Below, piece after piece: positions 1 to 64,000 of a stretch of 64,000 nucleotides of DNA; the first letter of the stretch is position 1, and the number at the start of each line of letters is the position of its first letter. Made by a program: the position numbers and the translations under genes. This DNA comes from a phage. Location of the stretch: NCBI GenBank assembly GCA_033759635.1, contig GCA_033759635.1_4528.1; one strand, given 5' to 3'. The notes below the pieces were generated by a model. That model worked only from the letters and a program-made list of their open reading frames with translations. It had not been told where the DNA came from and made no database searches.

Positions 1-1
1 A

Positions 2-226
2 ATGGCTAAATTGATTATAGAAGGGTCTGAAGATGTTTTAAAATGTTTTGCCGCCTGGTTTAGTTGCTCAGGCGAGCAATCATTCATTGAAGCATTTAGA
101 ATGGGTGATATTACTGGAAACTATCCGACAACTGATATCACTGTACGTGGATATGGTATTAATGAGCCTATCCAATTGGTCGAATATGACCTTGCCACAG
201 ATGAGGAAATTCCTTATGTCGATTGA
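2..226 (+). CDS. hypothetical protein (74 aa; possibly 5'-truncated at window edge)
   Basis: ORF track; ATG at 2 but upstream not visible; stop overlaps next start. Confidence 0.4.
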   Translation: MAKLIIEGSEDVLKCFAAWFSCSGEQSFIEAFRMGDITGNYPTTDITVRGYGINEPIQLVEYDLATDEEIPYVD

Positions 227-482
227 AGATATTAAAGGCTACAAGCCACATACCGACGATAAAATCAGTAAAGTGAACGCTATTAAAGATGCAGAAGTCC
301 GTCTTGGATTGATGTTTGATGCTCTGATTGAAGAAGCATATATCTTAAAAGAAAATGAAACAGAGCAACAAACCAAAGAAGATATGGATGCAGTGCAGGC
401 TCTTAAGTATGCTAAGCAACATCTAAAAGAAGCTAGTATGTGGGCTTGTCGTGCGGTATTTCAACCAGAGGAAAAATACTAA
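216..482 (+). CDS. hypothetical protein (88 aa)
   Basis: Frame of track ORF 48..482; start refined to ATG 216 overlapping upstream stop (ATGTCGATTGA). Confidence 0.5.
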
Positions 483-781
483 TGGCTCAAATCCTATCAG
501 GCTTTGGAACTCATTATGAAGCATCTCGACGCATAACTGAAAGCAATCCTTTTGGCCTTGTTCCGAAGCACAAGAAAATTCAAAGCCTTGATGACTTTGA
601 GAATCGCCTATGGGCCCTCTTTAATGAGTACAAGGCATATCTGAAAGAAGACGCTGACGATTGTCTTGAAGAAGATGAGATTGCGTATTACGAACAACGC
701 CTTGAACAGCTCAAGAACTTCCACCAGGTTCGTGACGAAGTATCTAAAGCAGTTAAAAAGTTAATTCCTTTCAAAGAGTAG
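482..781 (+). CDS. hypothetical protein (99 aa)
   Basis: Frame of track ORF 440..781; start refined to ATG 482 (TAATG overlap with upstream stop). Confidence 0.5.
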
Positions 782-837
782 TTTACTTCTCCTCTAGTTG
801 TGTTACTATAGACCTGTCAACTAGAGGAGAAATCAAA
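781..837 (+). promoter_or_regulatory. early promoter / stem-loop cassette upstream of regB
   Basis: GTTTAC 781-786, 17-nt spacer, TACTAT; 10-bp IR cctctagttg (791-800) / caactagagg (818-827), right arm overlaps SD. Confidence 0.6.
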
Positions 838-1296
838 ATGACTATCAATTCAGACGTTTTTATCCGCCGTAATAAACTCCGTCGAATCTTTGAAACGGAG
901 TTCCGCAAAATAAATGCCGGTATAAAAGATGCTGCAAAGTCTCTTGGACTACCAGGCTTTCATATCAAGTATTCTCAACATCTCTTAGATCGTGCCATCC
1001 AGAGAGAAATAGATGAGAATTACGTTTTTGAATTATTTCGTAAAGTAAAAAATCATGTTAAAGAAGTTGCAGAATTTTTATCAATGCCGGCACGTCCAGA
1101 TGTTGATGAAGATTTTGTCGAAGGTGTCGAATATCGCCCAGGCCGTTTAGAAATAACTGATGGAAATCTTTGGTTAGGACTTACAGTCTGTCGCGAAAAT
1201 CCAGCATTCAAAATGAAGACTCTTCAATGTAGAATGGCTATTATTAACAGTAAACGACTACCAGGAAAAGCTTCTAAAGCAGTGATTAAAATCTAG
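838..1296 (+). CDS. regB: RegB-like sequence-specific endoribonuclease
   Basis: 152 aa; N-terminus MTIN..VFIRRNKLRR and C-terminus QCRMAIINS.RLPGKASKAVIK match recalled T4 RegB; SD GAGGAGAAA upstream. Confidence 0.75.
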   Translation: MTINSDVFIRRNKLRRIFETEFRKINAGIKDAAKSLGLPGFHIKYSQHLLDRAIQREIDENYVFELFRKVKNHVKEVAEFLSMPARPDVDEDFVEGVEYRPGRLEITDGNLWLGLTVCRENPAFKMKTLQCRMAIINSKRLPGKASKAVIKI

Positions 1297-1304
1297 AGGT
1301 AAAC

Positions 1305-1847
1305 ATGAGAAAAGCACTACTCGCTGGTCTATTTGCTCTTTCGTTATCAGCACATAGCTCCGAGCATACTTTTAGTAATGTCCAACTCGATAACTTGAAT
1401 TATGCTTATCAGTTTGGGGAACAGTTTTCTAAGGACGGAAAATTTAAAACGCATGAAAATATGCATAAGAAAGGACTTGGATACATAATGGCCGCAATAC
1501 TATGGCAAGAATCATCTGCCGGTATTAATCTTAAAGATAAGAAAGGTCACCATGCGTATGGAATGTTCCAAAATTATCTACCGACAATGAGGGCAAGAAT
1601 TAACCAGCTTGGTTATAATATGTCTGATGCCCAAATTAAGAAAATGCTATCTAAGCGGTCTAATTCGGCCAGATGGGCTTATATCGAATTTTCTTATTGG
1701 TTAAATATACATAACGGGGATATAAGAAAAGCTATATCCTCATATAATGCGGGGTGGAAGACAAGTGCTGGAAGTAAATATGCTTCTGAAGTCCTAGAAA
1801 AGGCTAATTACCTTAAATCAAATAAACTACTGGAAATAAAAGAATGA
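1305..1847 (+). CDS. secreted lytic transglycosylase-like protein
   Basis: N-terminal signal peptide (MRKALLAGLFALSLSA); SLT-like motifs (WQESS, YNAG); 180 aa. Confidence 0.5.
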   Translation: MRKALLAGLFALSLSAHSSEHTFSNVQLDNLNYAYQFGEQFSKDGKFKTHENMHKKGLGYIMAAILWQESSAGINLKDKKGHHAYGMFQNYLPTMRARINQLGYNMSDAQIKKMLSKRSNSARWAYIEFSYWLNIHNGDIRKAISSYNAGWKTSAGSKYASEVLEKANYLKSNKLLEIKE

Positions 1848-2191
1848 CCAAAATGTTAGCTTTAATAGTTGGCTTGGTTTCATTTAACGCTCTTGCTAAT
1901 ACTACATATACTGATGTAACGGAGTATACAAACAGAACGGCGTCTGATTATTGTGGTAAAAGTCAAGAGTGTAAAGTAGATTTTTCACAAAAATTGTTAT
2001 ATGCGTATAAAGACGGAGAAAAAGATGGGGCGTCTAGTAGGTTCAAGGCGTCTACCTTAATTAAAAGATACTATAAAAAATGGCAAATATTAGAATGCTC
2101 GGTGGCGGAACCTAAAGATAAGGCAGCATGCAATTCTATGGTGGACCGTCTAGTTGACTCTTATACTAGAGGACTTGCAGCAAGTGATTAA
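1844..2191 (+). CDS. secreted small Cys-containing protein
   Basis: Signal peptide MTKMLALIVGLVSFNALA; 115 aa; ATGA overlap with upstream gene. Confidence 0.5.
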   Translation: MTKMLALIVGLVSFNALANTTYTDVTEYTNRTASDYCGKSQECKVDFSQKLLYAYKDGEKDGASSRFKASTLIKRYYKKWQILECSVAEPKDKAACNSMVDRLVDSYTRGLAASD

Positions 2192-2651
2192 AAACTATAT
2201 CAAGGGCGATATTGTCGCCCTGTTTTCTAAAGGTAATAATATTGCTCATGGGTGCAATTGTTTTCATACAATGGGTGCCGGTGTAGCAGGTCAATTGGCA
2301 AAGGCTTATCCAAAAATTTTAGAAGCCGATAAACTTCAAACCGAATTCGGAGACGAGTCTAAACTCGGGACTTATTCGGTTTATGAAAAATATTTTAAGA
2401 CCCATAAAGCTTATTGCTTTAATCTTTATACACAGTTTGAGCCGGGACCTAATTTTGAGTACTCTGCTTTAATGAATTGTATAATAGAATTAAATGAATT
2501 CGGAAAAAATAAGATAACAAAGCCTGTAATTTATATGCCAAGAATTGGTGCAGGTATTGGTGGTGGAAACTGGGATGTCATCGAAGAGATTTTAGATACG
2601 TATTCCACTAAACTAGAAATTGTGATTGTTGATTGGGAACCATTGTTATGA
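2154..2651 (+). CDS. macro-domain-like protein (putative ADP-ribose binding/hydrolase)
   Basis: Glycine-rich motifs NNIAHGCNCFHTMGAGVAGQL and IYMPRIGAGIGGGNW resemble macro domain; start uncertain (TTG 2154 or GTG 2184). Confidence 0.5.
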   Translation: MTLILEDLQQVIKNYIKGDIVALFSKGNNIAHGCNCFHTMGAGVAGQLAKAYPKILEADKLQTEFGDESKLGTYSVYEKYFKTHKAYCFNLYTQFEPGPNFEYSALMNCIIELNEFGKNKITKPVIYMPRIGAGIGGGNWDVIEEILDTYSTKLEIVIVDWEPLL

Positions 2652-2860
2652 ATGTGCATTATCCTCACCCGTATGACCCAAAGAATAAAGCAGTTATTAT
2701 TCGTGAATGGGAAGAAATTCGTCAGACTAAGTGTCCTATTAATAGTCCACATGATGTCGATAAAGACTACATTGGAACATTCGTTGAATATACCTTTATT
2801 GATAAGAAAGGTCGTAAACAGCATGTAGAAGAATACTGCTTAAAGGTGACATGGTTATGA
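2648..2860 (+). CDS. hypothetical protein (70 aa)
   Basis: Start refined to ATG 2648 (ATGA overlap with upstream stop). Confidence 0.5.
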   Translation: MNVHYPHPYDPKNKAVIIREWEEIRQTKCPINSPHDVDKDYIGTFVEYTFIDKKGRKQHVEEYCLKVTWL

Positions 2861-3042
2861 GTTTAAGTAAAGAACAAAAAGACAAACTCTTTTCTCTTAT
2901 CCATGAAGTTATGGATAAAAATAGCGAATTGGAAAAAGTTTGTAATGAATGTGGTCCTTTTAATACTGACGAATACGAAGAACTGTGTAAAGATTTTGAC
3001 GATAAAGAGCAAGAACTTATTGATTATATAAATTCATTATGA
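2851..3042 (+). CDS. hypothetical acidic protein (63 aa)
   Basis: ORF track; SD-like AAAGGTGA before ATG. Confidence 0.5.
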   Translation: MVMSLSKEQKDKLFSLIHEVMDKNSELEKVCNECGPFNTDEYEELCKDFDDKEQELIDYINSL

Positions 3043-3236
3043 TTACTCGCGAACAAAAGAACGAAATATTATTTTTAGTTGGTGAAATTATTAGTTTAGA
3101 AAAGGATTTGTCTTTTGAAATATCTTCTGAATATGGAGATGCCGAAACATATTACGAATTAGTAAAATCTATCAATAAAGCTGAAAATGATTTAGAAACA
3201 TATTTAGAAAATTTAACTAAGGACTCTTATGGCTAG
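3039..3236 (+). CDS. hypothetical protein (65 aa)
   Basis: ORF track; ATGA overlap with upstream gene. Confidence 0.5.
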   Translation: MITREQKNEILFLVGEIISLEKDLSFEISSEYGDAETYYELVKSINKAENDLETYLENLTKDSYG

Positions 3237-3810
3237 TTTAATTTTTACCTATGCCGCTATGAACGCTGGTAAGTCTGCTTCATTACTTACTGCCGCACAT
3301 AACTATAAAGAACGTGGCATGGGTGTATTAGTTCTTAAACCTGCTATTGATACTCGAGATTCAAAAGGTGAAATAGTCTCTCGTATTGGTATTCGTCAGG
3401 ATGCCAATATAATTACAAAAGACATGGACATCTTTGAATTCTATAAATGGGCTGCAGCACAAAAGGATATTCATTGTGTATTTGTTGACGAAGCTCAGTT
3501 CTTAACTACTGAAAAGGTGTATCAACTTAGTCGTATTGTTGACGTATACAATGTGCCAGTAATGGCATATGGACTACGAACAGATTTTAAAGGTAATCTA
3601 TTTGAAGGTTCTCAAGCATTAATGGCTATTGCCGATAAGCTTGTTGAACTTAAAGGTGTCTGTCATTGCGGTAAAAAGGCCACAATGGTAGCTAGAGTCA
3701 CGGAAGATGGACTTCCAATTACAGATGGTGGACAAATTGAAATTGGTGATACCGATAGATACGTGTCATTATGCCGGAAGCATTGGAATGATTTGACAGG
3801 GATGTTATAA
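3229..3810 (+). CDS. tk: thymidine kinase
   Basis: 193 aa; P-loop AAMNAGKS; near-complete match to recalled T4 Tk (MASLIFTYAAMNAGKSASLL...CRKHW). Confidence 0.9.
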   Translation: MASLIFTYAAMNAGKSASLLTAAHNYKERGMGVLVLKPAIDTRDSKGEIVSRIGIRQDANIITKDMDIFEFYKWAAAQKDIHCVFVDEAQFLTTEKVYQLSRIVDVYNVPVMAYGLRTDFKGNLFEGSQALMAIADKLVELKGVCHCGKKATMVARVTEDGLPITDGGQIEIGDTDRYVSLCRKHWNDLTGML

Positions 3811-3837
3811 ATACTAATATCTAACCAAGAGGTATAT

Positions 3838-4050
3838 ATGCAGCAATTAAACGAAAGACAACTTCGTAATCTTACTGTAACCCAATTGGATGAAATCCGA
3901 AGAGAATTAGGACATTCTATTTCTCATTTAAATGAGGATATCCGTCAAACTGGTTCTAAAGCTGATTATACACGCAAGCGCAAGCTGGAAAAATACCTCA
4001 CAGATGTTAAGGCCGTCCAAAGGCGAAAAATAAATACTGGCCAAAATTAA
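3838..4050 (+). CDS. hypothetical protein (70 aa; positional equivalent of T4 rI.-1)
   Basis: ORF track; position between tk and rI. Confidence 0.5.
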
Positions 4051-4062
4051 CAGGAGGCCTAT

Positions 4063-4365
4063 ATGGCCTTAAGAGCGATAGCTGTCATAGCGATGCTGGG
4101 GTTTTTTGCAGCAACAACTCCTATCGTTGGTACTGCACATATTGACCCATATTTTGATAACTTTATGGAATCAGGGATTAAAAACGTATATACTTTGTTT
4201 GAAATTCAAAATGTCGAGAATTCTGAAAAATTCTATAAGTATATGGCAAAGCATTACAAAAATAGCCCCTGTGATGATGCATTTGAATGTCATGAACAAG
4301 GCATAAAAACTGCCAGACAATTTGCTGAGTTCATGAAAATAAAATTAGAGCCTACATCTATCTAA
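4063..4365 (+). CDS. rI: lysis-inhibition regulator RI (antiholin)
   Basis: 100 aa; N-terminal signal anchor MALRAIAVIAMLGF; matches recalled T4 RI (..DPYFD.FMESGI..VY.LFE..); two ORFs downstream of tk as in T4. Confidence 0.7.
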   Translation: MALRAIAVIAMLGFFAATTPIVGTAHIDPYFDNFMESGIKNVYTLFEIQNVENSEKFYKYMAKHYKNSPCDDAFECHEQGIKTARQFAEFMKIKLEPTSI

Positions 4366-4371
4366 TTTACT

Positions 4372-4400
4372 AGCCCCTTCCTTATGGTTGGGGCTTTTTG
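4372..4400 (+). terminator. intrinsic terminator after rI
   Basis: Stem agcccc / ggggct with 12-nt loop followed by TTTTT. Confidence 0.55.
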
Positions 4401-4410
4401 GCATCTATCA

Positions 4411-4466
4411 GTTTACTTCTCCTCAGGTTGTGTTATAGTAGTCCTTACTTACTAGAGGAGAACGTT
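4411..4466 (+). promoter_or_regulatory. early promoter / stem-loop cassette
   Basis: GTTTAC 4411-4416; IR ttctcctc (4417-4424) / gaggagaa (4455-4462) pairs the SD. Confidence 0.55.
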
Positions 4467-4646
4467 ATGACACGTAAAGAAAAGATTTCTAAGTTGATGT
4501 TTTTGATTGAAGAGTACGCTAATGCGGTATCTGATTGGGAAAATGCTCATGGTTGCGAAGATGGAGACATCGACATTAACAGAGCTATGAAAAAGATGGC
4601 CGACGCCCACACTGAATTGCAAATGTATGTTAACGAGATTATGTGA
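4467..4646 (+). CDS. hypothetical protein (59 aa)
   Basis: Start refined to ATG 4467 directly after SD GAGGAGAA of promoter cassette. Confidence 0.5.
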   Translation: MTRKEKISKLMFLIEEYANAVSDWENAHGCEDGDIDINRAMKKMADAHTELQMYVNEIM

Positions 4647-4653
4647 GGATATT

Positions 4654-4860
4654 ATGCTTTACGATTATACTGGAAAATCTGAAGACGGTGTGCTTGAACT
4701 TTTACCTGAAAGCGCTGAAGATGATGATATGGTGGCAATGTTTTGTAAAAATGGTCCTGGGGATAAGGGATGGATTTATCTTCGCCAAGAAAATGACCTA
4801 ATTGTTTTAGACCCAAAACAAGTTGAAGAACTTTATCAACATTTAAAACACAATCGGTAG
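4654..4860 (+). CDS. hypothetical protein (68 aa)
   Basis: Start refined to ATG 4654 with SD GAGGA. Confidence 0.5.
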   Translation: MLYDYTGKSEDGVLELLPESAEDDDMVAMFCKNGPGDKGWIYLRQENDLIVLDPKQVEELYQHLKHNR

Positions 4861-4917
4861 TTTACATCTTGGTAGGACTATGTTATAGTAGTCCTACCAA
4901 AACAAACGGAGAACAAA
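4860..4917 (+). promoter_or_regulatory. early promoter / stem-loop cassette
   Basis: GTTTAC 4860-4865; 10-bp IR ggtaggacta / tagtcctacc bracketing TGTTATAGTA. Confidence 0.55.
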
Positions 4918-5028
4918 ATGAAACTTTTGCTTATCGCTTATGTTGTAGTACAATACAATTATCCGATGTTTACTTATAACATGGTAAACGGCATAGTGAA
5001 TCTTATTGAAACGAGTATGGTAAAATGA
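4918..5028 (+). CDS. small hydrophobic ORF (36 aa)
   Basis: Not in track (below size cut-off); ATG 4918 preceded by ACGGAGAACAAA; read codon by codon to TGA 5026-5028. Confidence 0.35.
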   Translation: MKLLLIAYVVVQYNYPMFTYNMVNGIVNLIETSMVK

Positions 5029-5204
5029 CCCGTGAACAAGCTAATAAATTGATGGACCTTATCCGTGACCTACGTGAAGCCGATTCAGATTTGAATGATG
5101 TAGCTTATCACGCGGTAAATGATAACGGAGACTTTTATGAAAATCAGGTTGATGCGTGCCAGAATGCTTTGGTGAATTTTGTTGAAACTTTAATTGGTGA
5201 ATAA
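5025..5204 (+). CDS. small ORF (59 aa)
   Basis: Not in track; ATGA overlap with upstream ORF; read codon by codon to TAA 5202-5204. Confidence 0.4.
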   Translation: MTREQANKLMDLIRDLREADSDLNDVAYHAVNDNGDFYENQVDACQNALVNFVETLIGE

Positions 5205-5205
5205 T

Positions 5206-5736
5206 ATGAAAATTGTAATTGAAACAACCGAGTTGTTTGGTGATTTATGTATCGAAAAACGTGGTTATGTGTATGTTCTGACACAAGAAGATGATTCTGT
5301 TACTATTCTTCCTATGGAACTGGACAAGATTTTGAAACTCAATCCGCCAGGCCATGCATCTGTAATTAACATCGATGAAGACCTTCAAGTTCGTTTTTAT
5401 CACGGTCTTTATAGTGGGGTTAATATCGAAACAGAAGATGAATGCCTTTCTATTAATAATTGGAAAACATTCGTCACTAAGGTGAAAGAATTAATGGAAT
5501 CTGAAACAGCCAAAAAGGCCAAACTTCAATGGGCTAAATGCCGTAATGCTTTTATTACAAATCAGGACCGCCCTGACTATACAACGGTCCTAGGCGTTAA
5601 TCCTTCTTATGAAGATGGCGATGTTGTAGTTATTCGCCAAATTGATGACCTTCGTCAACATATCGTTACATTAGACAAAGATGAAGCAGTTGCTCTTAAA
5701 GCTTATCTCGATTCTATTATCCCAACTTTGAAATAA
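5206..5736 (+). CDS. hypothetical protein (176 aa)
   Basis: Start refined to ATG 5206 just after upstream stop. Confidence 0.6.
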   Translation: MKIVIETTELFGDLCIEKRGYVYVLTQEDDSVTILPMELDKILKLNPPGHASVINIDEDLQVRFYHGLYSGVNIETEDECLSINNWKTFVTKVKELMESETAKKAKLQWAKCRNAFITNQDRPDYTTVLGVNPSYEDGDVVVIRQIDDLRQHIVTLDKDEAVALKAYLDSIIPTLK

Positions 5737-5745
5737 GGAATTATT

Positions 5746-6219
5746 ATGATTATCAATGAAAACTCTTGGCACTTTAAAATTTATGCCGCGTTTAATAGTA
5801 CATGGAATCGTCCGAAAACGTTGTGTGCTTATTTTTGGAAAACGTTTCTCCCGGTATTGTTTGTTTCGATTATTGGATTTGCGATTTTAGCAGCGGCCAC
5901 AATCGTTGGCCATGAAATTTTAACTAAATTCTTTGTCTTTAGTAGTTTATGGTCATTGGTTCCGGCCTCAATTGGTGTAGGTGTTTTATTCATTGCATTA
6001 TGTGTTGGTATTTCTATAGTTTTAGTATTAGGCATACCGTGGCTAATCGACTTATATAGAGAGCGGAAGTATTATAAAGAAATTGAGCTCATTGCGCAAA
6101 ACCAAGAACGAATTAAAAATGGACTTGAGCCTATTGAACGTAAGAAATCATTAATAGGTGAATACCTTAAAGCTCGTAAAGAAAAAGTCTGTCCTACTCT
6201 TGAATATAAGGCTAAATAA
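5746..6219 (+). CDS. hypothetical membrane protein (157 aa)
   Basis: Three predicted hydrophobic helices (LPVLFVSIIGFAILAAATIV; VFSSLWSLVPASIGVGVLFIALCVGISIVLVLGI). Confidence 0.6.
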   Translation: MIINENSWHFKIYAAFNSTWNRPKTLCAYFWKTFLPVLFVSIIGFAILAAATIVGHEILTKFFVFSSLWSLVPASIGVGVLFIALCVGISIVLVLGIPWLIDLYRERKYYKEIELIAQNQERIKNGLEPIERKKSLIGEYLKARKEKVCPTLEYKAK

Positions 6220-7205
6220 TGAAAACGATTGTTAAGGCTTACTTTGGTAGCCACCTTTATGGAACGTCTACTCCTGAATCTGACGTTGATTTTAAAGAAA
6301 TTTATGTCCCTCATGCTCGTGATATTTTGACCGGTAACGTTAAAGAACATATGAGCAAGAACACGAATAACACATCTTCTAAGAACACAAAAGACGACGT
6401 AGACCATGAGTTGTATAGTCTCAAATATTTCTTTAAACTAGCTGCAGATGGTGAAACCGTCGCATTAGATATGCTTCACACTCCACCGAGTCTAGTAGTT
6501 AAATCTGATTTGCCTGATGTATGGAAGTATATTCAAGATAACAGATCTCGTTTCTATACCACTAACATGAAATCTTATTTAGGGTATGTCCGTAAGCAAG
6601 CTTCTAAATATGGCGTCAAGGGTTCTCGTCTGGCTGTTCTCCGCCAAGCCCTTAAACGTTCTAATGAATGGGGACAATACTTTGACAACGGTGCAGTAAT
6701 TCGTTTATCACATATGAAGAATGTTCTGCCTATAGGTGAATTTGCTTCGTGGATTGAAACCGAAAACGAGAAAACAGGTAAGCAAACATTCTATAATCTG
6801 TTAGACCGTAAATTCCAAGACACGTTAACCAATAAAGAGTTCAATGCCATCCTGGTTAAACTGGAAGAGAACTATGGTGAACGTGCTCGTAAGGCAGAAG
6901 CTAACGAAGGTATTGATTGGAAAGCATTGAGTCATGCATGCCGTGGTGGACTTCAGCTCTTAGAAATTTACAAAACCGGCGACCTGGTTTACCCGCTTCA
7001 GGATGCTCCATTTATTCTCGATGTTAAGCTTGGTAAACATACGTTTAAAACCGTACAGGAATTCTTAGAAGATATCGTTGACCAAGTTGAACATGCCGCA
7101 GAACAAGCCGCTAAGAACGGTATGCAGCAAAAAGTAGATATGAGTTTCTGGGATGACTTCCTTGAGCAAGTCTACTTAGAAAACCACAATTCATACTATA
7201 AATGA
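6219..7205 (+). CDS. Pol-beta-like nucleotidyltransferase-fold protein
   Basis: N-terminal GS-x9-SDVD motif (YFGSHLYGTSTPESDVDF) typical of minimal nucleotidyltransferases; 328 aa. Confidence 0.55.
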   Translation: MKTIVKAYFGSHLYGTSTPESDVDFKEIYVPHARDILTGNVKEHMSKNTNNTSSKNTKDDVDHELYSLKYFFKLAADGETVALDMLHTPPSLVVKSDLPDVWKYIQDNRSRFYTTNMKSYLGYVRKQASKYGVKGSRLAVLRQALKRSNEWGQYFDNGAVIRLSHMKNVLPIGEFASWIETENEKTGKQTFYNLLDRKFQDTLTNKEFNAILVKLEENYGERARKAEANEGIDWKALSHACRGGLQLLEIYKTGDLVYPLQDAPFILDVKLGKHTFKTVQEFLEDIVDQVEHAAEQAAKNGMQQKVDMSFWDDFLEQVYLENHNSYYK

Positions 7206-7208
7206 TAA

Positions 7209-7225
7209 GGGCCTTCGGGCCCTTT
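7209..7225 (+). terminator. intrinsic terminator
   Basis: GGGCC-TTCG-GGCCC then TTT, directly after stop at 7205. Confidence 0.55.
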
Positions 7226-7252
7226 AGGGGGTCAAAATATTTTTAAAAAGTA

Positions 7253-7312
7253 GTGTACATGCTTTTAGGATATGTTATTATAGGACCTATCAAAACAAGA
7301 GGAGAAAACAAA
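7253..7312 (+). promoter_or_regulatory. early promoter-like element
   Basis: GTGTAC 7253-7258, 17-nt spacer, TATTAT 7276-7281, then SD AGAGGAG. Confidence 0.5.
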
Positions 7313-7531
7313 ATGAAAACCAAAATGTTAGAAATGATTCGTGAAGCTGGTGATAAAGGTCTTATGGTTAACACTCGTAATGCAGACCAACGTCAAGCAT
7401 TCGGTGAACTGAAATCTAAAGGTCTGGTTAAAGCATCCTTGGGAATCGGTAATGCATTACGAGTCACTTTGACTCCTGCCGGTAAAGCAGTGTTCTTTCA
7501 ACCTCTTACCAAAAAATCTCGTCGCAAATAA
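7313..7531 (+). CDS. hypothetical basic protein (72 aa)
   Basis: Start refined to ATG 7313 after SD AGAGGAG. Confidence 0.5.
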   Translation: MKTKMLEMIREAGDKGLMVNTRNADQRQAFGELKSKGLVKASLGIGNALRVTLTPAGKAVFFQPLTKKSRRK

Positions 7532-7533
7532 TT

Positions 7534-7601
7534 GTTTACTTTTGCTTTAAACATGTTATTATAGACCTATCGAAACGAAATGAGTAAATTTGGAGAATAA
7601 A
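7534..7601 (+). promoter_or_regulatory. early promoter-like element
   Basis: GTTTAC 7534-7539, 17-nt spacer, TATTAT; shares the TGTTATTATAGACCTATC core. Confidence 0.5.
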
Positions 7602-8582
7602 ATGTTCAACGTTCAGATCAAAAAAGGTATCTATCGTAATAACGAAATCTCTGGTTCTTATGTTGCCACAAAGACATGGTTCCCGGCAAAGCTTAATCCT
7701 GAATGTTCCCACTTAGGTGACGGTAAAATTTTCGTTATGATTGATGGTTCTGAACGTGGAGTATGGGTCTTCAAATCAGACATCGTAATGGAAGGAGTTG
7801 AGACATCACCAGTTGCAGTTGTTGAAAGCACTGAAGATATGAAAACTCGTATCAACAAACGCTTTAAAGTAATGAACATGATGACGAATGGCATTATTGA
7901 TGGCAAAATTCGTTCACTCATTATTTCAGGTGCAGCTGGTATTGGTAAGACGTATTCTCTGGATAAAGCACTTAATAATGCTAATGATAACGGTTTCATC
8001 AAATACAAAAGCATTAATGGTAAAATCTCTGGTATTGGCCTTTACGAACAACTTTGGCTCAACCGTGATGAAGACAGCGTTCTCTTAATCGATGACGTTG
8101 ACGTATTCTCAGATATGGACATCCTGAACCTTCTTAAAGCAGCATTAGATACCGGAGATAAACGCAAAGTTTGTTGGAGCACTGCGTCATCTTATCTCGA
8201 GGATAAGGGTATTGATAAAGAATTTGAGTTTGAAGGTACTATCGTTTTCATTACAAACGTTGATATCGATAAAGAGTTAGAACGGGGTTCGAAACTTGCT
8301 CCACACCTTCAAGCTTTAGTATCTCGTTCAGTGTATCTCGACCTTGGAGTACACTCTAATGAAGAGATTATGGTTCGAGTTGAAGATGTAATATTATCTA
8401 CTGACATGATGCAGAAACGTGGTCTGACGGATGCAGAAACGTATAAAGCATTGTCCTGGATGAAGGCTAACGTATCTCGTCTTCGCAATGTATCATTACG
8501 TACGGCTCTTTATGTAGCAGATTTTATTTCAACTGATAAAGATGGTTGGGAAGAAATCTCGGAAGTTACTTTACTGAAATAA
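7602..8582 (+). CDS. P-loop ATPase (AAA-like)
   Basis: Walker A ISGAAGIGKT, Walker B LLIDDVD; start refined to ATG 7602 after SD GGAGAA. Confidence 0.6.
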   Translation: MFNVQIKKGIYRNNEISGSYVATKTWFPAKLNPECSHLGDGKIFVMIDGSERGVWVFKSDIVMEGVETSPVAVVESTEDMKTRINKRFKVMNMMTNGIIDGKIRSLIISGAAGIGKTYSLDKALNNANDNGFIKYKSINGKISGIGLYEQLWLNRDEDSVLLIDDVDVFSDMDILNLLKAALDTGDKRKVCWSTASSYLEDKGIDKEFEFEGTIVFITNVDIDKELERGSKLAPHLQALVSRSVYLDLGVHSNEEIMVRVEDVILSTDMMQKRGLTDAETYKALSWMKANVSRLRNVSLRTALYVADFISTDKDGWEEISEVTLLK

Positions 8583-8720
8583 GCTTATAGGAAGTTCTGA
8601 GGTAACAAAAGCCATAAAGATGAATAATCATATGGCTTACCTCAAAGAAGGACACCAGGAACCTACTGAGGGCATAGAAATATTTAAAAATAATGATGTA
8701 CAAATCAAAGAGGATATGTT

Positions 8721-9008
8721 ATGGATTTTATGCAAAAAATTAAAGCCGCAGTCGAACTCTATGCACATCGTATGGTTAGTTCTACGATGAAATATAGCGA
8801 GGAAGTTCGCCAGGACTCTTCCTTGAAAGGAAAAACTAAAGCCTTAATTACCTTAGATCGTTTGCAAAAGAATGCCATAGAGATGCTCCAGTACGACAAG
8901 AGTGTATATAAGAAAGAACAGGAAGAGAAACTTAAATCTGAAAAATTACAAAAAATCCCGAAGTCTGTTTGGTTCAGTGGAAAAAATACTGAAAAAAGTT
9001 TCTTTTAG
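8721..9008 (+). CDS. hypothetical protein (95 aa)
   Basis: ORF track; SD AAAGAGGA upstream. Confidence 0.5.
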   Translation: MDFMQKIKAAVELYAHRMVSSTMKYSEEVRQDSSLKGKTKALITLDRLQKNAIEMLQYDKSVYKKEQEEKLKSEKLQKIPKSVWFSGKNTEKSFF

Positions 9009-9010
9009 TT

Positions 9011-9066
9011 GTTTACAAGGTCTATGGTTATGTTATTATAGACCTATCAACTACTGGAGGTAAAAC
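9011..9066 (+). promoter_or_regulatory. early promoter / stem-loop cassette
   Basis: GTTTAC 9011-9016, 17-nt spacer, TATTAT 9034-9039; IR aggtcta / tagacct. Confidence 0.55.
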
Positions 9067-9594
9067 ATGAACGCTAAAGATATTTTCAACCTGGTAAATT
9101 ATAACGACGGTAAATTTAAATCTGAAGCACAAAGCAAGTTCTTTAATGACGTTGCTTATGATAACGAGATTACCGTGGACGGAGGTCAGATTTTCAAATC
9201 TCGCTGGAATTGGATTGTTATCATCGATTCAGTTGGAATTGTGGAAGTCTACAAAAACACTAACAAAAAACGTACATTATTCTGGTCTCGTGAAACTAAC
9301 GAGCAGTACAAAAAGGATAAAGCGTCTCGTTTATCCAAAGTAACCCAGGAAGATATCGAGTTTATCAAGAAAGATATCGAGATGTACGAAAATTTAATCG
9401 CTGAAGACCAGGCAGTACTCGACAAGTTTGATGAAATTAAAGCTTCTCGTGAAATCCCTGACTTCATGAAAGAAACAGTAAACGAACGATACGCTCTCAC
9501 TTCAGAACGTATTGCAAACTATACAAAACAGAAAGCAGAACGTATTAGTACTCTTCGGAAATTTGAAGAACGTTTAAAGACGGTTCACGCATAA
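9067..9594 (+). CDS. hypothetical protein (175 aa)
   Basis: ORF track; downstream of promoter cassette with SD GGAGG. Confidence 0.6.
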   Translation: MNAKDIFNLVNYNDGKFKSEAQSKFFNDVAYDNEITVDGGQIFKSRWNWIVIIDSVGIVEVYKNTNKKRTLFWSRETNEQYKKDKASRLSKVTQEDIEFIKKDIEMYENLIAEDQAVLDKFDEIKASREIPDFMKETVNERYALTSERIANYTKQKAERISTLRKFEERLKTVHA

Positions 9595-9595
9595 A

Positions 9596-9656
9596 CGCTT
9601 TACCCAAGGACGGGTTATAATGGTTTTGAGTTCCAATTCAATCTGAGGAAATAGTT
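9596..9656 (+). promoter_or_regulatory. candidate middle (MotA-type) promoter
   Basis: MotA-box-like cGCTTTA 9596-9602, 13 nt, TATAAT 9616-9621. Confidence 0.4.
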
Positions 9657-10652
9657 ATGAGCATTACATCTGATGCGGTAAAACATGAAATTAACGGTTT
9701 ATGTGCTTCACAGATTAAAGTGTGGTTTAAAGACCATAACGATCGCAGAGCACTTAATTATGAGCAAATTGCTATCCAAGTTCATCAATTACTGACTAGT
9801 AAATTTGATTTTCATATGCCGCCTGAAATCTATACTAATCTGCCGCGAGCACTTATTAAAGCGTGTAAAGGTTATGGAAAATCAATGGCTGATGGAATCT
9901 TCAGCGCGCTGAATAAACTTAACGTTCTGTCGATGATTAACTCTAACAATATCCTGCGTAATCTAGGACGTACTGATTTGTTCGGTCGTGAACAGTGTAA
10001 AATGCCTTTGAAATGGATTGTTGCTCATCTTAACGAGAACCAAACACGTTTTATGGCCGTAACAGCACGTTTACAAATGGGCCTAGATCGTCAGATGAAC
10101 TTTAAAACTCATCCACGTTATTCAGGTTCAACAGACTTTTATAAATGCGAGCTTCAAAAGGTCGCTGGCAAAACTGTCTTAGTAGTTCGTGTAACGTTTG
10201 AAGGACGACGTCAAGGATATTTTGACCTAATCGGCTCTGGTCTTAAACATTGTGGATTTATCGACGAAGTTGATATCAAGCGAGACGGCATTGGATACCG
10301 TATTGGGTATGTTTGTACTCTTAAAGAAGAGATTTCAGGACCAGCTCCAGGACTAAAAGACGTTAGATATAAAGACGAGCTCGTTGAAGAAATAAAAGAA
10401 GTTGAATATGATATCAACCAAGAAGATGCTCTTAAAGACCTTATTGATGAACTGAACCAAGATGTTATTCCTGTTCAGAAATTTGAATCAAAACATGCTG
10501 AGCAAATCAAATACTTTGAAGCTTTGATTAACGAACTTAATGTAACTATTCAACAGACTGACGATGAAATCTCACGATTAGCAGGCTTAAATGGTAAAAA
10601 TAAAACAGAACGAGCTAATCTTATTCAAGTAGTAAAACTTCTTAAGGAATGA
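9657..10652 (+). CDS. hypothetical protein with C-terminal coiled coil (331 aa)
   Basis: ORF track; heptad-like C-terminus; SD GAGGAAA. Confidence 0.6.
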   Translation: MSITSDAVKHEINGLCASQIKVWFKDHNDRRALNYEQIAIQVHQLLTSKFDFHMPPEIYTNLPRALIKACKGYGKSMADGIFSALNKLNVLSMINSNNILRNLGRTDLFGREQCKMPLKWIVAHLNENQTRFMAVTARLQMGLDRQMNFKTHPRYSGSTDFYKCELQKVAGKTVLVVRVTFEGRRQGYFDLIGSGLKHCGFIDEVDIKRDGIGYRIGYVCTLKEEISGPAPGLKDVRYKDELVEEIKEVEYDINQEDALKDLIDELNQDVIPVQKFESKHAEQIKYFEALINELNVTIQQTDDEISRLAGLNGKNKTERANLIQVVKLLKE

Positions 10653-10707
10653 TGTACAACCAAGGATGGTTGGAGTATAATAAATTTTTCAACATGAGGA
10701 ATATAAA
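10652..10707 (+). promoter_or_regulatory. promoter cassette, family B
   Basis: ATGTACAACCAAGGATGGTTGGAGTATAAT; -10 TATAAT 10675-10680. Confidence 0.5.
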
Positions 10708-11667
10708 ATGGCTTTTATTACACGTAGAGAACTTATCAAAGAATTTACCTCGAACGCATATACTCCAGGACCTAATCCTATCCGTATGCCTGTAAAAACT
10801 CCTGAAGAGATTGAGGAAGTCTGTTCGTATTATGGGATTACTTCTCGTATGTTTACTCAATTTGAATGTGTTACTAACACGCCCGTTAAAGAGTTCATTA
10901 AAAATGGTGAGTTCAGCCGTTTACTAGCCAAACAGAAACTTCGTAATTTTTGTATTGGCGGTGAAGGACAATATTTCGCTAAGCAGTTCCGGAATAACCT
11001 TAACAATCTGATGGCCATTGCTTCTCGTATTCGTCCTCAAGCAATTAACATGAAACATTTGAAATATACTTACGATAAGTTGGAAATCATGGTTATCAGT
11101 GAGAACGAGTTCACTCTCACGTATAAACCTAAGAACGATAACGTTGCTCGTGTATTCCACCAAGCGTTAGAAGTTTTAGGTGATAATATCCACCAGATTA
11201 AAGCAATTTATTCTCGTGAGCTTAATATTATCGACCCTATCAAGAATAAGGGCCATATCGCTATCCAGGCTCGTGTATCTATTGGTAAAAAGGTTCCTGC
11301 GCCATGGTGGCACAAAGACTCTGAATACTATCAAAATCTTAAAAAGGAAAATGCAACGTTCGAAGGCAATATCACAGCAACACCAGTCGGTAATGCAGAG
11401 GTTCTAAGCGCATATTCTCCGACACAACCCGGTATGTTTAAAGGTTTGCCAAATGTGTGCAAACTGTCGGCAGTAAAACTAAATGTTTCTAATGACCTTC
11501 TTCCGGCCGAAGATTATCATTACAACCAAATCAAGGCTACTGTAGACCAACTGTCCGTTGAACTTGACAAAGCACAAGCTAAGCTTCGTGATGCTCAAAG
11601 TGTTGTAACGAATCTCCAGTTGCAGTACTCTAAACTTTTTAACGCAATGAATGCGTTAAAATCATAA
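10708..11667 (+). CDS. hypothetical protein with C-terminal coiled coil (319 aa)
   Basis: ORF track; preceded by GTaCAACCAAGGATGGTTGGAGTATAAT cassette. Confidence 0.6.
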   Translation: MAFITRRELIKEFTSNAYTPGPNPIRMPVKTPEEIEEVCSYYGITSRMFTQFECVTNTPVKEFIKNGEFSRLLAKQKLRNFCIGGEGQYFAKQFRNNLNNLMAIASRIRPQAINMKHLKYTYDKLEIMVISENEFTLTYKPKNDNVARVFHQALEVLGDNIHQIKAIYSRELNIIDPIKNKGHIAIQARVSIGKKVPAPWWHKDSEYYQNLKKENATFEGNITATPVGNAEVLSAYSPTQPGMFKGLPNVCKLSAVKLNVSNDLLPAEDYHYNQIKATVDQLSVELDKAQAKLRDAQSVVTNLQLQYSKLFNAMNALKS

Positions 11668-11671
11668 AACG

Positions 11672-11729
11672 GTTTACAACCAAGGATGGTTGGAGTATAA
11701 TGAATCTATCTTAACGAGAGGAAAATATT
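11672..11729 (+). promoter_or_regulatory. promoter cassette, family B
   Basis: GTTTACAACCAAGGATGGTTGGAGTATAAT; -10 at 11695-11700. Confidence 0.55.
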
Positions 11730-12680
11730 ATGACACGTTCACATTACATTGAATACTTTGCCGGTCTTATCGCTAACGTTCATGCCCAGCGTGCTGTTGG
11801 TGCACTAGGATTTGATGTTCCACACCGAGATGTAGTAAGTGGTATTCTTCGCGATTTTGGTACATACACAGGTCAAGAAAATCATATCTGTAAAGATACT
11901 CAGAATGCGTATTCTCATTCATTAGGGACACTGCTTCAATGGTTCAAACGTTCTCGTTTATTATCTTCTACTGTAGCTCGCGATAACATTAAAAACTTTA
12001 TGAAACCGAGCTTTATTAAATCTGTGACATCTAAAACTGATTTGGTTGAATTCACTATTATTAATGATGTTAAAAAGACTCATTTGGCTGATTGGTTATC
12101 TACCATTCCTGAAACTAAATTCGCTGATAAATTTGCTTGTGAATTCAATAACCAAGTGAATATGCTTTTTAAACATTCTCGTAAATTATTCACGGGCGGT
12201 GATGGTCGTACAAATAAAGTTCATGTTAAAGATTGGGTTACTGCAGTATTCAAACCGACCGGTAATGGTAACGCATCATTATCAATTGATATCCAGGTTC
12301 CTTATTACTACTCACGTAATCTCGGTACCATGAAAGCTGAAGAAATTAATAAGCATAACAAAACCGTTCGTTCATTGTCTTATAAACTTATTACATTGTT
12401 AGAGACTATGGATGTTGTTGAAACGTTCGACGAATCCGAAGATAACGGTTCAATGTTATACAGTTCTCGCACCCGAATTAAGCTGAAGAACCCTAACGAG
12501 TATAAACTTAAGACTATTAAAGAACCTAAAGTAGAAAAAGTTGACAACTTGAGCGAAGAACGTGAATATCTCAAATCTCGTCTGAAAGAAGTCGAAGCCC
12601 AGATTAAAGAACAGACTAAATCGTTAAAAGCTCTGAATGCGAAAGCGGACGGTTTACGAAATGCCATTGAGGTGTTATAA
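11730..12680 (+). CDS. hypothetical protein with C-terminal coiled coil (316 aa)
   Basis: ORF track; preceded by GTTTACAACCAAGGATGGTTGGAGTATAAT cassette. Confidence 0.6.
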   Translation: MTRSHYIEYFAGLIANVHAQRAVGALGFDVPHRDVVSGILRDFGTYTGQENHICKDTQNAYSHSLGTLLQWFKRSRLLSSTVARDNIKNFMKPSFIKSVTSKTDLVEFTIINDVKKTHLADWLSTIPETKFADKFACEFNNQVNMLFKHSRKLFTGGDGRTNKVHVKDWVTAVFKPTGNGNASLSIDIQVPYYYSRNLGTMKAEEINKHNKTVRSLSYKLITLLETMDVVETFDESEDNGSMLYSSRTRIKLKNPNEYKLKTIKEPKVEKVDNLSEEREYLKSRLKEVEAQIKEQTKSLKALNAKADGLRNAIEVL

Positions 12681-12985
12681 TGAAACTACGTCTTTTAGAG
12701 GATATTGATATGAGCACTAATCATGGCTTGGTTAAGTTTATTGACGATAGTTCAAAGATTGAATTTGTTCAGCGAGATAAAATCCACGGTGAAGAAGAGT
12801 TCGTTCCTCCAGCATGGAACGAAATAATGAAAATGGTTGAACGACGTGAAAATGCTGCCAAATCAGCAGCAAAACATCCATGCCCGAAATGTGGAACTAT
12901 CCAAGTCCAACTGGTTAACTGGACCACTGATAACTTGAAATTGAAATGCCGTAAATGCTTCCACAAATTTGAGAGAATATTATAA
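12680..12985 (+). CDS. zinc-ribbon protein (101 aa)
   Basis: C-terminal CPKCG..x17..CRKC four-Cys ribbon; TAATG overlap. Confidence 0.5.
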   Translation: MKLRLLEDIDMSTNHGLVKFIDDSSKIEFVQRDKIHGEEEFVPPAWNEIMKMVERRENAAKSAAKHPCPKCGTIQVQLVNWTTDNLKLKCRKCFHKFERIL

Positions 12986-13398
12986 TGAGATATAGCCTTC
13001 GTTGTTTTATCGCAGCTTTAGTTTTTGCCATTATTCCATTCATTTGGAACAGTCAGAATACTTACATGGAAACTAAAGTAATTCCTGTGGAGGTAGTGGA
13101 ATTAATCTCAGGCCAATCTACAGGAAAATATTCTAAATTAGAATTTATTGCAGTCTATAAAGATGAGCAAGGACGAGTTTTTGACAGGCGTGTATCACCG
13201 TCGTTTTATACGCTTCTGAATAAAGGTGATACGATAGCTATAGAAATTCGTGAGATGGATATCAAACAAACTACTAAAGATAACTTGATTTGGTTCTTTG
13301 GTACAGTGTTGTTGGTTTCTATCTGTATCACAGGTTTTATTACATGTATTGTATTTGGCATTGCATATTTAATCGATGAAAGGAAAAATAATGTTTAA
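12985..13398 (+). CDS. hypothetical membrane protein (137 aa)
   Basis: Hydrophobic N- and C-terminal helices. Confidence 0.55.
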   Translation: MRYSLRCFIAALVFAIIPFIWNSQNTYMETKVIPVEVVELISGQSTGKYSKLEFIAVYKDEQGRVFDRRVSPSFYTLLNKGDTIAIEIREMDIKQTTKDNLIWFFGTVLLVSICITGFITCIVFGIAYLIDERKNNV

Positions 13399-13654
13399 AG
13401 TGTACGGGTATGACTCTACTATTCATAAATGCATTTATTGTGATAATGCGAAACGATTGCTGACTGTTAAGAAACAGCCATTCGAATTCATTAATGTTAT
13501 GCCAGAAAAAGGTGTTTTTGATGATGAGAAAATTGCTGAGCTTCTGGTTAAGCTTGGACGTGAATCACAAGTTGGATTGACTATGCCTCAAGTATTTGCT
13601 CCTGATGGAAGTCATATTGGTGGATTTGACCAACTACGAGAATATTTTAAATGA
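13391..13654 (+). CDS. nrdC: thioredoxin (NrdC)
   Basis: 87 aa from ATG 13391; CIYC redox motif; near-identical to recalled T4 NrdC (MFKVYGYDS.IHKC.YCDNAKRLL...). Confidence 0.85.
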   Translation: MFKVYGYDSTIHKCIYCDNAKRLLTVKKQPFEFINVMPEKGVFDDEKIAELLVKLGRESQVGLTMPQVFAPDGSHIGGFDQLREYFK

Positions 13655-13969
13655 GTATTGATTTAACTTTCCCGGGCCCTTATGATCAGGGCGAATTAGA
13701 AGCTTTGTTATATCAAGAAATGCGTTCTCGTGCTAAGAACGATATCCAATATGCTATCGATAATCCATGGGGTGAATTTCATATATTAATGGGTAATCGA
13801 ATCATCGGTGTCCAATGGCGATTCGTTGGCCTTGAGGCTGAGGACTATGAAGAAAACGAGCACGGTGTCTGGATTCCTGTTGGTGAATACCACTGGGAAT
13901 ACGGTGGTCCTGACTTCGAAGTTTCCTGTGCATGGGTAGAACAATAAACTGCGAGAATATTTTAAATGA
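13637..13969 (+). repeat. 18-bp direct repeat pair bracketing ORF 13651..13947
   Basis: CGAGAATATTTTAAATGA at 13637-13654 (end of nrdC plus next start) and again at 13952-13969 (start of next gene). Confidence 0.6.
13651..13947 (+). CDS. hypothetical protein (98 aa)
   Basis: ORF track; bracketed by an 18-bp direct repeat. Confidence 0.55.
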   Translation: MSIDLTFPGPYDQGELEALLYQEMRSRAKNDIQYAIDNPWGEFHILMGNRIIGVQWRFVGLEAEDYEENEHGVWIPVGEYHWEYGGPDFEVSCAWVEQ

Positions 13970-14301
13970 ACGATATTGATTTCGCCAAAGCATATAAATT
14001 TGTAGCAACTCTTCTCGGACCTGACGCTCCTACTAAGCTTGAAGTTTTAAATTCTATTCCGACTTCATTGGTTCGAGATGCTGAAATATGGACATGGGAC
14101 GACTCGGCTGTTTGTGAAGATCTGTACATTCTGATGAATGACATGATGGTTAAAAAGCCTGAAACAATGGTTACTATTACTGTTGAAGAATATAATCGCC
14201 TGCAAGCCATTGAAGAGCTTCTGTGGAACATTGAATGTGACCTGCCGTCAGGGCTAGAATCCTGGATTGATTATGAAGAGCTCAATAAACTCCGGGGTTA
14301 A
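13966..14301 (+). CDS. hypothetical acidic protein (111 aa)
   Basis: ORF track. Confidence 0.55.
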   Translation: MNDIDFAKAYKFVATLLGPDAPTKLEVLNSIPTSLVRDAEIWTWDDSAVCEDLYILMNDMMVKKPETMVTITVEEYNRLQAIEELLWNIECDLPSGLESWIDYEELNKLRG

Positions 14302-14352
14302 ACCGTGGTATTCTGCTCGATGGGAGACTGTCGAGCCAGACGTCGAAACGGT

Positions 14353-14381
14353 TTACAACGACGAAGAACCATGTTATGATG
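14353..14381 (+). promoter_or_regulatory. early promoter-like element
   Basis: GTTTAC 14353-14358, 17-nt spacer, TATGAT 14376-14381. Confidence 0.4.
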
Positions 14382-14429
14382 AACCTTCAATAAATGAATT
14401 AATTGATATGGAAATGGGAAGAGATTATT

Positions 14430-14600
14430 ATGCAAGTTAAATTATTGTACCGTTTATTAAAAAATGGCAAGCATGATTGGTATTTGCTTATTAAAACCGA
14501 TCCGAATTTTTTCTCTGGACAACCATTTACAGTTCGTCCTACTAAACGTCAGCTTCGCAAAGCTAAACGTTCTCATCGTAACTTTTATAGAGAATATTGA
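14430..14600 (+). CDS. hypothetical basic protein (56 aa)
   Basis: Start refined to ATG 14430; promoter-like GTTTAC..TATGAT upstream. Confidence 0.4.
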   Translation: MQVKLLYRLLKNGKHDWYLLIKTDPNFFSGQPFTVRPTKRQLRKAKRSHRNFYREY

Positions 14601-14601
14601 T

Positions 14602-15015
14602 ATGAATATTTCTGAAACTCGCGGTAAATGGTTCAAGATTGTTAAAGAAGACGAAGAACTACAAGACAAGTTTCCTGAATTAAAGAAAGGAACAATCATC
14701 AAGGTAATTGGTACTACTACCGAAGATGGTTATGGCGACCATGGCATTATCGAAGTGATGTTGAACACAGGTGAGAAACTTTGCATCTATGACCGTGATA
14801 CTTCTCTTTGGTGCTTCTGGGAATCCCATTCAATAGATGAACTCGAAGAAATTGACCAAGTAGTTTGTGATGGTGGACTTGTTGAATTCGAAGGTGAACG
14901 TATTTCTTATGCTTTAGCTAAATTAGCTGGTCAAGAAAATAATGACGGTTATGAAGGTAATCTGATGCAAGCCGCAGCGGAATACATTGAATATTTAGAA
15001 AGACGTTTAAGTTAA
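14602..15015 (+). CDS. hypothetical protein (137 aa)
   Basis: Start refined to ATG 14602 adjacent to upstream stop. Confidence 0.55.
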   Translation: MNISETRGKWFKIVKEDEELQDKFPELKKGTIIKVIGTTTEDGYGDHGIIEVMLNTGEKLCIYDRDTSLWCFWESHSIDELEEIDQVVCDGGLVEFEGERISYALAKLAGQENNDGYEGNLMQAAAEYIEYLERRLS

Positions 15016-15050
15016 TAAATACCCTTATCTATTTAAGGTAAGGGTTTATT
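15012..15050 (+). promoter_or_regulatory. gene 49 leader: late-promoter-like AATAAATA plus SD-sequestering hairpin
   Basis: AATAAATA at 15014-15021 (one mismatch to TATAAATA); IR ACCCTTA (15021-15027) / TAAGGGT (15039-15045); right arm covers the SD-like AAGGG 6 nt before ATG 15051. Confidence 0.5.
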
Positions 15051-15524
15051 ATGTTATTATCTGGCAAATTATACAAAGAAGAAAAACAAAAATTTTATGA
15101 TGCACAGAACGGTAAGTGTCCTATTTGCCACCGTGAATTAGACCCTGATGTTCAAGGTAACCATCTTGACCACGACCACGAGTTAAACGGGCCAAAAGCC
15201 GGTAGAGTTCGTGGATTACTCTGTAATCTGTGCAACGCAGCAGAAGGCCAAATGAAGCATAAGTTCAACCGTTCTGGTCTTAAAGGTCAAAACGTTGATT
15301 ACCTCGAATGGCTTGAAGCTCTTCTTGCTTATTTGAAACAAGATTATTCTGATAATAATATCCATCCTAATTTTGTTCCAGACAAAACTAAAGAGTTCTC
15401 AAGACTAGGTAAAGAGGAAATGATGGCTGAGATGCTTCAAAGAGGATTTGAATATAATGAATCTGATACTAAAACACAATTAATAGCTTCATTCAAAAAG
15501 CAGCTTAGAAAGAGTTTAAAATGA
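15051..15524 (+). CDS. 49: endonuclease VII (Holliday junction resolvase)
   Basis: 157 aa; Zn-binding CPICH..x..CNLCN; near-identical to recalled T4 gp49. Confidence 0.9.
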   Translation: MLLSGKLYKEEKQKFYDAQNGKCPICHRELDPDVQGNHLDHDHELNGPKAGRVRGLLCNLCNAAEGQMKHKFNRSGLKGQNVDYLEWLEALLAYLKQDYSDNNIHPNFVPDKTKEFSRLGKEEMMAEMLQRGFEYNESDTKTQLIASFKKQLRKSLK

Positions 15525-17338
15525 AAATTGAAAAAGAAATTGAAGGATTAATTCATAAAACTAATAAAGATCTTTTAAACGAGAATGCTAATAAAGATTC
15601 TCGTGTTTTTCCAACTCAACGGGACCTTATGGCTGGTATTGTGTCTAAGCACATTGCCAAAAATATGGTCCCGTCTTTTATTATGAATGCGCATGAAAGC
15701 GGAATCATTCACATGCATGATATTGATTATTCTCCTGCTCTTCCGTTTACTAATTGTTGTTTAGTCGATTTAAAGGGGATGCTTGAGAATGGATTTAAAT
15801 TAGGCAATGCTCAAATTGAAACGCCTAAATCGATTGGTGTTGCTACTGCAATTATGGCACAAATTACTGCACAAGTTGCTTCCCATCAGTATGGCGGAAC
15901 TACATTTGCGAATGTCGATAAAGTTCTTTCTCCTTATGTTAAACGTACATACGCTAAACATGTTGAAGATGCAGAAAAATGGCAAATACCAGACATTCTG
16001 AATTATGCTCAATCTAAAACAGAAAAAGACGTATACGATGCATTCCAAGCTTATGAATATGAGGTAAATACTCTTTTTAGTTCAAACGGTCAAACTCCTT
16101 TTGTTACCATAACATTTGGAACAGGAACTGATTGGACTGAACGAATGATTCAGAAGGCAATTCTTAAAAACCGCATTAAAGGTCTTGGTCGTGATGGAAT
16201 AACTCCTATTTTTCCTAAACTTGTTATGTTTGTTGAAGAAGGTGTTAATCTTTATAAAGATGATCCGAACTATGATATTAAACAACTTGCGTTAGAATGT
16301 GCAAGCAAAAGAATGTATCCTGACATTATTTCGGTTAAGAATAATAAAGCTATTACTGGTTCTTCAGTTCCGGTTTCTCCAATGGGCTGCCGTAGTTTCT
16401 TGAGTGTATGGAAAGATTCGACTGGTAATGAAATTCTTGATGGACGCAATAATCTTGGTGTTGTAACATTGAATCTTCCTCGCATCGCGTTAGATTCTTA
16501 TATTGGAACACAGTTCAATGAACAGAAATTTGTTGAGCTATTTAATGAACGAATGGATCTGTGCTTTGAAGCCTTGATGTGTAGAATTAGTTCCTTAAAA
16601 GGAGTTAAAGCGACTGTTGCTCCTATTCTTTACCAAGAAGGTGCATTCGGGGTTCGTCTTAAACCTGATGACGACATAATTGAGTTATTTAAAAACGGTA
16701 GAAGTTCAGTGTCTTTAGGATACATTGGTATTCACGAATTGAATATTCTTGTCGGACGTGATATTGGACAAGAAATTTTAACTAAAATGAATGCTCATCT
16801 TAAACAGTGGACCGAAAGAACTGGATTTGCTTTTAGTTTGTATTCTACTCCTGCTGAAAACTTGTGTTATCGTTTCTGTAAACTCGACACAGAAAAATAT
16901 GGAAGTGTAAAGGATGTTACTGATAAAGGCTGGTATACTAATAGTTTCCATGTTTCAGTAGAAGAAAATATTACTCCGTTTGAAAAGATTTCTCGTGAAG
17001 CGCCATATCATTTCATTGCGACAGGTGGTCACATTTCTTATGTTGAACTTCCTGATATGAAAAATAACCTAAAAGGTCTTGAGGCTGTATGGGATTATGC
17101 TGCACAACATTTAGATTATTTTGGTGTTAATATGCCAGTAGATAAGTGTTTTACATGTGGAAGTACCCATGAAATGACTCCTACTGAAAACGGATTTGTT
17201 TGTTCAGTTTGTGGAGAAACTGATCCTAAAAAGATGAACACAATAAGAAGAACATGCGGCTATCTGGGAAATCCGAACGAACGCGGATTTAATCTCGGTA
17301 AAAATAAAGAAATAATGCATAGGGTTAAACACCAATGA
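15521..17338 (+). CDS. nrdD: anaerobic ribonucleoside-triphosphate reductase
   Basis: 605 aa; glycyl-radical region RTCGYLGNP near C-terminus; ATGA overlap with gene 49; continuous ORF. Confidence 0.9.
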   Translation: MKIEKEIEGLIHKTNKDLLNENANKDSRVFPTQRDLMAGIVSKHIAKNMVPSFIMNAHESGIIHMHDIDYSPALPFTNCCLVDLKGMLENGFKLGNAQIETPKSIGVATAIMAQITAQVASHQYGGTTFANVDKVLSPYVKRTYAKHVEDAEKWQIPDILNYAQSKTEKDVYDAFQAYEYEVNTLFSSNGQTPFVTITFGTGTDWTERMIQKAILKNRIKGLGRDGITPIFPKLVMFVEEGVNLYKDDPNYDIKQLALECASKRMYPDIISVKNNKAITGSSVPVSPMGCRSFLSVWKDSTGNEILDGRNNLGVVTLNLPRIALDSYIGTQFNEQKFVELFNERMDLCFEALMCRISSLKGVKATVAPILYQEGAFGVRLKPDDDIIELFKNGRSSVSLGYIGIHELNILVGRDIGQEILTKMNAHLKQWTERTGFAFSLYSTPAENLCYRFCKLDTEKYGSVKDVTDKGWYTNSFHVSVEENITPFEKISREAPYHFIATGGHISYVELPDMKNNLKGLEAVWDYAAQHLDYFGVNMPVDKCFTCGSTHEMTPTENGFVCSVCGETDPKKMNTIRRTCGYLGNPNERGFNLGKNKEIMHRVKHQ

Positions 17339-17805
17339 ATTATGATAGATTTTATCCTTGCGATTTTGTGAATGGCCCTGGTTGCAGGGTCGTTCTTTTC
17401 GTTACAGGTTGTTTGCATAAATGCGAAGGGTGTTATAATAAATCAACATGGAATGCTAGAAATGGTATTCCATTCACTGGTGAAACACTAGAACAATTAA
17501 TTGAATGTTTGAATAATGATTATATAGAAGGATTAACTATAACCGGAGGAGACCCTCTCTATCCTGATAACCGAGATGTTATTCACTCTGTAGTTCAAAC
17601 TATTAAAAATCTTTATCCCAATAAAAGCATTTGGTTGTGGACAGGATATACGTTTGAAGATATTAAACAACTAGAAATGCTTAAATATGTTGATGTTATT
17701 ATTGATGGGAAGTATGAGAAAAATCTTCCGACCAAAAAACTGTGGCGAGGATCAGATAATCAGCGACTTTGGTCAAATACCGATGGGGTGTGGAAACATG
17801 ATTAA
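17335..17805 (+). CDS. nrdG: anaerobic RNR activating enzyme (radical SAM)
   Basis: 156 aa; Cys-rich N-terminal region (FVTGCLHKCEGCYNK) consistent with the activase Fe-S site; ATGA overlap with nrdD. Confidence 0.85.
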   Translation: MNYDRFYPCDFVNGPGCRVVLFVTGCLHKCEGCYNKSTWNARNGIPFTGETLEQLIECLNNDYIEGLTITGGDPLYPDNRDVIHSVVQTIKNLYPNKSIWLWTGYTFEDIKQLEMLKYVDVIIDGKYEKNLPTKKLWRGSDNQRLWSNTDGVWKHD

Positions 17806-17911
17806 ATTGAATTACATTATGGACACTATAAATGATATGATTTTTCATTTTGGCCCAGAATTTTATTCGCAATATAGTTTAGTGCTTATCAATGCTTGGT
17901 TAATTAATTAA
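17798..17911 (+). CDS. small ORF (37 aa)
   Basis: ATG 17798 overlapping nrdG stop; same frame as track ORF 17687..17911. Confidence 0.3.
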   Translation: MIKLNYIMDTINDMIFHFGPEFYSQYSLVLINAWLIN

Positions 17912-17919
17912 GGGTAAAT

Positions 17920-18135
17920 ATGTATAAATTTCGTAAAGGTTTAGCTGATTTTCTTACAACTGTAACGTTCTTTTTGTTTATGGCAGTTGGAGCTATTTTT
18001 CTTATTCCTTTTACTGGTGTATTTTTCGTGATTAGTTTAATTTCTCCAGAAAAGGGCTTATCTTCTAATGAGTTCAATGAGCGTCTGGATAAAATTACTA
18101 ACAAACTGAATTCTGTTCTTGATAAAAAGGCTTAA
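17920..18135 (+). CDS. small membrane protein (71 aa)
   Basis: Hydrophobic core FLTTVTFFLFMAVGAIFLIPFTGVFFVISLI. Confidence 0.5.
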   Translation: MYKFRKGLADFLTTVTFFLFMAVGAIFLIPFTGVFFVISLISPEKGLSSNEFNERLDKITNKLNSVLDKKA

Positions 18136-18137
18136 TT

Positions 18138-18455
18138 ATGATTAGTTTTGAGCGGTATGTAGTAGAGAGTTGGAATGGGTTTGATATGTTCGGTAATGAC
18201 TATTATTTTTACGAATGTAATCTAAATCCTAGTTTTTGGGCTGGACGTGAACGAGATCTCGAAGAAATTAATGCTCGCGCCGAATTGTTAGGTGAACTGC
18301 CTACAGTTTATTTTACATTTGATGAATCCGGCTTCGTTATCCAGGTTTATTTTCCTGAAGAAAACTCTGGTGAGGATTCGGTTAATCCTCCTTATTGGGC
18401 TTACCAAGGAATTATTTCTCGTGGAACAAAACTCGAACTTAAAGAACAAGATTGA
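18138..18455 (+). CDS. hypothetical protein (105 aa)
   Basis: ORF track. Confidence 0.55.
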   Translation: MISFERYVVESWNGFDMFGNDYYFYECNLNPSFWAGRERDLEEINARAELLGELPTVYFTFDESGFVIQVYFPEENSGEDSVNPPYWAYQGIISRGTKLELKEQD

Positions 18456-18744
18456 AATTTATGGCATCCCTGAAGAAGTTGGACGTTGTCCAGGATGTTA
18501 TACTGTTACAAAACTTTTAAAGGAGCTCAATGCTCCTTATACATTTTATAAAGTCCTCACTAATAATGGTAAGATTGAATATGACCGTCCTTTAATCGTA
18601 TCTCTTGCTAAACGTGCAGGATTCACTTCACTTAATATTCGTTATCCTGTCATATTTTTAAATGATAAGAAACAAAAGAATATTGCAGAGTTTAAAAAGT
18701 CCTTGATTTCATTAGGATATGACTCTGATATCATAGAAGATTGA
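18421..18744 (+). CDS. glutaredoxin/NrdH-like redoxin
   Basis: IEIYGIPEEVGRCPGCY (CPGC) thioredoxin-fold motif; start uncertain (GTG 18421 assumed; no in-frame ATG before the motif). Confidence 0.45.
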   Translation: MEQNSNLKNKIEIYGIPEEVGRCPGCYTVTKLLKELNAPYTFYKVLTNNGKIEYDRPLIVSLAKRAGFTSLNIRYPVIFLNDKKQKNIAEFKKSLISLGYDSDIIED

Positions 18745-18767
18745 CCAGGTGCCGCCTGGTCTTCTTT
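18744..18767 (+). terminator. terminator-like hairpin
   Basis: accagg-tgccg-cctggt followed by a weak T-rich tract (cttcttt). Confidence 0.4.
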
Positions 18768-18852
18768 ATCTCATTTCTAATATAATCCATTGGAATCTTC
18801 ACTTCACTATCTCCTTGTGCCCCTCTCAAATCAAAAATATTTTCATAAAACA

Positions 18853-18909
18853 GTTTACATCCTCGATAGATATGTTAAGATTAAACCATCTGCTATAGAG
18901 GAAAACAAA
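18853..18909 (+). promoter_or_regulatory. early promoter-like element
   Basis: GTTTAC 18853-18858, 17-nt spacer, TAAGAT. Confidence 0.45.
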
Positions 18910-19092
18910 ATGACAATTGAAGATAAAGAAATTAAGGTTGACCAGTACTATTCTGTCAACGGTAATGCAGTACAGATAACCAGAGTTTCAAGCCTGGATG
19001 TTTGGTACCGTTCAATCAAATATCCGGAAATTGGTGAAATGCTTTGTGACCGTAGTATCTTCTGTTCAATTGCGAAGGAAATTAAGCCATGA
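18910..19092 (+). CDS. hypothetical protein (60 aa)
   Basis: Start refined to ATG 18910 after SD GAGGAAAA. Confidence 0.45.
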   Translation: MTIEDKEIKVDQYYSVNGNAVQITRVSSLDVWYRSIKYPEIGEMLCDRSIFCSIAKEIKP

Positions 19093-19337
19093 TTAGTTTA
19101 GATTCAAAGAAGGTTGTTCTAACCCTTAAAGTTAATGATGAGCATCCGGTATTCATTACCATTTCTGATTTGCATGTTGAAATTGCTAATGACGTTCGTA
19201 CTTATCAAGCAAATAAAACTCAATGGGACTATATCCCAATGTTGACGCTTACTCAGCGTTTAGAATCAATCGGACTTAAAGACCTTTCAGTAAGTGAAGT
19301 GAATTTTATCAAACGCATTGTATCAATCAACCTCTGA
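19089..19337 (+). CDS. hypothetical protein (82 aa)
   Basis: ORF track; ATGA overlap. Confidence 0.5.
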   Translation: MISLDSKKVVLTLKVNDEHPVFITISDLHVEIANDVRTYQANKTQWDYIPMLTLTQRLESIGLKDLSVSEVNFIKRIVSINL

Positions 19338-19344
19338 GGTACTT

Positions 19345-19638
19345 ATGGGTAAAACATATCGTCGTAAAGATTTGAAAGTTCGCGATTACGACTATTTTGG
19401 TAAGCGTAAAGCTCCTGATGGTGTTAGCCACAAAGACATGGTTGAAAACATCTTCCGCTCAGATAAATGGAAACGTATGAAAGGCGTTGATTCTGAAGTC
19501 AAGAATGAAATGAATCGACAACTCCGCAAAGAAGTTCGTAAGTTGAAAAAAGATGTTTACAGTAAAGAAGATTATGATTATAATACTTCTCATACTGAAG
19601 CCAAACGTAAAGCTAACGAATGTTATCGTTACAGTTGA
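19345..19638 (+). CDS. hypothetical basic protein (97 aa)
   Basis: Start refined to ATG 19345 after SD GAGGT. Confidence 0.5.
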   Translation: MGKTYRRKDLKVRDYDYFGKRKAPDGVSHKDMVENIFRSDKWKRMKGVDSEVKNEMNRQLRKEVRKLKKDVYSKEDYDYNTSHTEAKRKANECYRYS

Positions 19639-19645
19639 GGAAATT

Positions 19646-19780
19646 ATGAATATCAAACGAATGCTTTTTAAGCAGGGATTATATACTTTAAATGTTAATC
19701 CAAAGGGTGATACAACTAAATGGTCTGTAAATGACTGGATTAAGTTCATCGATGAAAATGGGGCATGGAACACAAAATGA
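19646..19780 (+). CDS. small ORF (44 aa)
   Basis: ATG 19646 after SD GAGGAAA. Confidence 0.35.
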   Translation: MNIKRMLFKQGLYTLNVNPKGDTTKWSVNDWIKFIDENGAWNTK

Positions 19781-19977
19781 ATCCTGAAAATATTGTGTCA
19801 TGGCAACTTCGTGAAGAACGTGCAGAATTCTTTGCCAATATGAAACTCAACGGTGTTGAGGATGAAGACTTTTTACGCTGGTTCTGGATTTACAAATACA
19901 AAGAATGCCAACATGCTGTGCTATTGACTTGCGCAATTATGTACGAAGGCTGGAAAGGCGCTAAAAAGTTCGGTTAA
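19777..19977 (+). CDS. hypothetical protein (66 aa)
   Basis: ATG 19777 overlapping upstream stop. Confidence 0.45.
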   Translation: MNPENIVSWQLREERAEFFANMKLNGVEDEDFLRWFWIYKYKECQHAVLLTCAIMYEGWKGAKKFG

Positions 19978-19979
19978 TA

Positions 19980-20032
19980 GTTTATGATGGTAGGAAGATA
20001 ACACTTCTTCCTACCAATTTGAGGAGAATATC
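19980..20032 (+). promoter_or_regulatory. stem-loop cassette upstream of 20033 gene
   Basis: GTTTAT 19980-19985; 10-bp IR ggtaggaaga (19989-19998) / tcttcctacc (20006-20015); SD GAGGAGAA. Confidence 0.45.
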
Positions 20033-20272
20033 ATGGAACAAGAATTAGACATTATTACATCGAAAAAACGTCTTGAAGTTGTAGTGAATGGCTCAACTAT
20101 TAAGTTTGTATATGACACTTTAACTGATGCTATTACCGTTAGTTGTGGTGGAAAGGCTTTTAGTCTAGATTCTACTGAAAACAAATACCCGTTCTATAAA
20201 GGTATCTTTGATATGGGTGTTGATATCAGTGTTCGTCAAGCAAACTATTTACATTATCTTATCACTAAATAA
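20033..20272 (+). CDS. hypothetical protein (79 aa)
   Basis: ORF track; SD GAGGAGAA. Confidence 0.5.
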   Translation: MEQELDIITSKKRLEVVVNGSTIKFVYDTLTDAITVSCGGKAFSLDSTENKYPFYKGIFDMGVDISVRQANYLHYLITK

Positions 20273-20338
20273 CGCACAAACTCTTGAGAGCAGAGTATAA
20301 TGTTCTCATTGGATAATAAAATAACCGAGGAAAATAAT

Positions 20339-20671
20339 ATGTCTACTAAAATCAAAAACGTAGTGAACTCTTTCGCTTTCGATAAAGTTGTTAGTCTTCT
20401 AGAAAAAGGTGGTATTGTTACTCCTCAAGTTCTTGACGCGTGGGAATTCCGTCTTTATGAAATCATGCAAAAACACGACCAGAAAATTGGACGTAATTCT
20501 ATTCGTGAAATTCTAGTACAATATATTCTTTCTGAATTTGACGTTGCTGCATTTGGTGTTGAATCTAAAGCTTATCAGAAACATGAAATCTCTGAAAAGA
20601 CTATCCGTCGTATGAAAAATCAACGTAAGAAAAAATTCGTTGACCTGAAAATTGTTAAGGCGGTAAAATGA
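20339..20671 (+). CDS. hypothetical protein (110 aa)
   Basis: Start refined to ATG 20339 after SD GAGGAAAA. Confidence 0.5.
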   Translation: MSTKIKNVVNSFAFDKVVSLLEKGGIVTPQVLDAWEFRLYEIMQKHDQKIGRNSIREILVQYILSEFDVAAFGVESKAYQKHEISEKTIRRMKNQRKKKFVDLKIVKAVK

Positions 20672-20895
20672 GCGTATTAACAGAAACTTTGATTAATGAC
20701 CTGCGTCTAGCTGGTTACGAAGTTGGTACAAATAGCCTAGGTCTTCCTCAGATTGAAGGGTCTGGATTTATCCTAGAATATGAATTCAAACAATGGTGGT
20801 TATATGCTACGGTTGACGATGCGTTGAATATCGATTTCGTTGACCAATTTGATTCGCTGGATGCTGCCTTATTTGCAGCAAAGGAAATAGAATGA
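20668..20895 (+). CDS. hypothetical acidic protein (75 aa)
   Basis: ORF track; ATGA overlap. Confidence 0.5.
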   Translation: MSVLTETLINDLRLAGYEVGTNSLGLPQIEGSGFILEYEFKQWWLYATVDDALNIDFVDQFDSLDAALFAAKEIE

Positions 20896-20985
20896 AACTA
20901 TCTCGAATCGCTATAACCGAAGAAAAGTTTGGTGAATTTTAAGTCGACAACTTTATAAAAGTTATGTATCTTTGATAGTATCTCG

Positions 20986-21050
20986 TGCTTTAAGATAGGT
21001 CTCTAAATATTATGATATAATAGACCTATGAATTGAGCCAAGAGGTACTT
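20986..21050 (+). promoter_or_regulatory. promoter region of gene 55 (MotA-box-like plus TATAAT)
   Basis: TGCTTTA 20986-20992; TATAAT 21016-21021; IR aggtct (20997-21002) / agacct (21022-21027); SD AAGAGGT. Confidence 0.5.
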
Positions 21051-21608
21051 ATGACTGAACAAAAACCTAAAAATAACTATGTGAATAATAAAGAGCTTCT
21101 CGCCGCTATAATCGAGTGGAAAAAGGAGCTCTTAAATAATAAAGACCCAAACAAAATTATTCGTCAGAATGATACCATCGGTTTAGCAATTATGCTTATC
21201 GCCGAAGGCCTGTCTAAACGTTTCAACTTTTCAGGATATACCCAGTCTTGGAAGCAGGAGATGATTGCAGATGGGATTGAAGCCTCTATTAAGGGACTTC
21301 ATAATTTCGACGAAACTAAGTACAATAACCCACATGCATACATAACTCGAGCTTGTTTTAATGCTTTTGTCCAACGTATCAAAAAAGAACGTAAGGAAGT
21401 TGCAAAGAAATATAGTTACTTCGTTCATAATGTCTACGACAGTCATGACGATGATATGGTAGCGTTGGTAGATGAAACGTTTATTCAAGACATCTACGAT
21501 AAAATGACGCATTATGAAGAATCCGCTTATAAAGCTCCTGGGGCTGAAAAGAAGGAAGTTGTTAGCGATTCGCCTAGTTTGGATTTTTTATATGAGGATG
21601 ACAATTGA
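21051..21608 (+). CDS. 55: late-transcription sigma factor gp55
   Basis: 185 aa from ATG 21051; long identical blocks to recalled T4 gp55 ([52 protein letters not shown]). Confidence 0.9.
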
Positions 21609-21807
21609 TATCTCTAACTACTTAGAAGAACCTTTTGACGAAGCAATCCCTTATTTGGTAAAACTGTTGGGTCGAGAATTTAAAATTAATTTTGACATCG
21701 ACCCTTTGAACCCACATGACGTGTCATTTTCGATAAATGGGACTCCAGTTGAGTACGAGTTCTGTATTGAAGAGGATGGACGTTTTTATTTTAATTTAAT
21801 GAGATAA
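21592..21807 (+). CDS. hypothetical protein (about 70 aa; start uncertain)
   Basis: Frame of track ORF 21514..21807; first ATGs at 21592 and 21598 overlap the end of gene 55. Confidence 0.4.
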
Positions 21808-21808
21808 T

Positions 21809-22132
21809 ATGACTACCGAGATTATTGAAAATAAAGAAGCAGAAGATGCAGTAGCTAAAATGCTACAAGAAATCCAAAAGAAAAATGAAGCTGAAGCACG
21901 TAAAAAATCCGAAAAGATTCTTAAAAAGAATCGTTTTGAACTAAACCGTCTTTATGCACATGCTCAAGAAGCAGCAATTCAAAACAACTTCGAAGCTTAC
22001 GAATATGCTATTAAGAAATCTCGGGATATTCTACGACAACCATACAATGACAAGTTAATTAAAATCCAGTGGGTTACTACTCGTCAGGCTATTGAGGACA
22101 TCATTAATGGCGCTAGTTCAAACAAAGTTTAA
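21809..22132 (+). CDS. hypothetical protein (107 aa)
   Basis: ORF track. Confidence 0.5.
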   Translation: MTTEIIENKEAEDAVAKMLQEIQKKNEAEARKKSEKILKKNRFELNRLYAHAQEAAIQNNFEAYEYAIKKSRDILRQPYNDKLIKIQWVTTRQAIEDIINGASSNKV

Positions 22133-22313
22133 ACGTCTGAAGCTGAACGCAGGGTTCTCCCTTAAATTGGGAGGTCCTCTTTGTGTTAAAATTTCTGAAA
22201 AGGAATATCACGACGGTTCTATTACAGAAATTTGTCCGCCTATTGTAAAGGCAGACCCAAAACAACTCGTGTGGGTCGATTCATTTCAAGTTAAGAAATG
22301 GTGGAAACGATGA
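22107..22313 (+). CDS. hypothetical protein (68 aa)
   Basis: Start refined to ATG 22107. Confidence 0.45.
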   Translation: MALVQTKFKRLKLNAGFSLKLGGPLCVKISEKEYHDGSITEICPPIVKADPKQLVWVDSFQVKKWWKR

Positions 22314-22352
22314 TAGAAATTGATTTAGGCATTTTCTGAGAGGTGCTTATGC

Positions 22353-22526
22353 ATGACGAACATCCCGACTTCTGAAAATTTCGATAAAATCCGTAAAGGC
22401 AAAGCAGAAAGAATGAGACGTTTTAAAGAGACTTATGATAAAGCTAAAGCCGAAGGAACTATTACGTACAAGCCAATTCGATTTAAAAGTTCAAATGAGC
22501 CTCTGTACGGTGTACTATGTGGATAG
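22353..22526 (+). CDS. small basic ORF (57 aa)
   Basis: Not in track; SD GAGAGGTG then ATG 22353; read codon by codon to TAG 22524-22526; followed by strong terminator. Confidence 0.45.
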   Translation: MTNIPTSENFDKIRKGKAERMRRFKETYDKAKAEGTITYKPIRFKSSNEPLYGVLCG

Positions 22527-22550
22527 GAACTCTTCGGAGTTCCTTTTTTG
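22527..22550 (+). terminator. intrinsic terminator
   Basis: GGAACTC-TTCG-GAGTTCC followed by TTTTTT. Confidence 0.75.
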
Positions 22551-22572
22551 CTTTATAAACGGATGATAGAAT
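22549..22572 (+). promoter_or_regulatory. candidate middle promoter upstream of gene 47
   Basis: MotA box TGCTTTA 22549-22555, 11-nt spacer, TAGAAT 22567-22572. Confidence 0.55.
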
Positions 22573-22595
22573 GAATTAACTAATGAGGAAATAAT

Positions 22596-23615
22596 ATGAA
22601 AATTTTGCACTTAGGCGACTTCCATATCGGAGTCAAACAAGACGACCCATGGGTTCAAGATATTCAACGTGATGGTATTCGACAAGCAATTGAATACTCT
22701 AAGAAACACGGGATTAAAACTTGGATTCAGTACGGTGATTGGTTTGATGTCCGTAAAGCAATAACACATCGTACAATGGAATTCAATCGTGAAATCGTTG
22801 ATATGATTTCTAAAGCAGGCATTCACGTTCATGTCACGATAGGAAACCATGACATGGCGTTTAAGAATACAATAACACCTAACACTGTTTCTGAATTGTT
22901 AACTCAATTTGAAAACTTTACTATTTACGAACATCCAACTACTGTAGATTTTGACGGATGTCTGATTGATATCGTTCCATGGATGTGTGAAGAAAATACA
23001 GGTGAAATCTTAGAGCACATCAAGACTTCTTCTGCTGCGTATTGTGTTGGTCACTGGGAACTGAACGGCTTTTATTTCTATAAAGGAATGAAGTCTCATG
23101 GGCTTGAACCCGATTTCTTAAAGACATATAAACAAGTCTGGTCTGGCCACTTCCACACAATCTCTGAAGCTGCTAACGTCAAATATATTGGGACACCATG
23201 GACCCTTACTGCAGGTGACGAGAACGACCCACGTGGATTCTGGGTATTTGACACTGATGTTGAACGTATGGAATTTATTCCTAATGAAACAACATGGCAT
23301 CGACGAATCACTTATCCATTTAAAGGCAAAATCAATTATTCTGATTATACTAATCTAGCCGTACGTGTTATAGTATCAGAAATTGATTCAGAGTTGACTA
23401 AGTTTGAATCTGAACTTGAAAAAGTAGTTCACTCTCTTCGTATGGTTTCTAAAGTTGATAACAGTGTTGAATCTGATGACGACCAGGAAATCGAGATTAA
23501 ATCACTTCAAGATATCATTAAAGAATATATTGACGCGATTCCAGATATCTCAGACGAAGACAGAGAAGCGCTGGTCAAATATTCCAACGAACTTTATATT
23601 GAGGCAACACAATGA
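22596..23615 (+). CDS. 47: recombination endonuclease subunit gp47 (Mre11/SbcD-like)
   Basis: 339 aa; phosphoesterase motifs (LGD.H, GNHD, GHFH); strong match to recalled T4 gp47. Confidence 0.9.
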   Translation: MKILHLGDFHIGVKQDDPWVQDIQRDGIRQAIEYSKKHGIKTWIQYGDWFDVRKAITHRTMEFNREIVDMISKAGIHVHVTIGNHDMAFKNTITPNTVSELLTQFENFTIYEHPTTVDFDGCLIDIVPWMCEENTGEILEHIKTSSAAYCVGHWELNGFYFYKGMKSHGLEPDFLKTYKQVWSGHFHTISEAANVKYIGTPWTLTAGDENDPRGFWVFDTDVERMEFIPNETTWHRRITYPFKGKINYSDYTNLAVRVIVSEIDSELTKFESELEKVVHSLRMVSKVDNSVESDDDQEIEIKSLQDIIKEYIDAIPDISDEDREALVKYSNELYIEATQ

Positions 23616-23869
23616 CTTTAGATGAATTTAATAATGCTGGGCTCGGGCTTGAAGTTGAAATAGACGTTAAAGATGATGATGGATTCGAGAACACTATCAA
23701 GTATTGGATTGAGCCATTACGCGTTGAAGGCAATGAAGTTAAAGCCGTTCATGTCTGTACCGACTGGGCTATTGAATTTAGCTTTAATATAATGGACAAC
23801 GATACTCCTGGCTCTATTCTTAAAATGGCTGAAGCATGTATCAAGGATGCGTATAATGACGAAGACTGA
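23612..23869 (+). CDS. hypothetical protein (85 aa)
   Basis: ORF track; ATGA overlap with gene 47. Confidence 0.5.
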   Translation: MTLDEFNNAGLGLEVEIDVKDDDGFENTIKYWIEPLRVEGNEVKAVHVCTDWAIEFSFNIMDNDTPGSILKMAEACIKDAYNDED

Positions 23870-24095
23870 TTATGAAATCCATCGTCATGAATTTAGTATT
23901 GGTGACGGTTATATTGGTATCGTTGAATGGACTGAGAATTACGAGGAGACAACTCCTCGTTTCTTTGGAACAATGTATGTTACCTGTGAGTACGCACCGG
24001 GTGTTGTTATGTATGCAGAACTAGATGAATATTTTGCTGATAGAGATGACATGTTAAAATATGTAGAGGACTTCATTCGAAGAGAATACATATGA
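23856..24095 (+). CDS. hypothetical protein (79 aa)
   Basis: Start refined to ATG 23856. Confidence 0.5.
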   Translation: MTKTDYEIHRHEFSIGDGYIGIVEWTENYEETTPRFFGTMYVTCEYAPGVVMYAELDEYFADRDDMLKYVEDFIRREYI

Positions 24096-25780
24096 AATCA
24101 TTTAAATTAAATCGTGTTCGTTATCAAAACATCATGTCGGTAGGTGGGAATCCTATTGATATCCAATTAGATAAAGTCCAAAAGACATTAATCACCGGTA
24201 AAAATGGCGGTGGTAAATCTACGATGTTAGAAGCCATCACTTTCGGACTTTTCGGTAAACCATTTCGTGATGTTAAGAAAGGACAAATCATTAATAGCAC
24301 GAACAAGAAAGAGCTCTTAGTTGAGCTTTGGATGGAATTCGATGATAAAAAATACTTCATTAAACGTGGCCAAAAGCCCAATATTTTCGAAATCTCCGTT
24401 GACGGTGTTCGTCTTGATGAATCTGCCAGCAGTCGTGACTTCCAAGAAGAATTTGAACGTAGCATCGGAATGTCATACGCGTCTTTTAAACAGATCGTTG
24501 TGCTTGGGACGGCAGGGTATACCCCTTTCATGGCTCTTAGCACCCCTGCTCGCAGAAAACTTGTCGAAGACCTTTTAGAAGTTGGCACACTCGCTGAAAT
24601 GGATAAAATCAATAAGTCTCAAGTTCGAGAACTTAATTCCCAGGGACAAGTTCTCGATGCCAAGAAAGATGGTGTTATCCAACAAATTAAGATTTATAAT
24701 GAGAATATCGAACGTCAAAAGAAATTATCTGGTGATAATGTAGCGCGTCTACAGAATATGTATGACGACCTAGCCAAAGAAGCTCGTTCATTAAAATCAG
24801 AAATTGAAGAAGCTAACGAGCGTCTACTTAATATCGTTCTTGACGAAGACCCTACTGAGGCATTCAACAAGATAGGACAAGAAGCATTCTTGATTAAATC
24901 TAAAATTGACTCATATAACAAAGTTATTAAGATGTATCATGATGGCGGTACATGTCCTACTTGTGCATCACAGTTGCACCAGGGTGATCCTATTGTCTCT
25001 AAGATTACCGATAAGCTTCATGAATGTAATCACTCATTCGAGCAACTTACCTGTCACAGAGATAATCTGAGTGTCCTAGTGGACGAATATAGAGCTAATG
25101 TTAAGACTAAGCAGGACCTTGCATCTGATATTCGTACCAAGAAACAAGCAATGATTGCCACTATTGATAAAGCTAAGAAAGTTAAAGCTGCAATAGAGCA
25201 AGCCTCGGCAGAATTTATCGACCATGCCGATGAGATAGCTTTGCTTCAAAAAGAACTTGATAAAATCATTAAAACAAAATCAGATATCGTTCTTGAAAAA
25301 TACCATCGTGGTATTATCACAGATATGTTAAAAGATTCTGGTATTAAAGGTGCTATCATTAAAAAATATGTGCCTCTGTTCAACAAGCAGATTAACCATT
25401 ATCTTAAAATCATGGAAGCTGATTACGTGTTTTCTATTGATGAAGAATTCAATGAATCTATAAAATCACGTGGCCGTGAAGAGTTCAGTTATGCTTCATT
25501 TAGTCAAGGTGAAAAGGCACGTATCGATATCGCATTGTTGTTTACATGGCGAGATATTGCTGAAAAAGTCTCTGGTGTTAGAATCAATACATTAATTATG
25601 GACGAAGTCATGGATTCCGCGACTGATTCTGAAGGTATTAAAGCTATTTCAACAATTCTTAACTCTCTAACCGATGCAAACGTGTTTATAATTAGTCACA
25701 GAGACCATGACCCACAAGCTTATGGACAACATCTTCAAATGAGCAAAGTTGGACGATTTACTGTGATGACTGTTTCATAA
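24092..25780 (+). CDS. 46: recombination endonuclease subunit gp46 (Rad50/SbcC-like ATPase)
   Basis: 562 aa; Walker A GKNGGGKST, central coiled coil with CPTC zinc hook, C-terminal LIMDEV Walker B. Confidence 0.9.
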   Translation: MKSFKLNRVRYQNIMSVGGNPIDIQLDKVQKTLITGKNGGGKSTMLEAITFGLFGKPFRDVKKGQIINSTNKKELLVELWMEFDDKKYFIKRGQKPNIFEISVDGVRLDESASSRDFQEEFERSIGMSYASFKQIVVLGTAGYTPFMALSTPARRKLVEDLLEVGTLAEMDKINKSQVRELNSQGQVLDAKKDGVIQQIKIYNENIERQKKLSGDNVARLQNMYDDLAKEARSLKSEIEEANERLLNIVLDEDPTEAFNKIGQEAFLIKSKIDSYNKVIKMYHDGGTCPTCASQLHQGDPIVSKITDKLHECNHSFEQLTCHRDNLSVLVDEYRANVKTKQDLASDIRTKKQAMIATIDKAKKVKAAIEQASAEFIDHADEIALLQKELDKIIKTKSDIVLEKYHRGIITDMLKDSGIKGAIIKKYVPLFNKQINHYLKIMEADYVFSIDEEFNESIKSRGREEFSYASFSQGEKARIDIALLFTWRDIAEKVSGVRINTLIMDEVMDSATDSEGIKAISTILNSLTDANVFIISHRDHDPQAYGQHLQMSKVGRFTVMTVS

Positions 25781-25782
25781 AC

Positions 25783-25834
25783 GCTTTAACACGATGTGGT
25801 TATAATGACCACATCAAATTAAATGGAGAACAAC
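25783..25834 (+). promoter_or_regulatory. candidate middle promoter with IR around -10
   Basis: cGCTTTA then TATAAT 25801-25806; IR gatgtggt (25793-25800) / accacatc (25808-25815). Confidence 0.4.
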
Positions 25835-26023
25835 ATGGAGTATTCAACCGGACAACATCTTCTCGTTGTCCCTGAAATTAAAAAATATGTTTTGACCAAT
25901 ACGTTTTCAGGTGAAGAACATATTGTTACTGAACAAATGCTCAAATCTGCTTTTAAAGATGAGTATAATAAAATAATGTCTAATCGCAATTCCGCATGGA
26001 CAGTTACTGACTTCTACGAATAA
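25835..26023 (+). CDS. hypothetical protein (62 aa)
   Basis: Start refined to ATG 25835 after SD GGAGAA. Confidence 0.5.
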   Translation: MEYSTGQHLLVVPEIKKYVLTNTFSGEEHIVTEQMLKSAFKDEYNKIMSNRNSAWTVTDFYE

Positions 26024-26035
26024 GAGAGAAATAAT

Positions 26036-26452
26036 ATGTTTACTACTGCTAAAGGTTTCACTGCTGCTGATCTGAAAGTTACTTCTATCCGTACTGACGC
26101 TAACCCGCATAACCATAATCGTGTTCGTAAAGCATGGGTCCTGCATTGTGATGACGCAAGTGCTAAAAAGCTTCAATCTTTGCCACAAGAAACTCGTTTT
26201 ATGATTTATGGTTTTATTGATAACGATGTATCTGATATGTGGATTCATCTGATGCGTAAGCACTATAAAGATTCTATTGAAGCCGGCGGGAAAATCGTTC
26301 TTGATAAAGACGGTTCTGAGCGTCTAGAAGATTTCTATTGTGTTGATGCCGACGAACAACTAATCGCAGCCGGCGAAATTGTTGCTTCTAAAATTCCAGA
26401 ATATATTGAATCACTGCCTGAAGCTATTAAAAAGCAGATGGTTGCTGCTTGA
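26036..26452 (+). CDS. hypothetical protein (138 aa; positional candidate for RpbA)
   Basis: ORF track; located between gene 46 and gene 45 as T4 rpbA; sequence identity not verified. Confidence 0.5.
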   Translation: MFTTAKGFTAADLKVTSIRTDANPHNHNRVRKAWVLHCDDASAKKLQSLPQETRFMIYGFIDNDVSDMWIHLMRKHYKDSIEAGGKIVLDKDGSERLEDFYCVDADEQLIAAGEIVASKIPEYIESLPEAIKKQMVAA

Positions 26453-26457
26453 TAATT

Positions 26458-27347
26458 ATGAATTTAATATATCTTATAACCTTTTATAATCGTGAGATTA
26501 AAAATGAATACCCTTGTTATTATATAGGTTCTAAAGTTTCGTGTCATTTTAATGGAAAGGATATTATTGAAGATTCTACCGGTAAAATATATACCGGTAG
26601 TGTTAATTCCTCGTATTCTCCTTTATATAACAGATTAATAGACCAAGGCGAATATTCTGTAAAATTTTAGGCGAAACCACATTAGACCCTAGAAGAATAG
26701 AAAGACTATTCCAACTCAATGTTAAAGCCGTTTCAAATGAAAAATATTTTAATAAGGCTTATGCTAACGAGAAGTCTAGAATATCAGCTAAAGGATATGC
26801 ACCGTATAAAAATTTAAAAACAGGCAAAATAGTAAAACTTTCTAAAAACGAAATAAACGAAGATTACGTCGGTGTTAGAAAAAATTGCAAATTGTCGGAG
26901 AATCATTTAAACGCAATTAGAGAATTTCAAAAAACATATTGGACCAAAGAACGAAGAGAGAAAGTTTCTATTCGTTCTAAAAAAATGTTTAGCGATAGAG
27001 ATTTTGCTTTAAAATTTAAAGATATAATGAATTCTCCTAATGTTAAAGATAAAATAAAAATATCTAAAACATTGTATTGGTCTAAACCTGAAAATAGAGC
27101 AAAGGCCTCTATCGCAGCTTCGAAAAGAAATGCAACCAAAGAATTTAAGGATAAATTCAGAAAATCTAAAGCTAGAGGTACATGGATATTTCATGAACAA
27201 AAATTAAAGGAATTGTGGATTGCTTTAGGAAAACCAAGTTATATTACATTTAGAAAACATGCAATTCAGCATGGTTTTAATGATGAATCATACCAAGGTG
27301 CTATCCGGTCTTGGACAAATTATTATGCTAATAGGAAACCTAAATGA
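26458..27347 (+). pseudogene. GIY-YIG homing endonuclease-like gene (seg-like), reading frame disrupted
   Basis: N-terminal fragment (26458..26670) has IYLITF..YYIGS..YTGS motifs; a different frame is open from 26631 to 27347 and encodes a basic Lys-rich C-terminal region; the frames overlap without a single continuous ORF. Confidence 0.45.
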
Positions 27348-28030
27348 AACTTAGTCGTGAAACCGTAAATATTCTGAAAAACTTCGCTTCTATTAACTCT
27401 GGCATTCTGCTGAGTCAAGGTAAATTTATTATGACTCGTGCAGTTAATGGCACCACTTATGCGGAAGCAAATATCTCTGATGAAATTGATTTTGACGTAG
27501 CACTTTATGATTTGAATAGCTTCTTAAGCATTTTGAGTCTAGTGTCTGACGATGCTGAAATTTCAATGCACACTGATGGTAATATTAAAATTGCAGATAC
27601 ACGTTCCACAGTTTATTGGCCTGCCGCTGACAAGAGCACCATTGTTTTTCCTAATAAGCCAATTCAATTCCCAGTGGCTTCTGTGATTACTGAAATTAAA
27701 GCCGAAGACCTTCAACAATTGCTTCGAGTTTCACGTGGTCTCCAAATTGATACAATTGCTATTACAAATAAAGATGGTAAAATTGTTATCAATGGTTACA
27801 ATAAAGTTGAAGATTCTGGCTTGACTCGTCCTAAGTATTCTTTGACTCTTACCGATTATGATGGTTCTAACAACTTTAACTTCGTAATCAATATGGCTAA
27901 TATGAAAATCCAGCCAGGTAACTATAAAGTAATGCTGTGGGGAGCTGGTGATAAAGTTGCAGCCAAGTTTGAAAGCTCTCAAGTAAGTTATGTTATTGCA
28001 ATGGAAGCCGATTCTACTCACGACTTCTAA
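27344..28030 (+). CDS. 45: sliding clamp gp45
   Basis: 228 aa; near-identical blocks to recalled T4 gp45 (FIMTRAVNGTTYAEANISD..., LRVSRGLQIDTIAIT). Confidence 0.9.
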   Translation: MKLSRETVNILKNFASINSGILLSQGKFIMTRAVNGTTYAEANISDEIDFDVALYDLNSFLSILSLVSDDAEISMHTDGNIKIADTRSTVYWPAADKSTIVFPNKPIQFPVASVITEIKAEDLQQLLRVSRGLQIDTIAITNKDGKIVINGYNKVEDSGLTRPKYSLTLTDYDGSNNFNFVINMANMKIQPGNYKVMLWGAGDKVAAKFESSQVSYVIAMEADSTHDF

Positions 28031-28062
28031 GTCAAAGCTTTACGTTTAATGTAGTACGATTA

Positions 28063-28080
28063 TGGAGGAGAAATCCTCCA
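28063..28080 (+). other. GNRA-tetraloop hairpin between genes 45 and 44
   Basis: TGGAGGA-GAAA-TCCTCCA (7-bp stem, GAAA loop), no following T-tract. Confidence 0.5.
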
Positions 28081-28105
28081 GATTAATGATAATGAGGAAA
28101 ATTAC

Positions 28106-29068
28106 ATGATTACTATCAATTCCAAAGAACACATTCTAGAACAGAAATATCGTCCTTCTTCCATTGACGAATGTATTCTGCCTGCGTATGACCATGAAAC
28201 ATTCAAGTCTTTAGTATCTAAAGGAAAACTTCCTCATATTATTTTACACTCTCCATCTCCTGGTACAGGTAAAACAACCGTAGCAAAAGCATTATGTAAT
28301 GATATCAATGCCGAAATGATGTTCGTCAACGGTTCTGATTGTAAGATTGATTTTGTGCGTGGTCCGTTAACTGCATTCGCTCGTTCAGTCTCAATGGAAG
28401 GCAAGCCTAAAGTTATTGTTATTGATGAATTTGACCGTAGTGGCCTCGCCGAATCACAACGTCACCTTCGTACATTCATGGAAGAATTCTCTAGTAACTG
28501 CTCTATTATTATCACTGCTAACAATATTGATGGAATTATTGAACCATTACGTAGCCGTTGTCGAGTTATCGAATTCGGACGTCCGACTGAAGAAGATAAA
28601 ATCTCGATGATGAAGAAAATGATTCATCGTATGGTTGAAATCTGTAAGAACGAAAATATCGAAATCGCTGATATGAAAGTTGTTGCAGCTCTGGTTAAAA
28701 AGAATTTCCCGGACTTTCGTCGTACAATTGGCCAATTAGACCAGTACTCGTCTAAAGGTGTTCTTGATGCAGGTATTCTGTCTATCGTAACTAATGACCG
28801 TGGCACAGTCTCTGATGTTATCGAAGCAATGAAGAACAAAAATATCAAACAGCTTCGTGCATTAGCTCCAAAATATGCTGCAGATTATTCATGGTTCATC
28901 GATAAATTAGTTTCAGAATGTTACGACCAAGTTGCACCTGGTAAAAGTATTATTTCGCTTTACGAAATTGCAGGCGAAAATAATAAGTTTCATGGACTAG
29001 CAAGTAATATTGAATTACATGTTATGTATATGCTTCTTCAACTGACCTGTGAACTGACTTGGAAATAA
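28106..29068 (+). CDS. 44: clamp loader large subunit gp44 (AAA+)
   Basis: 320 aa; Walker [11 protein letters not shown], Walker [12 protein letters not shown] motif. Confidence 0.9.
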
Positions 29069-29069
29069 T

Positions 29070-29633
29070 ATGAACTTATTCGATGATGACGTCCAGCTTA
29101 ACGAGCACCAAATTGCATGGAAGTCTAATGACGCTGATGCGATTCAAAAATGTGCTGATATGTTTAAAGAAAAACCTGAGAATGAATTCTTTAAAATCAT
29201 TAATGCTATTAATGAAAAGAAATCTATGTCAATTGCTCAGGTCGACTACTCAAAATTTATGGTTGAGAACTCATTATCCCAGTTCCCAGAATGTATGCCA
29301 GCCGTTTACATGATGAACTTAGTCGGTTCTGAATTAAGTGATGAAGCGCACTTCAACTATATGATGGCGGCAATTCCACGTGGTCGTCGATTCTCTAAAT
29401 GGGCTAAACTAGTCGAAGACACTTCAGAGTTACTAGTTATCAAACTGTTGATGAAACATTACACAATCAACATGAACGATGCTACCGAGTATAAGCGGCT
29501 CCTTGAAAAAAATAACAAGTTGCCAATAGTCCTTAAAGAACTGAAGGCCATGGTCACTGATGAATTTCTCAAAGAAGTTACTAAAAACGTAAAAGAACAA
29601 AAACAATTTAAAAAATTAGCATTGGAATGGTAA
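29070..29633 (+). CDS. 62: clamp loader small subunit gp62
   Basis: 187 aa; immediately after gene 44 as in T4. Confidence 0.8.
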
Positions 29634-29635
29634 AA

Positions 29636-30004
29636 ATGATTGAAATTAAATTGAAGAACCCTGAAGATTTTCTTAAAGTCAAAGAGACTTTGACCCGTAT
29701 GGGCATCGCTAATAACAAAGATAAAGTCCTTTACCAGTCTTGTCATATCCTCCAAAAGCAAGGTAAATATTACATCGTCCACTTTAAAGAAATGCTGCGT
29801 ATGGACGGGCGTCAGGTTGATATTGATGGTGAAGACTATCAGCGACGTGATTCGATTGCTCAGTTGCTTGAAGACTGGGGATTAATTGTTATTGAAGACT
29901 CTGCTCGTGAAGATCTGTTTGGCCTGACTAATAACTTCCGTGTTATCTCTTTTAAACAGAAAGATGACTGGACTTTGAAAGCAAAATATACAATTGGTAA
30001 TTAA
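29636..30004 (+). CDS. regA: translational repressor RegA
   Basis: 122 aa from ATG 29636; near-identical to recalled T4 RegA (KVKETLTRMGIANNKDKVLYQSCHILQK..YYIVHFKEMLRMDGRQV). Confidence 0.85.
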   Translation: MIEIKLKNPEDFLKVKETLTRMGIANNKDKVLYQSCHILQKQGKYYIVHFKEMLRMDGRQVDIDGEDYQRRDSIAQLLEDWGLIVIEDSAREDLFGLTNNFRVISFKQKDDWTLKAKYTIGN

Positions 30005-30008
30005 AGCA

Positions 30009-30030
30009 ATGGGACTTCGGTCCCATTTGG
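30009..30030 (+). terminator. hairpin after regA (weak terminator or processing structure)
   Basis: aatgggac-ttcg-gtcccatt followed by only TT(T)G. Confidence 0.4.
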
Positions 30031-30085
30031 AGTATAATAATTTCATCAACAAACAAAAGACAATAACTCGTCTAAAGGAAATTAA

Positions 30086-32797
30086 ATGAAAGAATTTTAC
30101 TTAACGGTTGAACAGATTGGTGATTCAATTTTTGAACGTTACATCGATTCTAATGGCCGTGAACGTACTCGTGAAGTAGAATATAAACCATCACTGTTTG
30201 CTCATTGTCCAGAAAGTCAGGCTACGAAATATTTCGATATCTACGGTAAGCCGTGTACTCGTAAGTTGTTCGCTAATATGCGTGATGCCTCCCAATGGAT
30301 TAAACGCATGGAAGATATAGGACTTGAAGCACTTGGCATGGACGATTTCAAATTGGCGTATTTGTCTGACACTTATAACTATGAAATCAAATACGACCAT
30401 ACAAAAATTCGTGTGGCTAACTTCGACATCGAAGTAACATCTCCGGATGGGTTCCCTGAGCCGTCACAAGCAAAACATCCGATTGATGCTATCACCCATT
30501 ATGACTCAATTGACGACAGGTTCTACGTATTTGATCTATTGAATTCTCCGTATGGTAATGTAGAAGAATGGTCTATCGAAATTGCGGCTAAGCTTCAAGA
30601 ACAAGGTGGTGATGAAGTTCCATCCGAAATTATCGATAAAATCATTTATATGCCGTTCGATAACGAAAAAGAATTGTTGATGGAATATCTCAACTTCTGG
30701 CAACAGAAAACTCCTGTCATTTTGACTGGATGGAACGTTGAGTCATTTGATATTCCATATGTGTATAACCGAATCAAGAATATTTTTGGCGAATCTACTG
30801 CGAAACGTTTATCACCACATCGTAAAACTCGTGTTAAAGTTATCGAAAACATGTATGGTTCTCGTGAAATCATTACATTGTTCGGTATCTCTGTTCTTGA
30901 TTACATTGACCTTTACAAAAAATTCTCTTTTACCAATCAACCGTCGTATTCTCTGGATTACATTTCAGAATTTGAATTGAACGTTGGTAAACTGAAATAT
31001 GACGGCCCTATTTCTAAGCTTCGTGAAAGCAATCACCAACGATATATTTCTTATAACATTATCGACGTGTATCGTGTATTGCAAATTGATGCTAAGCGTC
31101 AGTTCATCAACTTGAGTTTGGACATGGGTTATTATGCTAAGATACAGATTCAATCTGTGTTTAGCCCAATTAAAACATGGGATGCTATTATTTTTAATAG
31201 CCTTAAAGAGCAGAACAAGGTGATTCCACAAGGTCGTTCTCACCCGGTTCAACCTTATCCTGGCGCTTTTGTTAAGGAACCTATTCCAAATCGATACAAA
31301 TATGTAATGAGTTTCGACCTTACATCTCTGTATCCAAGTATTATTCGCCAAGTGAATATTAGCCCGGAAACAATAGCAGGAACGTTTAAAGTAGCTCCAT
31401 TGCATGATTATATTAACGCAATCGCTGAACGTCCTTCAGATGTGTACAGCTGCTCTCCTAATGGCATGATGTATTATAAAGACCGTGATGGTGTAGTTCC
31501 AACTGAAATCACTAAGGTCTTTAATCAACGTAAAGAACATAAAGGTTATATGCTTGCGGCTCAACGTAATGGTGAAATAATTAAAGAGGCATTGCATAAT
31601 CCTAATCTTTCTGTTGACGAACCATTAGATGTTGATTATCGTTTCGACTTCAGTGATGAGATTAAAGAAAAGATTAAAAAGTTGTCTGCTAAATCTCTTA
31701 ATGAAATGTTGTTTAGAGCTCAACGTACTGAAGTTGCAGGTATGACTGCACAGATTAACCGTAAATTGCTCATCAACTCGCTTTATGGTGCACTTGGAAA
31801 CGTTTGGTTCCGTTATTATGATTTGCGTAATGCTACTGCAATCACAACATTCGGGCAAATGGCTTTACAGTGGATTGAACGTAAAGTTAATGAATATCTG
31901 AATGAAGTTTGTGGTACAGAAGGTGAAGCTTTCGTTCTTTATGGTGATACAGACTCTATTTACGTATCTGCTGATAAAATTATCGATAAGGTTGGTGAAT
32001 CTAAATTCCGTGATACCAACCATTGGGTAGACTTCTTAGATAAGTTCGCACGTGAACGTATGGAACCGGCTATTGATAGAGGTTTCCGTGAAATGTGTGA
32101 ATACATGAATAATAAGCAACATTTGATGTTCATGGACCGAGAAGCTATCGCTGGTCCTCCGCTCGGTTCTAAAGGTATTGGTGGATTCTGGACTGGTAAG
32201 AAACGTTATGCATTAAACGTGTGGGATATGGAAGGAACCAGATACGCTGAGCCTAAACTTAAAATCATGGGTCTAGAGACTCAGAAATCTTCGACCCCTA
32301 AAGCAGTACAGAAAGCTCTTAAAGAATGTATTCGTCGTATGCTTCAAGAAGGTGAAGAATCATTACAAGAATATTTTAAAGAGTTTGAAAAAGAATTCCG
32401 TCAATTGAATTATATTAGCATCGCGTCGGTATCTTCTGCGAATAACATTGCTAAATATGATGTAGGTGGATTCCCTGGTCCCAAATGCCCGTTCCATATT
32501 CGTGGAATTCTGACATATAACCGAGCTATCAAAGGTAATATTGATGCTCCACAAGTTGTAGAAGGTGAAAAAGTATACGTTCTGCCTTTACGTGATGGAA
32601 ACCCGTTCGGTGATAAATGTATCGCATGGCCTTCTGGTACGGAAATCACCGATTTAATCAAAGATGATGTACTTCATTGGATGGACTATACTGTTCTCCT
32701 TGAGAAGACATTTATTAAACCACTTGAAGGATTCACAACAGCAGCTAAACTCGATTACGAGAAGAAAGCATCTCTGTTCGATATGTTTGATTTTTGA
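30086..32797 (+). CDS. 43: DNA polymerase gp43 (family B, RB69-type)
   Basis: 903 aa; exonuclease motifs (FDIEV, YNIIDV), polymerase motifs (DLTSLYPS, KLLINSLYGALG, YGDTDS); N-terminus MKEFYLTVEQIGDSIFERYIDSNGRERTREVEYKPSLFAH matches recalled RB69 gp43. Confidence 0.95.
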   Translation: MKEFYLTVEQIGDSIFERYIDSNGRERTREVEYKPSLFAHCPESQATKYFDIYGKPCTRKLFANMRDASQWIKRMEDIGLEALGMDDFKLAYLSDTYNYEIKYDHTKIRVANFDIEVTSPDGFPEPSQAKHPIDAITHYDSIDDRFYVFDLLNSPYGNVEEWSIEIAAKLQEQGGDEVPSEIIDKIIYMPFDNEKELLMEYLNFWQQKTPVILTGWNVESFDIPYVYNRIKNIFGESTAKRLSPHRKTRVKVIENMYGSREIITLFGISVLDYIDLYKKFSFTNQPSYSLDYISEFELNVGKLKYDGPISKLRESNHQRYISYNIIDVYRVLQIDAKRQFINLSLDMGYYAKIQIQSVFSPIKTWDAIIFNSLKEQNKVIPQGRSHPVQPYPGAFVKEPIPNRYKYVMSFDLTSLYPSIIRQVNISPETIAGTFKVAPLHDYINAIAERPSDVYSCSPNGMMYYKDRDGVVPTEITKVFNQRKEHKGYMLAAQRNGEIIKEALHNPNLSVDEPLDVDYRFDFSDEIKEKIKKLSAKSLNEMLFRAQRTEVAGMTAQINRKLLINSLYGALGNVWFRYYDLRNATAITTFGQMALQWIERKVNEYLNEVCGTEGEAFVLYGDTDSIYVSADKIIDKVGESKFRDTNHWVDFLDKFARERMEPAIDRGFREMCEYMNNKQHLMFMDREAIAGPPLGSKGIGGFWTGKKRYALNVWDMEGTRYAEPKLKIMGLETQKSSTPKAVQKALKECIRRMLQEGEESLQEYFKEFEKEFRQLNYISIASVSSANNIAKYDVGGFPGPKCPFHIRGILTYNRAIKGNIDAPQVVEGEKVYVLPLRDGNPFGDKCIAWPSGTEITDLIKDDVLHWMDYTVLLEKTFIKPLEGFTTAAKLDYEKKASLFDMFDF

Positions 32798-32837
32798 TAT
32801 AATGCCAAGGACGGCCAACTAATTAAATGAGAGAAAT

Positions 32838-33473
32838 ATGAAAACTACTCCTATTACTATCGCTATTGACGCAATCATAAAACAAGCTTCTTCTTTGGCC
32901 GCTATGGCCAAAGTAATTAGTCAAAACCCTGCTCGTTATAATGCTATTCTAGAAACTCTTCGACGCCCAGGACTGAGTAATTATGAAAGTCGTGTAATTA
33001 TTACAGGTGTCGGTAAGAATGCTAATATCGCAACTAAAGCTTCCGAGACTTTTGCTTCATTGGGTATTCCTAGCATGTATTTGAACACCGGGCATTATTC
33101 TCATGGTGACGCAGGATTTATTGCACCTAATGATGTATTAGTTCACATCAGTCGTTCTGGTAAGACTGAAGAAATGATAGGTGTTGCTAAACATCTTCGT
33201 ATGATTCGTCCTCAGGTTAAACAGATTCTGTTACATTGTAACCCTGACATTCCACAAGAATACGAAGCTCTTTTTGATTATACGTTCTGTACCGGTATCG
33301 CGGTAGAAGTTGACGAGAACTCTTTAGCTCCGACAATGTCCACTACATTGTTGTTAGCGCTTATCGATACGTTCGCTATCAACCTTTCGTCTGAACGTGG
33401 ATTTACCTCTAATGATTTCCTTAAGTTCCATCCAGGCGGTGCACTAGGTGCCATGTTACGAGGCGAGCAATGA
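32838..33473 (+). CDS. SIS-domain sugar-phosphate isomerase, arabinose-5-phosphate isomerase-like (no CBS domains)
   Basis: 211 aa; VIITGVGKNANIA...FASLGIPSMYLNTGHYSHGDAGFIAPNDVLVHISRSGKTEE...SLAPTMSTT...HPGGALG closely parallels the KdsD/KpsF SIS domain. Confidence 0.7.
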   Translation: MKTTPITIAIDAIIKQASSLAAMAKVISQNPARYNAILETLRRPGLSNYESRVIITGVGKNANIATKASETFASLGIPSMYLNTGHYSHGDAGFIAPNDVLVHISRSGKTEEMIGVAKHLRMIRPQVKQILLHCNPDIPQEYEALFDYTFCTGIAVEVDENSLAPTMSTTLLLALIDTFAINLSSERGFTSNDFLKFHPGGALGAMLRGEQ

Positions 33474-33613
33474 AAGCAATAACAATAGGACTTTTACTAT
33501 TGATGCTTGTCATGACTATCTACTGGAGCTTAACGGCTCCAGTAATGATTCCGACTCTTATAATCGGATGGATTATGATTGGACTACAAGCAAAGTATGA
33601 ATGCTTTAACTAG
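33470..33613 (+). CDS. small membrane protein (47 aa, two hydrophobic helices)
   Basis: Not in track; ATGA overlap with upstream gene; read codon by codon to TAG 33611-33613. Confidence 0.35.
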   Translation: MKAITIGLLLLMLVMTIYWSLTAPVMIPTLIIGWIMIGLQAKYECFN

Positions 33614-33654
33614 AATAGTGTACAATACTCCTACTTACCAATGAGGACCACAAC

Positions 33655-35343
33655 ATGAAAAAAGCTGTTATTCTTGGTGCTGGATTAGCAACTCGTTTAT
33701 ATCCAATTACTCACCATATTCCTAAGGTGCTTGTTAACTATAAACAAGACACTATTCTGAGCAATTTGTATACAATTTATTCTGACCTTGGCGCAGATGA
33801 AATTATTGTAGTAGTTCATTCAAAATTTGCTGAAACTGTTCGAGCTTATTGTGAGCAAGAAGGGTTCAATGTGACTATTCGTACAGTTGATGAAGCGTAT
33901 GGTTCTGCTTATGCTCTTGCTAAATTACACAAAGATTTAGACGGCCATAACGTAATTGTTAACTGGTGTGATATTATTCCTGATTTTGGTTCATGGTCTT
34001 GGAATGTTAACGCAATCTATGTTAAGGGTGATGAATGTCGATATAATTTCGATGGTGAAAATATCACTAACGTAGGTTCAACTGGTGGTAATGTTGTAGG
34101 AATTTATCAGTTCAAAGACTGGGAATTCTATATGGGTTCTACTGATGAGGAAATTCATGAATACTGCAAAGGACGTGATTTCGTAGAATTCCTTTACAGC
34201 GGCGCATTCAATAAATCAGAGCTTATGAATATCATCGACCTTGGTGATATGCCTAAACTTGAAAAAGCTCATGAAGTTCGTGAACTTAATCGTAGTTTTA
34301 ATGCAGTTGAAATTGGTGAAGAAACGGTAACAAAGATTGCTTTAACAGAACAGGGCGTTGCACTTCAAAAAGATGAAGTCAATTGGTATAAGAAAGTTAA
34401 ATCAGATTCAGTTCCACGGATTGTAAGTTATCATCCTGGCGGCCACTTTATTATGGAACGCATTAAAGGTAAGCCGGCATTTGAATATATTAAATCCAAA
34501 TCAAGTCTTGCTCGTCCACAAATTGTTGATGCAATTTTAGATGCACTGAAATTCAGCACAGACATGTATTTTGTAAGTCCTGAAACTGTTCGTCGTGATT
34601 TCACTAAAGAATTCTATACGAAAGTTATTGATCGTTGTGAAAGTATTCAACCATTGATTGATTCATTTGGTAAAATCACACATGTGAACTACACTAAGAT
34701 TGGACGTCTGAAGCCAATGCTGAAGCAAGCTTTAGAACATCTTATTCGTTATCATACCCGTTCTCAGGGACAGTACTCTGTTATTCATGGTGACCCGAAC
34801 TTCAGTAATACTATGATTACTGATAACGGCGAAGTCAAGTTTATCGACCCTCGTGGATATTTTGGCGAAACCAAGATTTACGGGCCAAAATTGTACGATG
34901 AAGCTAAAGTGCTTTATGCTGTTTCAGGTTATGATGAATTCAATGCTAATCCGACCTGGGGACAGTTTACTATTGATGAAACAACTTGTAATGTGACTAT
35001 TAACATCAATCCATTAATTTACAAATATGGAAAGATGAGTTCGTTTAACGAGTATCATCATTTGGCGGTGGCAATTATCTGGATTGCATTAGGTGGTTAT
35101 TTCAAGAATAATCCACTTAAAGCGGTAGCCGCATATTATAAAGGTATGGAACTTCTGACTAAGCAATTACGCAACATGGGCCGTGTACTTCAAGACGGCT
35201 CTATTAGTTATGACGTAGCAGGACCTGTAACGGCTACTCTGATTACAAAAAATCCTGGTAAATGGGTACTAACTGATAAAGAAACTGGTGTTTCCTATCG
35301 TCCAATCGGTGGCGATATCACTCATCAATGGGAACGAATCTAA
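33655..35343 (+). CDS. bifunctional sugar-1-phosphate nucleotidyltransferase / APH-fold anomeric sugar kinase
   Basis: 562 aa; N-terminal ILGAGLATRLYPIT..PKVL NTP-transferase motif; C-terminal Brenner motif VIHGDPNFSNTMI and IDPRGYFG kinase motif. Confidence 0.7.
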   Translation: MKKAVILGAGLATRLYPITHHIPKVLVNYKQDTILSNLYTIYSDLGADEIIVVVHSKFAETVRAYCEQEGFNVTIRTVDEAYGSAYALAKLHKDLDGHNVIVNWCDIIPDFGSWSWNVNAIYVKGDECRYNFDGENITNVGSTGGNVVGIYQFKDWEFYMGSTDEEIHEYCKGRDFVEFLYSGAFNKSELMNIIDLGDMPKLEKAHEVRELNRSFNAVEIGEETVTKIALTEQGVALQKDEVNWYKKVKSDSVPRIVSYHPGGHFIMERIKGKPAFEYIKSKSSLARPQIVDAILDALKFSTDMYFVSPETVRRDFTKEFYTKVIDRCESIQPLIDSFGKITHVNYTKIGRLKPMLKQALEHLIRYHTRSQGQYSVIHGDPNFSNTMITDNGEVKFIDPRGYFGETKIYGPKLYDEAKVLYAVSGYDEFNANPTWGQFTIDETTCNVTININPLIYKYGKMSSFNEYHHLAVAIIWIALGGYFKNNPLKAVAAYYKGMELLTKQLRNMGRVLQDGSISYDVAGPVTATLITKNPGKWVLTDKETGVSYRPIGGDITHQWERI

Positions 35344-35729
35344 TGCACCGTGTAGAAAACATGCTTAATCTTTGTTTTGATGTCGATGATTGTATAACAG
35401 AGTGGAATAACAATCGTGATTACGTGAACTTCAAACCAGACGTCGAAATGGTGTCTGCCATTAATGCCCTGTATGATGCAGGGCATACCATAACGCTTTA
35501 CACTGCTCGTGGTATGAAGTCAGTAGGTCCTGGTCGTATAGCAATTGACATTCTCCCAAGTCTGATTCAGAACTTGGCAAACATTGGCTTGAAGTACCAT
35601 AATTTGCTAACACATAAACCAGTATATGATTGGATTATCGACGACAAAGCTATGCGTCCTGACGAATTCAAAGCTCTTATGAATAAAGGCGAATTCGAAA
35701 CATTTAAATCATATAAACCGAATCTATAA
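35343..35729 (+). CDS. HAD-superfamily phosphatase-like protein
   Basis: 128 aa from ATG 35343; motif I-like FDVDDCIT, TLYTAR, WIIDDKA. Confidence 0.45.
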   Translation: MHRVENMLNLCFDVDDCITEWNNNRDYVNFKPDVEMVSAINALYDAGHTITLYTARGMKSVGPGRIAIDILPSLIQNLANIGLKYHNLLTHKPVYDWIIDDKAMRPDEFKALMNKGEFETFKSYKPNL

Positions 35730-35783
35730 TAATTTAAGTAAGACCTGCAAAAACCATCGCATCAATTAACGCGAGATGCAAAA

Positions 35784-36944
35784 ATGAATACTTTTAAAAT
35801 CGGAACGAATTTTGATTTAGCTCTTCTTGATAAAATCGTAGAGCTCAATAAAACTTATCCTAATAGCTTGATAAACGAAGTATACGGCTCTACAAGAGAA
35901 ATGGCTTTTGTAGCAGCCAGACCTGATTTTAGGCTTCCTGACGTTGACAAAAAGATGTTAGAAGATTACGTTAAACGTTGTAACGAATTAGGTATTTGCT
36001 TTAACTATACACTCAACACGATAAATCCTGGTTCAAAAAGAGAACTAGTCGAGTGGAAGAAGAAAGCTATTCAGGATTATGTTCAGTATCTTTGGTCAAT
36101 AGGCGTATGGCGTATTACTATCGCTAACCCTGTTGTTATGGAAATTGTTCGTGAAGTCAATAAAGACATTGAGATTGAAGTTTCAACAATTCTACATGTC
36201 GATGCTGTAACTCAAATAAAATACTTACATGACCAATACAATATCAAAAAGGTCTGCTGTGGAATTCATAAGAACCGTTCAGTTTCTTTCCTGAAGCGTG
36301 CAGCAGAGTTTTGCAATAAGAACAATATAATATTTGAAGTTCTTGTAAATGAGTTCTGTTCTAATGCTGGTAAAGGGTATACAACACATTGTAGTTATCG
36401 TGACTCTTGCTATATTTTCCATAGTACTGATGTTACAGCTGATGATGCTAAATCCTTAAATGGATATCCAATGCAACACTGCATTAAAGCTCGTGATACA
36501 GACCCATTTAACTGGTTGAGAACTCGTTTTGTTCGTCCTCAAGATTTGAAACTTTATAATGATATTGGTATCACTCAATTCAAAGTTTCAGGACGTACAG
36601 GTAGCACAGACTACATTTTGAAAGTTCTTGAAGCATACGCTTCTGAAAAGTTTGAAGGTAATTTGTTAGAACTGTGGAAGCCTTTAGAGACTATTTTCAC
36701 TCTTGAAAATGAAACTGAGTTTTCACATACAGTAAATATTGAAACCTCTTTGTTAGATGGCTTTTTAGAAAAAAGGTGGTTCAGACATCCAGATTTTGAT
36801 TGTGCTAATGAAATCTGTGGATCAACGTGTACATATTGTGAAAGATATTATAAACGTCAATTATCTAAAAACGGGTTAGCAGAAAACTCTATATCTATTA
36901 TTGATATAACTAACTCTGATGACGCTCTGAGGTACCCGGAATGA
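35784..36944 (+). CDS. U32-family (peptidase U32 / RlhA-TrhP-UbiU-like) protein, putative Fe-S enzyme
   Basis: 386 aa; FNYTLNT and ITIANPVVMEIVREV..DIEIEVST resemble the U32 barrel; C..SYRDSCY resembles the U32 Cys signature; extra C-x4-C-x3-C-x2-C cluster near C-terminus; recalled motifs only. Confidence 0.5.
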   Translation: MNTFKIGTNFDLALLDKIVELNKTYPNSLINEVYGSTREMAFVAARPDFRLPDVDKKMLEDYVKRCNELGICFNYTLNTINPGSKRELVEWKKKAIQDYVQYLWSIGVWRITIANPVVMEIVREVNKDIEIEVSTILHVDAVTQIKYLHDQYNIKKVCCGIHKNRSVSFLKRAAEFCNKNNIIFEVLVNEFCSNAGKGYTTHCSYRDSCYIFHSTDVTADDAKSLNGYPMQHCIKARDTDPFNWLRTRFVRPQDLKLYNDIGITQFKVSGRTGSTDYILKVLEAYASEKFEGNLLELWKPLETIFTLENETEFSHTVNIETSLLDGFLEKRWFRHPDFDCANEICGSTCTYCERYYKRQLSKNGLAENSISIIDITNSDDALRYPE

Positions 36945-37180
36945 TTTCTAGAAAAACTTTTAATCACCAACTTAATGAAGAGATTTTGACTATTAAACTG
37001 AACACTAACGAACAAATTCTTAAAAAGGCCCTTATGGGCCTGTTTGAAACTAAAGCGGCTAAAGCGATTAAAGAACCTGTTCAACTAGAATACTATGCCG
37101 ACGCATTCCTTCATAGTGTCCTTGGAAGTATTGATGCCGAAGCTCTACGTTATATCAACATCGCTAAGAAATTCAAATAA
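36941..37180 (+). CDS. hypothetical protein (79 aa)
   Basis: ORF track; ATGA overlap. Confidence 0.5.
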   Translation: MISRKTFNHQLNEEILTIKLNTNEQILKKALMGLFETKAAKAIKEPVQLEYYADAFLHSVLGSIDAEALRYINIAKKFK

Positions 37181-37203
37181 GCTTTATGAATTGAGTATAT
37201 AAT
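37179..37203 (+). promoter_or_regulatory. candidate middle promoter upstream of gene 42
   Basis: MotA-box-like AAGCTTTA 37179-37186, about 11 nt, TATAAT 37198-37203. Confidence 0.4.
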
Positions 37204-37221
37204 AACTGTATTGAGGTAAAC

Positions 37222-37938
37222 ATGGGAAAACATAACACAATGAAATATATTAAAGCCGCAGATTTTCAATCCGCATTTAAAGCTGTCAATCGTGAAATTT
37301 TAGAAAACCCGGAATTCGTAACTGATTCTCGTATTGGACGTTGTAATGAAATTGGGTCTATGACAGTAGTTGTTGACACTCCATCATCATTCAAAATGAC
37401 CGACCCACGTATTAATCGCATCTCTTATGAATATGCTGAAGATTTCTGGAAGTTTATGATTTCTGGTGGTACTGATGCAGAAGAAGCATTTAAGGCATAT
37501 CCTAATGTCGCTAAATTTATTTCTAAACCAAAATCAGATGTTTTGCCTGCAAACTTCAACACTTTCTACGGTCCTCGCATTGCGGCCCAATTACCAGCTC
37601 TTCTAAAAGAACTTAAAGAGAAACCTAACTCTCGAAGAGTTGTGTTCCAAATTCTAGAAAGTTCTGATCAGGCTTTGCTTGATTCGGACGAAACACTTGA
37701 ATATCCATGTACTGACTCGGTAACTTATTATATTCGTGATGGTAAGCTTTATACTCACTGTCATATGCGTTCCCAGAACTGTGCTGTTGTTATGCAGTTG
37801 GATTTTTATCTCCAAGGAAAATTACTTCATTATATCGCTAACGAATGTGGTGTAGAAGTTGGTGATTATACTCATACCATGGTAAGTGCCCATGTGTTTG
37901 AACGTGATTTTGATTATGTTAAAGGATTCCTTGACTAA
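37222..37938 (+). CDS. 42: dCMP hydroxymethylase (thymidylate synthase fold)
   Basis: 238 aa; active-site region YPCTDSVTYYIRDGKLYTHCHMRSQN parallels recalled T4 gp42 (MCTNTVQYLIRD..NMRSND); position between 43 and uvsX. Confidence 0.75.
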   Translation: MGKHNTMKYIKAADFQSAFKAVNREILENPEFVTDSRIGRCNEIGSMTVVVDTPSSFKMTDPRINRISYEYAEDFWKFMISGGTDAEEAFKAYPNVAKFISKPKSDVLPANFNTFYGPRIAAQLPALLKELKEKPNSRRVVFQILESSDQALLDSDETLEYPCTDSVTYYIRDGKLYTHCHMRSQNCAVVMQLDFYLQGKLLHYIANECGVEVGDYTHTMVSAHVFERDFDYVKGFLD

Positions 37939-38837
37939 TGGCTATTTTCCGCGTACCAATCTTGAGTATGCGGTCTTATGAAACTGGACAGTATGCTATC
38001 CTTAAGGATGGCAACTTCCAACTTCATTTGCACCGTGCTAATCCAGGCGATGTGATTACATATCCACGTAATGCATCTGATATTAAAGAATGTGAACGTC
38101 TTTTCCCAGAATTTAAGTTTGTTCCATTATGGTATAAAGATAACGCGTATAACACTCGTAAATATTTCTGGTCTGAAAATGAATTTGTGGTTGATTCATT
38201 AATTGCTTATTATGATTGTGATTTTCTAATCACAGATATCACTGGATATGATGGCGCTTTTGACGTAGAATTCAATTTCAATATCACTGCAGACCCTAAT
38301 AAACCACGTTTTTATATTGATGAATTCTTAAAAACCGACATGTTGTCTGTTAATCGTTCACTTCAAACTACTGTGTTGAATGAACGTCAAAAAGAAGTGC
38401 TGGTTAACGCAGGTGCAGATGGTAATAAGATTATCGTAACGCAGAAAGTTATACGTCCTTCCGTCATGCAGCGTCTTGTAGGTGATTTGGCTCCTATTCA
38501 TCTAGATGGTATTTTTCATCCATTTCGAATTAGTGACCCATGCTATCGTTTTGAACAAGTTGTTGAATGCGCAATTCAATTAGGTCAACCGCTTTATATA
38601 ACTGATCCAAATAATAGCTTCGACAGAAATAAGTATCCTGAAGAAGCGCTGATTCGAATTTTTAATCCAACTAAAACTGAGTACTATCAAATTCTTAAAG
38701 GACGTCCGAAGATTCAATATTTCGAAAATCCTGAAGAAGTATTCCATCCAGGTCTTGGTGAGTTCATCTACTTTAATGCTTTAATTTCTTCGCCGTATAA
38801 TATACCTAAATACGAAGATGTCGTAATCGAGGAATAA
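37938..38837 (+). CDS. hypothetical protein (299 aa) at the position of T4 beta-gt
   Basis: ORF track; no resemblance to recalled T4 beta-glucosyltransferase. Confidence 0.6.
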   Translation: MAIFRVPILSMRSYETGQYAILKDGNFQLHLHRANPGDVITYPRNASDIKECERLFPEFKFVPLWYKDNAYNTRKYFWSENEFVVDSLIAYYDCDFLITDITGYDGAFDVEFNFNITADPNKPRFYIDEFLKTDMLSVNRSLQTTVLNERQKEVLVNAGADGNKIIVTQKVIRPSVMQRLVGDLAPIHLDGIFHPFRISDPCYRFEQVVECAIQLGQPLYITDPNNSFDRNKYPEEALIRIFNPTKTEYYQILKGRPKIQYFENPEEVFHPGLGEFIYFNALISSPYNIPKYEDVVIEE

Positions 38838-38838
38838 A

Positions 38839-39387
38839 ATGGCTAAAATTATTTTAGTAGATGGCCCGGATAATGCCGGTAAAACAACTTTCATTAATGA
38901 CATAATGGAAATTAGTGAAAGATATGTAAAGATTGATTTCCCTAAACGAACAGTTGATGGACGTTTCGATGTTAAGTCTCGAAATGAAGTTGGTTGTTTC
39001 GAAACGATGTTGAATTATTTAGACCCTACTAAGATTTATCTGTTAGACCGTGGATATATTAGTAACTGGGTTTATGGACGTATTCGACAAGATGCGGACT
39101 CGGTTCTTGACGTTTATGAACAGGACTATGTTCGTCTTTGCCAAAACCATGATGTGTTCACAATTATTTTAACACGTAACGAAATGACTGAAAGTTTTGA
39201 AGACGACCTTATTACTTTGTCTTCATTCGGTTTTAATACAGTCATTTCACATTTTGAAGAGTTTGCAATTCATAACAAAATCCAAACATATCAATTACTT
39301 AATCATGATGGTGCTAACAAAGTTATAGGATTTAATGCAAGCGAACGTAATGGTTTGATTACAGAAATCATCAAATGGGCTCGTTAA
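38839..39387 (+). CDS. P-loop nucleoside/nucleotide kinase-like protein
   Basis: 182 aa; Walker A LVDGPDNAGKTT; LDRGYIS resembles the DRY/DRS motif of dNK/TMPK kinases. Confidence 0.5.
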   Translation: MAKIILVDGPDNAGKTTFINDIMEISERYVKIDFPKRTVDGRFDVKSRNEVGCFETMLNYLDPTKIYLLDRGYISNWVYGRIRQDADSVLDVYEQDYVRLCQNHDVFTIILTRNEMTESFEDDLITLSSFGFNTVISHFEEFAIHNKIQTYQLLNHDGANKVIGFNASERNGLITEIIKWAR

Positions 39388-39400
39388 GAGCCATTTAAAG
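39373..39400 (+). terminator. terminator-like imperfect hairpin before uvsX
   Basis: atgggctc-gtta-agagccat with a one-base bulge, followed by an A/T-rich tract. Confidence 0.3.
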
Positions 39401-39485
39401 TTTTAAATGCTGTATAACCCTTAGTATATAATCATCTTATCTTTTAAACATGAGTAAAATATAATGATGCCTATGGAAAAATACA

Positions 39486-40658
39486 ATGTCTGATTTAAAA
39501 TCTCGTCTGATTAAAGCTTCTACTTCTAAAATGACTGCAGACTTGACTAAGTCTAAGCTGTTTAATAATCGTGATGAAGTCCCTACTCGTATTCCGATGT
39601 TGAATATTGCACTAGGTGGTGCTCTGAATGCAGGATTGCAATCAGGCTTGACTATTTTTGCTGCACCTTCTAAACATTTTAAAACATTGTTTGGACTAAC
39701 TATGGTTGCAGCTTATATGAAGAAATATAAAGATGCAATCTGTTTGTTCTATGACTCAGAATTCGGTGCTTCAGAATCTTATTTTCGTTCAATGGGTGTC
39801 GATTTAGACCGTGTAGTTCATACTCCTATTCAATCTGTCGAACAACTTAAAGTTGATATGACTAATCAGCTTGACGCTATTGAACGCGGTGATAAAGTTA
39901 TTATCTTTATCGATTCAATCGGTAATACTGCATCTAAGAAAGAAACCGAAGATGCATTGAACGAGAAAGTCGTAGGTGATATGTCTCGTGCTAAGGCACT
40001 TAAATCTCTTTTCCGTATTGTAACTCCTTATCTGACTATTAAAGATATTCCATGTGTTGCAATCAACCATACAGCAATGGAAATCGGCGGATTGTATCCT
40101 AAAGAGATTATGGGCGGTGGTACAGGTATTCTTTATTCTGCCAACACGGTATTTTTTATCTCTAAACGTCAGGTTAAAGAAGGTACAGAATTGACCGGTT
40201 ATGACTTCACGTTGAAAGCGGAAAAATCTCGTACAGTTAAAGAGAAATCTACTTTCCCGATCACGGTTAATTTTGATGGCGGTATTGACCCATTCAGTGG
40301 CTTGTTAGAAATGGCAACTGAAATTGGTTTTGTAGTTAAGCCTAAAGCCGGGTGGTATGCTCGTGAATTCCTTGACGAAGAAACAGGCGAAATGATTCGT
40401 GAAGAGAAATCATGGCGTGCTAAAGCTACTGATTGTGTAGAATTCTGGGGACCTTTGTTTAAACATAAGCCTTTCCGAGATGCAATTGAAACTAAATATA
40501 AACTAGGTGCTATCTCTTCTATTAAAGAAGTTGATGACGCTGTTAACGACCTTATTAATTGCAAAGCAACAACTAAAGTTCCTGTTAAAGCTTCTGATGC
40601 TCCGTCTGCAGCAGATATTGAAAACGACCTTGACGAAATGGAAGATTTCGATGAATAA
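39486..40658 (+). CDS. uvsX: RecA-like recombinase UvsX
   Basis: 390 aa; N-terminus MSDLKSRLIKASTSKMTADLT matches recalled T4 UvsX. Confidence 0.9.
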   Translation: MSDLKSRLIKASTSKMTADLTKSKLFNNRDEVPTRIPMLNIALGGALNAGLQSGLTIFAAPSKHFKTLFGLTMVAAYMKKYKDAICLFYDSEFGASESYFRSMGVDLDRVVHTPIQSVEQLKVDMTNQLDAIERGDKVIIFIDSIGNTASKKETEDALNEKVVGDMSRAKALKSLFRIVTPYLTIKDIPCVAINHTAMEIGGLYPKEIMGGGTGILYSANTVFFISKRQVKEGTELTGYDFTLKAEKSRTVKEKSTFPITVNFDGGIDPFSGLLEMATEIGFVVKPKAGWYAREFLDEETGEMIREEKSWRAKATDCVEFWGPLFKHKPFRDAIETKYKLGAISSIKEVDDAVNDLINCKATTKVPVKASDAPSAADIENDLDEMEDFDE

Positions 40659-40992
40659 TCTCGATGATTTAAATCTAGAAATCGTTGATGAATCCCCTTC
40701 TTCGGAAGGGGAAGACATTCGCAAAGAACGAGTGTTTAATGAATCTCTTAAAATTATCCGTTCAGCAATGGAAAATGTCATTCAAGAGATTCTGATTACA
40801 CTTGAAGACGGTTCTCATCATATAGTCTATATTACAAAACTAGACTGGGTTGATGGTAAAATCGTAATGGACTTTGCAGTTCTTGACCAGGACAGAAAAG
40901 CAGAACTTGCACCACATGTTGAAAAATGTGTTACAATGCAGGTACAACAAGCTTTTAATGAACGAACCAAGAAAAAATTTAAATTCTTTTAA
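40651..40992 (+). CDS. 40: gp40-like head vertex assembly protein
   Basis: 113 aa from ATG 40651 overlapping uvsX end; position between uvsX and 41. Confidence 0.55.
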   Translation: MNNLDDLNLEIVDESPSSEGEDIRKERVFNESLKIIRSAMENVIQEILITLEDGSHHIVYITKLDWVDGKIVMDFAVLDQDRKAELAPHVEKCVTMQVQQAFNERTKKKFKFF

Positions 40993-41001
40993 GGAGTTAT
41001 C

Positions 41002-42444
41002 GTGGTAGAAATTATTTTGTCTCATCTCGTATATGACCAGGCTTATTTTTCTAAGGTCTGGCCTTATATGGATTCTGATTACTTTGAGCGTGGACCGGCA
41101 AAAAATGTCTTTAAAATTATAAAGAACCACGTTAACGAATATAACGCAATGCCATCCATTAATGCATTAAAGGTGGCTTTAGATAACAGTTCTTTAACTG
41201 AAGCCGAATATAAAGGAACTTCAGACTTAATTGAAAAATTGGCTGATACTCCTGAAGACCACGAATGGTTGGTTAAAGAAACTGAGAAATATGTCCAGCA
41301 AAAAGCGATGTATAATGCTACATCCAAAATCATTGAGATTCAGTCTAATGCTGAACTACCTCCAGAACAACGTAACAAGAAAATGCCTGATGTAGGAGCT
41401 ATTCCTGATATTATGCGTCAAGCACTTTCAATTTCGTTCGATAGTTATGTTGGACATGACTGGATGGAAGACTACGAAGCACGCTGGCTTTCTTATCTAA
41501 ATAAAGCACGTAAGGTCCCGTTCAAATTAAACATTTTGAATAAAATAACCAAAGGTGGTGCAGAAACAGGTACACTAAACGTTTTAATGGCCGGTGTTAA
41601 CGTCGGTAAATCTTTAGGCCTTTGTTCACTTGCTGCAGATTATCTTCAAACAGGTCATAATGTTCTTTATATTTCCATGGAAATGGCTGAAGAAGTTTGT
41701 GCTAAGCGTATAGATGCAAACATGCTTGACGTATCACTCGATGATATCGATGATGGTAACGTATCTTATGCTGAATATAAAGCCAAGATGGAAAAATGGC
41801 GTTCAAAAACAACATTAGGACGTTTAGTAGTTAAACAGTATCCTACTGGTGGAGCTAATGCTAATACATTCCGTGCGTTGCTTAATGAGTTAAAACTTAA
41901 GAAGAACTTTGTGCCATCTGTAATCATGGTTGATTACTTAGGTATTTGTGGGTCTTGTCGTATCAGAGTTTACACTGAAAATAGCTACACATTAGTTAAA
42001 GCTATCGCAGAAGAACTTCGTGCATTAGCAGTAGAATCTGAAACAGTTCTATGGACTGCAGCTCAAGTAGGACGTGCAGCATGGGATGCTTCAGACATGA
42101 ACATGAGTGATATCGCAGAATCAGCAGGTTTACCAGCAACGGCAGATTTCATGTTGGCCGTAATTGAAACCGAAGAACTTGCACAAGCTGAACAACAACT
42201 TATCAAACAAATCAAATCACGATACGGTGATAAGAATAAGTGGAACAAGTTCTTGATGGGTGTACGTAAAGGCAATCAGAAATGGGTTGAGATTGAGCAA
42301 GAAGGCATGAATACACCTAACACAGTAAATGAAAACGCAGGTGCTCAGATGCGTCAGGCAGAGGTGAATCGTACGGAACGCGTAGGTAAAGCCAAAGCAA
42401 CACGTGCTGACCTAGATAGCTTAGCCAATGAGTTAAAATTTTAA
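41002..42444 (+). CDS. 41: replicative DNA helicase gp41 (DnaB-like)
   Basis: 480 aa; GTG start after SD AAGGAG; Walker A GVNVGKS; strong match to recalled T4 gp41. Confidence 0.9.
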   Translation: MVEIILSHLVYDQAYFSKVWPYMDSDYFERGPAKNVFKIIKNHVNEYNAMPSINALKVALDNSSLTEAEYKGTSDLIEKLADTPEDHEWLVKETEKYVQQKAMYNATSKIIEIQSNAELPPEQRNKKMPDVGAIPDIMRQALSISFDSYVGHDWMEDYEARWLSYLNKARKVPFKLNILNKITKGGAETGTLNVLMAGVNVGKSLGLCSLAADYLQTGHNVLYISMEMAEEVCAKRIDANMLDVSLDDIDDGNVSYAEYKAKMEKWRSKTTLGRLVVKQYPTGGANANTFRALLNELKLKKNFVPSVIMVDYLGICGSCRIRVYTENSYTLVKAIAEELRALAVESETVLWTAAQVGRAAWDASDMNMSDIAESAGLPATADFMLAVIETEELAQAEQQLIKQIKSRYGDKNKWNKFLMGVRKGNQKWVEIEQEGMNTPNTVNENAGAQMRQAEVNRTERVGKAKATRADLDSLANELKF

Positions 42445-42450
42445 TAAAAA

Positions 42451-42469
42451 GGAGACTTCGGTCTCCTTT
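42451..42469 (+). terminator. intrinsic terminator after gene 41
   Basis: GGAGAC-TTCG-GTCTCC then TTT. Confidence 0.6.
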
Positions 42470-42473
42470 CGGG

Positions 42474-42532
42474 GTTTACATCTTCCTCTAGGCATGATAT
42501 GATGTACTTACACTAACCAAGAGGAAAACATT
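42474..42532 (+). promoter_or_regulatory. early promoter-like element
   Basis: GTTTAC 42474-42479, 18-nt spacer, TATGAT 42498-42503; SD AGAGGAAAA. Confidence 0.5.
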
Positions 42533-42907
42533 ATGAATATGTCTCAAGCAATTTTTACTGCAATCACCGAAAACACAACTGTTGAAGTAGTTTCTCCGCT
42601 GGCAACCTACGTTATTCTTGCTCCTAAATCTATTGTATCTCGTATGGAAAACATGGGCAAACGTATCGTACAAATCGTTGGATCCGGAAATCAAAAACTT
42701 GATTATCTGCGAACCATCAAAGCTTATGAACATTTCCAACTCGAAAAAGGTTCTCCTATCCAGGTAGAACTCGTAAATGGTGATATCGTTCGAGCAATGT
42801 TCCATCATTTCTATGCATTGAATGACCCATCTAAAGCGGTTCGTTTAATTGCATATGACGCAAACCAAAGTGAAATCAACGCAGATGTATCTAAATTACA
42901 TTTTTAA
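42533..42907 (+). CDS. hypothetical protein (124 aa)
   Basis: ORF track; SD AGAGGAAAA. Confidence 0.55.
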   Translation: MNMSQAIFTAITENTTVEVVSPLATYVILAPKSIVSRMENMGKRIVQIVGSGNQKLDYLRTIKAYEHFQLEKGSPIQVELVNGDIVRAMFHHFYALNDPSKAVRLIAYDANQSEINADVSKLHF

Positions 42908-42962
42908 GTTTACTTCTCCAGTAGTTGTGTTATTATAGACCTATCAACTACTGGAGAACAAA
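42908..42962 (+). promoter_or_regulatory. early promoter / stem-loop cassette
   Basis: GTTTAC 42908-42913, TATTAT 42931-42936; perfect 12-bp IR ctccagtagttg (42916-42927) / caactactggag (42946-42957), right arm overlaps SD. Confidence 0.6.
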
Positions 42963-43280
42963 ATGAAAACCATCGATTGTAAAGCAAAATTTAAGATTTT
43001 TTATCACGGTTCAAGTAGTTCAGCTAACATCGAAAACATGCTTTGTCCTCCTGAAGAAACAGGAGTTCTGTCTGAAACTGGACGTAAGAAAAACTTGGAT
43101 CGTGTATTCTTTACTGAAGATATCGGTTTAGCAAAGATTTATGCAGGACGAGCAGCACGCTCTTATGGAGGTGAACCACGTCTCTATCGAGTAATTTCTC
43201 CGGTAGATGTAGTTCAAATGAATGATACTAAAGGTGCTACAGTTTATCACGCTGAATGGGCATTTTGCGAGGAAATATGA
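42963..43280 (+). CDS. hypothetical protein (105 aa) with H-G-S motif
   Basis: ORF track; FYHGSSS near N-terminus. Confidence 0.5.
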   Translation: MKTIDCKAKFKIFYHGSSSSANIENMLCPPEETGVLSETGRKKNLDRVFFTEDIGLAKIYAGRAARSYGGEPRLYRVISPVDVVQMNDTKGATVYHAEWAFCEEI

Positions 43281-43465
43281 GCAAATTAACTAAAATTACT
43301 TTTATTGGCTGGTTTAAAAGCGGTGAGATGTTCACTAAAGATATCATGTTATCAGGTGATCGTGAAGAAATCGAGTGGGTTGCGGTGCAACTCGCCGAAG
43401 TGAACAGTGCACTTGTTAAAGCATTTGTTAATGATGAGAAAGTTTTTGAAGCTGATTTTCGATAA
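43277..43465 (+). CDS. hypothetical protein (62 aa)
   Basis: Start refined to ATG 43277 after SD GAGGAAAT. Confidence 0.45.
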   Translation: MSKLTKITFIGWFKSGEMFTKDIMLSGDREEIEWVAVQLAEVNSALVKAFVNDEKVFEADFR

Positions 43466-43478
43466 TTTTAAAATAACT

Positions 43479-43536
43479 GTTTACAAGCACCACATACTGT
43501 GTTACTATCTTTTTATCAACTACAGAGGAAATTGAA
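43479..43536 (+). promoter_or_regulatory. early promoter-like element
   Basis: GTTTAC 43479-43484, TACTAT 43504-43509; SD AGAGGAAA. Confidence 0.5.
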
Positions 43537-43905
43537 ATGAAAAAATTAATCGCTTTAGCAATGGTATTTGGATTAACCGGATGTGGTGCTCATGGCTTTA
43601 TCCCTAATAACGTTGGCCAACTGATTTACAATCCGAATGTTAAACAGTACAACCAACCTAAAGTTGAAGTGGAAGACCCGGTTACTGTAGGTAATCGAAT
43701 GATTCAAGCTGATGCTCATGCTCAACGTTATCGTGACTCTGATACTGTAGCTATGTCAAAAGAACAACGCGTTAAAGAACATTGTCTACAGGCTACTGAA
43801 ATCGCATTTATTCGCTATGTTGAAACAACTGGTAAAGAGCCTACCCAGAAACAAATCGCGAATAACTACGTCCAGTGTATTGAACGTTTAAACAAATTTA
43901 ATTAA
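43537..43905 (+). CDS. putative lipoprotein (122 aa)
   Basis: Signal peptide with lipobox LTGC (MKKLIALAMVFGLTGC). Confidence 0.6.
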   Translation: MKKLIALAMVFGLTGCGAHGFIPNNVGQLIYNPNVKQYNQPKVEVEDPVTVGNRMIQADAHAQRYRDSDTVAMSKEQRVKEHCLQATEIAFIRYVETTGKEPTQKQIANNYVQCIERLNKFN

Positions 43906-43908
43906 TTG

Positions 43909-43966
43909 GTTTACACCAAAGTTAAACCAAGATACTATAAACATAACAAATCAAGAGGAAATTAAC
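43909..43966 (+). promoter_or_regulatory. early promoter-like element
   Basis: GTTTAC 43909-43914, TACTAT 43933-43938; SD AAGAGGAAA. Confidence 0.5.
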
Positions 43967-44215
43967 ATGGAATTATTCGTGGCTAGTTCAGTAGCAGTTT
44001 TAATCGCAGGTATTGGTTCAATCATCATTTACATGTTGCCTTGGGTAATCGCACTTATTCGTGGCACAAAAAGCACAACAGCAATCTTCTTTGTATCTTT
44101 ACTCTTTAACTGGACGATGGTTGGTTGGATTGGAACTTTAATTTGGTCTATCGTTGCCGAAAAGAAATCGGCTCAGCAGCCTCAACAAGTAATTATTATT
44201 CGCGAAAAAGAATAA
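43967..44215 (+). CDS. small two-helix membrane protein (82 aa; possibly Imm-like)
   Basis: Two hydrophobic segments; adjacent to sp. Confidence 0.5.
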   Translation: MELFVASSVAVLIAGIGSIIIYMLPWVIALIRGTKSTTAIFFVSLLFNWTMVGWIGTLIWSIVAEKKSAQQPQQVIIIREKE

Positions 44216-44219
44216 ACTT

Positions 44220-44278
44220 GTTTACATTATAGATGGACTATAGTATAGTAGTCCTATCAAATCAACTAAGGAGTTAAA
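44220..44278 (+). promoter_or_regulatory. early promoter / stem-loop cassette upstream of sp
   Basis: GTTTAC 44220-44225; IR ggacta / tagtcc bracketing TAGTATAGTA; SD AAGGAG. Confidence 0.5.
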
Positions 44279-44572
44279 ATGAAAAAGTTATCATTGGCAG
44301 CAATCCTACTTGCAGTATCATGTGCACCGGCTCCAGTTACGGCAGGTTATGATAAAGACCTCTGTGAGTGGTCAATGACTGCAAATCAAGAAGATGTTGA
44401 ACAACAAATCTTCTCTGATATCATGAACATCACTAAACGAGACCGTCCTAATATGGTTAATAAAGTTGTTGAACAACTTAAGTCTGGCGGTATCATGCAG
44501 TACAACTATGTTTTGTATTGTGACCCTAATTTCGATAACAAAGATATCGTAACCGAAATCACAGGTGAATAA
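44279..44572 (+). CDS. sp: spackle periplasmic protein (superinfection exclusion / lysozyme inhibitor)
   Basis: 97 aa with signal peptide; AGYDKDLCEWSMTA...KRDRP...LKSGG.MQYNYVLYCD matches recalled T4 Sp. Confidence 0.7.
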   Translation: MKKLSLAAILLAVSCAPAPVTAGYDKDLCEWSMTANQEDVEQQIFSDIMNITKRDRPNMVNKVVEQLKSGGIMQYNYVLYCDPNFDNKDIVTEITGE

Positions 44573-44573
44573 T

Positions 44574-45224
44574 ATGATTTATTATATGCACAAAAACGCG
44601 CCATTTAAATATGGTAAATTTCCTAATGCACAATGTTATAATATAACGCCGAATGAAAATAATAACGGATACCATATTGGTGTAATTTTTGTAATTGTTA
44701 AAGATAACGAAATCGTTGCCTGGGCAGATTTTAAAGGTACAACATATGATGTTAATCCTGTGCCTTTCACATATTACAATATAATGGATTTGGCATATGA
44801 TTATAATTGGTTTACTCATGACACGTTGGCTCATATTGAAGGTGTAGGATTTGACATCTCTTATTCTAGCTATTCGTTATGTCCTATGAGCCGAGCTCAC
44901 GGTAAAGATGTATCATATCTTTCAATTCGGAAACGTGTAAACTTCAAACGTAGTACAGAGTATGTTGGTGGACTCTTTGTTAAAGATAATAAAATAACCC
45001 GTATTAGTTATCCTTTAAGTGTAGATCAAAAAGATGTTGATGTTGATTTAGACTTAACTGAAAGTAACATTAATCGTATTGCTTCTGTATATTTTGATAT
45101 CGATGAAAAAATTGTAGTGTGTGGATACGAATTACCACTTGAAGAAAAGGCTGAAGCAATTGAAGTCGAATTAGAAATTTCTGTTGATGACCAAATATTT
45201 AATGCATTTATGAATCGAGGTTAA
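44574..45224 (+). CDS. hypothetical protein (216 aa)
   Basis: Start refined to ATG 44574. Confidence 0.55.
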   Translation: MIYYMHKNAPFKYGKFPNAQCYNITPNENNNGYHIGVIFVIVKDNEIVAWADFKGTTYDVNPVPFTYYNIMDLAYDYNWFTHDTLAHIEGVGFDISYSSYSLCPMSRAHGKDVSYLSIRKRVNFKRSTEYVGGLFVKDNKITRISYPLSVDQKDVDVDLDLTESNINRIASVYFDIDEKIVVCGYELPLEEKAEAIEVELEISVDDQIFNAFMNRG

Positions 45225-45225
45225 A

Positions 45226-45423
45226 ATGACTACTGCAATTTGCACTGGTTCTAAAATTAGTGTTTTTACAAGTTTTGAAGATTATGAAGTTGTTTCAAAA
45301 CACCAATGTCATATTAGCGTAAAAGCTAATGACGGTGTAATTTGGAATATTCCGCACTATGAAGACACTACATATGAAGTCACAGATGCGAACGGTGATA
45401 AAGCGATCTTTGTGATTGATTAA
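45226..45423 (+). CDS. hypothetical protein (65 aa)
   Basis: ORF track. Confidence 0.45.
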   Translation: MTTAICTGSKISVFTSFEDYEVVSKHQCHISVKANDGVIWNIPHYEDTTYEVTDANGDKAIFVID

Positions 45424-45442
45424 ATATACTCAGGAGGTACCT

Positions 45443-45910
45443 ATGGGTATTATTAACACTGCAATAGATTCAGTTTATGCATATAAGTTTATTCGACTAA
45501 TGCAAAAACCTTTTACAGAATGGAAAGCGTACGAAGCCAAAATCATCGATGAACGTGGAAGTGTTCTTAAACGTCCTTCTACTCCCGAAGAGAAAGCGGC
45601 TTATACACCTTTTCATGCTTCAGTTCGTTCAATGAAGCGAATGATGAGTACTGTTCCAGGTCTTAATGGAATGGCCTCAATGATGTCTGCCTGGAGTGCC
45701 GTAGCATCCCGCTATAACATTACAGAAGAACAGCAGAAAGAAATATTTAAAGAACTCCCTTTATTTGAGGATATGGTGGCCGGTGATTCAGGTGGCAGCC
45801 CTCAAGCTATTGCATCAGGAACAACTACAGGTGCAGTCGTAAATAAAGGTCCAGAACAAATTCCTTCCAAGAAAAGAAAGCGAATTAAAGTAAATATCAA
45901 TAAGTTGTGA
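45443..45910 (+). CDS. hypothetical protein (155 aa)
   Basis: Start refined to ATG 45443 after SD AGGAGGT. Confidence 0.5.
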   Translation: MGIINTAIDSVYAYKFIRLMQKPFTEWKAYEAKIIDERGSVLKRPSTPEEKAAYTPFHASVRSMKRMMSTVPGLNGMASMMSAWSAVASRYNITEEQQKEIFKELPLFEDMVAGDSGGSPQAIASGTTTGAVVNKGPEQIPSKKRKRIKVNINKL

Positions 45911-45949
45911 TATGATGGCCTTATTAATTTAAGGCCTCTGGAGAATACT

Positions 45950-46972
45950 ATGGCTGAATGGATAGATAATGAATTTGCTTATCGTGCGTTTTCTCACCTC
46001 CCTCGTTTTAGACAAATCAATAATTCAAGCACATTTAAATTAACATTTCGTTGTCCAGTTTGTGGCGACTCTCAGACAGATGCAATGAAAGCCCGCGGAT
46101 GGTATTACGGTGGTACTCCAGGTAATGTGCATTGCTATAACTGCCAATATCATAATACGATTTCCGGATACTTAAAAGAGTATGACGAAGAGCTTTATCG
46201 TGAATATCTAATGGAAGTTCGTAAAGAAAAAGCTAGAATGGAACCAAAGATTGAAAAGGTTCCTGAACATAAACCAGAACCGGAGAAAAAGACTATAAAT
46301 TCTTTGCCGTCTTGTTCTCGTCTGGACAAGCTGCCTGAAGAGCATCCTATTGTGAAATATGTTAAGTCTCGGTGTATTCCTAAAGAATCATGGAACAGAT
46401 TATGGTTCACATTAGAATGGCCTAAATTGGTCAACAAGATTCAACCAGGCACGTATAAGAAAGAGATTCCAGAACCGCGTTTAGTGATTCCTATTTTTAA
46501 TAAAGACGGGAAGGCTGAGTCATTTCAAGGACGTGCACTTCGCAAAGATGCTCCTCAGAAATATATCACTATTAAAGCGTTTGAGTCTGCAACAAAAATT
46601 TATGGTGTTGAACGTGTTAAGGAAGGAGACGTCTGGGTAATGGAAGGCCCTATTGATAGTTTATTCATACCCAATGCAATCGCTATTACAGGCGGCTCAA
46701 TAGATTTAGATGTGGTACCATTTAAAGAACGTCGGGTATGGGTAATGGATAATGAACCTAGGCATCCGGATACTATAGCTCGCATGAAGCGATTAGTTGA
46801 TGCAGGCGAACGTGTCATGTTCTGGGATCGAGCTCCATGGAGATCAAAGGATGTGAATGATATGGTAATGAAAGAAAATGCAACACCACAAGAAATTTTA
46901 GAATATATGAAACAGAATATTTCAAGTGGGTTGCATGCTAAAATGAGATTGTCTCGTTATTCGAAGATTTAA
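45950..46972 (+). CDS. 61: DNA primase gp61
   Basis: 340 aa; N-terminal zinc ribbon CPVCGDS..CYNC; strong match to recalled T4 gp61. Confidence 0.9.
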   Translation: MAEWIDNEFAYRAFSHLPRFRQINNSSTFKLTFRCPVCGDSQTDAMKARGWYYGGTPGNVHCYNCQYHNTISGYLKEYDEELYREYLMEVRKEKARMEPKIEKVPEHKPEPEKKTINSLPSCSRLDKLPEEHPIVKYVKSRCIPKESWNRLWFTLEWPKLVNKIQPGTYKKEIPEPRLVIPIFNKDGKAESFQGRALRKDAPQKYITIKAFESATKIYGVERVKEGDVWVMEGPIDSLFIPNAIAITGGSIDLDVVPFKERRVWVMDNEPRHPDTIARMKRLVDAGERVMFWDRAPWRSKDVNDMVMKENATPQEILEYMKQNISSGLHAKMRLSRYSKI

Positions 46973-47166
46973 ACAAGCCCTATAATAGCAAAGGCCAAAT
47001 CAACTACAGTATCCAATGGAACAGAAGGAACTATAATACCATGGGCAACTAACAATGGTGCGATCCCGAAGTTCCATGAAATAATGCCACCTACAACTAT
47101 TGCAGCGATAGCAGTTTTCTTTTTATTGCCTTTAATAGCGTTGATTAACGATGGAAGTTTAAACAT
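46969..47166 (-). CDS. small membrane protein on opposite strand (65 aa)
   Basis: Only plausible minus-strand gene: SD AAGGAGA 5 nt upstream of ATG on minus strand; hydrophobic helices; sits in the 61-56 intergenic gap. Confidence 0.4.
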   Translation of the reverse strand: MFKLPSLINAIKGNKKKTAIAAIVVGGIISWNFGIAPLLVAHGIIVPSVPLDTVVDLAFAIIGLV

Positions 47167-47254
47167 AATATCTCCTTAGTTACCTATTATTTATTACGCT
47201 TTATAAAATTAATGTTAGAATTAACTTTCTTATACTGAATTGAAAGGAAAAATA

Positions 47255-47776
47255 ATGGCACACTTTAACGAATGTTCACAACTTATTTCTGGTGTTGATA
47301 AAGCAGAAGAAGCTTATTTTAATGCTCTGATTCACGAAGATAAAGACCCACTGCAGGTAATGCTTGATATGCAGAAATCTTTACAGGTTCGTCTGGCTAA
47401 TGACAAACCTGAACATAACAAACATCCTGATGAATTGGCCACTGCTGGTGATGTTGTTGATTGGCTGCGTAATCAGAAAGATTATATTGATGATGAATTC
47501 CGTGAACTGTTGACTTCACTTGGTGGTATGAGCAATGGTGAAAAAGCCGCCAGCAGTGTATGGAAGCCTTGGAAAGCACAACATGCTGAATATCGAAATC
47601 GTCGTATCGATGAACTGTCTCCTGAAGACCAGCTTGAAATTAAATTTGAAATGATTGATATTCTGCATTTCGTTCTAAATATGTTCCAGGGTCTAGGTCT
47701 TTCGGCTGAAGAAATCTTTAAACTTTACTACTTGAAAAACCAACACAACTTTGAACGTCAGGATAATGGGTACTAA
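47255..47776 (+). CDS. 56: dCTPase / dCTP-dCDP pyrophosphatase gp56 (MazG-like)
   Basis: 173 aa from ATG 47255; MAHFNEC...DPLQVMLDMQ...ETAGDVV.W.R.QKD.IDDEFRELLTSLG matches recalled T4 gp56. Confidence 0.85.
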   Translation: MAHFNECSQLISGVDKAEEAYFNALIHEDKDPLQVMLDMQKSLQVRLANDKPEHNKHPDELATAGDVVDWLRNQKDYIDDEFRELLTSLGGMSNGEKAASSVWKPWKAQHAEYRNRRIDELSPEDQLEIKFEMIDILHFVLNMFQGLGLSAEEIFKLYYLKNQHNFERQDNGY

Positions 47777-47782
47777 TTAAGT

Positions 47783-47790
47783 TATAAATA
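47783..47790 (+). promoter_or_regulatory. late promoter for soc
   Basis: Exact TATAAATA 32 nt upstream of soc ATG, followed by SD AAGGAG. Confidence 0.6.
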
Positions 47791-47821
47791 CACCTGTAAT
47801 TAAACAACAAAGGAGTTAATT

Positions 47822-48058
47822 ATGGGTGGTTATGTAAACATCAAAACCTTTACGCATCCTGCTGGTGAAGGTAAAGAAGTTAAAGGTATGGAAGTTTCTG
47901 TACCGTTTGAGATTTATTCAAACGAACATCGGATTGCTGATGCTCATTATCAGACTTTCCCATCTGAAAAAGCTGCTTACACTACTGTGGTGACTGACGC
48001 AGCAGATTGGCGTACTAAGAACGCTGCAATGTTTACCCCTACACCAGTAAGTGGTTAA
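47822..48058 (+). CDS. soc: small outer capsid protein Soc
   Basis: 78 aa; GYVNIKTF...AHYQTFPSEKAAY.TV matches recalled T4 Soc; exact late promoter TATAAATA upstream. Confidence 0.8.
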   Translation: MGGYVNIKTFTHPAGEGKEVKGMEVSVPFEIYSNEHRIADAHYQTFPSEKAAYTTVVTDAADWRTKNAAMFTPTPVSG

Positions 48059-48067
48059 ATAATTTAA

Positions 48068-48091
48068 GGAATCCTTCGGGATTCCTTTTTT
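48068..48091 (+). terminator. intrinsic terminator after soc
   Basis: GGAATCC-TTCG-GGATTCC followed by TTTTTT. Confidence 0.8.
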
Positions 48092-48101
48092 CGTTTCTAG
48101 A

Positions 48102-48159
48102 GTTTACATCCACTAAAAACTATGTTAAGATATTCTTACTTACTCAAGAGGAGAACATT
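48102..48159 (+). promoter_or_regulatory. early promoter-like element
   Basis: GTTTAC 48102-48107, TAAGAT 48126-48131; SD AAGAGGAGAA. Confidence 0.5.
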
Positions 48160-48387
48160 ATGTTAAATCGTTGGATTAAACCTAATAACACATTAGGCGC
48201 TTTGATTGCACAAGAAGTTTCGCTGAAATACGGTCTTGGATATTATGATGACGTAGTCGTACACTCATTCATGATGGATGGCGAAGACGTCAAATTTAAT
48301 GCCGAAATCCGTTGGGATGATGGTGGTGTTCGTTTTGTTCGAGGAACAATTAATGCTTACGATACTGAAGAAGTTATTTGCTGTTAA
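48160..48387 (+). CDS. hypothetical protein (75 aa)
   Basis: ORF track; SD AAGAGGAGAA. Confidence 0.5.
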   Translation: MLNRWIKPNNTLGALIAQEVSLKYGLGYYDDVVVHSFMMDGEDVKFNAEIRWDDGGVRFVRGTINAYDTEEVICC

Positions 48388-48400
48388 ACCAGGCGAAGGT

Positions 48401-48589
48401 ATGATGCCTATTCCTGATACACACGAAAAAAGTTGGGAATACATTGGTGACGGCATGATGGAAGAAGTTATTCGTCCTAAGTCTGCTTCAAACTCTTCAA
48501 GTTATAATCATTCTTACGTATCATCCTGGTCTGGAGATTCTGGTTCAAGTTATTCCGATTGTAGTTCGGACTCTGGGAGTTGTGATTAG
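48401..48589 (+). CDS. hypothetical Ser-rich protein (62 aa)
   Basis: Start refined to ATG 48401. Confidence 0.4.
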   Translation: MMPIPDTHEKSWEYIGDGMMEEVIRPKSASNSSSYNHSYVSSWSGDSGSSYSDCSSDSGSCD

Positions 48590-48767
48590 TGAACAGAATA
48601 GTAAAATGGTTTAAAAGCTGGAATGATGGAGTCGGACCAGAAGATTGGTTAGATGTTCTTGAAGAGAATATGGCTAAAGAATTCCAGAAACATGAAGAAA
48701 AGCTCGTCGAAGATGAAGGCGAACGTATTGTAAAACTTTATATGGGTGAACCATCGAGGAAATTATA

Positions 48768-49232
48768 ATGGATGCTATGTTATTTAAAATGTATTTGCTT
48801 GAAGCCAAGTCGTTTAAACATATACCAGTAGAAGATAAGACTCCACTAGAAATAGCTATTCTCATTAACAAAAGTCTAAATAATCCGCAATATATCGTAG
48901 AAGAATTCTGTAAATTGCAGATTCCTAAAGGTTACAAAATTCGTGTAGAGCGAGTTGGAGCTATTACTCGTTCTAAAAATTCTCCGTTTAGTCTTGAAGA
49001 AGGCATAAAGGACTTAGGGTATGAATCCACAGAAAATGCGGTTTATGTGAATCCTGAAAAGCGTTTAGACCTGTTTGAAAAGCGAGACCATACGTATTTT
49101 GCCAAAAAATACTTTATTACATCATTAGCAGATTTAATCCATTTGCAACGAGCTATTTGGAAATTTTTTAAGACAAAAGGTGTAGCACTAGAAACATTCT
49201 CTGAACCTGCTAGTTTTTATTTAGGTGAATAA
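48768..49232 (+). CDS. hypothetical protein (154 aa; positional candidate for Mrh)
   Basis: ORF track; position between soc and the ART genes. Confidence 0.5.
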   Translation: MDAMLFKMYLLEAKSFKHIPVEDKTPLEIAILINKSLNNPQYIVEEFCKLQIPKGYKIRVERVGAITRSKNSPFSLEEGIKDLGYESTENAVYVNPEKRLDLFEKRDHTYFAKKYFITSLADLIHLQRAIWKFFKTKGVALETFSEPASFYLGE

Positions 49233-49233
49233 T

Positions 49234-49413
49234 ATGGACCTTATGAGTATGTTTGATGAGCCTGAAGTCAAGGCTCCTAAAGTGCATCGTAGTGAACTTG
49301 TTGATGAACTAGATAGTATTATACAACGACACGGCTTTAGTTTACCTGTTGAAGCCCTGAAAGACCTTGCATCTTATTATGACGACCCTCCACCATGGAG
49401 TCCTTGGAAATGA
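49234..49413 (+). CDS. hypothetical protein (59 aa)
   Basis: Start refined to ATG 49234 after SD AGGTGA. Confidence 0.45.
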   Translation: MDLMSMFDEPEVKAPKVHRSELVDELDSIIQRHGFSLPVEALKDLASYYDDPPPWSPWK

Positions 49414-49574
49414 AAGAGAAATTTAAAGAGAAATTCTTACTAGAAATCAAGGAAAAAGACTTTGAGACATGGTACCGAATGGTGAAAGGGTTGACATTGC
49501 TTTTTAAAGCATCCTTATTCATGTTAGAACAACCCGGTCCTGATGGACCTTTAGTAGGAAAGCTTAAAAAGTAG
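49410..49574 (+). CDS. small ORF (54 aa)
   Basis: Not in track; ATGA overlap; read codon by codon to TAG 49572-49574. Confidence 0.35.
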   Translation: MKEKFKEKFLLEIKEKDFETWYRMVKGLTLLFKASLFMLEQPGPDGPLVGKLKK

Positions 49575-49629
49575 TTTACATTCCCTCCTCTCGTGTTATG
49601 ATAGGCTTATCTTTAAATGGAGGTCTATC
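49574..49629 (+). promoter_or_regulatory. early promoter-like element upstream of ModB-like gene
   Basis: GTTTAC 49574-49579, 17-nt spacer, TATGAT 49597-49602; SD AATGGAGGT. Confidence 0.5.
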
Positions 49630-50211
49630 ATGACATGTCAATCTGAACTTCAAGAACGTGAATATCTCGCAGCACTAATTGATGATAAATTCACTAAACA
49701 AGAACAAAACATTCTCTGGGCTTGCACTGATTATAAGGAAGACCCAGATTTCCACTATGAATTAGACCATCTTGTTCGTAAGCATATGACTTCTACAGTA
49801 CCAGTAGAACTCTATCGTGGTGTAACTCCAGAAGAAGTAGAACGTCTTTCCCTTCTTTCTGTTGGATGCCATTGGTCTCCTGGACGAGTAACATCGTTCA
49901 CAACTGATTTCAGTACAGCTCGTCAATTCTCTGGGAGATGGGAATATCAGACGTACACTATTCTTAGTCTCAGGAATGCTCCATTCATTTTTGATTACTA
50001 CCAAAACATGGTTAACATTGTACTCGCCGGAAAGAACCCTAAGCATGTTATGGAAGAAAAACGTGTTGACGTCCTAGATATGATTGAATCTGAACAAGAA
50101 TACATGGTCTCAGGTATCTCTAGATTTGAGATTGTAGAAATTGAAGACTTAGAATATGACCCTTTATCTCGACTATACAAAATCATTCATTTAAAAATGT
50201 TGAATTTTTAG
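49630..50211 (+). CDS. ADP-ribosyltransferase (R-S-E type), ModB-like by position
   Basis: 193 aa; LYRG (Arg), SFTTDFSTA (STS-like), EQEYMV (catalytic Glu) motifs; paralogue of next gene. Confidence 0.6.
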   Translation: MTCQSELQEREYLAALIDDKFTKQEQNILWACTDYKEDPDFHYELDHLVRKHMTSTVPVELYRGVTPEEVERLSLLSVGCHWSPGRVTSFTTDFSTARQFSGRWEYQTYTILSLRNAPFIFDYYQNMVNIVLAGKNPKHVMEEKRVDVLDMIESEQEYMVSGISRFEIVEIEDLEYDPLSRLYKIIHLKMLNF

Positions 50212-50268
50212 TGTACAAACTCTACCGACGATGATACTATACCTTTATCAACCACAGGAGAAACCTAA
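50211..50268 (+). promoter_or_regulatory. early promoter-like element upstream of ModA-like gene
   Basis: GTGTAC 50211-50216, TACTAT 50235-50240; SD ACAGGAGAAA. Confidence 0.45.
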
Positions 50269-50877
50269 ATGTTTATGCCGTATAATGAATGTGAAATTGA
50301 GGAAATGGTTCGACGTGCTCAATGTCCAGACTATCAGGACGAACTTCAGTACAAAATAGATGAGCAATTCAGCGACATTGAACAAAGTGTACTATGGCAA
50401 TGTATGGAAAACAAGCCTGGTAGCATTCAACAAGATTTAAGTGCAATTGTTCGTAGAAATTGGACTTCTTCTGTTCCTGAGACAATGTATCGTGGAATCT
50501 CTAAGAAAACTATGGCCACACTCGATGATAAAGGCATTGGTAGTATTATTAAATTTGATAGAGTAATGAGCTTCAGCCCGGTGTTTGGTGTAGCACGTAA
50601 CTTTGCTTCATATAATTTTTATGGAACATTTAATATGTTCTGCATCAAAGATGCACCATTTGCTTTCAACTTCCGTGAACATATGCTTAACATGATTCTG
50701 GCTGCGCCATCTTGTGAGTTCAATGGAGCTTTCCCTGAAGCGACAAGACGGTCTAATGCTAGACTTATATCTGACGAATGCGAATTTATGCTCCCTATAG
50801 GGACTACACTGCGTGTAGATTCTATTATTCAAGATGGGCGTTATACAATCTGGAATCTGTCTATTGTCGGTTACTGA
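50269..50877 (+). CDS. ADP-ribosyltransferase (R-S-E type), ModA-like by position
   Basis: 202 aa; MYRG, SFSPVFGVA, ECEFML motifs. Confidence 0.6.
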   Translation: MFMPYNECEIEEMVRRAQCPDYQDELQYKIDEQFSDIEQSVLWQCMENKPGSIQQDLSAIVRRNWTSSVPETMYRGISKKTMATLDDKGIGSIIKFDRVMSFSPVFGVARNFASYNFYGTFNMFCIKDAPFAFNFREHMLNMILAAPSCEFNGAFPEATRRSNARLISDECEFMLPIGTTLRVDSIIQDGRYTIWNLSIVGY

Positions 50878-50951
50878 CTGAATTGGAATAACCGGATGGA
50901 ACTCAGAACCATTATAACACATAAAAAATTAAAGCATTTTACGAAAAAAGA

Positions 50952-51029
50952 GTGTACACTACCTGAGGGCATGATATTATAAGCTTATCAGCTAAATGAC
51001 CTAACGTCCGTAAGACAGAGGAAAATATT
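50952..51029 (+). promoter_or_regulatory. early promoter-like element
   Basis: GTGTAC 50952-50957, 17-nt spacer, TATTAT 50975-50980. Confidence 0.45.
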
Positions 51030-51776
51030 ATGTTATCAAATAATAAAATTAACAAAATCAATCGTCGTCTTGACCACACCAGAGCTTCTGCGAAGAGACG
51101 CTCTAAGGATTTTAACTTAGACTTTAATTACCTTAAAAACATTCTTGATCAAAAGGTCTGCGCTTATTCAGGTGAATCTTTTAATAACTCTGTTGAAGGT
51201 GAGAAATTATCCTTAGAACGTTTTAATAACGATATCGGCTACATTAAAGGTAATGTTATCCCAGTTAAGAAAAAATATAACACGGCTCGTTCTGATTTAA
51301 CATTAGAAGAACTTATTGAGAAACGTGATGCCATTGCAAGACGTATCGCTAATCCTTCTGCCCGTAAAGTAGAGAAACTTAATCTCGACGAGAAGAAATG
51401 GGCCCAAATCAAAAAGGTTTATGGTACTATTTTAAAAATCCGAGCAAAACGTGAAAATCGTGTTAAGCATATGGCGAACATGATGAAAAATCAACCTTTA
51501 TCTAATGAATCTAAACTTAGAATTGTTGCTTTGAAAGCACGCATTAACGGCTCACATCAAGCAGAAGGCCATGAACTTACTAAACTCAACGTTCTTCTTA
51601 AAGGCTCTGACTGGAAAACTAAAACTAAATTAACTGACGCTGAATCGCTTTTCGATACATATGATAAAGTTATCCAAGGTCTGCAACGTTTTGAAAAGAT
51701 TGGTTTCATTGGTAAATTAAAATTGAAACGTGGCTTACCACTTAGCGCATCATTATTCCAACTGATTAAAGGTTAA
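51030..51776 (+). CDS. hypothetical basic protein (248 aa; positional equivalent of T4 srd)
   Basis: ORF track; position upstream of dda.1/dda; sequence identity not verified. Confidence 0.5.
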   Translation: MLSNNKINKINRRLDHTRASAKRRSKDFNLDFNYLKNILDQKVCAYSGESFNNSVEGEKLSLERFNNDIGYIKGNVIPVKKKYNTARSDLTLEELIEKRDAIARRIANPSARKVEKLNLDEKKWAQIKKVYGTILKIRAKRENRVKHMANMMKNQPLSNESKLRIVALKARINGSHQAEGHELTKLNVLLKGSDWKTKTKLTDAESLFDTYDKVIQGLQRFEKIGFIGKLKLKRGLPLSASLFQLIKG

Positions 51777-51778
51777 TT

Positions 51779-52090
51779 ATGGTTTATGTATATGCAATAG
51801 TTTATCGAGATATGGAAGGATTTACTGTCCCGGTTCCACTTGATGAGCATCGTCCTGCAGTATTTTTTAGAAAGGATATTGCAGATAAAGTTTTCGATAC
51901 TTTGAAAACACAGTATAAAACAGATTTAAAAATGGGAGTTCTAAGAATGGTCGAAACTCCGCGTAAGTTCTGGTTTAATAAGCTTGAAATGAAACACATT
52001 AAACTAGATGCGGAGACGCAAAGATTGTATCAACGAATTCTAGATACTGGCCGTATTATTAGTATTCCAATTGCAGGGACTTTACGATGA
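51779..52090 (+). CDS. hypothetical protein (103 aa; dda.1 position)
   Basis: ORF track. Confidence 0.5.
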   Translation: MVYVYAIVYRDMEGFTVPVPLDEHRPAVFFRKDIADKVFDTLKTQYKTDLKMGVLRMVETPRKFWFNKLEMKHIKLDAETQRLYQRILDTGRIISIPIAGTLR

Positions 52091-53400
52091 CATTTGATGA
52101 TTTGACCGAAGGCCAGAAAAACGCCTTCAACGTTGTTATGAAAGCTATTAAAGAAAAGAAACATCACGTAACTATTAATGGGCCTGCCGGTACAGGTAAA
52201 ACAACCCTTACTAGATTCATCGTTGAAGCCCTTATTTCTTCTGGAGAATCAGGTATTATTTTAGCAGCCCCTACACACGCTGCTAAAAAGGTTCTAAGCA
52301 AACTTGCAGGTCAAGAAGCATCGACTATTCATAGCATTCTTAAAATCAACCCAACTACATACGAAGAAAACGTGTTATTTGAACAGAAAAAGGTTCCCGA
52401 CTTAGCCTTGTGTCGTGTACTGTTATTTGATGAAGCATCAATGTGTGACCGTTCTCTGTTTAAAATAATGTTAGCTAGTATCCCTAAATGGTGCACAGTA
52501 ATTGGAATTGGCGACCGATGTCAGATTAGACCTGTAGACCCAGGCGAATCAACTGCGTATCTAAGTCCTTTCTTCACTCACAAAGACTTCGTGCAATGCA
52601 ACCTTACAGAAGTTAAACGTAGCAATGCGCCAATTATTGATGTTGCGACCGATATTCGTAATGGCAAATGGATTTACGATAAAGTAGTTGATGGGCACGG
52701 TGTTCATGGATATACAGACCTTAAATCGTATATGATGAACTATTTTAACGTCGTTAAAACTCCTGAAGACCTTTTCGAAAATCGAATGATGGCATTCACA
52801 AATAAGTCGGTGGATAAGTTGAATTCAATTATTCGCCGAAAACTTCTCGAAACAGAAAAGCCATTTATTAAAGATGAAGTCATTGTTCTACAAGAGCCGT
52901 TTACCAAGACGTATAAGCTAGATGGCAAAAATATGACCGAAATGCTTTTCAATAACGGGCAATTCGTTCGTATTCGGGATGCTGTAGAAACGTCTACATT
53001 CGTTAAAGCACGTGGTGTTTCAGGCGAATATATGATACGATACTGGAATCTTACAGTAGAAACATATGGCGACGATGATGAATACGTCCGCGAGGATATA
53101 AAGGTTATTTCTTCTGAAGAAGAGCTTTATAAATTCAATTTGTTTTTGGCTAAGACTGCAGAAACATACAAATTCTGGAATAAAGGTGGTAAAGCTCCAT
53201 GGAGTGAATTCTGGGATGCTAAACGTATGTTCACTAAGGTGAAGGCACTACCAGTATCAACCTTCCATAAGGCCCAGGGTATGTCTGTTGGCACGGCCTT
53301 TGTTTATACACCGTGTATCCATTATGCCGATTCAGAATTAGCTAAACAGTTATTGTATGTCGGCACAACTCGTGGTCGTTTTGACGTCCATTTTATTTGA
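52087..53400 (+). CDS. dda: DNA helicase Dda (SF1)
   Basis: 437 aa; Walker A GPAGTGKTT; extensive match to recalled T4 Dda. Confidence 0.9.
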   Translation: MTFDDLTEGQKNAFNVVMKAIKEKKHHVTINGPAGTGKTTLTRFIVEALISSGESGIILAAPTHAAKKVLSKLAGQEASTIHSILKINPTTYEENVLFEQKKVPDLALCRVLLFDEASMCDRSLFKIMLASIPKWCTVIGIGDRCQIRPVDPGESTAYLSPFFTHKDFVQCNLTEVKRSNAPIIDVATDIRNGKWIYDKVVDGHGVHGYTDLKSYMMNYFNVVKTPEDLFENRMMAFTNKSVDKLNSIIRRKLLETEKPFIKDEVIVLQEPFTKTYKLDGKNMTEMLFNNGQFVRIRDAVETSTFVKARGVSGEYMIRYWNLTVETYGDDDEYVREDIKVISSEEELYKFNLFLAKTAETYKFWNKGGKAPWSEFWDAKRMFTKVKALPVSTFHKAQGMSVGTAFVYTPCIHYADSELAKQLLYVGTTRGRFDVHFI

Positions 53401-53409
53401 GAGAAAATT

Positions 53410-54087
53410 ATGAGCACTGATGTTATTATAGATTTTGAAACATTCGGCAATACGTCAAAAGCTGCTGTTATTGACCTTGCGGTTATTGCATATAATTCGG
53501 ACCCTGAAGTTGTTGAAACATTTGAAGAACTTGTTCAACGAGGTAAGCGAATTAAATTTAATTTAGCTTCTCAAAAAGGGAAGCGAGTTTTCGCTAAATC
53601 CACTATGAAATGGTGGAAAGAACAATCAGCAGAAGCACGTAAAAACCTGGCCCCGTCTGAAGACGATGTCACTACGCTTGAAGGCATTAAAATCTTTTTA
53701 GATTATTGTCGAGCTAATAAAGTTGACCAATGGAAATCACAGATGTGGTGCCGTGGTATGAGCTTTGACTTCCCGATCTTGGTCGATTTGATTCGTGACC
53801 TCTATCGTGATGAAGGTGTTCTTGAACCAGATATTGATACCGATAAATTAGAACCTGTTAAATTCTGGGCTCAACGTGATATTCGTACGGCAATCGAAGC
53901 TTACTCGTTGACACGAGGATTAAGTATGTGTCCATTACCGATGGGTACGCTAAAAGGATTCGTTGCCCATGATAGTATTCACGATTGTGCTAAAGATATT
54001 TTGATGTTAAAATATGCTCAGCGTTATGCGCTTGGCCTTGAAGATGTCCCTGAGAATCCTGACCCGTTAAGTGTAAAACAGCGATAA
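53410..54087 (+). CDS. dexA: exonuclease A (DEDD family)
   Basis: 225 aa; N-terminal IIDFETFG exonuclease motif; position after dda. Confidence 0.8.
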   Translation: MSTDVIIDFETFGNTSKAAVIDLAVIAYNSDPEVVETFEELVQRGKRIKFNLASQKGKRVFAKSTMKWWKEQSAEARKNLAPSEDDVTTLEGIKIFLDYCRANKVDQWKSQMWCRGMSFDFPILVDLIRDLYRDEGVLEPDIDTDKLEPVKFWAQRDIRTAIEAYSLTRGLSMCPLPMGTLKGFVAHDSIHDCAKDILMLKYAQRYALGLEDVPENPDPLSVKQR

Positions 54088-54092
54088 AAACA

Positions 54093-54152
54093 GTTTACAA
54101 CCAAGGATGGTTGGAGTATAATGAATCTATCTTAACCAAACAGGAAAACATT
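54093..54152 (+). promoter_or_regulatory. promoter cassette, family B
   Basis: GTTTACAACCAAGGATGGTTGGAGTATAAT (TATAAT 54117-54122). Confidence 0.55.
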
Positions 54153-54647
54153 ATGAATATCAATACCACGGCTACTTACATCCTGAAAGATGAAAAACAA
54201 ATCAACTGGTACGGTGCTTCAGTGCGAGCTTATGAAAAGTTTTGTGAAATTTTAGGTGCCACTCAAGGTAATAGTTTCACTATTGTTAACTTCATCAAAC
54301 AAGTTGAAGGCCCTTGGTTATTCTTAGAAATTAAAAATTCATATGGTACAATTTCTACTACCGCCATTCCAAGCACCGACTTTGAACTGTTGATTGAAGA
54401 AGTAGAACCCGTTAAAGATATCTGTATTGATATGGATATCACTTGTATGTACGGTACTCTGATTAAGCCTATTGAGCCTACTGATTTGTTGTGTAAATAT
54501 GTTTCAATTCGACGCCCATTCGCTGGTCCAGTAAATGGATGGGTAACTGACCAATGGATTGAAGACGGTGTTGAACTTCTGAACGTTGTTCATGCAGGTG
54601 ATTTTAGTGTAGTTCCACGTAGTGCTGTGGTTAATATCCTTAATTAA
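54153..54647 (+). CDS. hypothetical protein, member 1 of tandem paralogue family (164 aa)
   Basis: C-terminal GWVTDQWIEDGVELLNVVHAGDFSVVP shared with the next two genes. Confidence 0.55.
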   Translation: MNINTTATYILKDEKQINWYGASVRAYEKFCEILGATQGNSFTIVNFIKQVEGPWLFLEIKNSYGTISTTAIPSTDFELLIEEVEPVKDICIDMDITCMYGTLIKPIEPTDLLCKYVSIRRPFAGPVNGWVTDQWIEDGVELLNVVHAGDFSVVPRSAVVNILN

Positions 54648-54650
54648 TGT

Positions 54651-54709
54651 TGTACATCCAAGGACGGATGGAGTATAATGAATTCAACTTAAACAAAGAG
54701 AGAGAAATT
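54651..54709 (+). promoter_or_regulatory. promoter cassette, family B variant
   Basis: TGTACATCCAAGGACGGATGGAGTATAAT (TATAAT 54674-54679). Confidence 0.5.
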
Positions 54710-55165
54710 ATGATTACTATTGGTGAAATTAAGCGTGTATCATCTGCATCTCGTTCTAAAGCTGCAGGTCGTCTGGTTGAAGTTGTCGGACTTCGTACTA
54801 ATGGTACTGGACGTGTTAAAGAAGTTAAAGTTCGAATCATTCCTAGTTCCGGAAAAACTGAAACTCAGTACGCTTACGTAAGTCCTAAATTCTTGGAAAC
54901 TCATGTGAGCGCTCATTTTGCTTCTACTGAACCTAATGTACAGTTCAAATGGGCCTTGTGTAAAGGTGTTGAATTCCAGACTGATAAAGAATTTGACTTC
55001 ATCGATGAATACGGTTATCCAAGCAAAACTGATACTATGTGCGGCTTCATTAGTGACCAATGGGTTGAAGATGGTGAAAAGTTATACAATATCGTATTCT
55101 TAGGTGACTTCCGAGTTGTTAAAGAATCTGAAATCACTCGCTATGTGTCTCCTCGTAAAGCTTAA
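54710..55165 (+). CDS. hypothetical protein, member 2 of tandem paralogue family (151 aa)
   Basis: SASRSKAAGRLVEV and FISDQWVEDGEKLYNIVFLGDFRVV shared with member 3. Confidence 0.55.
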   Translation: MITIGEIKRVSSASRSKAAGRLVEVVGLRTNGTGRVKEVKVRIIPSSGKTETQYAYVSPKFLETHVSAHFASTEPNVQFKWALCKGVEFQTDKEFDFIDEYGYPSKTDTMCGFISDQWVEDGEKLYNIVFLGDFRVVKESEITRYVSPRKA

Positions 55166-55174
55166 GGAATTATT

Positions 55175-55594
55175 ATGAATATTGTAAATCTCTCTACAGG
55201 TGATTACGTATATGTATCTGTTGCTTCTCGCTCTAAAGTTGCCGGGAAGTTGGTTGAAGTTCTTTCTGTGAGTGATCCGGTTTTTGGTCGTAACCAAGTT
55301 AAAGTTCGTGATGCTAATGGTAATATTGGCTACGTCTCAAGTCAGTTCATTGAACCAGAAGAAAAAGCGTTCAAATGGAAACTGTGCAGGTCTGTTTTAG
55401 TTGTAAAAGACCATGAATTCACTATTGCTGCGGCAACTGATGGAACGCCATGGAAAACTAAGCAAATCGCCGGATTTATTAGCGACCGTTGGGTAGAAGA
55501 TGGTGTTAAGCTTTATAACATCGTTTTCGCTGGTCAGTTCATGGTAGTTCCTGAATTCCAAATTAAAAAATATTGTCCAGCATCTTTTGCATAA
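55175..55594 (+). CDS. hypothetical protein, member 3 of tandem paralogue family (139 aa)
   Basis: VASRSKVAGKLVEV and FISDRWVEDGVKLYNIVFAGQFMVV. Confidence 0.55.
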   Translation: MNIVNLSTGDYVYVSVASRSKVAGKLVEVLSVSDPVFGRNQVKVRDANGNIGYVSSQFIEPEEKAFKWKLCRSVLVVKDHEFTIAAATDGTPWKTKQIAGFISDRWVEDGVKLYNIVFAGQFMVVPEFQIKKYCPASFA

Positions 55595-55598
55595 AGTT

Positions 55599-55655
55599 GT
55601 TTACTTCTCCTCTGGTTTTGATATTATAACCCCATATCAACCAGAGGAGAATAAT
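55599..55655 (+). promoter_or_regulatory. early promoter / stem-loop cassette
   Basis: GTTTAC 55599-55604; perfect 13-bp IR ttctcctctggtt (55605-55617) / aaccagaggagaa (55639-55651) that includes the SD. Confidence 0.6.
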
Positions 55656-56180
55656 ATGTTAGTTTACCGCGTAGAACGTAGTTTTTGCACTCAACGTGAA
55701 TCTTTACCGGGAGTTGCTATCGAAGATGGTAAAGCCGTCAGAATTTGGGAAACCTCCTGGAATAAAGAACCTCGTTCGCCATACGGTTGGTCGGGCACCG
55801 ACAACTCTGAAGAAACATGGGAGTTCCTTGATAAGCATGGAATACTCTCAGGTAACTTCTACCATCACGGCGACAACTATAATGTCCCTAATCGTCCTAC
55901 AGTAAATGAAGACAAACTCCTTGAACAAAATATCTTAAGATACTATAGAATTGAGCACACATTTGAATTGAACGAAGATTGGGCTCAAGGGTTCTATTTT
56001 GGATTTGAAAGTGTTGACGCGGTTTATGCATGGTTTGATGACCAGGTGGATGTTGAACTCTTGAAAGCTAAAGGATACTACATCGCGGTCTATGAAGCAC
56101 CTGATTTCATCCTCGGAAGTTGTCAATTAATGTTTAGACGTTCATTGGCAGAACAAGTTGATTTTATTTTGCTAAAATGA
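55656..56180 (+). CDS. hypothetical protein (174 aa)
   Basis: Start refined to ATG 55656 after SD AGAGGAGAA. Confidence 0.55.
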   Translation: MLVYRVERSFCTQRESLPGVAIEDGKAVRIWETSWNKEPRSPYGWSGTDNSEETWEFLDKHGILSGNFYHHGDNYNVPNRPTVNEDKLLEQNILRYYRIEHTFELNEDWAQGFYFGFESVDAVYAWFDDQVDVELLKAKGYYIAVYEAPDFILGSCQLMFRRSLAEQVDFILLK

Positions 56181-56237
56181 TGTACAACAACTATGGTCTA
56201 TGATACTATAGACCTATCAAAACAAGAGGAGAATATT
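56181..56237 (+). promoter_or_regulatory. early promoter / stem-loop cassette
   Basis: TGTACA 56181-56186; IR ggtcta / tagacc around TGATACTA; SD AGAGGAGAA. Confidence 0.45.
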
Positions 56238-56465
56238 ATGAAACGTCAAATCATTAAAAACGTAACTACTGATTCAAATATCGATGAGTTTGAAGATGTT
56301 CTGTTTAATCCTGATTTAGTTGTTGTACAGAAAAACTGGACCGAATTTTTATGCTACACCGAAGTGGTTTACGTTTACGAAAAACTCGGCGATGAAATGC
56401 CTATCTATGGTATCTTCCGTGAAATCACTGAAAACGGTACAACTTATTGGAAGGAAACTTACTAA
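56238..56465 (+). CDS. hypothetical protein (75 aa)
   Basis: Start refined to ATG 56238 after SD AGAGGAGAA. Confidence 0.45.
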
Positions 56466-56875
56466 TGGCTAATAAATTCCGCGTTAATTCATGGTACCAA
56501 TTTAAAGATAAACGTATCCAAGAAGAGTTTATTAAAAACCACACTGATAATGGGATTTATGCACGACGTCTTGGCCTGGAACCATTTAAAGTATTAGATG
56601 TTGACCATCTTGGCCGTCCTACTAAAATTGTGACATCTACTGGCATGGTTGGATACGCAACAGGCGGTGATATTCTTGATGAAAACTTTATCTGGCTCTC
56701 TACTAGTGAAGCAGAGTTTTTTGATGAAGTGGGAAATCCGTATCAAGCGTCCGAAGAGCAAGATTCTGGTGAACTTGACGAATTGTCTGAATTTCCGGTG
56801 ATGACAATTACTATCGAAAATAACGACCAGGCATGGTCTTTGTATCAAATGTTGAAAGCACATTTTAAGGAATAA
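56465..56875 (+). CDS. hypothetical acidic protein (136 aa)
   Basis: Start refined to ATG 56465 (TAATG overlap). Confidence 0.5.
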
Positions 56876-56877
56876 TA

Positions 56878-57057
56878 ATGCCGTTATACGACTATAAATG
56901 CCAATCTGAAGATTGCGGACATGAATATGAAAAAATTAAAAGAATTTCTGAACGAGAAAACGATGTTTGCCCTGAATGTCATCGTCTGTCTACTCGTCGG
57001 GTTTCTGCTCCTAAACATGTGAACGGTGGTTTTTACGACTTACTTAAGAAGGGTTAA
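56878..57057 (+). CDS. FmdB-like zinc-ribbon protein (59 aa)
   Basis: Not in track; MPLYDYKCQSEDCGHEYE...CPECH pattern typical of FmdB-family Zn ribbons; SD AAGGAATAA. Confidence 0.5.
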   Translation: MPLYDYKCQSEDCGHEYEKIKRISERENDVCPECHRLSTRRVSAPKHVNGGFYDLLKKG

Positions 57058-57059
57058 TT

Positions 57060-57485
57060 ATGGCTTTTAAAGGTTTTGAAGTTGGTAAGAAATATCGTAT
57101 TATCAAAGGTCAAGAAGATAATTTCTTGAGAATTCTTAATACGACTGGTAAACGTCTTAATACTAATCTGCATACTACTTTATTGTCCAAAGATTTTATT
57201 GTGGAAGAGATGATTGGTTACGGTGTTTCAATGATTGCTGTAGAAGCCGTAGGCGATTATGGCCGAACTATTCATAGTATGCAAGGTGATATTCTGCTTT
57301 ATGGTGCAGAATTTAAATTCTTTGAAGAAGTTCAGGAACCAGATACAGCTGTCGATTTCAAAAAAGGCTCTATAGAATTTGTTGATGGTTCGGTGATCGT
57401 ATCAGGCGATGTGGTCATTACAGTTAAAAGTGAACAAGGGCGTTTGGCTGCAATTGATGCACTTCAGAAAATTAAATTTAAATAA
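57060..57485 (+). CDS. hypothetical protein (141 aa)
   Basis: ORF track; followed by intrinsic terminator. Confidence 0.55.
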   Translation: MAFKGFEVGKKYRIIKGQEDNFLRILNTTGKRLNTNLHTTLLSKDFIVEEMIGYGVSMIAVEAVGDYGRTIHSMQGDILLYGAEFKFFEEVQEPDTAVDFKKGSIEFVDGSVIVSGDVVITVKSEQGRLAAIDALQKIKFK

Positions 57486-57502
57486 GGGCTTCGGCCCTTT
57501 TT
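57484..57502 (+). terminator. intrinsic terminator upstream of gene 39
   Basis: AAGGGC-TTCG-GCCCTT followed by TTTTT. Confidence 0.75.
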
Positions 57503-57548
57503 GCTTTAGATTTCGGATGATAGAATACCTTCATAACGAGGAGACAAC

Positions 57549-59369
57549 ATGATTAAAAATGAAATTAAGGTATTGTCAGATGTAGAACATATTAAGAAAC
57601 GTAGTGGTATGTATATTGGTTCTTCTGCTAAAGAAGCCCACGAGCGTTTTTTGTTTGGTAAATATCAACAAGTTGAATATGTTCCAGGTCTGGTTAAATT
57701 AATCGATGAGATTATTGACAACTCGGTTGATGAAGCTATTCGTACATCATTTAAGTTTGCAAATAAAATTGATGTGCAAATTAAAAATAATCAAGTTTCG
57801 GTGGAAGATAATGGACGTGGTATTCCTCAAGGTTTAGTTACCGACCAAACAGGTGAACAAATTCCTGGGCCTGTAGCAGCCTGGACTATTCCAAAGGCCG
57901 GTGGTAACTTTGGCGATGACTCTGAACGCAAGACTGGTGGTATGAACGGCGTCGGGAGTAGTTTAACTAATATCTTCTCTACGTTGTTTACAGGCATTAC
58001 GTCAGATGGCGAAAATGAAATCACTGTTAACTGTTCAAACGGAATGGAAAACAAATCATGGTCTTCTAAGAAATCTAAAGGTAAAGGCACTAAAGTAATC
58101 TTCACTCCTGATTTCACTTCATTTGAAGAGCATAATTTATCTCAAATTTATTTAGATATTACTTTAGACCGACTTCAAACATTGGCGGTCGTTTATCCTG
58201 ATATCAAGTTCACATTTAATGGTAAAAAGGTTGATGGTAATTTTAAACGATTTGCTAAACAATTTGGTGAAGATAACATCATTCAAGAAAATGATAAAGT
58301 CTCTATAGCATTCACAACATCACCAGATGGCTTCCGTCATTTAACTTATGTGAATAACATCCATACTAAAAACGGCGGTCATCATGTTGAATGTGTAATG
58401 GATGATATCTGTGAACATCTTTTGCCTGGTATTAAAAAGAAATATAAGGGTATTGAAGTCACTAAAGCTCGTGTTAAAGAATGTCTCACAATGTTGATGT
58501 TTATTAGAGACATGAGCAACATGCGTTTTGATTCTCAGACTAAAGAACGTTTAACGTCAACGTATGGTGATATTCGTAATCATATCCAATTAGATGCTAA
58601 GAAAATTGCTCAGGCACTTCTTAAAAATGAAGCCTTGATTATGCCTATTGTTGAAGCAGCATTAGCTCGTAAATTGGCGGCAGAAAAGGCTGCAGAAACT
58701 AAAGCGGCTAAAAAGGCAACTAAAGCTAAGGTTCATAAGCATATTAAAGCTAACCAATGTGGTAAAGATGCAGATACGACATTGTTCTTAACAGAAGGTG
58801 ATTCGGCAATTGGTTATCTCATTGATGTTCGTGACCGTGAACTACATGGTGGATTCCCATTACGTGGTAAGGTGATGAATAGCTGGGGTATGTCATATGC
58901 TGATATGATGAAGAACAAAGAGCTCTTTGATATCTGTGCTATCACAGGTCTTATTCTTGGTGAAAAGGCAGAGAATACGAACTATCGTAATATTGCAATT
59001 ATGACTGATGCCGATCATGACGGCCTTGGAAGTATTTATCCGGCTTTGCTTGCTTTCTTTAGTAATTGGCCTGAATTGTTTGAACAAGGACGTATTCGCT
59101 TTGTTAAAACGCCTGTAATTATTGCACAAATTGGCAAAACTCAAAAATGGTTTTATACTGTAGCTGAGTATGAAGAAGTTAAAGATACACTGCCTAAGCA
59201 TAGTATTCGATACATCAAGGGATTGGGCTCACTTCAGCGGGATGAATATAAAGAAATGATTCAAAACCCTGTGTACGACGTAGTTAAACTTCCTGAAAAT
59301 TGGAAAGAACTATTTGAAATGCTCATGGGTAACGACCCTGAACTCCGTAAAGATTGGATGCTTGGTTAA
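57549..59369 (+). CDS. 39: DNA topoisomerase II large subunit (GyrB-like ATPase plus Toprim; gp39 with gp60-equivalent region fused)
   Basis: 606 aa continuous ORF; GHKL ATPase motifs (IDNSVDEA, GGNFGD), Toprim (LFLTEGDSA, IMTDADHDG); T4 splits this into 39 and 60. Confidence 0.9.
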   Translation: MIKNEIKVLSDVEHIKKRSGMYIGSSAKEAHERFLFGKYQQVEYVPGLVKLIDEIIDNSVDEAIRTSFKFANKIDVQIKNNQVSVEDNGRGIPQGLVTDQTGEQIPGPVAAWTIPKAGGNFGDDSERKTGGMNGVGSSLTNIFSTLFTGITSDGENEITVNCSNGMENKSWSSKKSKGKGTKVIFTPDFTSFEEHNLSQIYLDITLDRLQTLAVVYPDIKFTFNGKKVDGNFKRFAKQFGEDNIIQENDKVSIAFTTSPDGFRHLTYVNNIHTKNGGHHVECVMDDICEHLLPGIKKKYKGIEVTKARVKECLTMLMFIRDMSNMRFDSQTKERLTSTYGDIRNHIQLDAKKIAQALLKNEALIMPIVEAALARKLAAEKAAETKAAKKATKAKVHKHIKANQCGKDADTTLFLTEGDSAIGYLIDVRDRELHGGFPLRGKVMNSWGMSYADMMKNKELFDICAITGLILGEKAENTNYRNIAIMTDADHDGLGSIYPALLAFFSNWPELFEQGRIRFVKTPVIIAQIGKTQKWFYTVAEYEEVKDTLPKHSIRYIKGLGSLQRDEYKEMIQNPVYDVVKLPENWKELFEMLMGNDPELRKDWMLG

Positions 59370-59383
59370 TTGATAGATGTCCT

Positions 59384-59412
59384 AAGCTCCTTCGGGAGCT
59401 TCATTTTAATTT
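59384..59412 (+). terminator. intrinsic terminator after gene 39
   Basis: AAGCTCC-TTCG-GGAGCTT followed by a T-rich tract (cattttaatttt). Confidence 0.6.
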
Positions 59413-59427
59413 TAATAAGGCTTAATT

Positions 59428-60528
59428 ATGAAAGTTATGTTTATCCCATCTCGCGCAGTCCCATTTAACCCAGAACGTGTACAAGGTGGTCTTGAAGCAG
59501 TACATTTAAATGTGTTGAAATATCTTGTGTCCATCGGTGCTGATATTGATTATATCGGCTTTGATAATGACACATTTGGTGATTGGAAGGTTAATCATCA
59601 TCCTGTTGGTCATCTGACTAAATTCAGTCTAGGTATGAGTTATACTATGGCTCGTAAGATTGTTGAACTAGCCGGCATCCATGAATACGATTTCGTTGTT
59701 ACTATGGAACCGACTAAACTAACCGTTCAGGCAATTAAAGACGCAGGTCTCTCTAAAGTTCATAAGAATTTTATGGCAACACCATTTGAACCGGTATCTC
59801 GTGGCATTGTTCAAATTTGGGACCAGACTATTCAAATTCATAAGAACGGTGGTAAGAGTTATGCTCCTACTAAAGCCTTCCGTGAATTTGAACGTAAATA
59901 TTGTTATATGACTTCAGGTCTGACTGACAAAATTGATTATGATTATTGGCGAGCAAATCCGTTGTTTGAAGCCGAAGATTATCCGGTTATTTGTTTGAAT
60001 GAGAAACATGAAGTTCTTCCGGCGACTGATCTGATTATTAGTGCACAACGTTATGACACTAAAATGCGTCGTACTGATGTTGCTCTTGAAGCGATTAAAG
60101 CACTAGGCGAAAATGGTATTGGTTATTGTCCTAGTAAATGGGCACCACCGGCTAAGTATCCTGTTATTATTGATGCTCCACACAGTGAAATCATGGAACG
60201 TCTTAAAACAGCTAAAGCACTTATCAATACGTGTCCTGACACGGGTACGGTAGAGAATAGTTCTATTGAAGCCATCTCTAAAGGTGTCCCTGTGATTCAG
60301 TTAGTTTTTAAGGATTATCCGCACGCGACATTCGAATATGACCCAGATACTGTGCGTGTAGAAATTGATTCCTCTACTCCTAAGAAAGAAGTAGTTGCGC
60401 TTTACACAAAAGCTGTATTAGAATTCACTGACACATACGAAGCTCGAGTTAAACGTGCTGAAGCAGTATGGAAGAAGTATAACCGAGATGCGGTTGTTGC
60501 GATGTGGGATAAAATCTTCACAGCGTAA
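59428..60528 (+). CDS. GT-B fold glycosyltransferase (GT4-like), candidate DNA hydroxymethylcytosine glycosyltransferase
   Basis: 366 aa; N-terminal MKVMFIPSRAVPFNPERVQGGLEAV resembles the GT4/GT5 GGL(E/A) motif; lies between gene 39 and rIIA.1/rIIA. Confidence 0.65.
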   Translation: MKVMFIPSRAVPFNPERVQGGLEAVHLNVLKYLVSIGADIDYIGFDNDTFGDWKVNHHPVGHLTKFSLGMSYTMARKIVELAGIHEYDFVVTMEPTKLTVQAIKDAGLSKVHKNFMATPFEPVSRGIVQIWDQTIQIHKNGGKSYAPTKAFREFERKYCYMTSGLTDKIDYDYWRANPLFEAEDYPVICLNEKHEVLPATDLIISAQRYDTKMRRTDVALEAIKALGENGIGYCPSKWAPPAKYPVIIDAPHSEIMERLKTAKALINTCPDTGTVENSSIEAISKGVPVIQLVFKDYPHATFEYDPDTVRVEIDSSTPKKEVVALYTKAVLEFTDTYEARVKRAEAVWKKYNRDAVVAMWDKIFTA

Positions 60529-60544
60529 ATCCTGAATCGCCTGA

Positions 60545-60595
60545 GGCACTATTACACATAAGATGATAGATTATATGGTCTTTAGTAATAGTGCC
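60545..60595 (+). other. 11-bp perfect inverted repeat between the glycosyltransferase gene and the rIIA.1-position ORF
   Basis: GGCACTATTAC (60545-60555) / GTAATAGTGCC (60585-60595) with 29-nt spacer. Confidence 0.5.
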
Positions 60596-60620
60596 CTAGG
60601 AATCTACTGAAGAGAATATT

Positions 60621-60821
60621 ATGAGAACATATAACGTGGACTTGGAACTTTTTGATAAAGCAGTGCTCCGGGAATTCCGGCTTATCCAAAGATTTTTTGA
60701 TATCGAGTCAGCAGAGTCCTTTAAAGAACGCTTTAAAGAAATTCGATATAAAATACAAACCGATACAGCTACTAAAGAAGAACTTCTTGAAGTAGCAGAA
60801 ATTTTTAAACGTAACTTGTGA
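60621..60821 (+). CDS. hypothetical protein (66 aa; rIIA.1 position)
   Basis: ORF track; SD GAAGAGAA. Confidence 0.5.
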   Translation: MRTYNVDLELFDKAVLREFRLIQRFFDIESAESFKERFKEIRYKIQTDTATKEELLEVAEIFKRNL

Positions 60822-60833
60822 TGAGAGAAAAAT

Positions 60834-63047
60834 ATGATTATTGAAACGGCTAAAGAAACGATTATTGGTTCTGGTGGTAAGAGCACAGCATTCACTATTC
60901 AAGGCAATAGCAAAGTTTATAAGATTTTGTCTAATGACCTTTATACAAACAAAGAATTGGCTTGTGTACGTGAATTAATTACAAACTGTATCGATGGGCA
61001 AATTCTTAATGGTTGCACTGATAAGTTTATTGTTCAGGCTCCAGGTCGTTTAGACCCACGTTTTGTAGTTCGAGACTTTGGACCTGGTATGAGTGATTTC
61101 ACCATTCGAGGTAATGACGAAGAGCCAGGAATCTATAACTCATATTTTGCTTCAACTAAAACATCGAGTAACGATTTCATTGGTGGATTCGGACTCGGCT
61201 CTAAAGCTCCACTAGCATATACCGATACGTTTAACCTTACGTCTTATCACAACGGTGAAGTTCGTGGTTACGTAATCTACCAAGATGACACAGGTCCACA
61301 AATTAAGCCAACCTTTGTAGATAAGATGGGCCCTGATGACCGTACGGGTGTAGAAGTAGTTGTACCGGTTAACCCAGAAGATTTTGAAAAGTTCGCATCT
61401 GAAATTGCATATGTTATGCGTCCTCTAGGTGATATTGCAGAAGTTCGTGGTGTTAAAGATATTAAATACTTTCCTGAATTTGACGATGTATATTTGGCCA
61501 AGGAAGCTCCATGGGGTGAACGTGGTAATATCATGGCTGTTTATGGTGGTATTGTATATCCAATCGGAAGTGTTATTAAAGAACAAACATGGATGATGAC
61601 ACGATGCACTACAGCTTATATTAAATTCCCTATGGGTGAACTAGACGTAGCTCCGTCTCGTGAAGCATTGTCATTTGATAAACGTACAGTAGCAAATATC
61701 CATAAACGCGTTGCAGAAATCGATGCTAAATTGTTCGCTGAAGATTCTAAGAAATGGATTGATTGTAAATACCCGCGTCATGTGTTCCGTGAAATTGATT
61801 CTCTTGGCTATACCGCTCGTAAATACATGGAAAAGGCCGGGTCTAATATTGAATCACTGAAATACTCTAAAGAACAACTAACTTATTCTGAGTTGTACAA
61901 ACGTTTTAAAATGGGGCCTGAGTGGTGTAATCTTGGCGTCGTATACGATATCGTTGAATCCCCTCGTCTTCGTCGTATTCGTGAAAGTGGTAGCTCAACG
62001 GCAACCATTTCAATTAACAGTCTGATTGGCATTAACATTAAAAATGTTGAAATTGTTATTGACGACGTTAAGGGACGCGTTCCATTAATGCGAGCTCTTA
62101 ATTCAATTGAAATGTCTAAAGACGAGGTTAAATTAACTGGTAAAGTTCCACGCGGTTTTGGTAAAAGCGTACTATTCGTTGACCCTACAGACGAAGATGC
62201 AATGAAACTTCTGGAACGCCTTAAAGTTATCTTTGATGGCGACAACATTAACATGTACAAGACTTCAGAGCTTTTACAAATCGTTAAGCCATGGATTGAA
62301 GTCAGGAAACGGACTAATGAGCCTCGTCCTAAATCACCAAGTGCTCATCGGTTCTTTAAGAATGAAAACGATGTTTGGGTATCAGAAGACCTCTTTATTC
62401 CGGCAAGTGAAGCAGATGAAATCCAAGGATATGCTATAGTTCGTAATCGTTCTAATGCTGAATGTCTTGACGCAGATAAAGGTTGGTTGAACTATGACTC
62501 CAATTTCTTGACCCGTATTGCTGATTTGTCAGGTATTAAAGAGTTCACTGTAGTTCGTCCACAGATTGCTAAGAAAGTTCGTAAACTTGGTGAAGTAGAA
62601 TGCTTGTTCGAAAAATCAATTAATGACTATATTACGCTAATCGATAAAGTGGATTATGATGAGTATGTATCACCAAGTCGTAGAGCACAGCCTTATTTGA
62701 ATCATATTACTCGTAATGAAGAGCTTAACTTCCTTAGTAAGTATTTTAGCTCTAAGAACAAAGAAATCAGTAAAGACTTTGCAAAACTCTCAACAGTAAA
62801 TAATCGTTGGGGATGGAATCGATTCGCAGGTGCTACTAATACAGACCTGAATAAGAAGTTAGAATTGTGTGCTAAAATTTTCGATAAGCTTAAAGATAAT
62901 GCTTACGATAATGATGATAAAATGGTTATTGAATTCGAAACCAATTATCATATTGTGTCAGACTACATGGGACGACGTGGTACTCTTTCTAAAGAACAAG
63001 TCGCTCAAATCGTTAAATTCATGAAGGCTGTGGAAGCAGCCAAATAA
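60834..63047 (+). CDS. rIIA: rIIA protein (GHKL ATPase-like N-terminus)
   Basis: 737 aa; VRELITNCIDG and GGFGLGSKAP ATPase motifs; matches recalled T4 rIIA blocks (PGRLDPRFV.RDFGPGMSDF). Confidence 0.85.
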   Translation: MIIETAKETIIGSGGKSTAFTIQGNSKVYKILSNDLYTNKELACVRELITNCIDGQILNGCTDKFIVQAPGRLDPRFVVRDFGPGMSDFTIRGNDEEPGIYNSYFASTKTSSNDFIGGFGLGSKAPLAYTDTFNLTSYHNGEVRGYVIYQDDTGPQIKPTFVDKMGPDDRTGVEVVVPVNPEDFEKFASEIAYVMRPLGDIAEVRGVKDIKYFPEFDDVYLAKEAPWGERGNIMAVYGGIVYPIGSVIKEQTWMMTRCTTAYIKFPMGELDVAPSREALSFDKRTVANIHKRVAEIDAKLFAEDSKKWIDCKYPRHVFREIDSLGYTARKYMEKAGSNIESLKYSKEQLTYSELYKRFKMGPEWCNLGVVYDIVESPRLRRIRESGSSTATISINSLIGINIKNVEIVIDDVKGRVPLMRALNSIEMSKDEVKLTGKVPRGFGKSVLFVDPTDEDAMKLLERLKVIFDGDNINMYKTSELLQIVKPWIEVRKRTNEPRPKSPSAHRFFKNENDVWVSEDLFIPASEADEIQGYAIVRNRSNAECLDADKGWLNYDSNFLTRIADLSGIKEFTVVRPQIAKKVRKLGEVECLFEKSINDYITLIDKVDYDEYVSPSRRAQPYLNHITRNEELNFLSKYFSSKNKEISKDFAKLSTVNNRWGWNRFAGATNTDLNKKLELCAKIFDKLKDNAYDNDDKMVIEFETNYHIVSDYMGRRGTLSKEQVAQIVKFMKAVEAAK

Positions 63048-63056
63048 GGAAACATT

Positions 63057-63992
63057 ATGTACAATATTAAATGCTTGTCTCAAGAAGAACAGTTAGAAGC
63101 TTACGGTCTGGTTAAATCAGGCCAATGGACCCGTCGGGAAATTGCTGATTACTTCAATATTTCCACTGACACTCTTCGTAAGATTGTTAAGAACTTTAAA
63201 GCTGAAGAGAAAGCAGCTGAATTTGAAGACGAAGAACAGGTCCAAGAAAATAATGAACCTATTATCGGCGGACATCGTCCTGAAATCGTATGGAACGCGT
63301 CATCTAAATTTATTTCAATTATTGAAGGACGCGTAGCATACAATGCGACTCCATCAAGTCATGCAAATTTTGAAGAAATTAAAGCTAATCTGGTCGCAGG
63401 AAACCTTAGTAAAGCTGTCGAACTTATTAACATCAAGAAAGCTATTACTAAGTTTGTTGACGGTAATGTTACTATTGAAGGTGGTAGTTTATTTTATCAA
63501 GGTATAGAAATTCGTTCAGGACTGGTTAATCGTATTATTGATTCCATGGAAAAAGGCGAAGACTTTAAATTCTATCTGCCGTTCCTTGAAAACCTGTTAG
63601 AAAACCCAAGCGAAAAAGCTGTACAACGTTTATTCGACTTCTTGGTTGCAAACGATATTGAAATCACTGAAGATGGGTATTTCTATGCGTGGAAAGTAGT
63701 TCGTAAGGACTATTTAGACTGCTATAGTGGTACATTTGATAACTCCCCAGGTAAAGTTGTTTCAATGCCTCGTACTCGAGTTAACGACGATGATACTCAA
63801 ACCTGTTCTCGCGGTCTCCACGTTTGTGCTAAATCTTATATTCGCCACTTTGGTTCAAGCTCAGATAAAGTTGTGAAGGTTAAAGTTCATCCACGTGATG
63901 TTGTATCCATCCCAGTTGACTATGGTGATGCTAAGATGCGTACTTGTCGTTATGAAGTAATTTCAGACGTTACTGAATTATTTGCAGAATAA
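63057..63992 (+). CDS. rIIB: rIIB protein
   Basis: 311 aa; MYNIKCL... and C-terminal TRVNDDDTQTCSRGLHVC.KSYIRHFGSS match recalled T4 rIIB. Confidence 0.85.
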   Translation: MYNIKCLSQEEQLEAYGLVKSGQWTRREIADYFNISTDTLRKIVKNFKAEEKAAEFEDEEQVQENNEPIIGGHRPEIVWNASSKFISIIEGRVAYNATPSSHANFEEIKANLVAGNLSKAVELINIKKAITKFVDGNVTIEGGSLFYQGIEIRSGLVNRIIDSMEKGEDFKFYLPFLENLLENPSEKAVQRLFDFLVANDIEITEDGYFYAWKVVRKDYLDCYSGTFDNSPGKVVSMPRTRVNDDDTQTCSRGLHVCAKSYIRHFGSSSDKVVKVKVHPRDVVSIPVDYGDAKMRTCRYEVISDVTELFAE

Positions 63993-64000
63993 TAATTGGG

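Follow-up and report, generated by a model that had tools for sequence, protein, structure and literature searches.

In phage T4 the genes run 42, b-gt, segA, uvsX, so that a β-glucosyltransferase gene lies between gene 42 and uvsX. The stretch of DNA analysed here (64,000 nucleotides, contig GCA_033759635.1_4528.1; hereafter the window) is from a Mosigvirus with about 98% identity to RB69-like phages, and at the corresponding position the order is ThyA homolog, a 299-residue ORF, a 182-residue ORF, uvsX. What do the two ORFs that occupy the place of b-gt encode? A preliminary description of the locus recognised the correspondence in position but regarded both genes as unassigned. In fact, the counterparts in RB69 are listed as "arabinosyltransferase 1" (gp46:47) and "nucleotide kinase" (gp45) in recent literature (Lee et al., NAR 2026, PMC13326640, Table 1), and the assignment is largely known. 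Our addition is comparative: the trio of synthase, 299-residue protein (GT1) and kinase is kept whether or not sugar genes lie nearby, and some relatives of the kinase are fused to an MBD4-like domain. This evidence narrows the options for the acceptor of the first sugar and for the reason a second dNMP kinase is kept.

In a large group of coliphages that are therapeutic candidates, and in their relatives infecting Acinetobacter, Klebsiella and Serratia, arabinosylated 5-hydroxycytosine guards the DNA against restriction enzymes and CRISPR nucleases. Engineering this modification, or removing it, requires knowledge of the gene responsible for the base-sugar bond and of the function of the additional kinase. 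On balance, and with modest confidence, we favour the reading that the two ORFs encode the base-proximal transferase and a modified-dCMP kinase, the last genes of a synthase-GT1-kinase module.

Results

Gene order and neighbouring genes

Both ORFs were found where they had been reported (Table 1); their conserved relatives (below) and the close joining of the genes show them to be real, and no long competing ORF was found on the opposite strand across the two genes. The end of the synthase and the start of GT1 overlap as TAATG (stop and start), and the 3' end of the 299-residue ORF contains, in GAGGAATAAAATG, a Shine-Dalgarno-like GAGGA. We suggest that synthase, GT1 and kinase are a translationally coupled trio. 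Rfam gave zero matches over 36500-40000, a promoter and terminator scan of 32700-39600 gave no excess over the shuffled expectation, and a hairpin across the stop codon of the kinase gene falls short of significance (z -1.04).

The gene upstream of the pair had been taken for gene 42, a hydroxymethylase. It is instead identical at 236 of 238 positions (99%) to RB69 gp48, a flavin-dependent 5-hydroxy-dCMP synthase that has been shown by experiment to make 5-hydroxy-dCMP and not hydroxymethyl-dCMP (PMC13326640); it also matches PF00303 (2e-15) and the HY126 structures 9iqc, 9ir2 and 9iqu (E 6e-162). The changes D169N and N177D were read by eye in an ungapped register with E. coli ThyA (GKL..RSQN..D), the automatic local alignment having given a shifted one; the D169N call for the window synthase depends on this register and on the 99% identity to RB69 gp48. 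The proposal that both genes act in modification holds, in that they belong to a cytosine hypermodification cluster; its hydroxymethylcytosine chemistry does not, the base being 5-hydroxycytosine with arabinofuranose. The hm-dCMP that had been suggested for a kinase assay is thus not the right substrate.

The trio is the end of an RB69-type arabinosyl-5-hydroxycytosine cluster. Homologues of the SIS-domain isomerase are detected at related loci, and the role of arabinose-5-phosphate isomerase has been proposed for RB69 gp55 (PMC13326640). The activities of AfhE in UDP-arabinofuranose synthesis are described in PMC13326640 as it relays them from another study, and the same paper reports the pathway role of the HAD-type phosphatase. 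The Peptidase-U32-family protein has a weak UbiU match and 10 Cys that are invariant across 22 homologues, including C340-x4-C-x3-C-x2-C. The 79-residue ORF is present in some related loci only. Outside the cluster, GT2 matches "phage HY126 glycosyltransferase" (PDB 9iqz/9ir0, E 2e-248), and the role of second transferase has been proposed for RB69 gp3 (PMC13326640).

Table 1. Genes of the modification pathway and their neighbours in the window
Feature	Position	Strand	Assignment and basis
SIS-domain arabinose-5-phosphate isomerase (RB69 gp55 orthologue)	32838..33473	+	Putative start of the sugar-nucleotide arm; annotation, synteny
Bifunctional nucleotidyltransferase and sugar kinase (RB69 gp52:53, like HY126 AfhE)	33655..35343	+	NTP_transferase and APH-like Pfam; phrog_4098
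HAD-type phosphatase (RB69 gp51, like HY126 AfhF)	35328..35729	+	phrog_1238, synteny
Peptidase-U32-family protein (RB69 gp50)	35784..36944	+	PF01136 at 7e-11
79-aa ORF (RB69 gp49 orthologue)	36941..37180	+	phrog_8601 at 2e-50
ThyA homolog	37222..37938	+	5-hydroxy-dCMP synthase; first gene of the putatively coupled trio
GT1, 299 aa (RB69 ORF047c+046c, gp46:47 orthologue)	37938..38837	+	ATG start; predicted GT-B-fold base-proximal (alpha) arabinofuranosyltransferase
Kinase, 182 aa (RB69 gp45 orthologue)	38839..39387	+	ATG start; thymidylate-kinase-fold P-loop protein, proposed modified-dCMP kinase
uvsX	39486-40658		3' of the 182-aa ORF
GT2, 366 aa (RB69 ORF003c/gp3 orthologue)	59428..60528	+	Predicted second (beta) arabinosyltransferase; 20 kb from the cluster

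The 299-residue protein

GT1 is 98-99% identical to the two fragments ORF047c and ORF046c of RB69 (178 of 181 and 115 of 116 residues); relative to the window, the RB69 record has an additional T that splits the counterpart in two, and the window ORF is intact. The preliminary description saw no recognisable motif in the protein, and this is true at the level of sequence: Pfam and NCBIfam assign no family, and the sole family match is phrog_3891 ("unknown function", E 1e-155). Searches of Pfam, NCBIfam and PDB sequences with GT1 and a 60-sequence profile gave nothing usable; it was only structure prediction, a check that had been recommended, that resolved the protein. The AF2 model (pLDDT 95.3) has two Rossmann-like domains with a cleft in between, the GT-B fold, and its viral fold matches are glycosyltransferases. 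The suggestion of a second modification step fits this well, as a glycosyltransferase would act after hydroxylation of the base.

Among 138 relatives, 31 columns are invariant. R197, K246 and H270-P-G are invariant and E275 is conserved at 85%; all are in the C-terminal half, where GT-B enzymes hold the nucleotide sugar, a placement read from sequence alone. GT4 enzymes contact the diphosphate and ribose through an R/K pair and E-x7-E; in GT1 this classical motif is not conserved as such, its first position being D/E in about 50% of members, with the invariant H-P-G nearby instead. The protein is acidic (pI 5.05, net -11; family median -10.7). We considered net charge as a means of telling DNA-binding from nucleotide-binding transferases, but it is a weak test since UvsX is also acidic. 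Two origins for GT1 were rejected by hhalign: its profile shows no homology with T4 β-gt (probability 0.1%), which it would if GT1 were a diverged orthologue, and none with the window's own GT2, as would be expected of a paralogue. The model indicates that GT1 is a glycosyltransferase and, in the β-gt position, a functional analogue of that enzyme; the 299-residue gene would replace b-gt in both position and role, with no detectable homology in sequence. Transfer of arabinose from UDP-Araf to 5-hydroxycytosine is the predicted reaction. Single DLP3 glycosyltransferases, among them the GT1 orthologue gp79, were inactive with UDP-Araf or UDP-Arap on 5hoC-containing DNA, and Lee et al. cannot tell whether the first sugar is added to the mononucleotide or to DNA (PMC13326640).

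The 182-residue protein

The motifs LVDGPDNAGKTT and LDRGYIS, on which the description of a P-loop kinase-like protein was based, are both found in the 182-residue product, which is 98.9% identical to RB69p045. Database records label it "thymidylate kinase", as does its PHROG match (phrog_761, 6e-45). The family signal is otherwise faint. Pfam gave nothing above cut-off for the window kinase, PF02223 being absent even at E<=0.1; across the family 12 of 23 members match PF02223 weakly (best member 2e-4), and the TIGR00041 score is 16 bits against a cut-off of 83. A PDB search with the single sequence returned P-loop noise only (RecA, thioredoxin), and a profile search gave weak matches to thymidylate kinases (TMPKs).

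The kinase and 27 close relatives have 37 invariant columns. Alignment with Mycobacterium tuberculosis TMPK (1g3u) pairs GPDNAGKT with GVDGAGKR, FPK with FPR and DRGYISNWVY with DRYVASNAAY. The TMPK fold, the P-loop, DR(Y/H) and the Asn and Tyr that read base and sugar are all found; the P-loop Asp, FP(K/R), the DR arginine and the equivalents of N100 and Y103 of the M. tuberculosis enzyme are retained. We take these to be the residues with which TMPKs hold a free 2'-deoxy-NMP by its 5'-phosphate and 3'-OH. TMPKs of class I place a basic residue for the ATP phosphates in the P-loop, those of class II in the lid. In the P-loop of the kinase an invariant Asn12 stands where class I enzymes have Arg, and the lid region (113-125, low pLDDT) has the invariant R113 but also the invariant acidic pair D122-D123. 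The stretch from the FPK motif to the DR strand is about 32 residues, compared to about 55 in the M. tuberculosis enzyme. The clade is narrow, with 299 representatives at E<=1e-3 among 1.84 billion proteins, and the family profile found no canonical TMPK beyond it at E 1e-3. The protein thus resembles a nucleotide-monophosphate kinase, and its most plausible substrate would be a modified dNMP; the genomic context speaks for a modified dCMP and not for dTMP.

Some relatives of the kinase (E 1e-18 to 1e-11) continue at their C-terminus into an MBD4-like HhH-GPD domain, and these fusions adjoin a D169N-type synthase (locus L063) or sit directly upstream of a GT1-like gene (L064). The small P-loop proteins beside the most distant GT1-like genes (L057, L058, L060) have hhalign probabilities below 10% to the kinase and were left out of the kinase counts.

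Distribution among phages

GT1 is found in 349 phage records, the kinase in 344 and GT2 in only 212. The hosts of the GT1 phages are Escherichia, Klebsiella, Serratia, Yersinia, Proteus, Enterobacter and Acinetobacter; those with GT2 infect Escherichia/Shigella (156 of the 212 share at least 95% identity and are of the Mosigvirus type, a group shown to carry two arabinoses) and Acinetobacter, the Acinetobacter phages having two GT2 copies each. Some 40% of the records with synthase, GT1 and kinase genes have no GT2, which therefore cannot be the universal first transferase. RB69, phage NP and Bas46 are reported to have two arabinoses, DLP3 three and Prodigiosinella phage LC53 one, and the mono-arabinosylated Thanatos has a single, syntenic glycosyltransferase (Lee et al., PMC13326640). 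The wider range of GT1 fits these sugar numbers where the chemistry is known, LC53 and Thanatos being taken as described in the literature.

All 44 related loci with a ThyA homolog also carry GT1 and the kinase. GT1 is immediately downstream of a D169N-type synthase in 40 of them and the kinase immediately 3' of GT1 in 33; in the other 11 the kinase is displaced and more diverged (39-46% identity) than GT1 (53-69%). The kinase is found essentially only beside 5hoC-synthase and GT1 genes. At loci L002 and L031-L044 the trio is accompanied by a flavodoxin-like gene, and no arabinose gene (SIS, AfhE or HAD) lies closer than 10 kb. Conservation of the trio extends to very distant phages, with or without sugar genes nearby, which places the kinase on the base side of the pathway and not on the sugar side. 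A role for the kinase in the sugar arm (phosphorylation of UTP or arabinose) was rejected on this ground.

Discussion

In the pathway that we favour, the ThyA homolog would hydroxylate dCMP at C5, a reaction demonstrated experimentally for its RB69 counterpart (99% identity). The 182-residue protein, a TMPK-fold dNMP kinase, would convert 5-hydroxy-dCMP to the diphosphate, after which the host NDP kinase and the phage polymerase would place 5-hydroxycytosine in DNA. GT1, a compact GT-B enzyme, would then use UDP-arabinofuranose from the upstream genes to attach the first α-arabinofuranose to the cytosine 5-hydroxyl, a step suggested by fold, synteny and phyletic pattern and predicted earlier by Lee et al. 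2026 (PMC13326640), and the distant GT2 would add the second arabinose. E. coli with the synthase alone has traces of 5hodC in its DNA and, with a phage dNMP kinase as well, a clear peak (PMC13326640), which indicates that a phage kinase is needed for flux. In vitro, the RB69 enzyme gp159, a dNMP kinase of the T4 gp1 type, turns 5hodCMP into 5hodCDP (PMC13326640). A second 5hodCMP kinase therefore looks redundant beside gp159, yet is present in 344 of about 349 genomes. Other observations also count against our reading: the acidity of GT1 is unlike what a DNA-binding transferase should show (though UvsX is likewise acidic), the kinase falls below the TMPK family thresholds and has one conserved Arg and an acidic DD in its lid segment, and the DLP3 orthologue gp79 was negative on 5hoC-DNA in vitro.

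Some of these difficulties would be eased if the first sugar were added before replication. GT1 would arabinosylate free 5-hydroxy-dCMP, and the kinase would be specialised for the bulky arabinosyl-5-hydroxy-dCMP that a gp1-type kinase cannot handle; we consider this unlikely, and are similarly doubtful of its consequence for the later steps, that the polymerase builds DNA from glycosylated dCTP and that DNA itself receives only the second and third sugars. To our knowledge, all sugar modifications of phage DNA described to date are post-replicative, which counts against such a model; arabinosylation of this kind would be the first case of a phage adding a sugar before the nucleotide enters DNA. 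The coupled and conserved order of synthase, GT1 and kinase does mirror the order of these reactions, the kinase is retained where a gp1-type kinase active on 5hodCMP already exists, the acidic GT1 contrasts with T4 β-gt, and we infer that the shorter segment between FPK and DR would give the base more room. The lone GT1 orthologue is inactive on 5hoC-DNA and its authors explicitly allow for this option (PMC13326640), but the negative result could reflect an absent partner or poor conditions. Moreover, 5hodC enters E. coli DNA as such and the later arabinoses go on at the DNA level (PMC13326640), and the model requires that the phage polymerase accept a glycosylated dCTP. If true, the model would explain both the second dNMP kinase in about 340 genomes and the failure of GT1 on 5hoC-DNA.

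The same failure of the GT1 orthologue by itself (PMC13326640) could mean that the kinase-fold protein is its ATP-dependent partner, presenting a flipped 5-hydroxycytosine, or that it is a DNA or sugar kinase. We regard this as improbable. Relatives of the kinase are fused to the MBD4-like HhH-GPD domain, a module that flips 5-substituted pyrimidines from DNA, although this domain could just as well act independently as a repair glycosylase, on deaminated 5-hydroxyuracil for instance. Thymidine-hypermodifying phages encode a P-loop 5-hmdU DNA kinase, a precedent at the DNA level. Because phosphatase was applied in the published nucleoside analyses, they would have missed a phosphomonoester; that a phosphate from a DNA or sugar kinase was lost in this way is a variant that we think just as hard to credit. 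The kinase keeps the TMPK residues for the 5'-phosphate and 3'-OH of a free dNMP, the 11 loci with a displaced and faster-diverged kinase argue against an obligate co-evolving complex, and glycosylation of an aromatic hydroxyl requires no preceding phosphorylation. Both proteins might instead have ordinary functions, the 182-residue protein as a spare dTMP kinase for dTTP and the 299-residue protein as the second transferase, GT2 making the base-sugar bond. The database name of the kinase agrees with this, and GT2 is the sole phage glycosyltransferase of the pathway with a solved structure (9iqz), which suggests a biochemically tractable arabinofuranosyltransferase. We give the idea very little weight: GT2 is missing from many phages that have the trio, canonical TMPKs are too distant from the 299-member clade, and the kinase is confined to the neighbourhood of the 5hoC-synthase and GT1 genes. 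T4-type phages phosphorylate dTMP with gp1, which also counts against a spare dTMP kinase.

Comparison with known systems

In terms of sequence GT1 is the same protein as RB69 gp46:47 and DLP3 gp79, with an ORF that is intact where the RB69 record is split. With T4 β-gt it has only genomic position in common. The T4 enzyme is longer (351 residues) and basic (pI 9.05, +6), and it places glucose on hydroxymethylcytosine, whereas the pathway of GT1 places arabinofuranose on 5-hydroxycytosine, as an ether directly on the ring. The structural neighbours of GT1 are retaining GT4-type GT-B enzymes (sucrose-phosphate synthase: 6kih, BshA: 6n1x, PimA: 2gej, T4 α-GT: 1y6f, HY126 GT: 9iqz), with which it shares 7-15% identity. 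It is about 60-100 residues shorter than these neighbours and, unlike GT4-type enzymes, has no Pfam Glycos_transf_1 or Glyco_trans_4 match.

The kinase differs from thymidylate kinases (M. tuberculosis: 1g3u, vaccinia: 2v54, S. tokodaii: 2plr) in falling below all curated thresholds, in having a much shorter base-covering helical segment and a lid with one Arg and a conserved acidic pair, and in being almost confined to 5-hydroxycytosine modification clusters. It resembles the 5-hmdU DNA kinase as a P-loop kinase beside a ThyA homolog in a base-hypermodification cluster, some of its relatives being fused to a DNA base-flipping domain. This likeness is one of genomic context; unlike that enzyme, the 182-residue protein keeps the TMPK dNMP-binding motifs, and the final glycoside needs no phosphate leaving group. 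In the role that we propose, its closest parallel would be the T4 gp1-type kinase (RB69 gp159), the phage enzyme through which modified dCMP enters the dNTP pool.

Locus organisation

The two genes that the preliminary description had located between gene 42 and uvsX are present at exactly its coordinates, and they do occupy the position of T4 b-gt, as T4 carries b-gt and segA between these genes. Many Mosigvirus genomes, for example those of Shf125875, JS09, phiC120 and the LF82 phages, share about 98% identity with the window DNA. In RB69, the corresponding genes are RB69p048, p047, p046 and p045, with uvsX next; the kinase ORF matches p045 (180/182 identical), and the ORF that we call GT1 equals p047 plus p046 (178/181 and 115/116). 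A single extra T at alignment column 544 (...CTTGTAGTGTGA... in RB69, ...CTTGTAGGTGA... in the window) splits the GT1 gene of the RB69 record (NC_004928, our locus L003; 24597-25497) into ORF047c and ORF046c, in agreement with Lee et al., who state a sequencing error (PMC13326640).

The GT1 start shares the last base of the stop codon of the upstream thymidylate-synthase (ThyA) homologue (TAATG), and the kinase starts one base past the GT1 stop, with GAGGA within the 3' end of GT1; the three genes (37222-39387) are therefore a translationally coupled unit. The stop codon of the kinase gene falls within a 5-bp GC-rich hairpin, GGCTC-GTTAA-GAGCC. A terminator is annotated there in one database record; the hairpin has an ordinary folding energy (z -1.04), and a simple terminator scan did not pick it up.

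Features of the window and of related loci (L numbers)
Feature	Coordinates	Strand	Context or source
Synthase (ThyA homologue)	37222-37938
GT1 ORF, 299 aa	37938-38837	same as kinase ORF	ORF listing
Kinase ORF, 182 aa	38839-39387	same as GT1 ORF	ORF listing
Hairpin at kinase stop	39378-39395	+
GT2, 366 aa, RB69 ORF003c-type transferase	59428-60528	+	ORF listing, PDB match
'Peptidase U32' protein, 386 aa (RB69 gp50)	35784-36944	+
Kinase-MBD4-like fusion	L063:8001-9074		adjoins 5hoC-type synthase with FMN reductase, SIS and AfhE-like genes
Kinase-MBD4-like fusion	L064:127-1092		directly upstream of GT1-like gene
Small P-loop protein, N-terminal GYKNSGKT	L057:2932-3477; L058:461-1006; L060:8039-8608
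Flavodoxin_2 or FMN_red-type gene	L001:1-523; L002:6739-7293; L031-L044; L063:9068-9613		adjoins synthase homologue in distant clusters

Identity of the proteins

At the sequence level, the 299-aa protein indeed has no recognisable motif: it belongs to no Pfam or NCBIfam family, its only PHROG assignment is 'unknown function', and a 60-sequence profile found no match among PDB sequences. Its 138 relatives among 5.8 billion proteins are all phage or metagenomic and named 'hypothetical'; their alignment has 31 invariant columns. Sequence homology of GT1 is detectable neither to T4 beta-gt nor to GT2. A Foldseek search against viral models did give matches, which were glycosyltransferases. The result agrees with the listing of RB69 gp46:47 as 'arabinosyltransferase 1' by Lee et al. 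(Table 1, PMC13326640).

The 182-aa protein had rightly been called kinase-like. When its family was aligned to M. tuberculosis TMPK (the sequence of 1g3u), GPDNAGKT, FPK and DRGYISNWVY paired with GVDGAGKR, FPR and DRYVASNAAY, and these positions are invariant throughout the kinase family. In M. tuberculosis TMPK, Asp9, Arg95, Asn100 and Tyr103 contact the 3'-OH, 5'-phosphate, base and 2'-position of a free deoxynucleotide. The invariance of such residues suggests that the protein, to judge from its sequence, is a genuine dNMP kinase. Its clade is narrow and divergent: when 1.84 billion representatives were searched exhaustively with the profile, just 299 proteins reached E<=1e-3, of which 45 reached E<=1e-10. 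In Lee et al., RB69 gp45 appears simply as 'nucleotide kinase' (PMC13326640).

The neighbouring synthase is not the hydroxymethylase it had been taken for. It is 236/238 identical to RB69 gp48, a flavin-binding enzyme that converts dCMP to 5-hydroxy-dCMP (5hodCMP) with O2 as the oxygen source (Lee et al., PMC13326640), and its full-length PDB matches are 9iqc, 9ir2 and 9iqu (E 6e-162). In RB69 DNA, the oxygen of 5-hydroxy-2'-deoxycytidine directly bears the disaccharide beta-D-Araf-(1-3)-alpha-D-Araf (Lee et al., NAR 2026, PMC13326640). Mono- and di-arabinosyl-dC are confirmed for another Mosigvirus in a study that calls the earlier arabinosyl-hmC assignment erroneous (PMC13390438); the latter is an older proposal of Thomas et al. 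2018 (PMC6024577). The suggested role in modified-nucleotide metabolism or a second modification step thus named the right class of pathway and the wrong chemistry.

Conservation of the three genes

We fetched and profile-scanned 58 viral loci with GT1 relatives. The kinase is present in all 44 that have a ThyA homologue and enough flanking DNA. In 29 of the 44, synthase, GT1 and kinase follow one another in this order and their ORFs overlap or abut; 4 have an additional gene inserted behind the synthase. In the other 11, which are T4-like (L006-L008, L012-L016, L021, L026, L027), the kinase is still in the cluster but a few kb farther upstream, with the HAD phosphatase on one side and the U32 or synthase genes on the other. 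Identity to the window in these 11 is 39-46% for the kinase, 53-69% for GT1 and 74-81% for the synthase, and the relocated, diverged kinase may be a distant homologue that has replaced the original. In L001 (a jumbo-size contig), L002 and L031-L044, GT1 is only ~40% and the kinase ~31-35% identical, yet the trio is kept. In L002 and L031-L044 it adjoins a flavodoxin-like gene, and the profile scan found none of the arabinose genes (SIS, the arabinose-5-phosphate isomerase; AfhE, the nucleotidyltransferase/sugar kinase; HAD) within 10 kb. The kinase therefore goes with the base side of the pathway and not with sugar activation. Its distribution across phage genomes nearly equals that of GT1 (344 versus 349 records).

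Small P-loop proteins with an N-terminal GYKNSGKT sit near the most distant pairs of GT1-like and ThyA-homologue genes (24-28% identity). Their homology to the 182-aa kinase is not demonstrable (hhalign <10%), and they may be non-orthologous kinases in the same role. We note that a Flavodoxin_2 or FMN_red-type gene adjoining the synthase homologue fits a dedicated flavin reductase for the flavin-dependent hydroxylase; the window's Mosigvirus cluster contains none.

GT2 is practically the same protein as the 'phage HY126 glycosyltransferase' whose crystal structures are 9iqz/9ir0 (E 2e-248), and the window phage is therefore very close to HY126. By tblastn against 50,697 phage records, GT1 occurs in 349 (phages of Escherichia, Acinetobacter, Klebsiella, Shigella, Serratia, Enterobacter, Proteus, Yersinia and others), whereas GT2 occurs in only 212, limited to Escherichia/Shigella phages (156 of the 212 at >=95% identity) and Acinetobacter phages, which have two copies each. 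The reported numbers of arabinoses are two for RB69, phage NP and Bas46, three for DLP3 and one for Prodigiosinella phage LC53; for Thanatos, which is mono-arabinosylated, Lee et al. state only one GT, and it is syntenic (PMC13326640). Taken over phage groups, the distribution is consistent with the chemistry as far as it has been reported. From distribution and chemistry together, we infer that GT1 is the universal transferase and hence the predicted base-proximal one.

Proposed pathway and alternatives

In the simplest reading, the synthase would convert dCMP to 5hodCMP, the TMPK-like kinase would yield 5hodCDP, host NDK and polymerase would incorporate 5-hydroxycytosine (5hoC) into DNA, and GT1 would there add alpha-Araf from UDP-Araf, supplied by the isomerase, the bifunctional kinase/uridylyltransferase and the phosphatase that are encoded upstream. 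The need for a phage kinase is supported by E. coli with the synthase alone, which had only traces of 5hodC in its DNA (PMC13326640). Redundancy is the weak point: RB69 gp159, a gp1-type kinase, already phosphorylates 5hodCMP in vitro (PMC13326640), yet the second kinase is kept everywhere. The gene order synthase, GT1, kinase would be the reaction order if GT1 glycosylated the nucleotide before replication and the kinase then phosphorylated the glycosylated product. Two more observations speak for this pre-replicative model: GT1 is acidic (pI 5.05, versus 9.05 for T4 beta-gt), and the DLP3 orthologue alone was inactive on 5hoC-DNA with UDP-Araf or UDP-Arap (Lee et al., PMC13326640). We consider the model unlikely; Lee et al. 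describe first-sugar addition on the mononucleotide or on DNA as indistinguishable from their data (PMC13326640).

Action of the kinase at the DNA level seems more improbable still. It would accord with some kinase relatives in 5hoC-type clusters (P0179, P0180, P0185, P0187, P0189) in which an MBD4-like HhH-GPD glycosylase domain is fused to the C-terminal end; the domain matches MBD4 structures (E 1e-9) and retains HGxGKYxxDSxRI, including the catalytic-Asp motif GxGKYxxDS. The domain could instead be a fused repair glycosylase. The 64-kb window has no MBD4-like ORF.

The U32 family, to which the window's 386-aa protein belongs, includes the O2-independent hydroxylases RlhA, TrhP and UbiU/UbiV, of which RlhA makes 5-hydroxycytidine in 23S rRNA and TrhP 5-hydroxyuridine in tRNA (PMC5727448, PMC6599085, PMC6747719, PMC10990095). 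The window protein matches UbiU weakly and has 10 cysteines invariant among 22 homologues, including C340-x4-C-x3-C-x2-C. In five distant loci (L050, L052, L054, L056, L059) a U32 homologue flanks the GT1-like gene with no ThyA homologue within 10 kb, and three of these loci (L050, L052, L056) also have a small TMPK-like gene, immediately 5' of the GT1-like one. Because the flavin synthase requires O2, we suggest that the U32 protein may be an alternative, anaerobic cytosine C5-hydroxylase; Lee et al. list it solely as 'sugar or heterocycle reductase' (PMC13326640).

The interest that remains is in the acceptor of the first sugar and the function of the additional kinase, both of which can be tested; the two genes have already been described in the 2026 literature, as a predicted arabinosyltransferase 1 and a predicted nucleotide kinase (Lee et al., PMC13326640).

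Follow-up and report, generated by a model that had tools for sequence, protein, structure and literature searches.

Two devices described in T4-type phages come closest to the locus analysed here. PeSLs combine an early promoter, a stem-loop and a Shine-Dalgarno (SD) sequence with an ATG, and serve as regulatory and recombination modules of these phages (PMC2839356, PMC4122927). Five subclasses have been described, with the stem-loop upstream of the -35 element, on the -35, in the spacer, on the -10 or before the start site (PMC2839356). RB69-type phages fall outside both PeSL analyses (PMC2839356, PMC4122927). In the second device, a promoter located within a hairpin provides translational control, as at T4 e, soc, 49, I-TevI/II/III and segB, as well as at Aeh1 mobE (PMC3014915, PMC2988022). 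The inhibitory hairpin of T4 gene e has been validated experimentally and represses 100-fold (PMC3014915), and the known promoter-in-hairpin cases have been reviewed as being all late genes (PMC3014915, PMC2988022).

The window, by which we mean the whole 64-kb stretch of DNA that was analysed, is the early region of an RB69-like Mosigvirus, a T4-type phage. It contains 23 T4-type early-promoter cassettes with the layout GTTTAC, 17-18 nt, TAnnnT, a leader of ~20 nt, SD and ATG, and 19 promoters of the GTTTAC type lie on the + strand against two on the - strand. A generic promoter scan of the window was non-discriminating, with promoter-like matches no commoner than in shuffled sequences, and no Rfam family matched any part of the window at gathering thresholds. 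The promoter of the focal cassette (Table 1) can be written as GTTTAC-N17-TGT-TATTAT (42908-42936). Its -35 element is immediately preceded by the stop codon (TAA) of the RB69ORF041c homolog and by AT-rich sequence (42888-42907), and GGAG with the ATG at 42963 closes its 3' end. This copy is located between two ORFans, phrog_10668 and phrog_2110, and serves both downstream genes (42963..43465), with the start of dmd overlapping the ORF040c stop (ATGA).

Table 1. Coordinates of the focal cassette, the genes behind it and other hairpin-bearing cassettes of the window
Feature	Coordinates	Strand	Basis or folding result
-35 hexamer GTTTAC (T4 early-promoter type)	42908..42913	+	sequence layout
5' arm TTCTCCAGTAGTTG, in the -35/-10 spacer, holds anti-SD TTCTCC	42914..42927	+	fold, spacer shuffle
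Extended -10, TGT + TATTAT, in the hairpin loop	42928..42936	+	
Predicted own-transcript start, ~7 nt past the -10 (+/-2 nt)	42943	+	inferred from sigma-70/T4 early-promoter geometry
3' arm CAACTACTGGAGAA, includes SD GGAG (42953-42956)	42945..42958	+	
RB69ORF040c homolog, phrog_2110, unknown function	42963-43280	+	
dmd (Pfam Dmd)	43277-43465	+	
regB mask	781..840	+	arms 787-800 / 818-831, 14 bp, -21.6 kcal/mol
mobD.2a-homolog (DUF7438) mask, imperfect: TTCTCCTC / GAGGAGAA + extension	4411..4469	+	+9.6 kcal/mol
-10-only hairpin, 13 bp, 4869-4881 / 4888-4900	4860..4920	+	0.0 kcal/mol
Hairpin around the -10, 9018-9028 / 9035-9045, SD essentially free	9011..9069	+	+2.2 kcal/mol
Weaker mask, TCCTC.ATAG / CTAT.GAGGA	18853..18912	+	+5.9 kcal/mol
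Weaker mask, TTCCTCT.GG / CC.AGAGGAA, 5' of the RB69ORF041c homolog	42474..42535	+	+4.8 kcal/mol
Hairpin around the -10, 44232-44241 / 44248-44258, upstream of sp, SD free	44220..44281	+	+0.2 kcal/mol
modB mask	49574..49635	+	-22.5 kcal/mol; opening cost +16.3 kcal/mol
motB.2 mask	55599..55658	+	arms 55605-55617 / 55639-55651, 13 bp perfect, -23.5 kcal/mol
8-bp hairpin around the -10, 56195-56202 / 56207-56214, SD free	56180..56240	+	+1.1 kcal/mol

The two arms of the focal cassette form a perfect 14-bp stem (42914-42927 / 42945-42958), which encloses the -10 element and buries GGAG. The upstream ORF041c stop is 7 nt 5' of the 5' arm, and a ribosome ending there could partly open the stem. The minimum free energy (MFE) is -21.7 kcal/mol (z = -5.2), and none of 200 shuffled sequences folded as well. 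Shuffling the spacer alone gave p <= 0.002, and the spacer is therefore specifically complementary to the SD region. The predicted transcript start falls within the loop, 2 nt 5' of the 3' arm. Opening the ribosome-binding site (RBS) costs 16.4 kcal/mol in read-through RNA versus 1.9 kcal/mol in the cassette's own transcript, which folds at -1.1 kcal/mol only. The hairpin over the SD that the initial annotation had proposed at this site is real, with a stem of 14 rather than 12 bp. Its expectation that read-through RNA would mask the SD and promoter-proximal RNA would leave it free was borne out by the folding models, which predict masking only in read-through RNA for this and four other cassettes.

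Like PeSLs, the cassettes are compact intergenic modules with an AT-rich region, a strong sigma-70-type early promoter, a stem-loop, an SD and an ATG. At the focal site the -35 and -10 elements have the PeSL spacing (17+/-1 nt) and AT-rich sequence upstream, and the SD and start codon stand at the 3' end of the motif. As with PeSLs, which are repeated between genes and concentrated in plastic regions near ORFans, there are many copies (23 in 64 kb) with common cores, chimeric cassettes occur, and some indel edges fall at a cassette; copies adjoin ORFans and also the conserved genes regB, modB and motB.2. The comparison with PeSLs in the initial annotation is correct, but the published roles are those of a terminator or attenuator and of a recombination module, not SD sequestration (PMC2839356, PMC4122927). 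None of the five published stem-loop positions reaches the SD (PMC2839356), whereas the focal arms straddle the -10 and extend to it, which places this stable stem-loop outside the described subclasses. Described positions do occur at other cassettes of the window, with a small hairpin entirely within the spacer (10652, 11672, 54093) or one on the -10 (4860, 9011, 44220, 56180). The masking stems further differ from PeSLs in being AU-rich and without U-tracts, in ending exactly on the SD and in serving conserved genes (regB, modB, motB.2) besides ORFans.

Strong RBS masks were found in only five of the 23 cassettes (781, 4411, 42908, 49574 and 55599), and the genes behind them are regB, mobD.2a, ORF040c-dmd, modB and motB.2. 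In read-through RNA these masks are predicted to add 9.6-19.7 kcal/mol to the cost of opening the RBS (+19.7 kcal/mol at motB.2), and three moderate ones (18853, 42474 and 54093) add 4.4-5.9 kcal/mol. The regB cassette has its -10 at 804-809 and its ATG at 838, and at modB the pairing is between the -10/discriminator region (49594-49607) and the stretch from the SD to the AUG (49619-49635). A hairpin dependent on the spacer was detected in nine of the 23 cassettes (p < 0.05, spacer shuffles), and about seven have no hairpin at all. At 4860, 9011, 44220 and 56181 a short-loop hairpin surrounds the -10 and its 3' arm ends 15-24 nt 5' of the ATG, leaving the SD outside at an added opening cost of 0-2.2 kcal/mol. 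The leader at 9011 matches that of the focal cassette, the 56180 cassette has a weak -35 (ATGTAC), and at 19980 a hairpin is present and the -10 is absent. An intrinsic terminator was rejected as an identity for the stems because no U-tract follows them, and an RNase III site was considered unlikely because they comprise only 13-15 bp. The initial annotation had reported a 3' arm over the SD at more than fifteen sites, yet the 23 cassettes yield only the five strong and three moderate masks. Among the nine examples that it listed, the SD is masked at 781, 4411, 42908 and 55599, but five have a different hairpin, which encloses only the -10 and leaves the SD free. Its reading was over-generalised, with the SD outside the hairpin at most of these examples. 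The core that it described as common to several cassettes was recovered: TGTTATTATAGACCTATCAA occurs six times in the window at <=3 mismatches, against 0 expected.

We consider the focal element to be a T4-type early (sigma-70) promoter located within the loop of an RBS-masking RNA hairpin, by which translation is tied to the element's own promoter, and assign this reading a probability of roughly 60%. The SD-masking function and the fold in vivo, like the transcript start, are modelled from the folds and the promoter geometry. RNA initiated at the cassette would begin ~2 nt 5' of the 3' arm and so without the 5' arm, and its unstructured leader of ~20 nt would permit translation of the ORF040c-dmd pair. 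Read-through RNA would contain both arms and probably stems from the closest promoter upstream, at 42474, which is separated from the focal cassette by no terminator. Such RNA would fold into the 14-bp stem (~-22 kcal/mol), closing GGAG to the 30S subunit, and the stem should also keep the GGAG-specific nuclease RegB off this site. If the stem does block the 30S subunit on read-through RNA, translation would as a consequence be tied to firing of the own promoter and insulated from upstream transcription. The same device would operate in the window at regB, mobD.2a, modB and motB.2, and the cassettes would also belong to the repeated PeSL population, whose common cores could act as recombination sites.

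This design resembles gene e-type control in that the SD and/or AUG lies in a helix on upstream-initiated RNA (here in silico) and that transcripts of the internal promoter are without the 5' strand (here from an inferred start at ~42943). With the same parameters, the gene e hairpin folds at -14.9 kcal/mol versus -21.6 to -23.5 kcal/mol for the hairpins of the window. In gene e-type control, the internal promoter is late (TATAAATA, gp55) and so are the genes, whereas here an early sigma-70 promoter with a GTTTAC -35 precedes early genes (regB, modB, motB.2 and the dmd operon), which sets them apart from the late-promoter pattern. The masked RNA would come here from neighbouring early (or middle) promoters. 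Because the internal promoter is immediate-early, translation would be restricted to the early-promoter burst and not delayed. Early promoters in masking hairpins are a conserved twist on two known T4 devices and not a new kind of element.

The arms vary among cassettes with their complementarity kept (AGTAG/CTACT, TCTAG/CTAGA, TCTGG/CCAGA, TCATG/CATGA and TGTAG/CTACA), and the anti-SD follows the variants of the SD (TTCTCC/GGAGAA, ATCTCC/GGAGAT, TTCCTCC/GGAGGAA and ACCTCC/GGAGGT). Changes on both sides were found at 8 of 14 pairs, and the observed covariation score was reached by none of 500 shuffles. In data sets that include related sequences, partly retrieved by 5'-arm pattern, the arm-swap test on 59 non-redundant cassettes gave p = 0.0005, interior mismatches were G·U in 14 cases versus A·C in four (p = 0.015), and strong masks were seen in one of the 20 cassettes that closely follow an intrinsic terminator compared with 29 of the 113 that do not (p = 0.03). 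A single leader is found with three distinct masking 5' arms; one of these deviates through A-to-G substitutions, which create G·U pairs. A chance origin of the hairpin is ruled out by the shuffle and swap controls.

In T4, masks are present at regB, denV, motB.2 and modB, and Valerie et al. reportedly noted in 1986 potential stem-loops before ipIII, ipII, denV and orf61.9 (= regB). The regB hairpin, which in T4 comprises 15 bp including two G·U pairs (-23.1 kcal/mol), is kept with differing arms in five diverged lineages (the window, T4 and three others). Over these lineages the mean MFE was -21.3 kcal/mol with own arms versus -12.5 kcal/mol in chimeras, and the true arm pairing was the best of 120 permutations. 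This chimera-matrix test took the place of RNAalifold, which returned no consensus helix on the MAFFT alignment of regB orthologs because arm offsets differ between lineages and MAFFT loses the arm register. The modB design is the same in T4 and JS98-like phages, and the T4 motB.2 hairpin is equivalent; deep ortholog series comprised regB and ORF040c, and searches with motB.2 and modB gave close relatives only. A 15-nt leader scan of IMG/VR returned mostly chance matches, with 11 promoter-context matches usable among the matches listed. Together, the covariation, the G·U bias, the conservation in T4 and the small number of strong masks behind terminators lend support to the masking logic, and these comparisons indicate that the masking design is evolutionarily selected.

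The same data bear on a role of the inverted repeat in DNA, as a cruciform, a ssDNA hairpin or a palindromic protein site that controls promoter firing or recombination. The -10 lies between the arms in every hairpin class, and a DNA-binding or recombination protein at the stem-loop was a speculation of the PeSL authors (PMC2839356). However, only the complementarity of the arms is conserved and not their sequence, so that there is no common protein site, and loops of 17-33 nt disfavour cruciform extrusion. The 14-to-4 excess of G·T over A·C on the sense strand would be unexpected for a duplex-symmetric structure, though compatible with a sense-strand ssDNA hairpin. We regard a DNA-level role as highly improbable.

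It is unlikely that the cassettes are PeSLs in the published sense, with the stem-loop acting as an attenuator or terminator that keeps upstream transcription out of the next unit, the cassette as a substrate for gene-shuffling homologous recombination and the SD overlap being incidental. One RB49 stem-loop did cut lacZ expression like a strong terminator (PMC2839356), and the rarity of hairpins behind terminators fits an attenuator equally well. In the window, however, no U-tract follows any stem (the focal one is followed by CAAAATG, with no T-run), the generic terminator scan found no cassette stem terminator-like on the + strand, and in the genuine terminators a T-run follows a GC-rich UUCG hairpin. 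The precise end of the 3' arm at the SD and the covariation of anti-SD with SD variants also speak against attenuation. Recombination would be in keeping with the mini-circles that form between PeSLs (PMC2839356, PMC4122927), with the repeated core and with a chimeric cassette in JS98-like phages, in which the 5' half is of denV type, the 3' half is of ORF040c type and the junction falls within the common core. Likewise, the -35 of the regB cassette marks the exact end of a replaced ORF, the 61.4 indel adjoins the cassette at 43479, and SD-sparing hairpins coexist with and replace masking ones. Nevertheless, the regB, modB and motB.2 hairpins are kept by compensatory change at fixed loci without gene shuffling, and only two of nine window/RB69 indels touch a cassette.

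At the focal locus itself, the hairpin is lineage-specific. JS98-like orthologs of this site pair over 5-6 bp only, the Aeromonas-phage ORF040c orthologs leave the SD outside their hairpin, and other ORF040c orthologs have a terminator and no 5' arm. The hairpin at 9011 spares the SD and a JS98-like ortholog with the same leader masks it; this difference suggests that the selected trait may be any hairpin spanning the -10.

The target of RegB comprises 11 single-stranded nucleotides with GGAG and A-rich sequence, and secondary structure inhibits cleavage (PMC1702504, PMC3014915). A hairpin could therefore hide an intergenic GGAG in long polycistronic RNA from RegB (and from RNase E/G decay) and thereby preserve that RNA, leaving the promoter-proximal mRNA RegB-sensitive and short-lived. 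Consistent with this, GGAGAACAAAA in the focal 3' arm resembles the RegB consensus (PMC1702504), which the masked SDs GGAGAAUAAUA and GGAGAAAUCAA fit as well, and the best-conserved hairpin is that of regB, a known self-target at its own SD. Moreover, T4 motB.2 and modB have been documented as substrates of RegB, and structure was noted in modB RNA in vitro (PMC1702504). Several masks do not conform to such a shield: the modB-type mask also buries the AUG, modB and some others have GAGG/GGAGG SDs that are poor RegB sites, and T4 denV is masked although its GGAG is naturally RegB-resistant (PMC1702504). A point against the masking reading favoured here is the report by Durand et al. that RegB cleavage in vivo can come before folding (PMC1702504). 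RegB exerts its control in trans, at single-stranded sites, whereas the hairpin is a cis element, and the RegB autoregulation literature (PMC1702504, PMC3014915) holds no description of the relation of these hairpins to RegB. A masked GGAG blocks ribosomes too, and the two roles are inseparable by sequence alone; protection from RegB as the main function appears quite unlikely.

Translational coupling would have the opposite outcome to silencing, with a ribosome that finishes the upstream gene melting the 5' arm so that expression from long transcripts is coupled. A terminating ribosome covers ~10-12 nt downstream. In three of the five cassettes with a strong mask, the upstream stop adjoins the -35 (TAA 42905-42907, 7 nt 5' of the arm; TAG 779-781, overlapping the -35; TAA 55592-55594, 11 nt 5' of the arm), and a ribosome terminating there would be expected to reach the anti-SD end of the arm. 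However, it would melt no more than the outermost 3-5 bp of the 14-bp stem, 20 nt separate the modB-type 5' arm from the stop, and the distance from the end of the upstream gene to the -35 is 30 to ~400 nt at 4411, 18853 and 42474. Coupling is very unlikely in our estimation.

If masking by the early-promoter hairpin works as modelled, it would link promoter identity to the translatability of immediate-early genes, including that of the nuclease RegB, the dosage of which is tightly controlled, and the operon of the antitoxin-like Dmd. It would also explain how dense early promoters coexist with read-through, and at least one PeSL class would be translational, not a terminator, and kept by compensatory evolution at fixed loci. 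For the annotation and engineering of T4-like therapeutic phages, cassette swaps or upstream insertions could silence or unmask neighbouring genes. The rapid shut-off of early proteins in T4-type phages, which is incompletely explained, would gain a cis contribution.

More tentatively, and with some doubt on our part, translation from the own promoter only, together with shielding from RegB, may be a Tevenvirinae-wide rule for immediate-early genes, with regB, modB, motB.2, denV and, in RB69-type phages, the ORF040c-dmd operon as its gene set. Under such a rule, the hairpin would silence its cistron on every transcript not begun at its own promoter, and these proteins would automatically cease to be made once early promoters are shut off, despite continued read-through RNA. 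Cistrons free of ribosomes could invite Rho, giving rise to the attenuation reported for PeSLs. The hairpins would then represent an unrecognised layer of the early-to-middle switch, which would explain mismatches in timing between transcripts and proteins.

The focal cassette, a compact T4-type early promoter followed by a leader, Shine-Dalgarno sequence (SD) and ATG, lies ahead of ORF040c (the RB69ORF040c homolog) and dmd. Its inverted repeat was initially annotated with a 12-bp stem; the hairpin exists, but its perfect stem is 14 bp long (Table). The RNA fold (-21.7 kcal/mol, z = -5.2) was equalled by none of 200 shuffles, shuffling of the 17-nt spacer alone gave p ≤ 0.002, and the core TGTTATTATAGACCTATCAA was found in six copies at up to three mismatches versus zero expected. 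The feature is real and non-random, and the cassette is also a repeated cassette of the promoter-early stem-loop (PeSL) type. By definition, PeSLs combine an AT-rich region and a sigma-70-like early promoter with a stem-loop and an SD/ATG; five stem-loop positions have been described, none extending to the SD, termination/attenuation and recombination have been proposed as functions, and RB69 was outside the scope of these papers (PMC2839356; PMC4122927).

The 4 kb around the focal cassette share 98% identity with the Escherichia phages p000v and RB69 (Mosigvirus) and show weaker similarity to hundreds of T4-type phages. According to the RB69 annotation, the window carries vs/regB, nrdC, 55, 47-46, 45-43, uvsX, 41, dmd, imm, 61, 56, soc, modA/B, dda, motB and 39, to rIIA, all on the plus strand, and represents the classical T-even early/middle region. 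The gap between rpbA and gene 45 (26449-27347) measures ~900 nt, compared to just 66 nt in RB69, and holds two ORFs, the first of which (26449-26670, 73 aa) resembles the N-terminal 50 residues of the 210-aa homing-endonuclease family phrog_7504 (E = 5e-9); the insert resembles a seg-type homing endonuclease insertion that has been split or has decayed.

Using a simple gene model and a promoter pattern, 23 early-promoter cassettes were identified in the window. Their layout is near-constant (upstream stop at or near the -35, spacer of 17-18 nt, leader of ~20-25 nt, gaps of 55-65 nt), and promoters with cassette-type signals numbered 19 on the plus strand versus 2 on the minus strand. The fold was spacer-dependent (p < 0.05) in 9 of the 23, and the hairpins are of several different kinds, not one. 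In class B, the 3' arm is located at the transcription-start region, 15-24 nt ahead of the ATG. Class C cassettes repeat the unit GTTTAC (or ATGTAC)-AACCAAGGATGGTTGGAG-TATAAT and share the classical PeSL geometry, in which the stem-loop lies in the spacer; cassettes 11672 and 54093 have the same sequence over ~45 nt, -35 and leader included. In about seven cassettes, no meaningful hairpin is present. At 19980-20035, grouped with class B, an 11-bp hairpin (GGTAGGAAG...CTTCCTACC) follows a GTTTAT -35-like hexamer and the -10 is absent, which resembles the degraded "half PeSLs" of Comeau et al. 2014.

Parts of the focal cassette, and early-promoter cassettes of the window by hairpin class, with the extra cost of opening the RBS in read-through RNA
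Feature	Position	Strand	Description	Extra cost (kcal/mol)	Gene behind
Focal -35	42908-42913	+	GTTTAC, immediately 3' of the TAA of the RB69ORF041c homolog		
Focal 5' arm	42914-42927	+	TTCTCCAGTAGTTG		
Focal TGT and -10	42928-42936	+	TGT, TATTAT		
Between -10 and 3' arm	42937-42944	+	AGACCTAT		
Focal 3' arm	42945-42958	+	CAACTACTGGAGAA; GGAG at 42953-42956		
Focal ATG	42963	+	follows CAAA after the 3' arm		
Class A, strong	781		SD-masking stem, 17-30-nt loop	+10.3	regB (Pfam REGB_T4, E = 9e-69)
Class A, strong	4411		as 781	+9.6	mobD.2a (DUF7438)
Class A, strong	42908	+	as 781	+14.5	ORF040c homolog; its stop overlaps the dmd start (Pfam Dmd)
Class A, strong	55599		as 781	+19.7	motB.2
Class A, weaker	18853		as 781	+5.9	
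Class A, weaker	42474		as 781	+4.8	
Class A'	49574		-10/discriminator region pairs with SD-AUG region	+16.3	modB
Class B	4860, 9011, 44220, 56180		short-loop hairpin, -10 only, SD free	about 0 to +2	
Class C	10652-10710, 11672-11732		6-bp hairpin entirely in spacer		
Class C	54093-54155		6-bp hairpin entirely in spacer	+4.4	

Two side observations concern the promoters themselves. A middle promoter upstream of 45.2 (25775-25845; MotA box, CGCTTTA-N12-TATAAT) carries a 10-bp hairpin, GAUGUGGUUA / UGACCACAUC, around its -10 (-15.2 kcal/mol), a middle-promoter ("PmSL"-like) counterpart of the class B hairpins. The stretch TATAGACCTATCAAC(T), from the -10 end into the leader, is nearly invariant at 781-840, 9011-9069, 42908-42965 and 56180-56240 and likewise near-constant in the T4 denV cassette and in JS98-like phages; it may belong to the early-promoter consensus (as discriminator or initial transcribed region) or serve as a recombination core.

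RBS masking was calculated as the free-energy cost of opening positions -17 to +3 around the start codon, comparing read-through RNA (entering from upstream; folded from 60 nt upstream of the -35) with the cassette's own predicted transcript. Because of the resulting costs in the window, the claim of the initial annotation that the 3' arm overlaps the SD at more than fifteen sites is wrong: the majority have a hairpin of another type or no hairpin, and at five of its nine examples (4860, 9011, 19980, 44220 and 56181) the SD lies outside the hairpin. The masking stems are 7-9 kcal/mol stabler than the T4 gene e hairpin, which folds at -14.9 kcal/mol under the same parameters. The inhibitory effect of the latter, a 100-fold repression, is experimentally established (PMC3014915).

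An IMG/VR scan keyed to the 5' arm alone (GTTTACTTCTCC-N8-TGNTA) returned matches from many T4-type phages, in which variable arm positions are complemented downstream (AGTAG/CTACT, TCTAG/CTAGA, TCTGG/CCAGA, TCATG/CATGA, TGTAG/CTACA) and anti-SD variants change along with SD variants (TTCTCC/GGAGAA, ATCTCC/GGAGAT, TTCCTCC/GGAGGAA, ACCTCC/GGAGGT). Among 14 masking cassettes chosen for having hairpins, both sides change at 8 of 14 pairs, and the covariation score was 0.27 versus 0.14 after shuffling (reached by 0 of 500) and far lower in slid registers. Less biased tests used swaps among 59 non-redundant cassettes, T4 loci, and regB and modB orthologs. In the swaps, the complementarity of a spacer to the SD region of its own cassette exceeded that to foreign SD regions, and the same was true of the +1 region (p = 0.0005 each). 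The masking design is present in T4 at regB (15 bp including two G·U, -23.1 kcal/mol, z = -5.3), denV, motB.2 and modB. Valerie et al. 1986 reportedly pointed out possible stem-loops ahead of denV and orf61.9 (= regB). All regB orthologs from five lineages (protein identity 55-98%) have an SD-masking hairpin with differing arm sequences; in a chimera matrix, own pairings averaged an MFE of -21.3 versus -12.5 kcal/mol for swapped ones, and the true pairing ranked best among all 120 permutations. The modB pairing of the -10/discriminator with the SD-AUG region is kept in the window phage, T4 and JS98-like phages with different sequences. We conclude with high confidence that the masking structure itself is under selection.

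In distinct stems from phylogenetically related sequences, some loci having been retrieved with the masking-arm pattern, interior mismatches flanked by Watson-Crick pairs comprised 14 G·U and 4 A·C (one-sided p = 0.015), an excess that fits folding of the sense strand but would not be expected of a symmetric duplex structure. Masking 5' arms of three different sequences precede the leader TATCAACTACTGGAG; one of them is the RB69 arm with two A-to-G changes converting A-U to G·U. Window cassette 9011 combines this leader with a class B arm, and in phages having a terminator immediately upstream the leader occurs without any arm. Of 133 distinct cassettes, again from related sequences with some loci so retrieved, 20 follow an intrinsic terminator no more than 75 nt upstream, and 1 of these has a strong mask, as against 29 of the remaining 113 (Fisher p = 0.03); mean cassette MFE was -8.4 and -12.6 kcal/mol, respectively (p = 0.004).

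Among the ORF040c orthologs compared, only those of RB69-type phages carry the strong mask. In JS98-like phages, a terminator precedes a cassette with only 5-6 bp (TTCTCC/GGAGAA); Aeromonas-phage orthologs have a class B hairpin, and others a terminator and -10 with the 5' arm absent. The JS98-like cassette looks chimeric from its sequence, with a denV-type 5' half and an ORF040c-type 3' half joined in the invariant core TATAGACCTATCAACT; such an exchange is of the kind predicted by the PeSL model and disrupts arm complementarity. Unlike in T4, where dmd has its own early promoter (20553-20615, minus strand) with a class B hairpin of 12-15 bp around the -10 (-21.7 kcal/mol, one U·G pair, SD free), dmd of the RB69-type phage is served by the ORF040c cassette via an ATGA overlap. 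Two of nine indels or replacements between the window phage and RB69 adjoin a cassette. ORF 482-781 (phrog_2037), upstream of regB, stands in place of RB69ORF117c (replaced stretch 487-777), and RB69 homology begins again precisely with the -35 of the regB cassette, a pattern expected from gene replacement bounded by a cassette. Gene 61.4 (~204 nt; RB69 22458-22662, between dmd and imm.1) is absent from the window at 43458, and the deletion edge precedes the -35 of cassette 43479 by ~20 nt. The nrdC.8 homologs share a leader that has a -10-only hairpin in the window (9011-9069) and an SD-masking one (ATCTCCAGTAG / CTACTGGAGGT) in a JS98-like phage; one hairpin type can substitute for the other at a single locus, which the SD-mask model alone does not explain.

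Placing a promoter inside an RBS-masking hairpin is a well-established principle, known from T4 e, soc, 49, I-TevI/II/III and segB and from Aeh1 mobE; according to reviews, the e/soc/49/I-TevI-type hairpins contain late promoters and serve late genes (PMC3014915; PMC2988022). The masks in the window differ in enclosing an immediate-early promoter, and no mention of early promoters nested in SD-masking hairpins was found in the reviews consulted, including these two. RegB targets single-stranded GGAG and A-rich SDs of early mRNAs, including regB mRNA, and its cleavage is blocked by structure (PMC1702504; PMC3014915); the masked SDs in the window match this consensus. The focal hairpin most probably works like those of e, soc and I-TevI, with an immediate-early promoter inside; our confidence in the translational-mask mechanism is moderate (0.6). 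Translation of ORF040c-dmd would then be tied to the firing of its own promoter, whose predicted transcript lacks the 5' arm; translation of regB, mobD.2a, modB and motB.2 would likewise be coupled to own-promoter firing, and in read-through RNA the masking hairpin would shield the GGAG.
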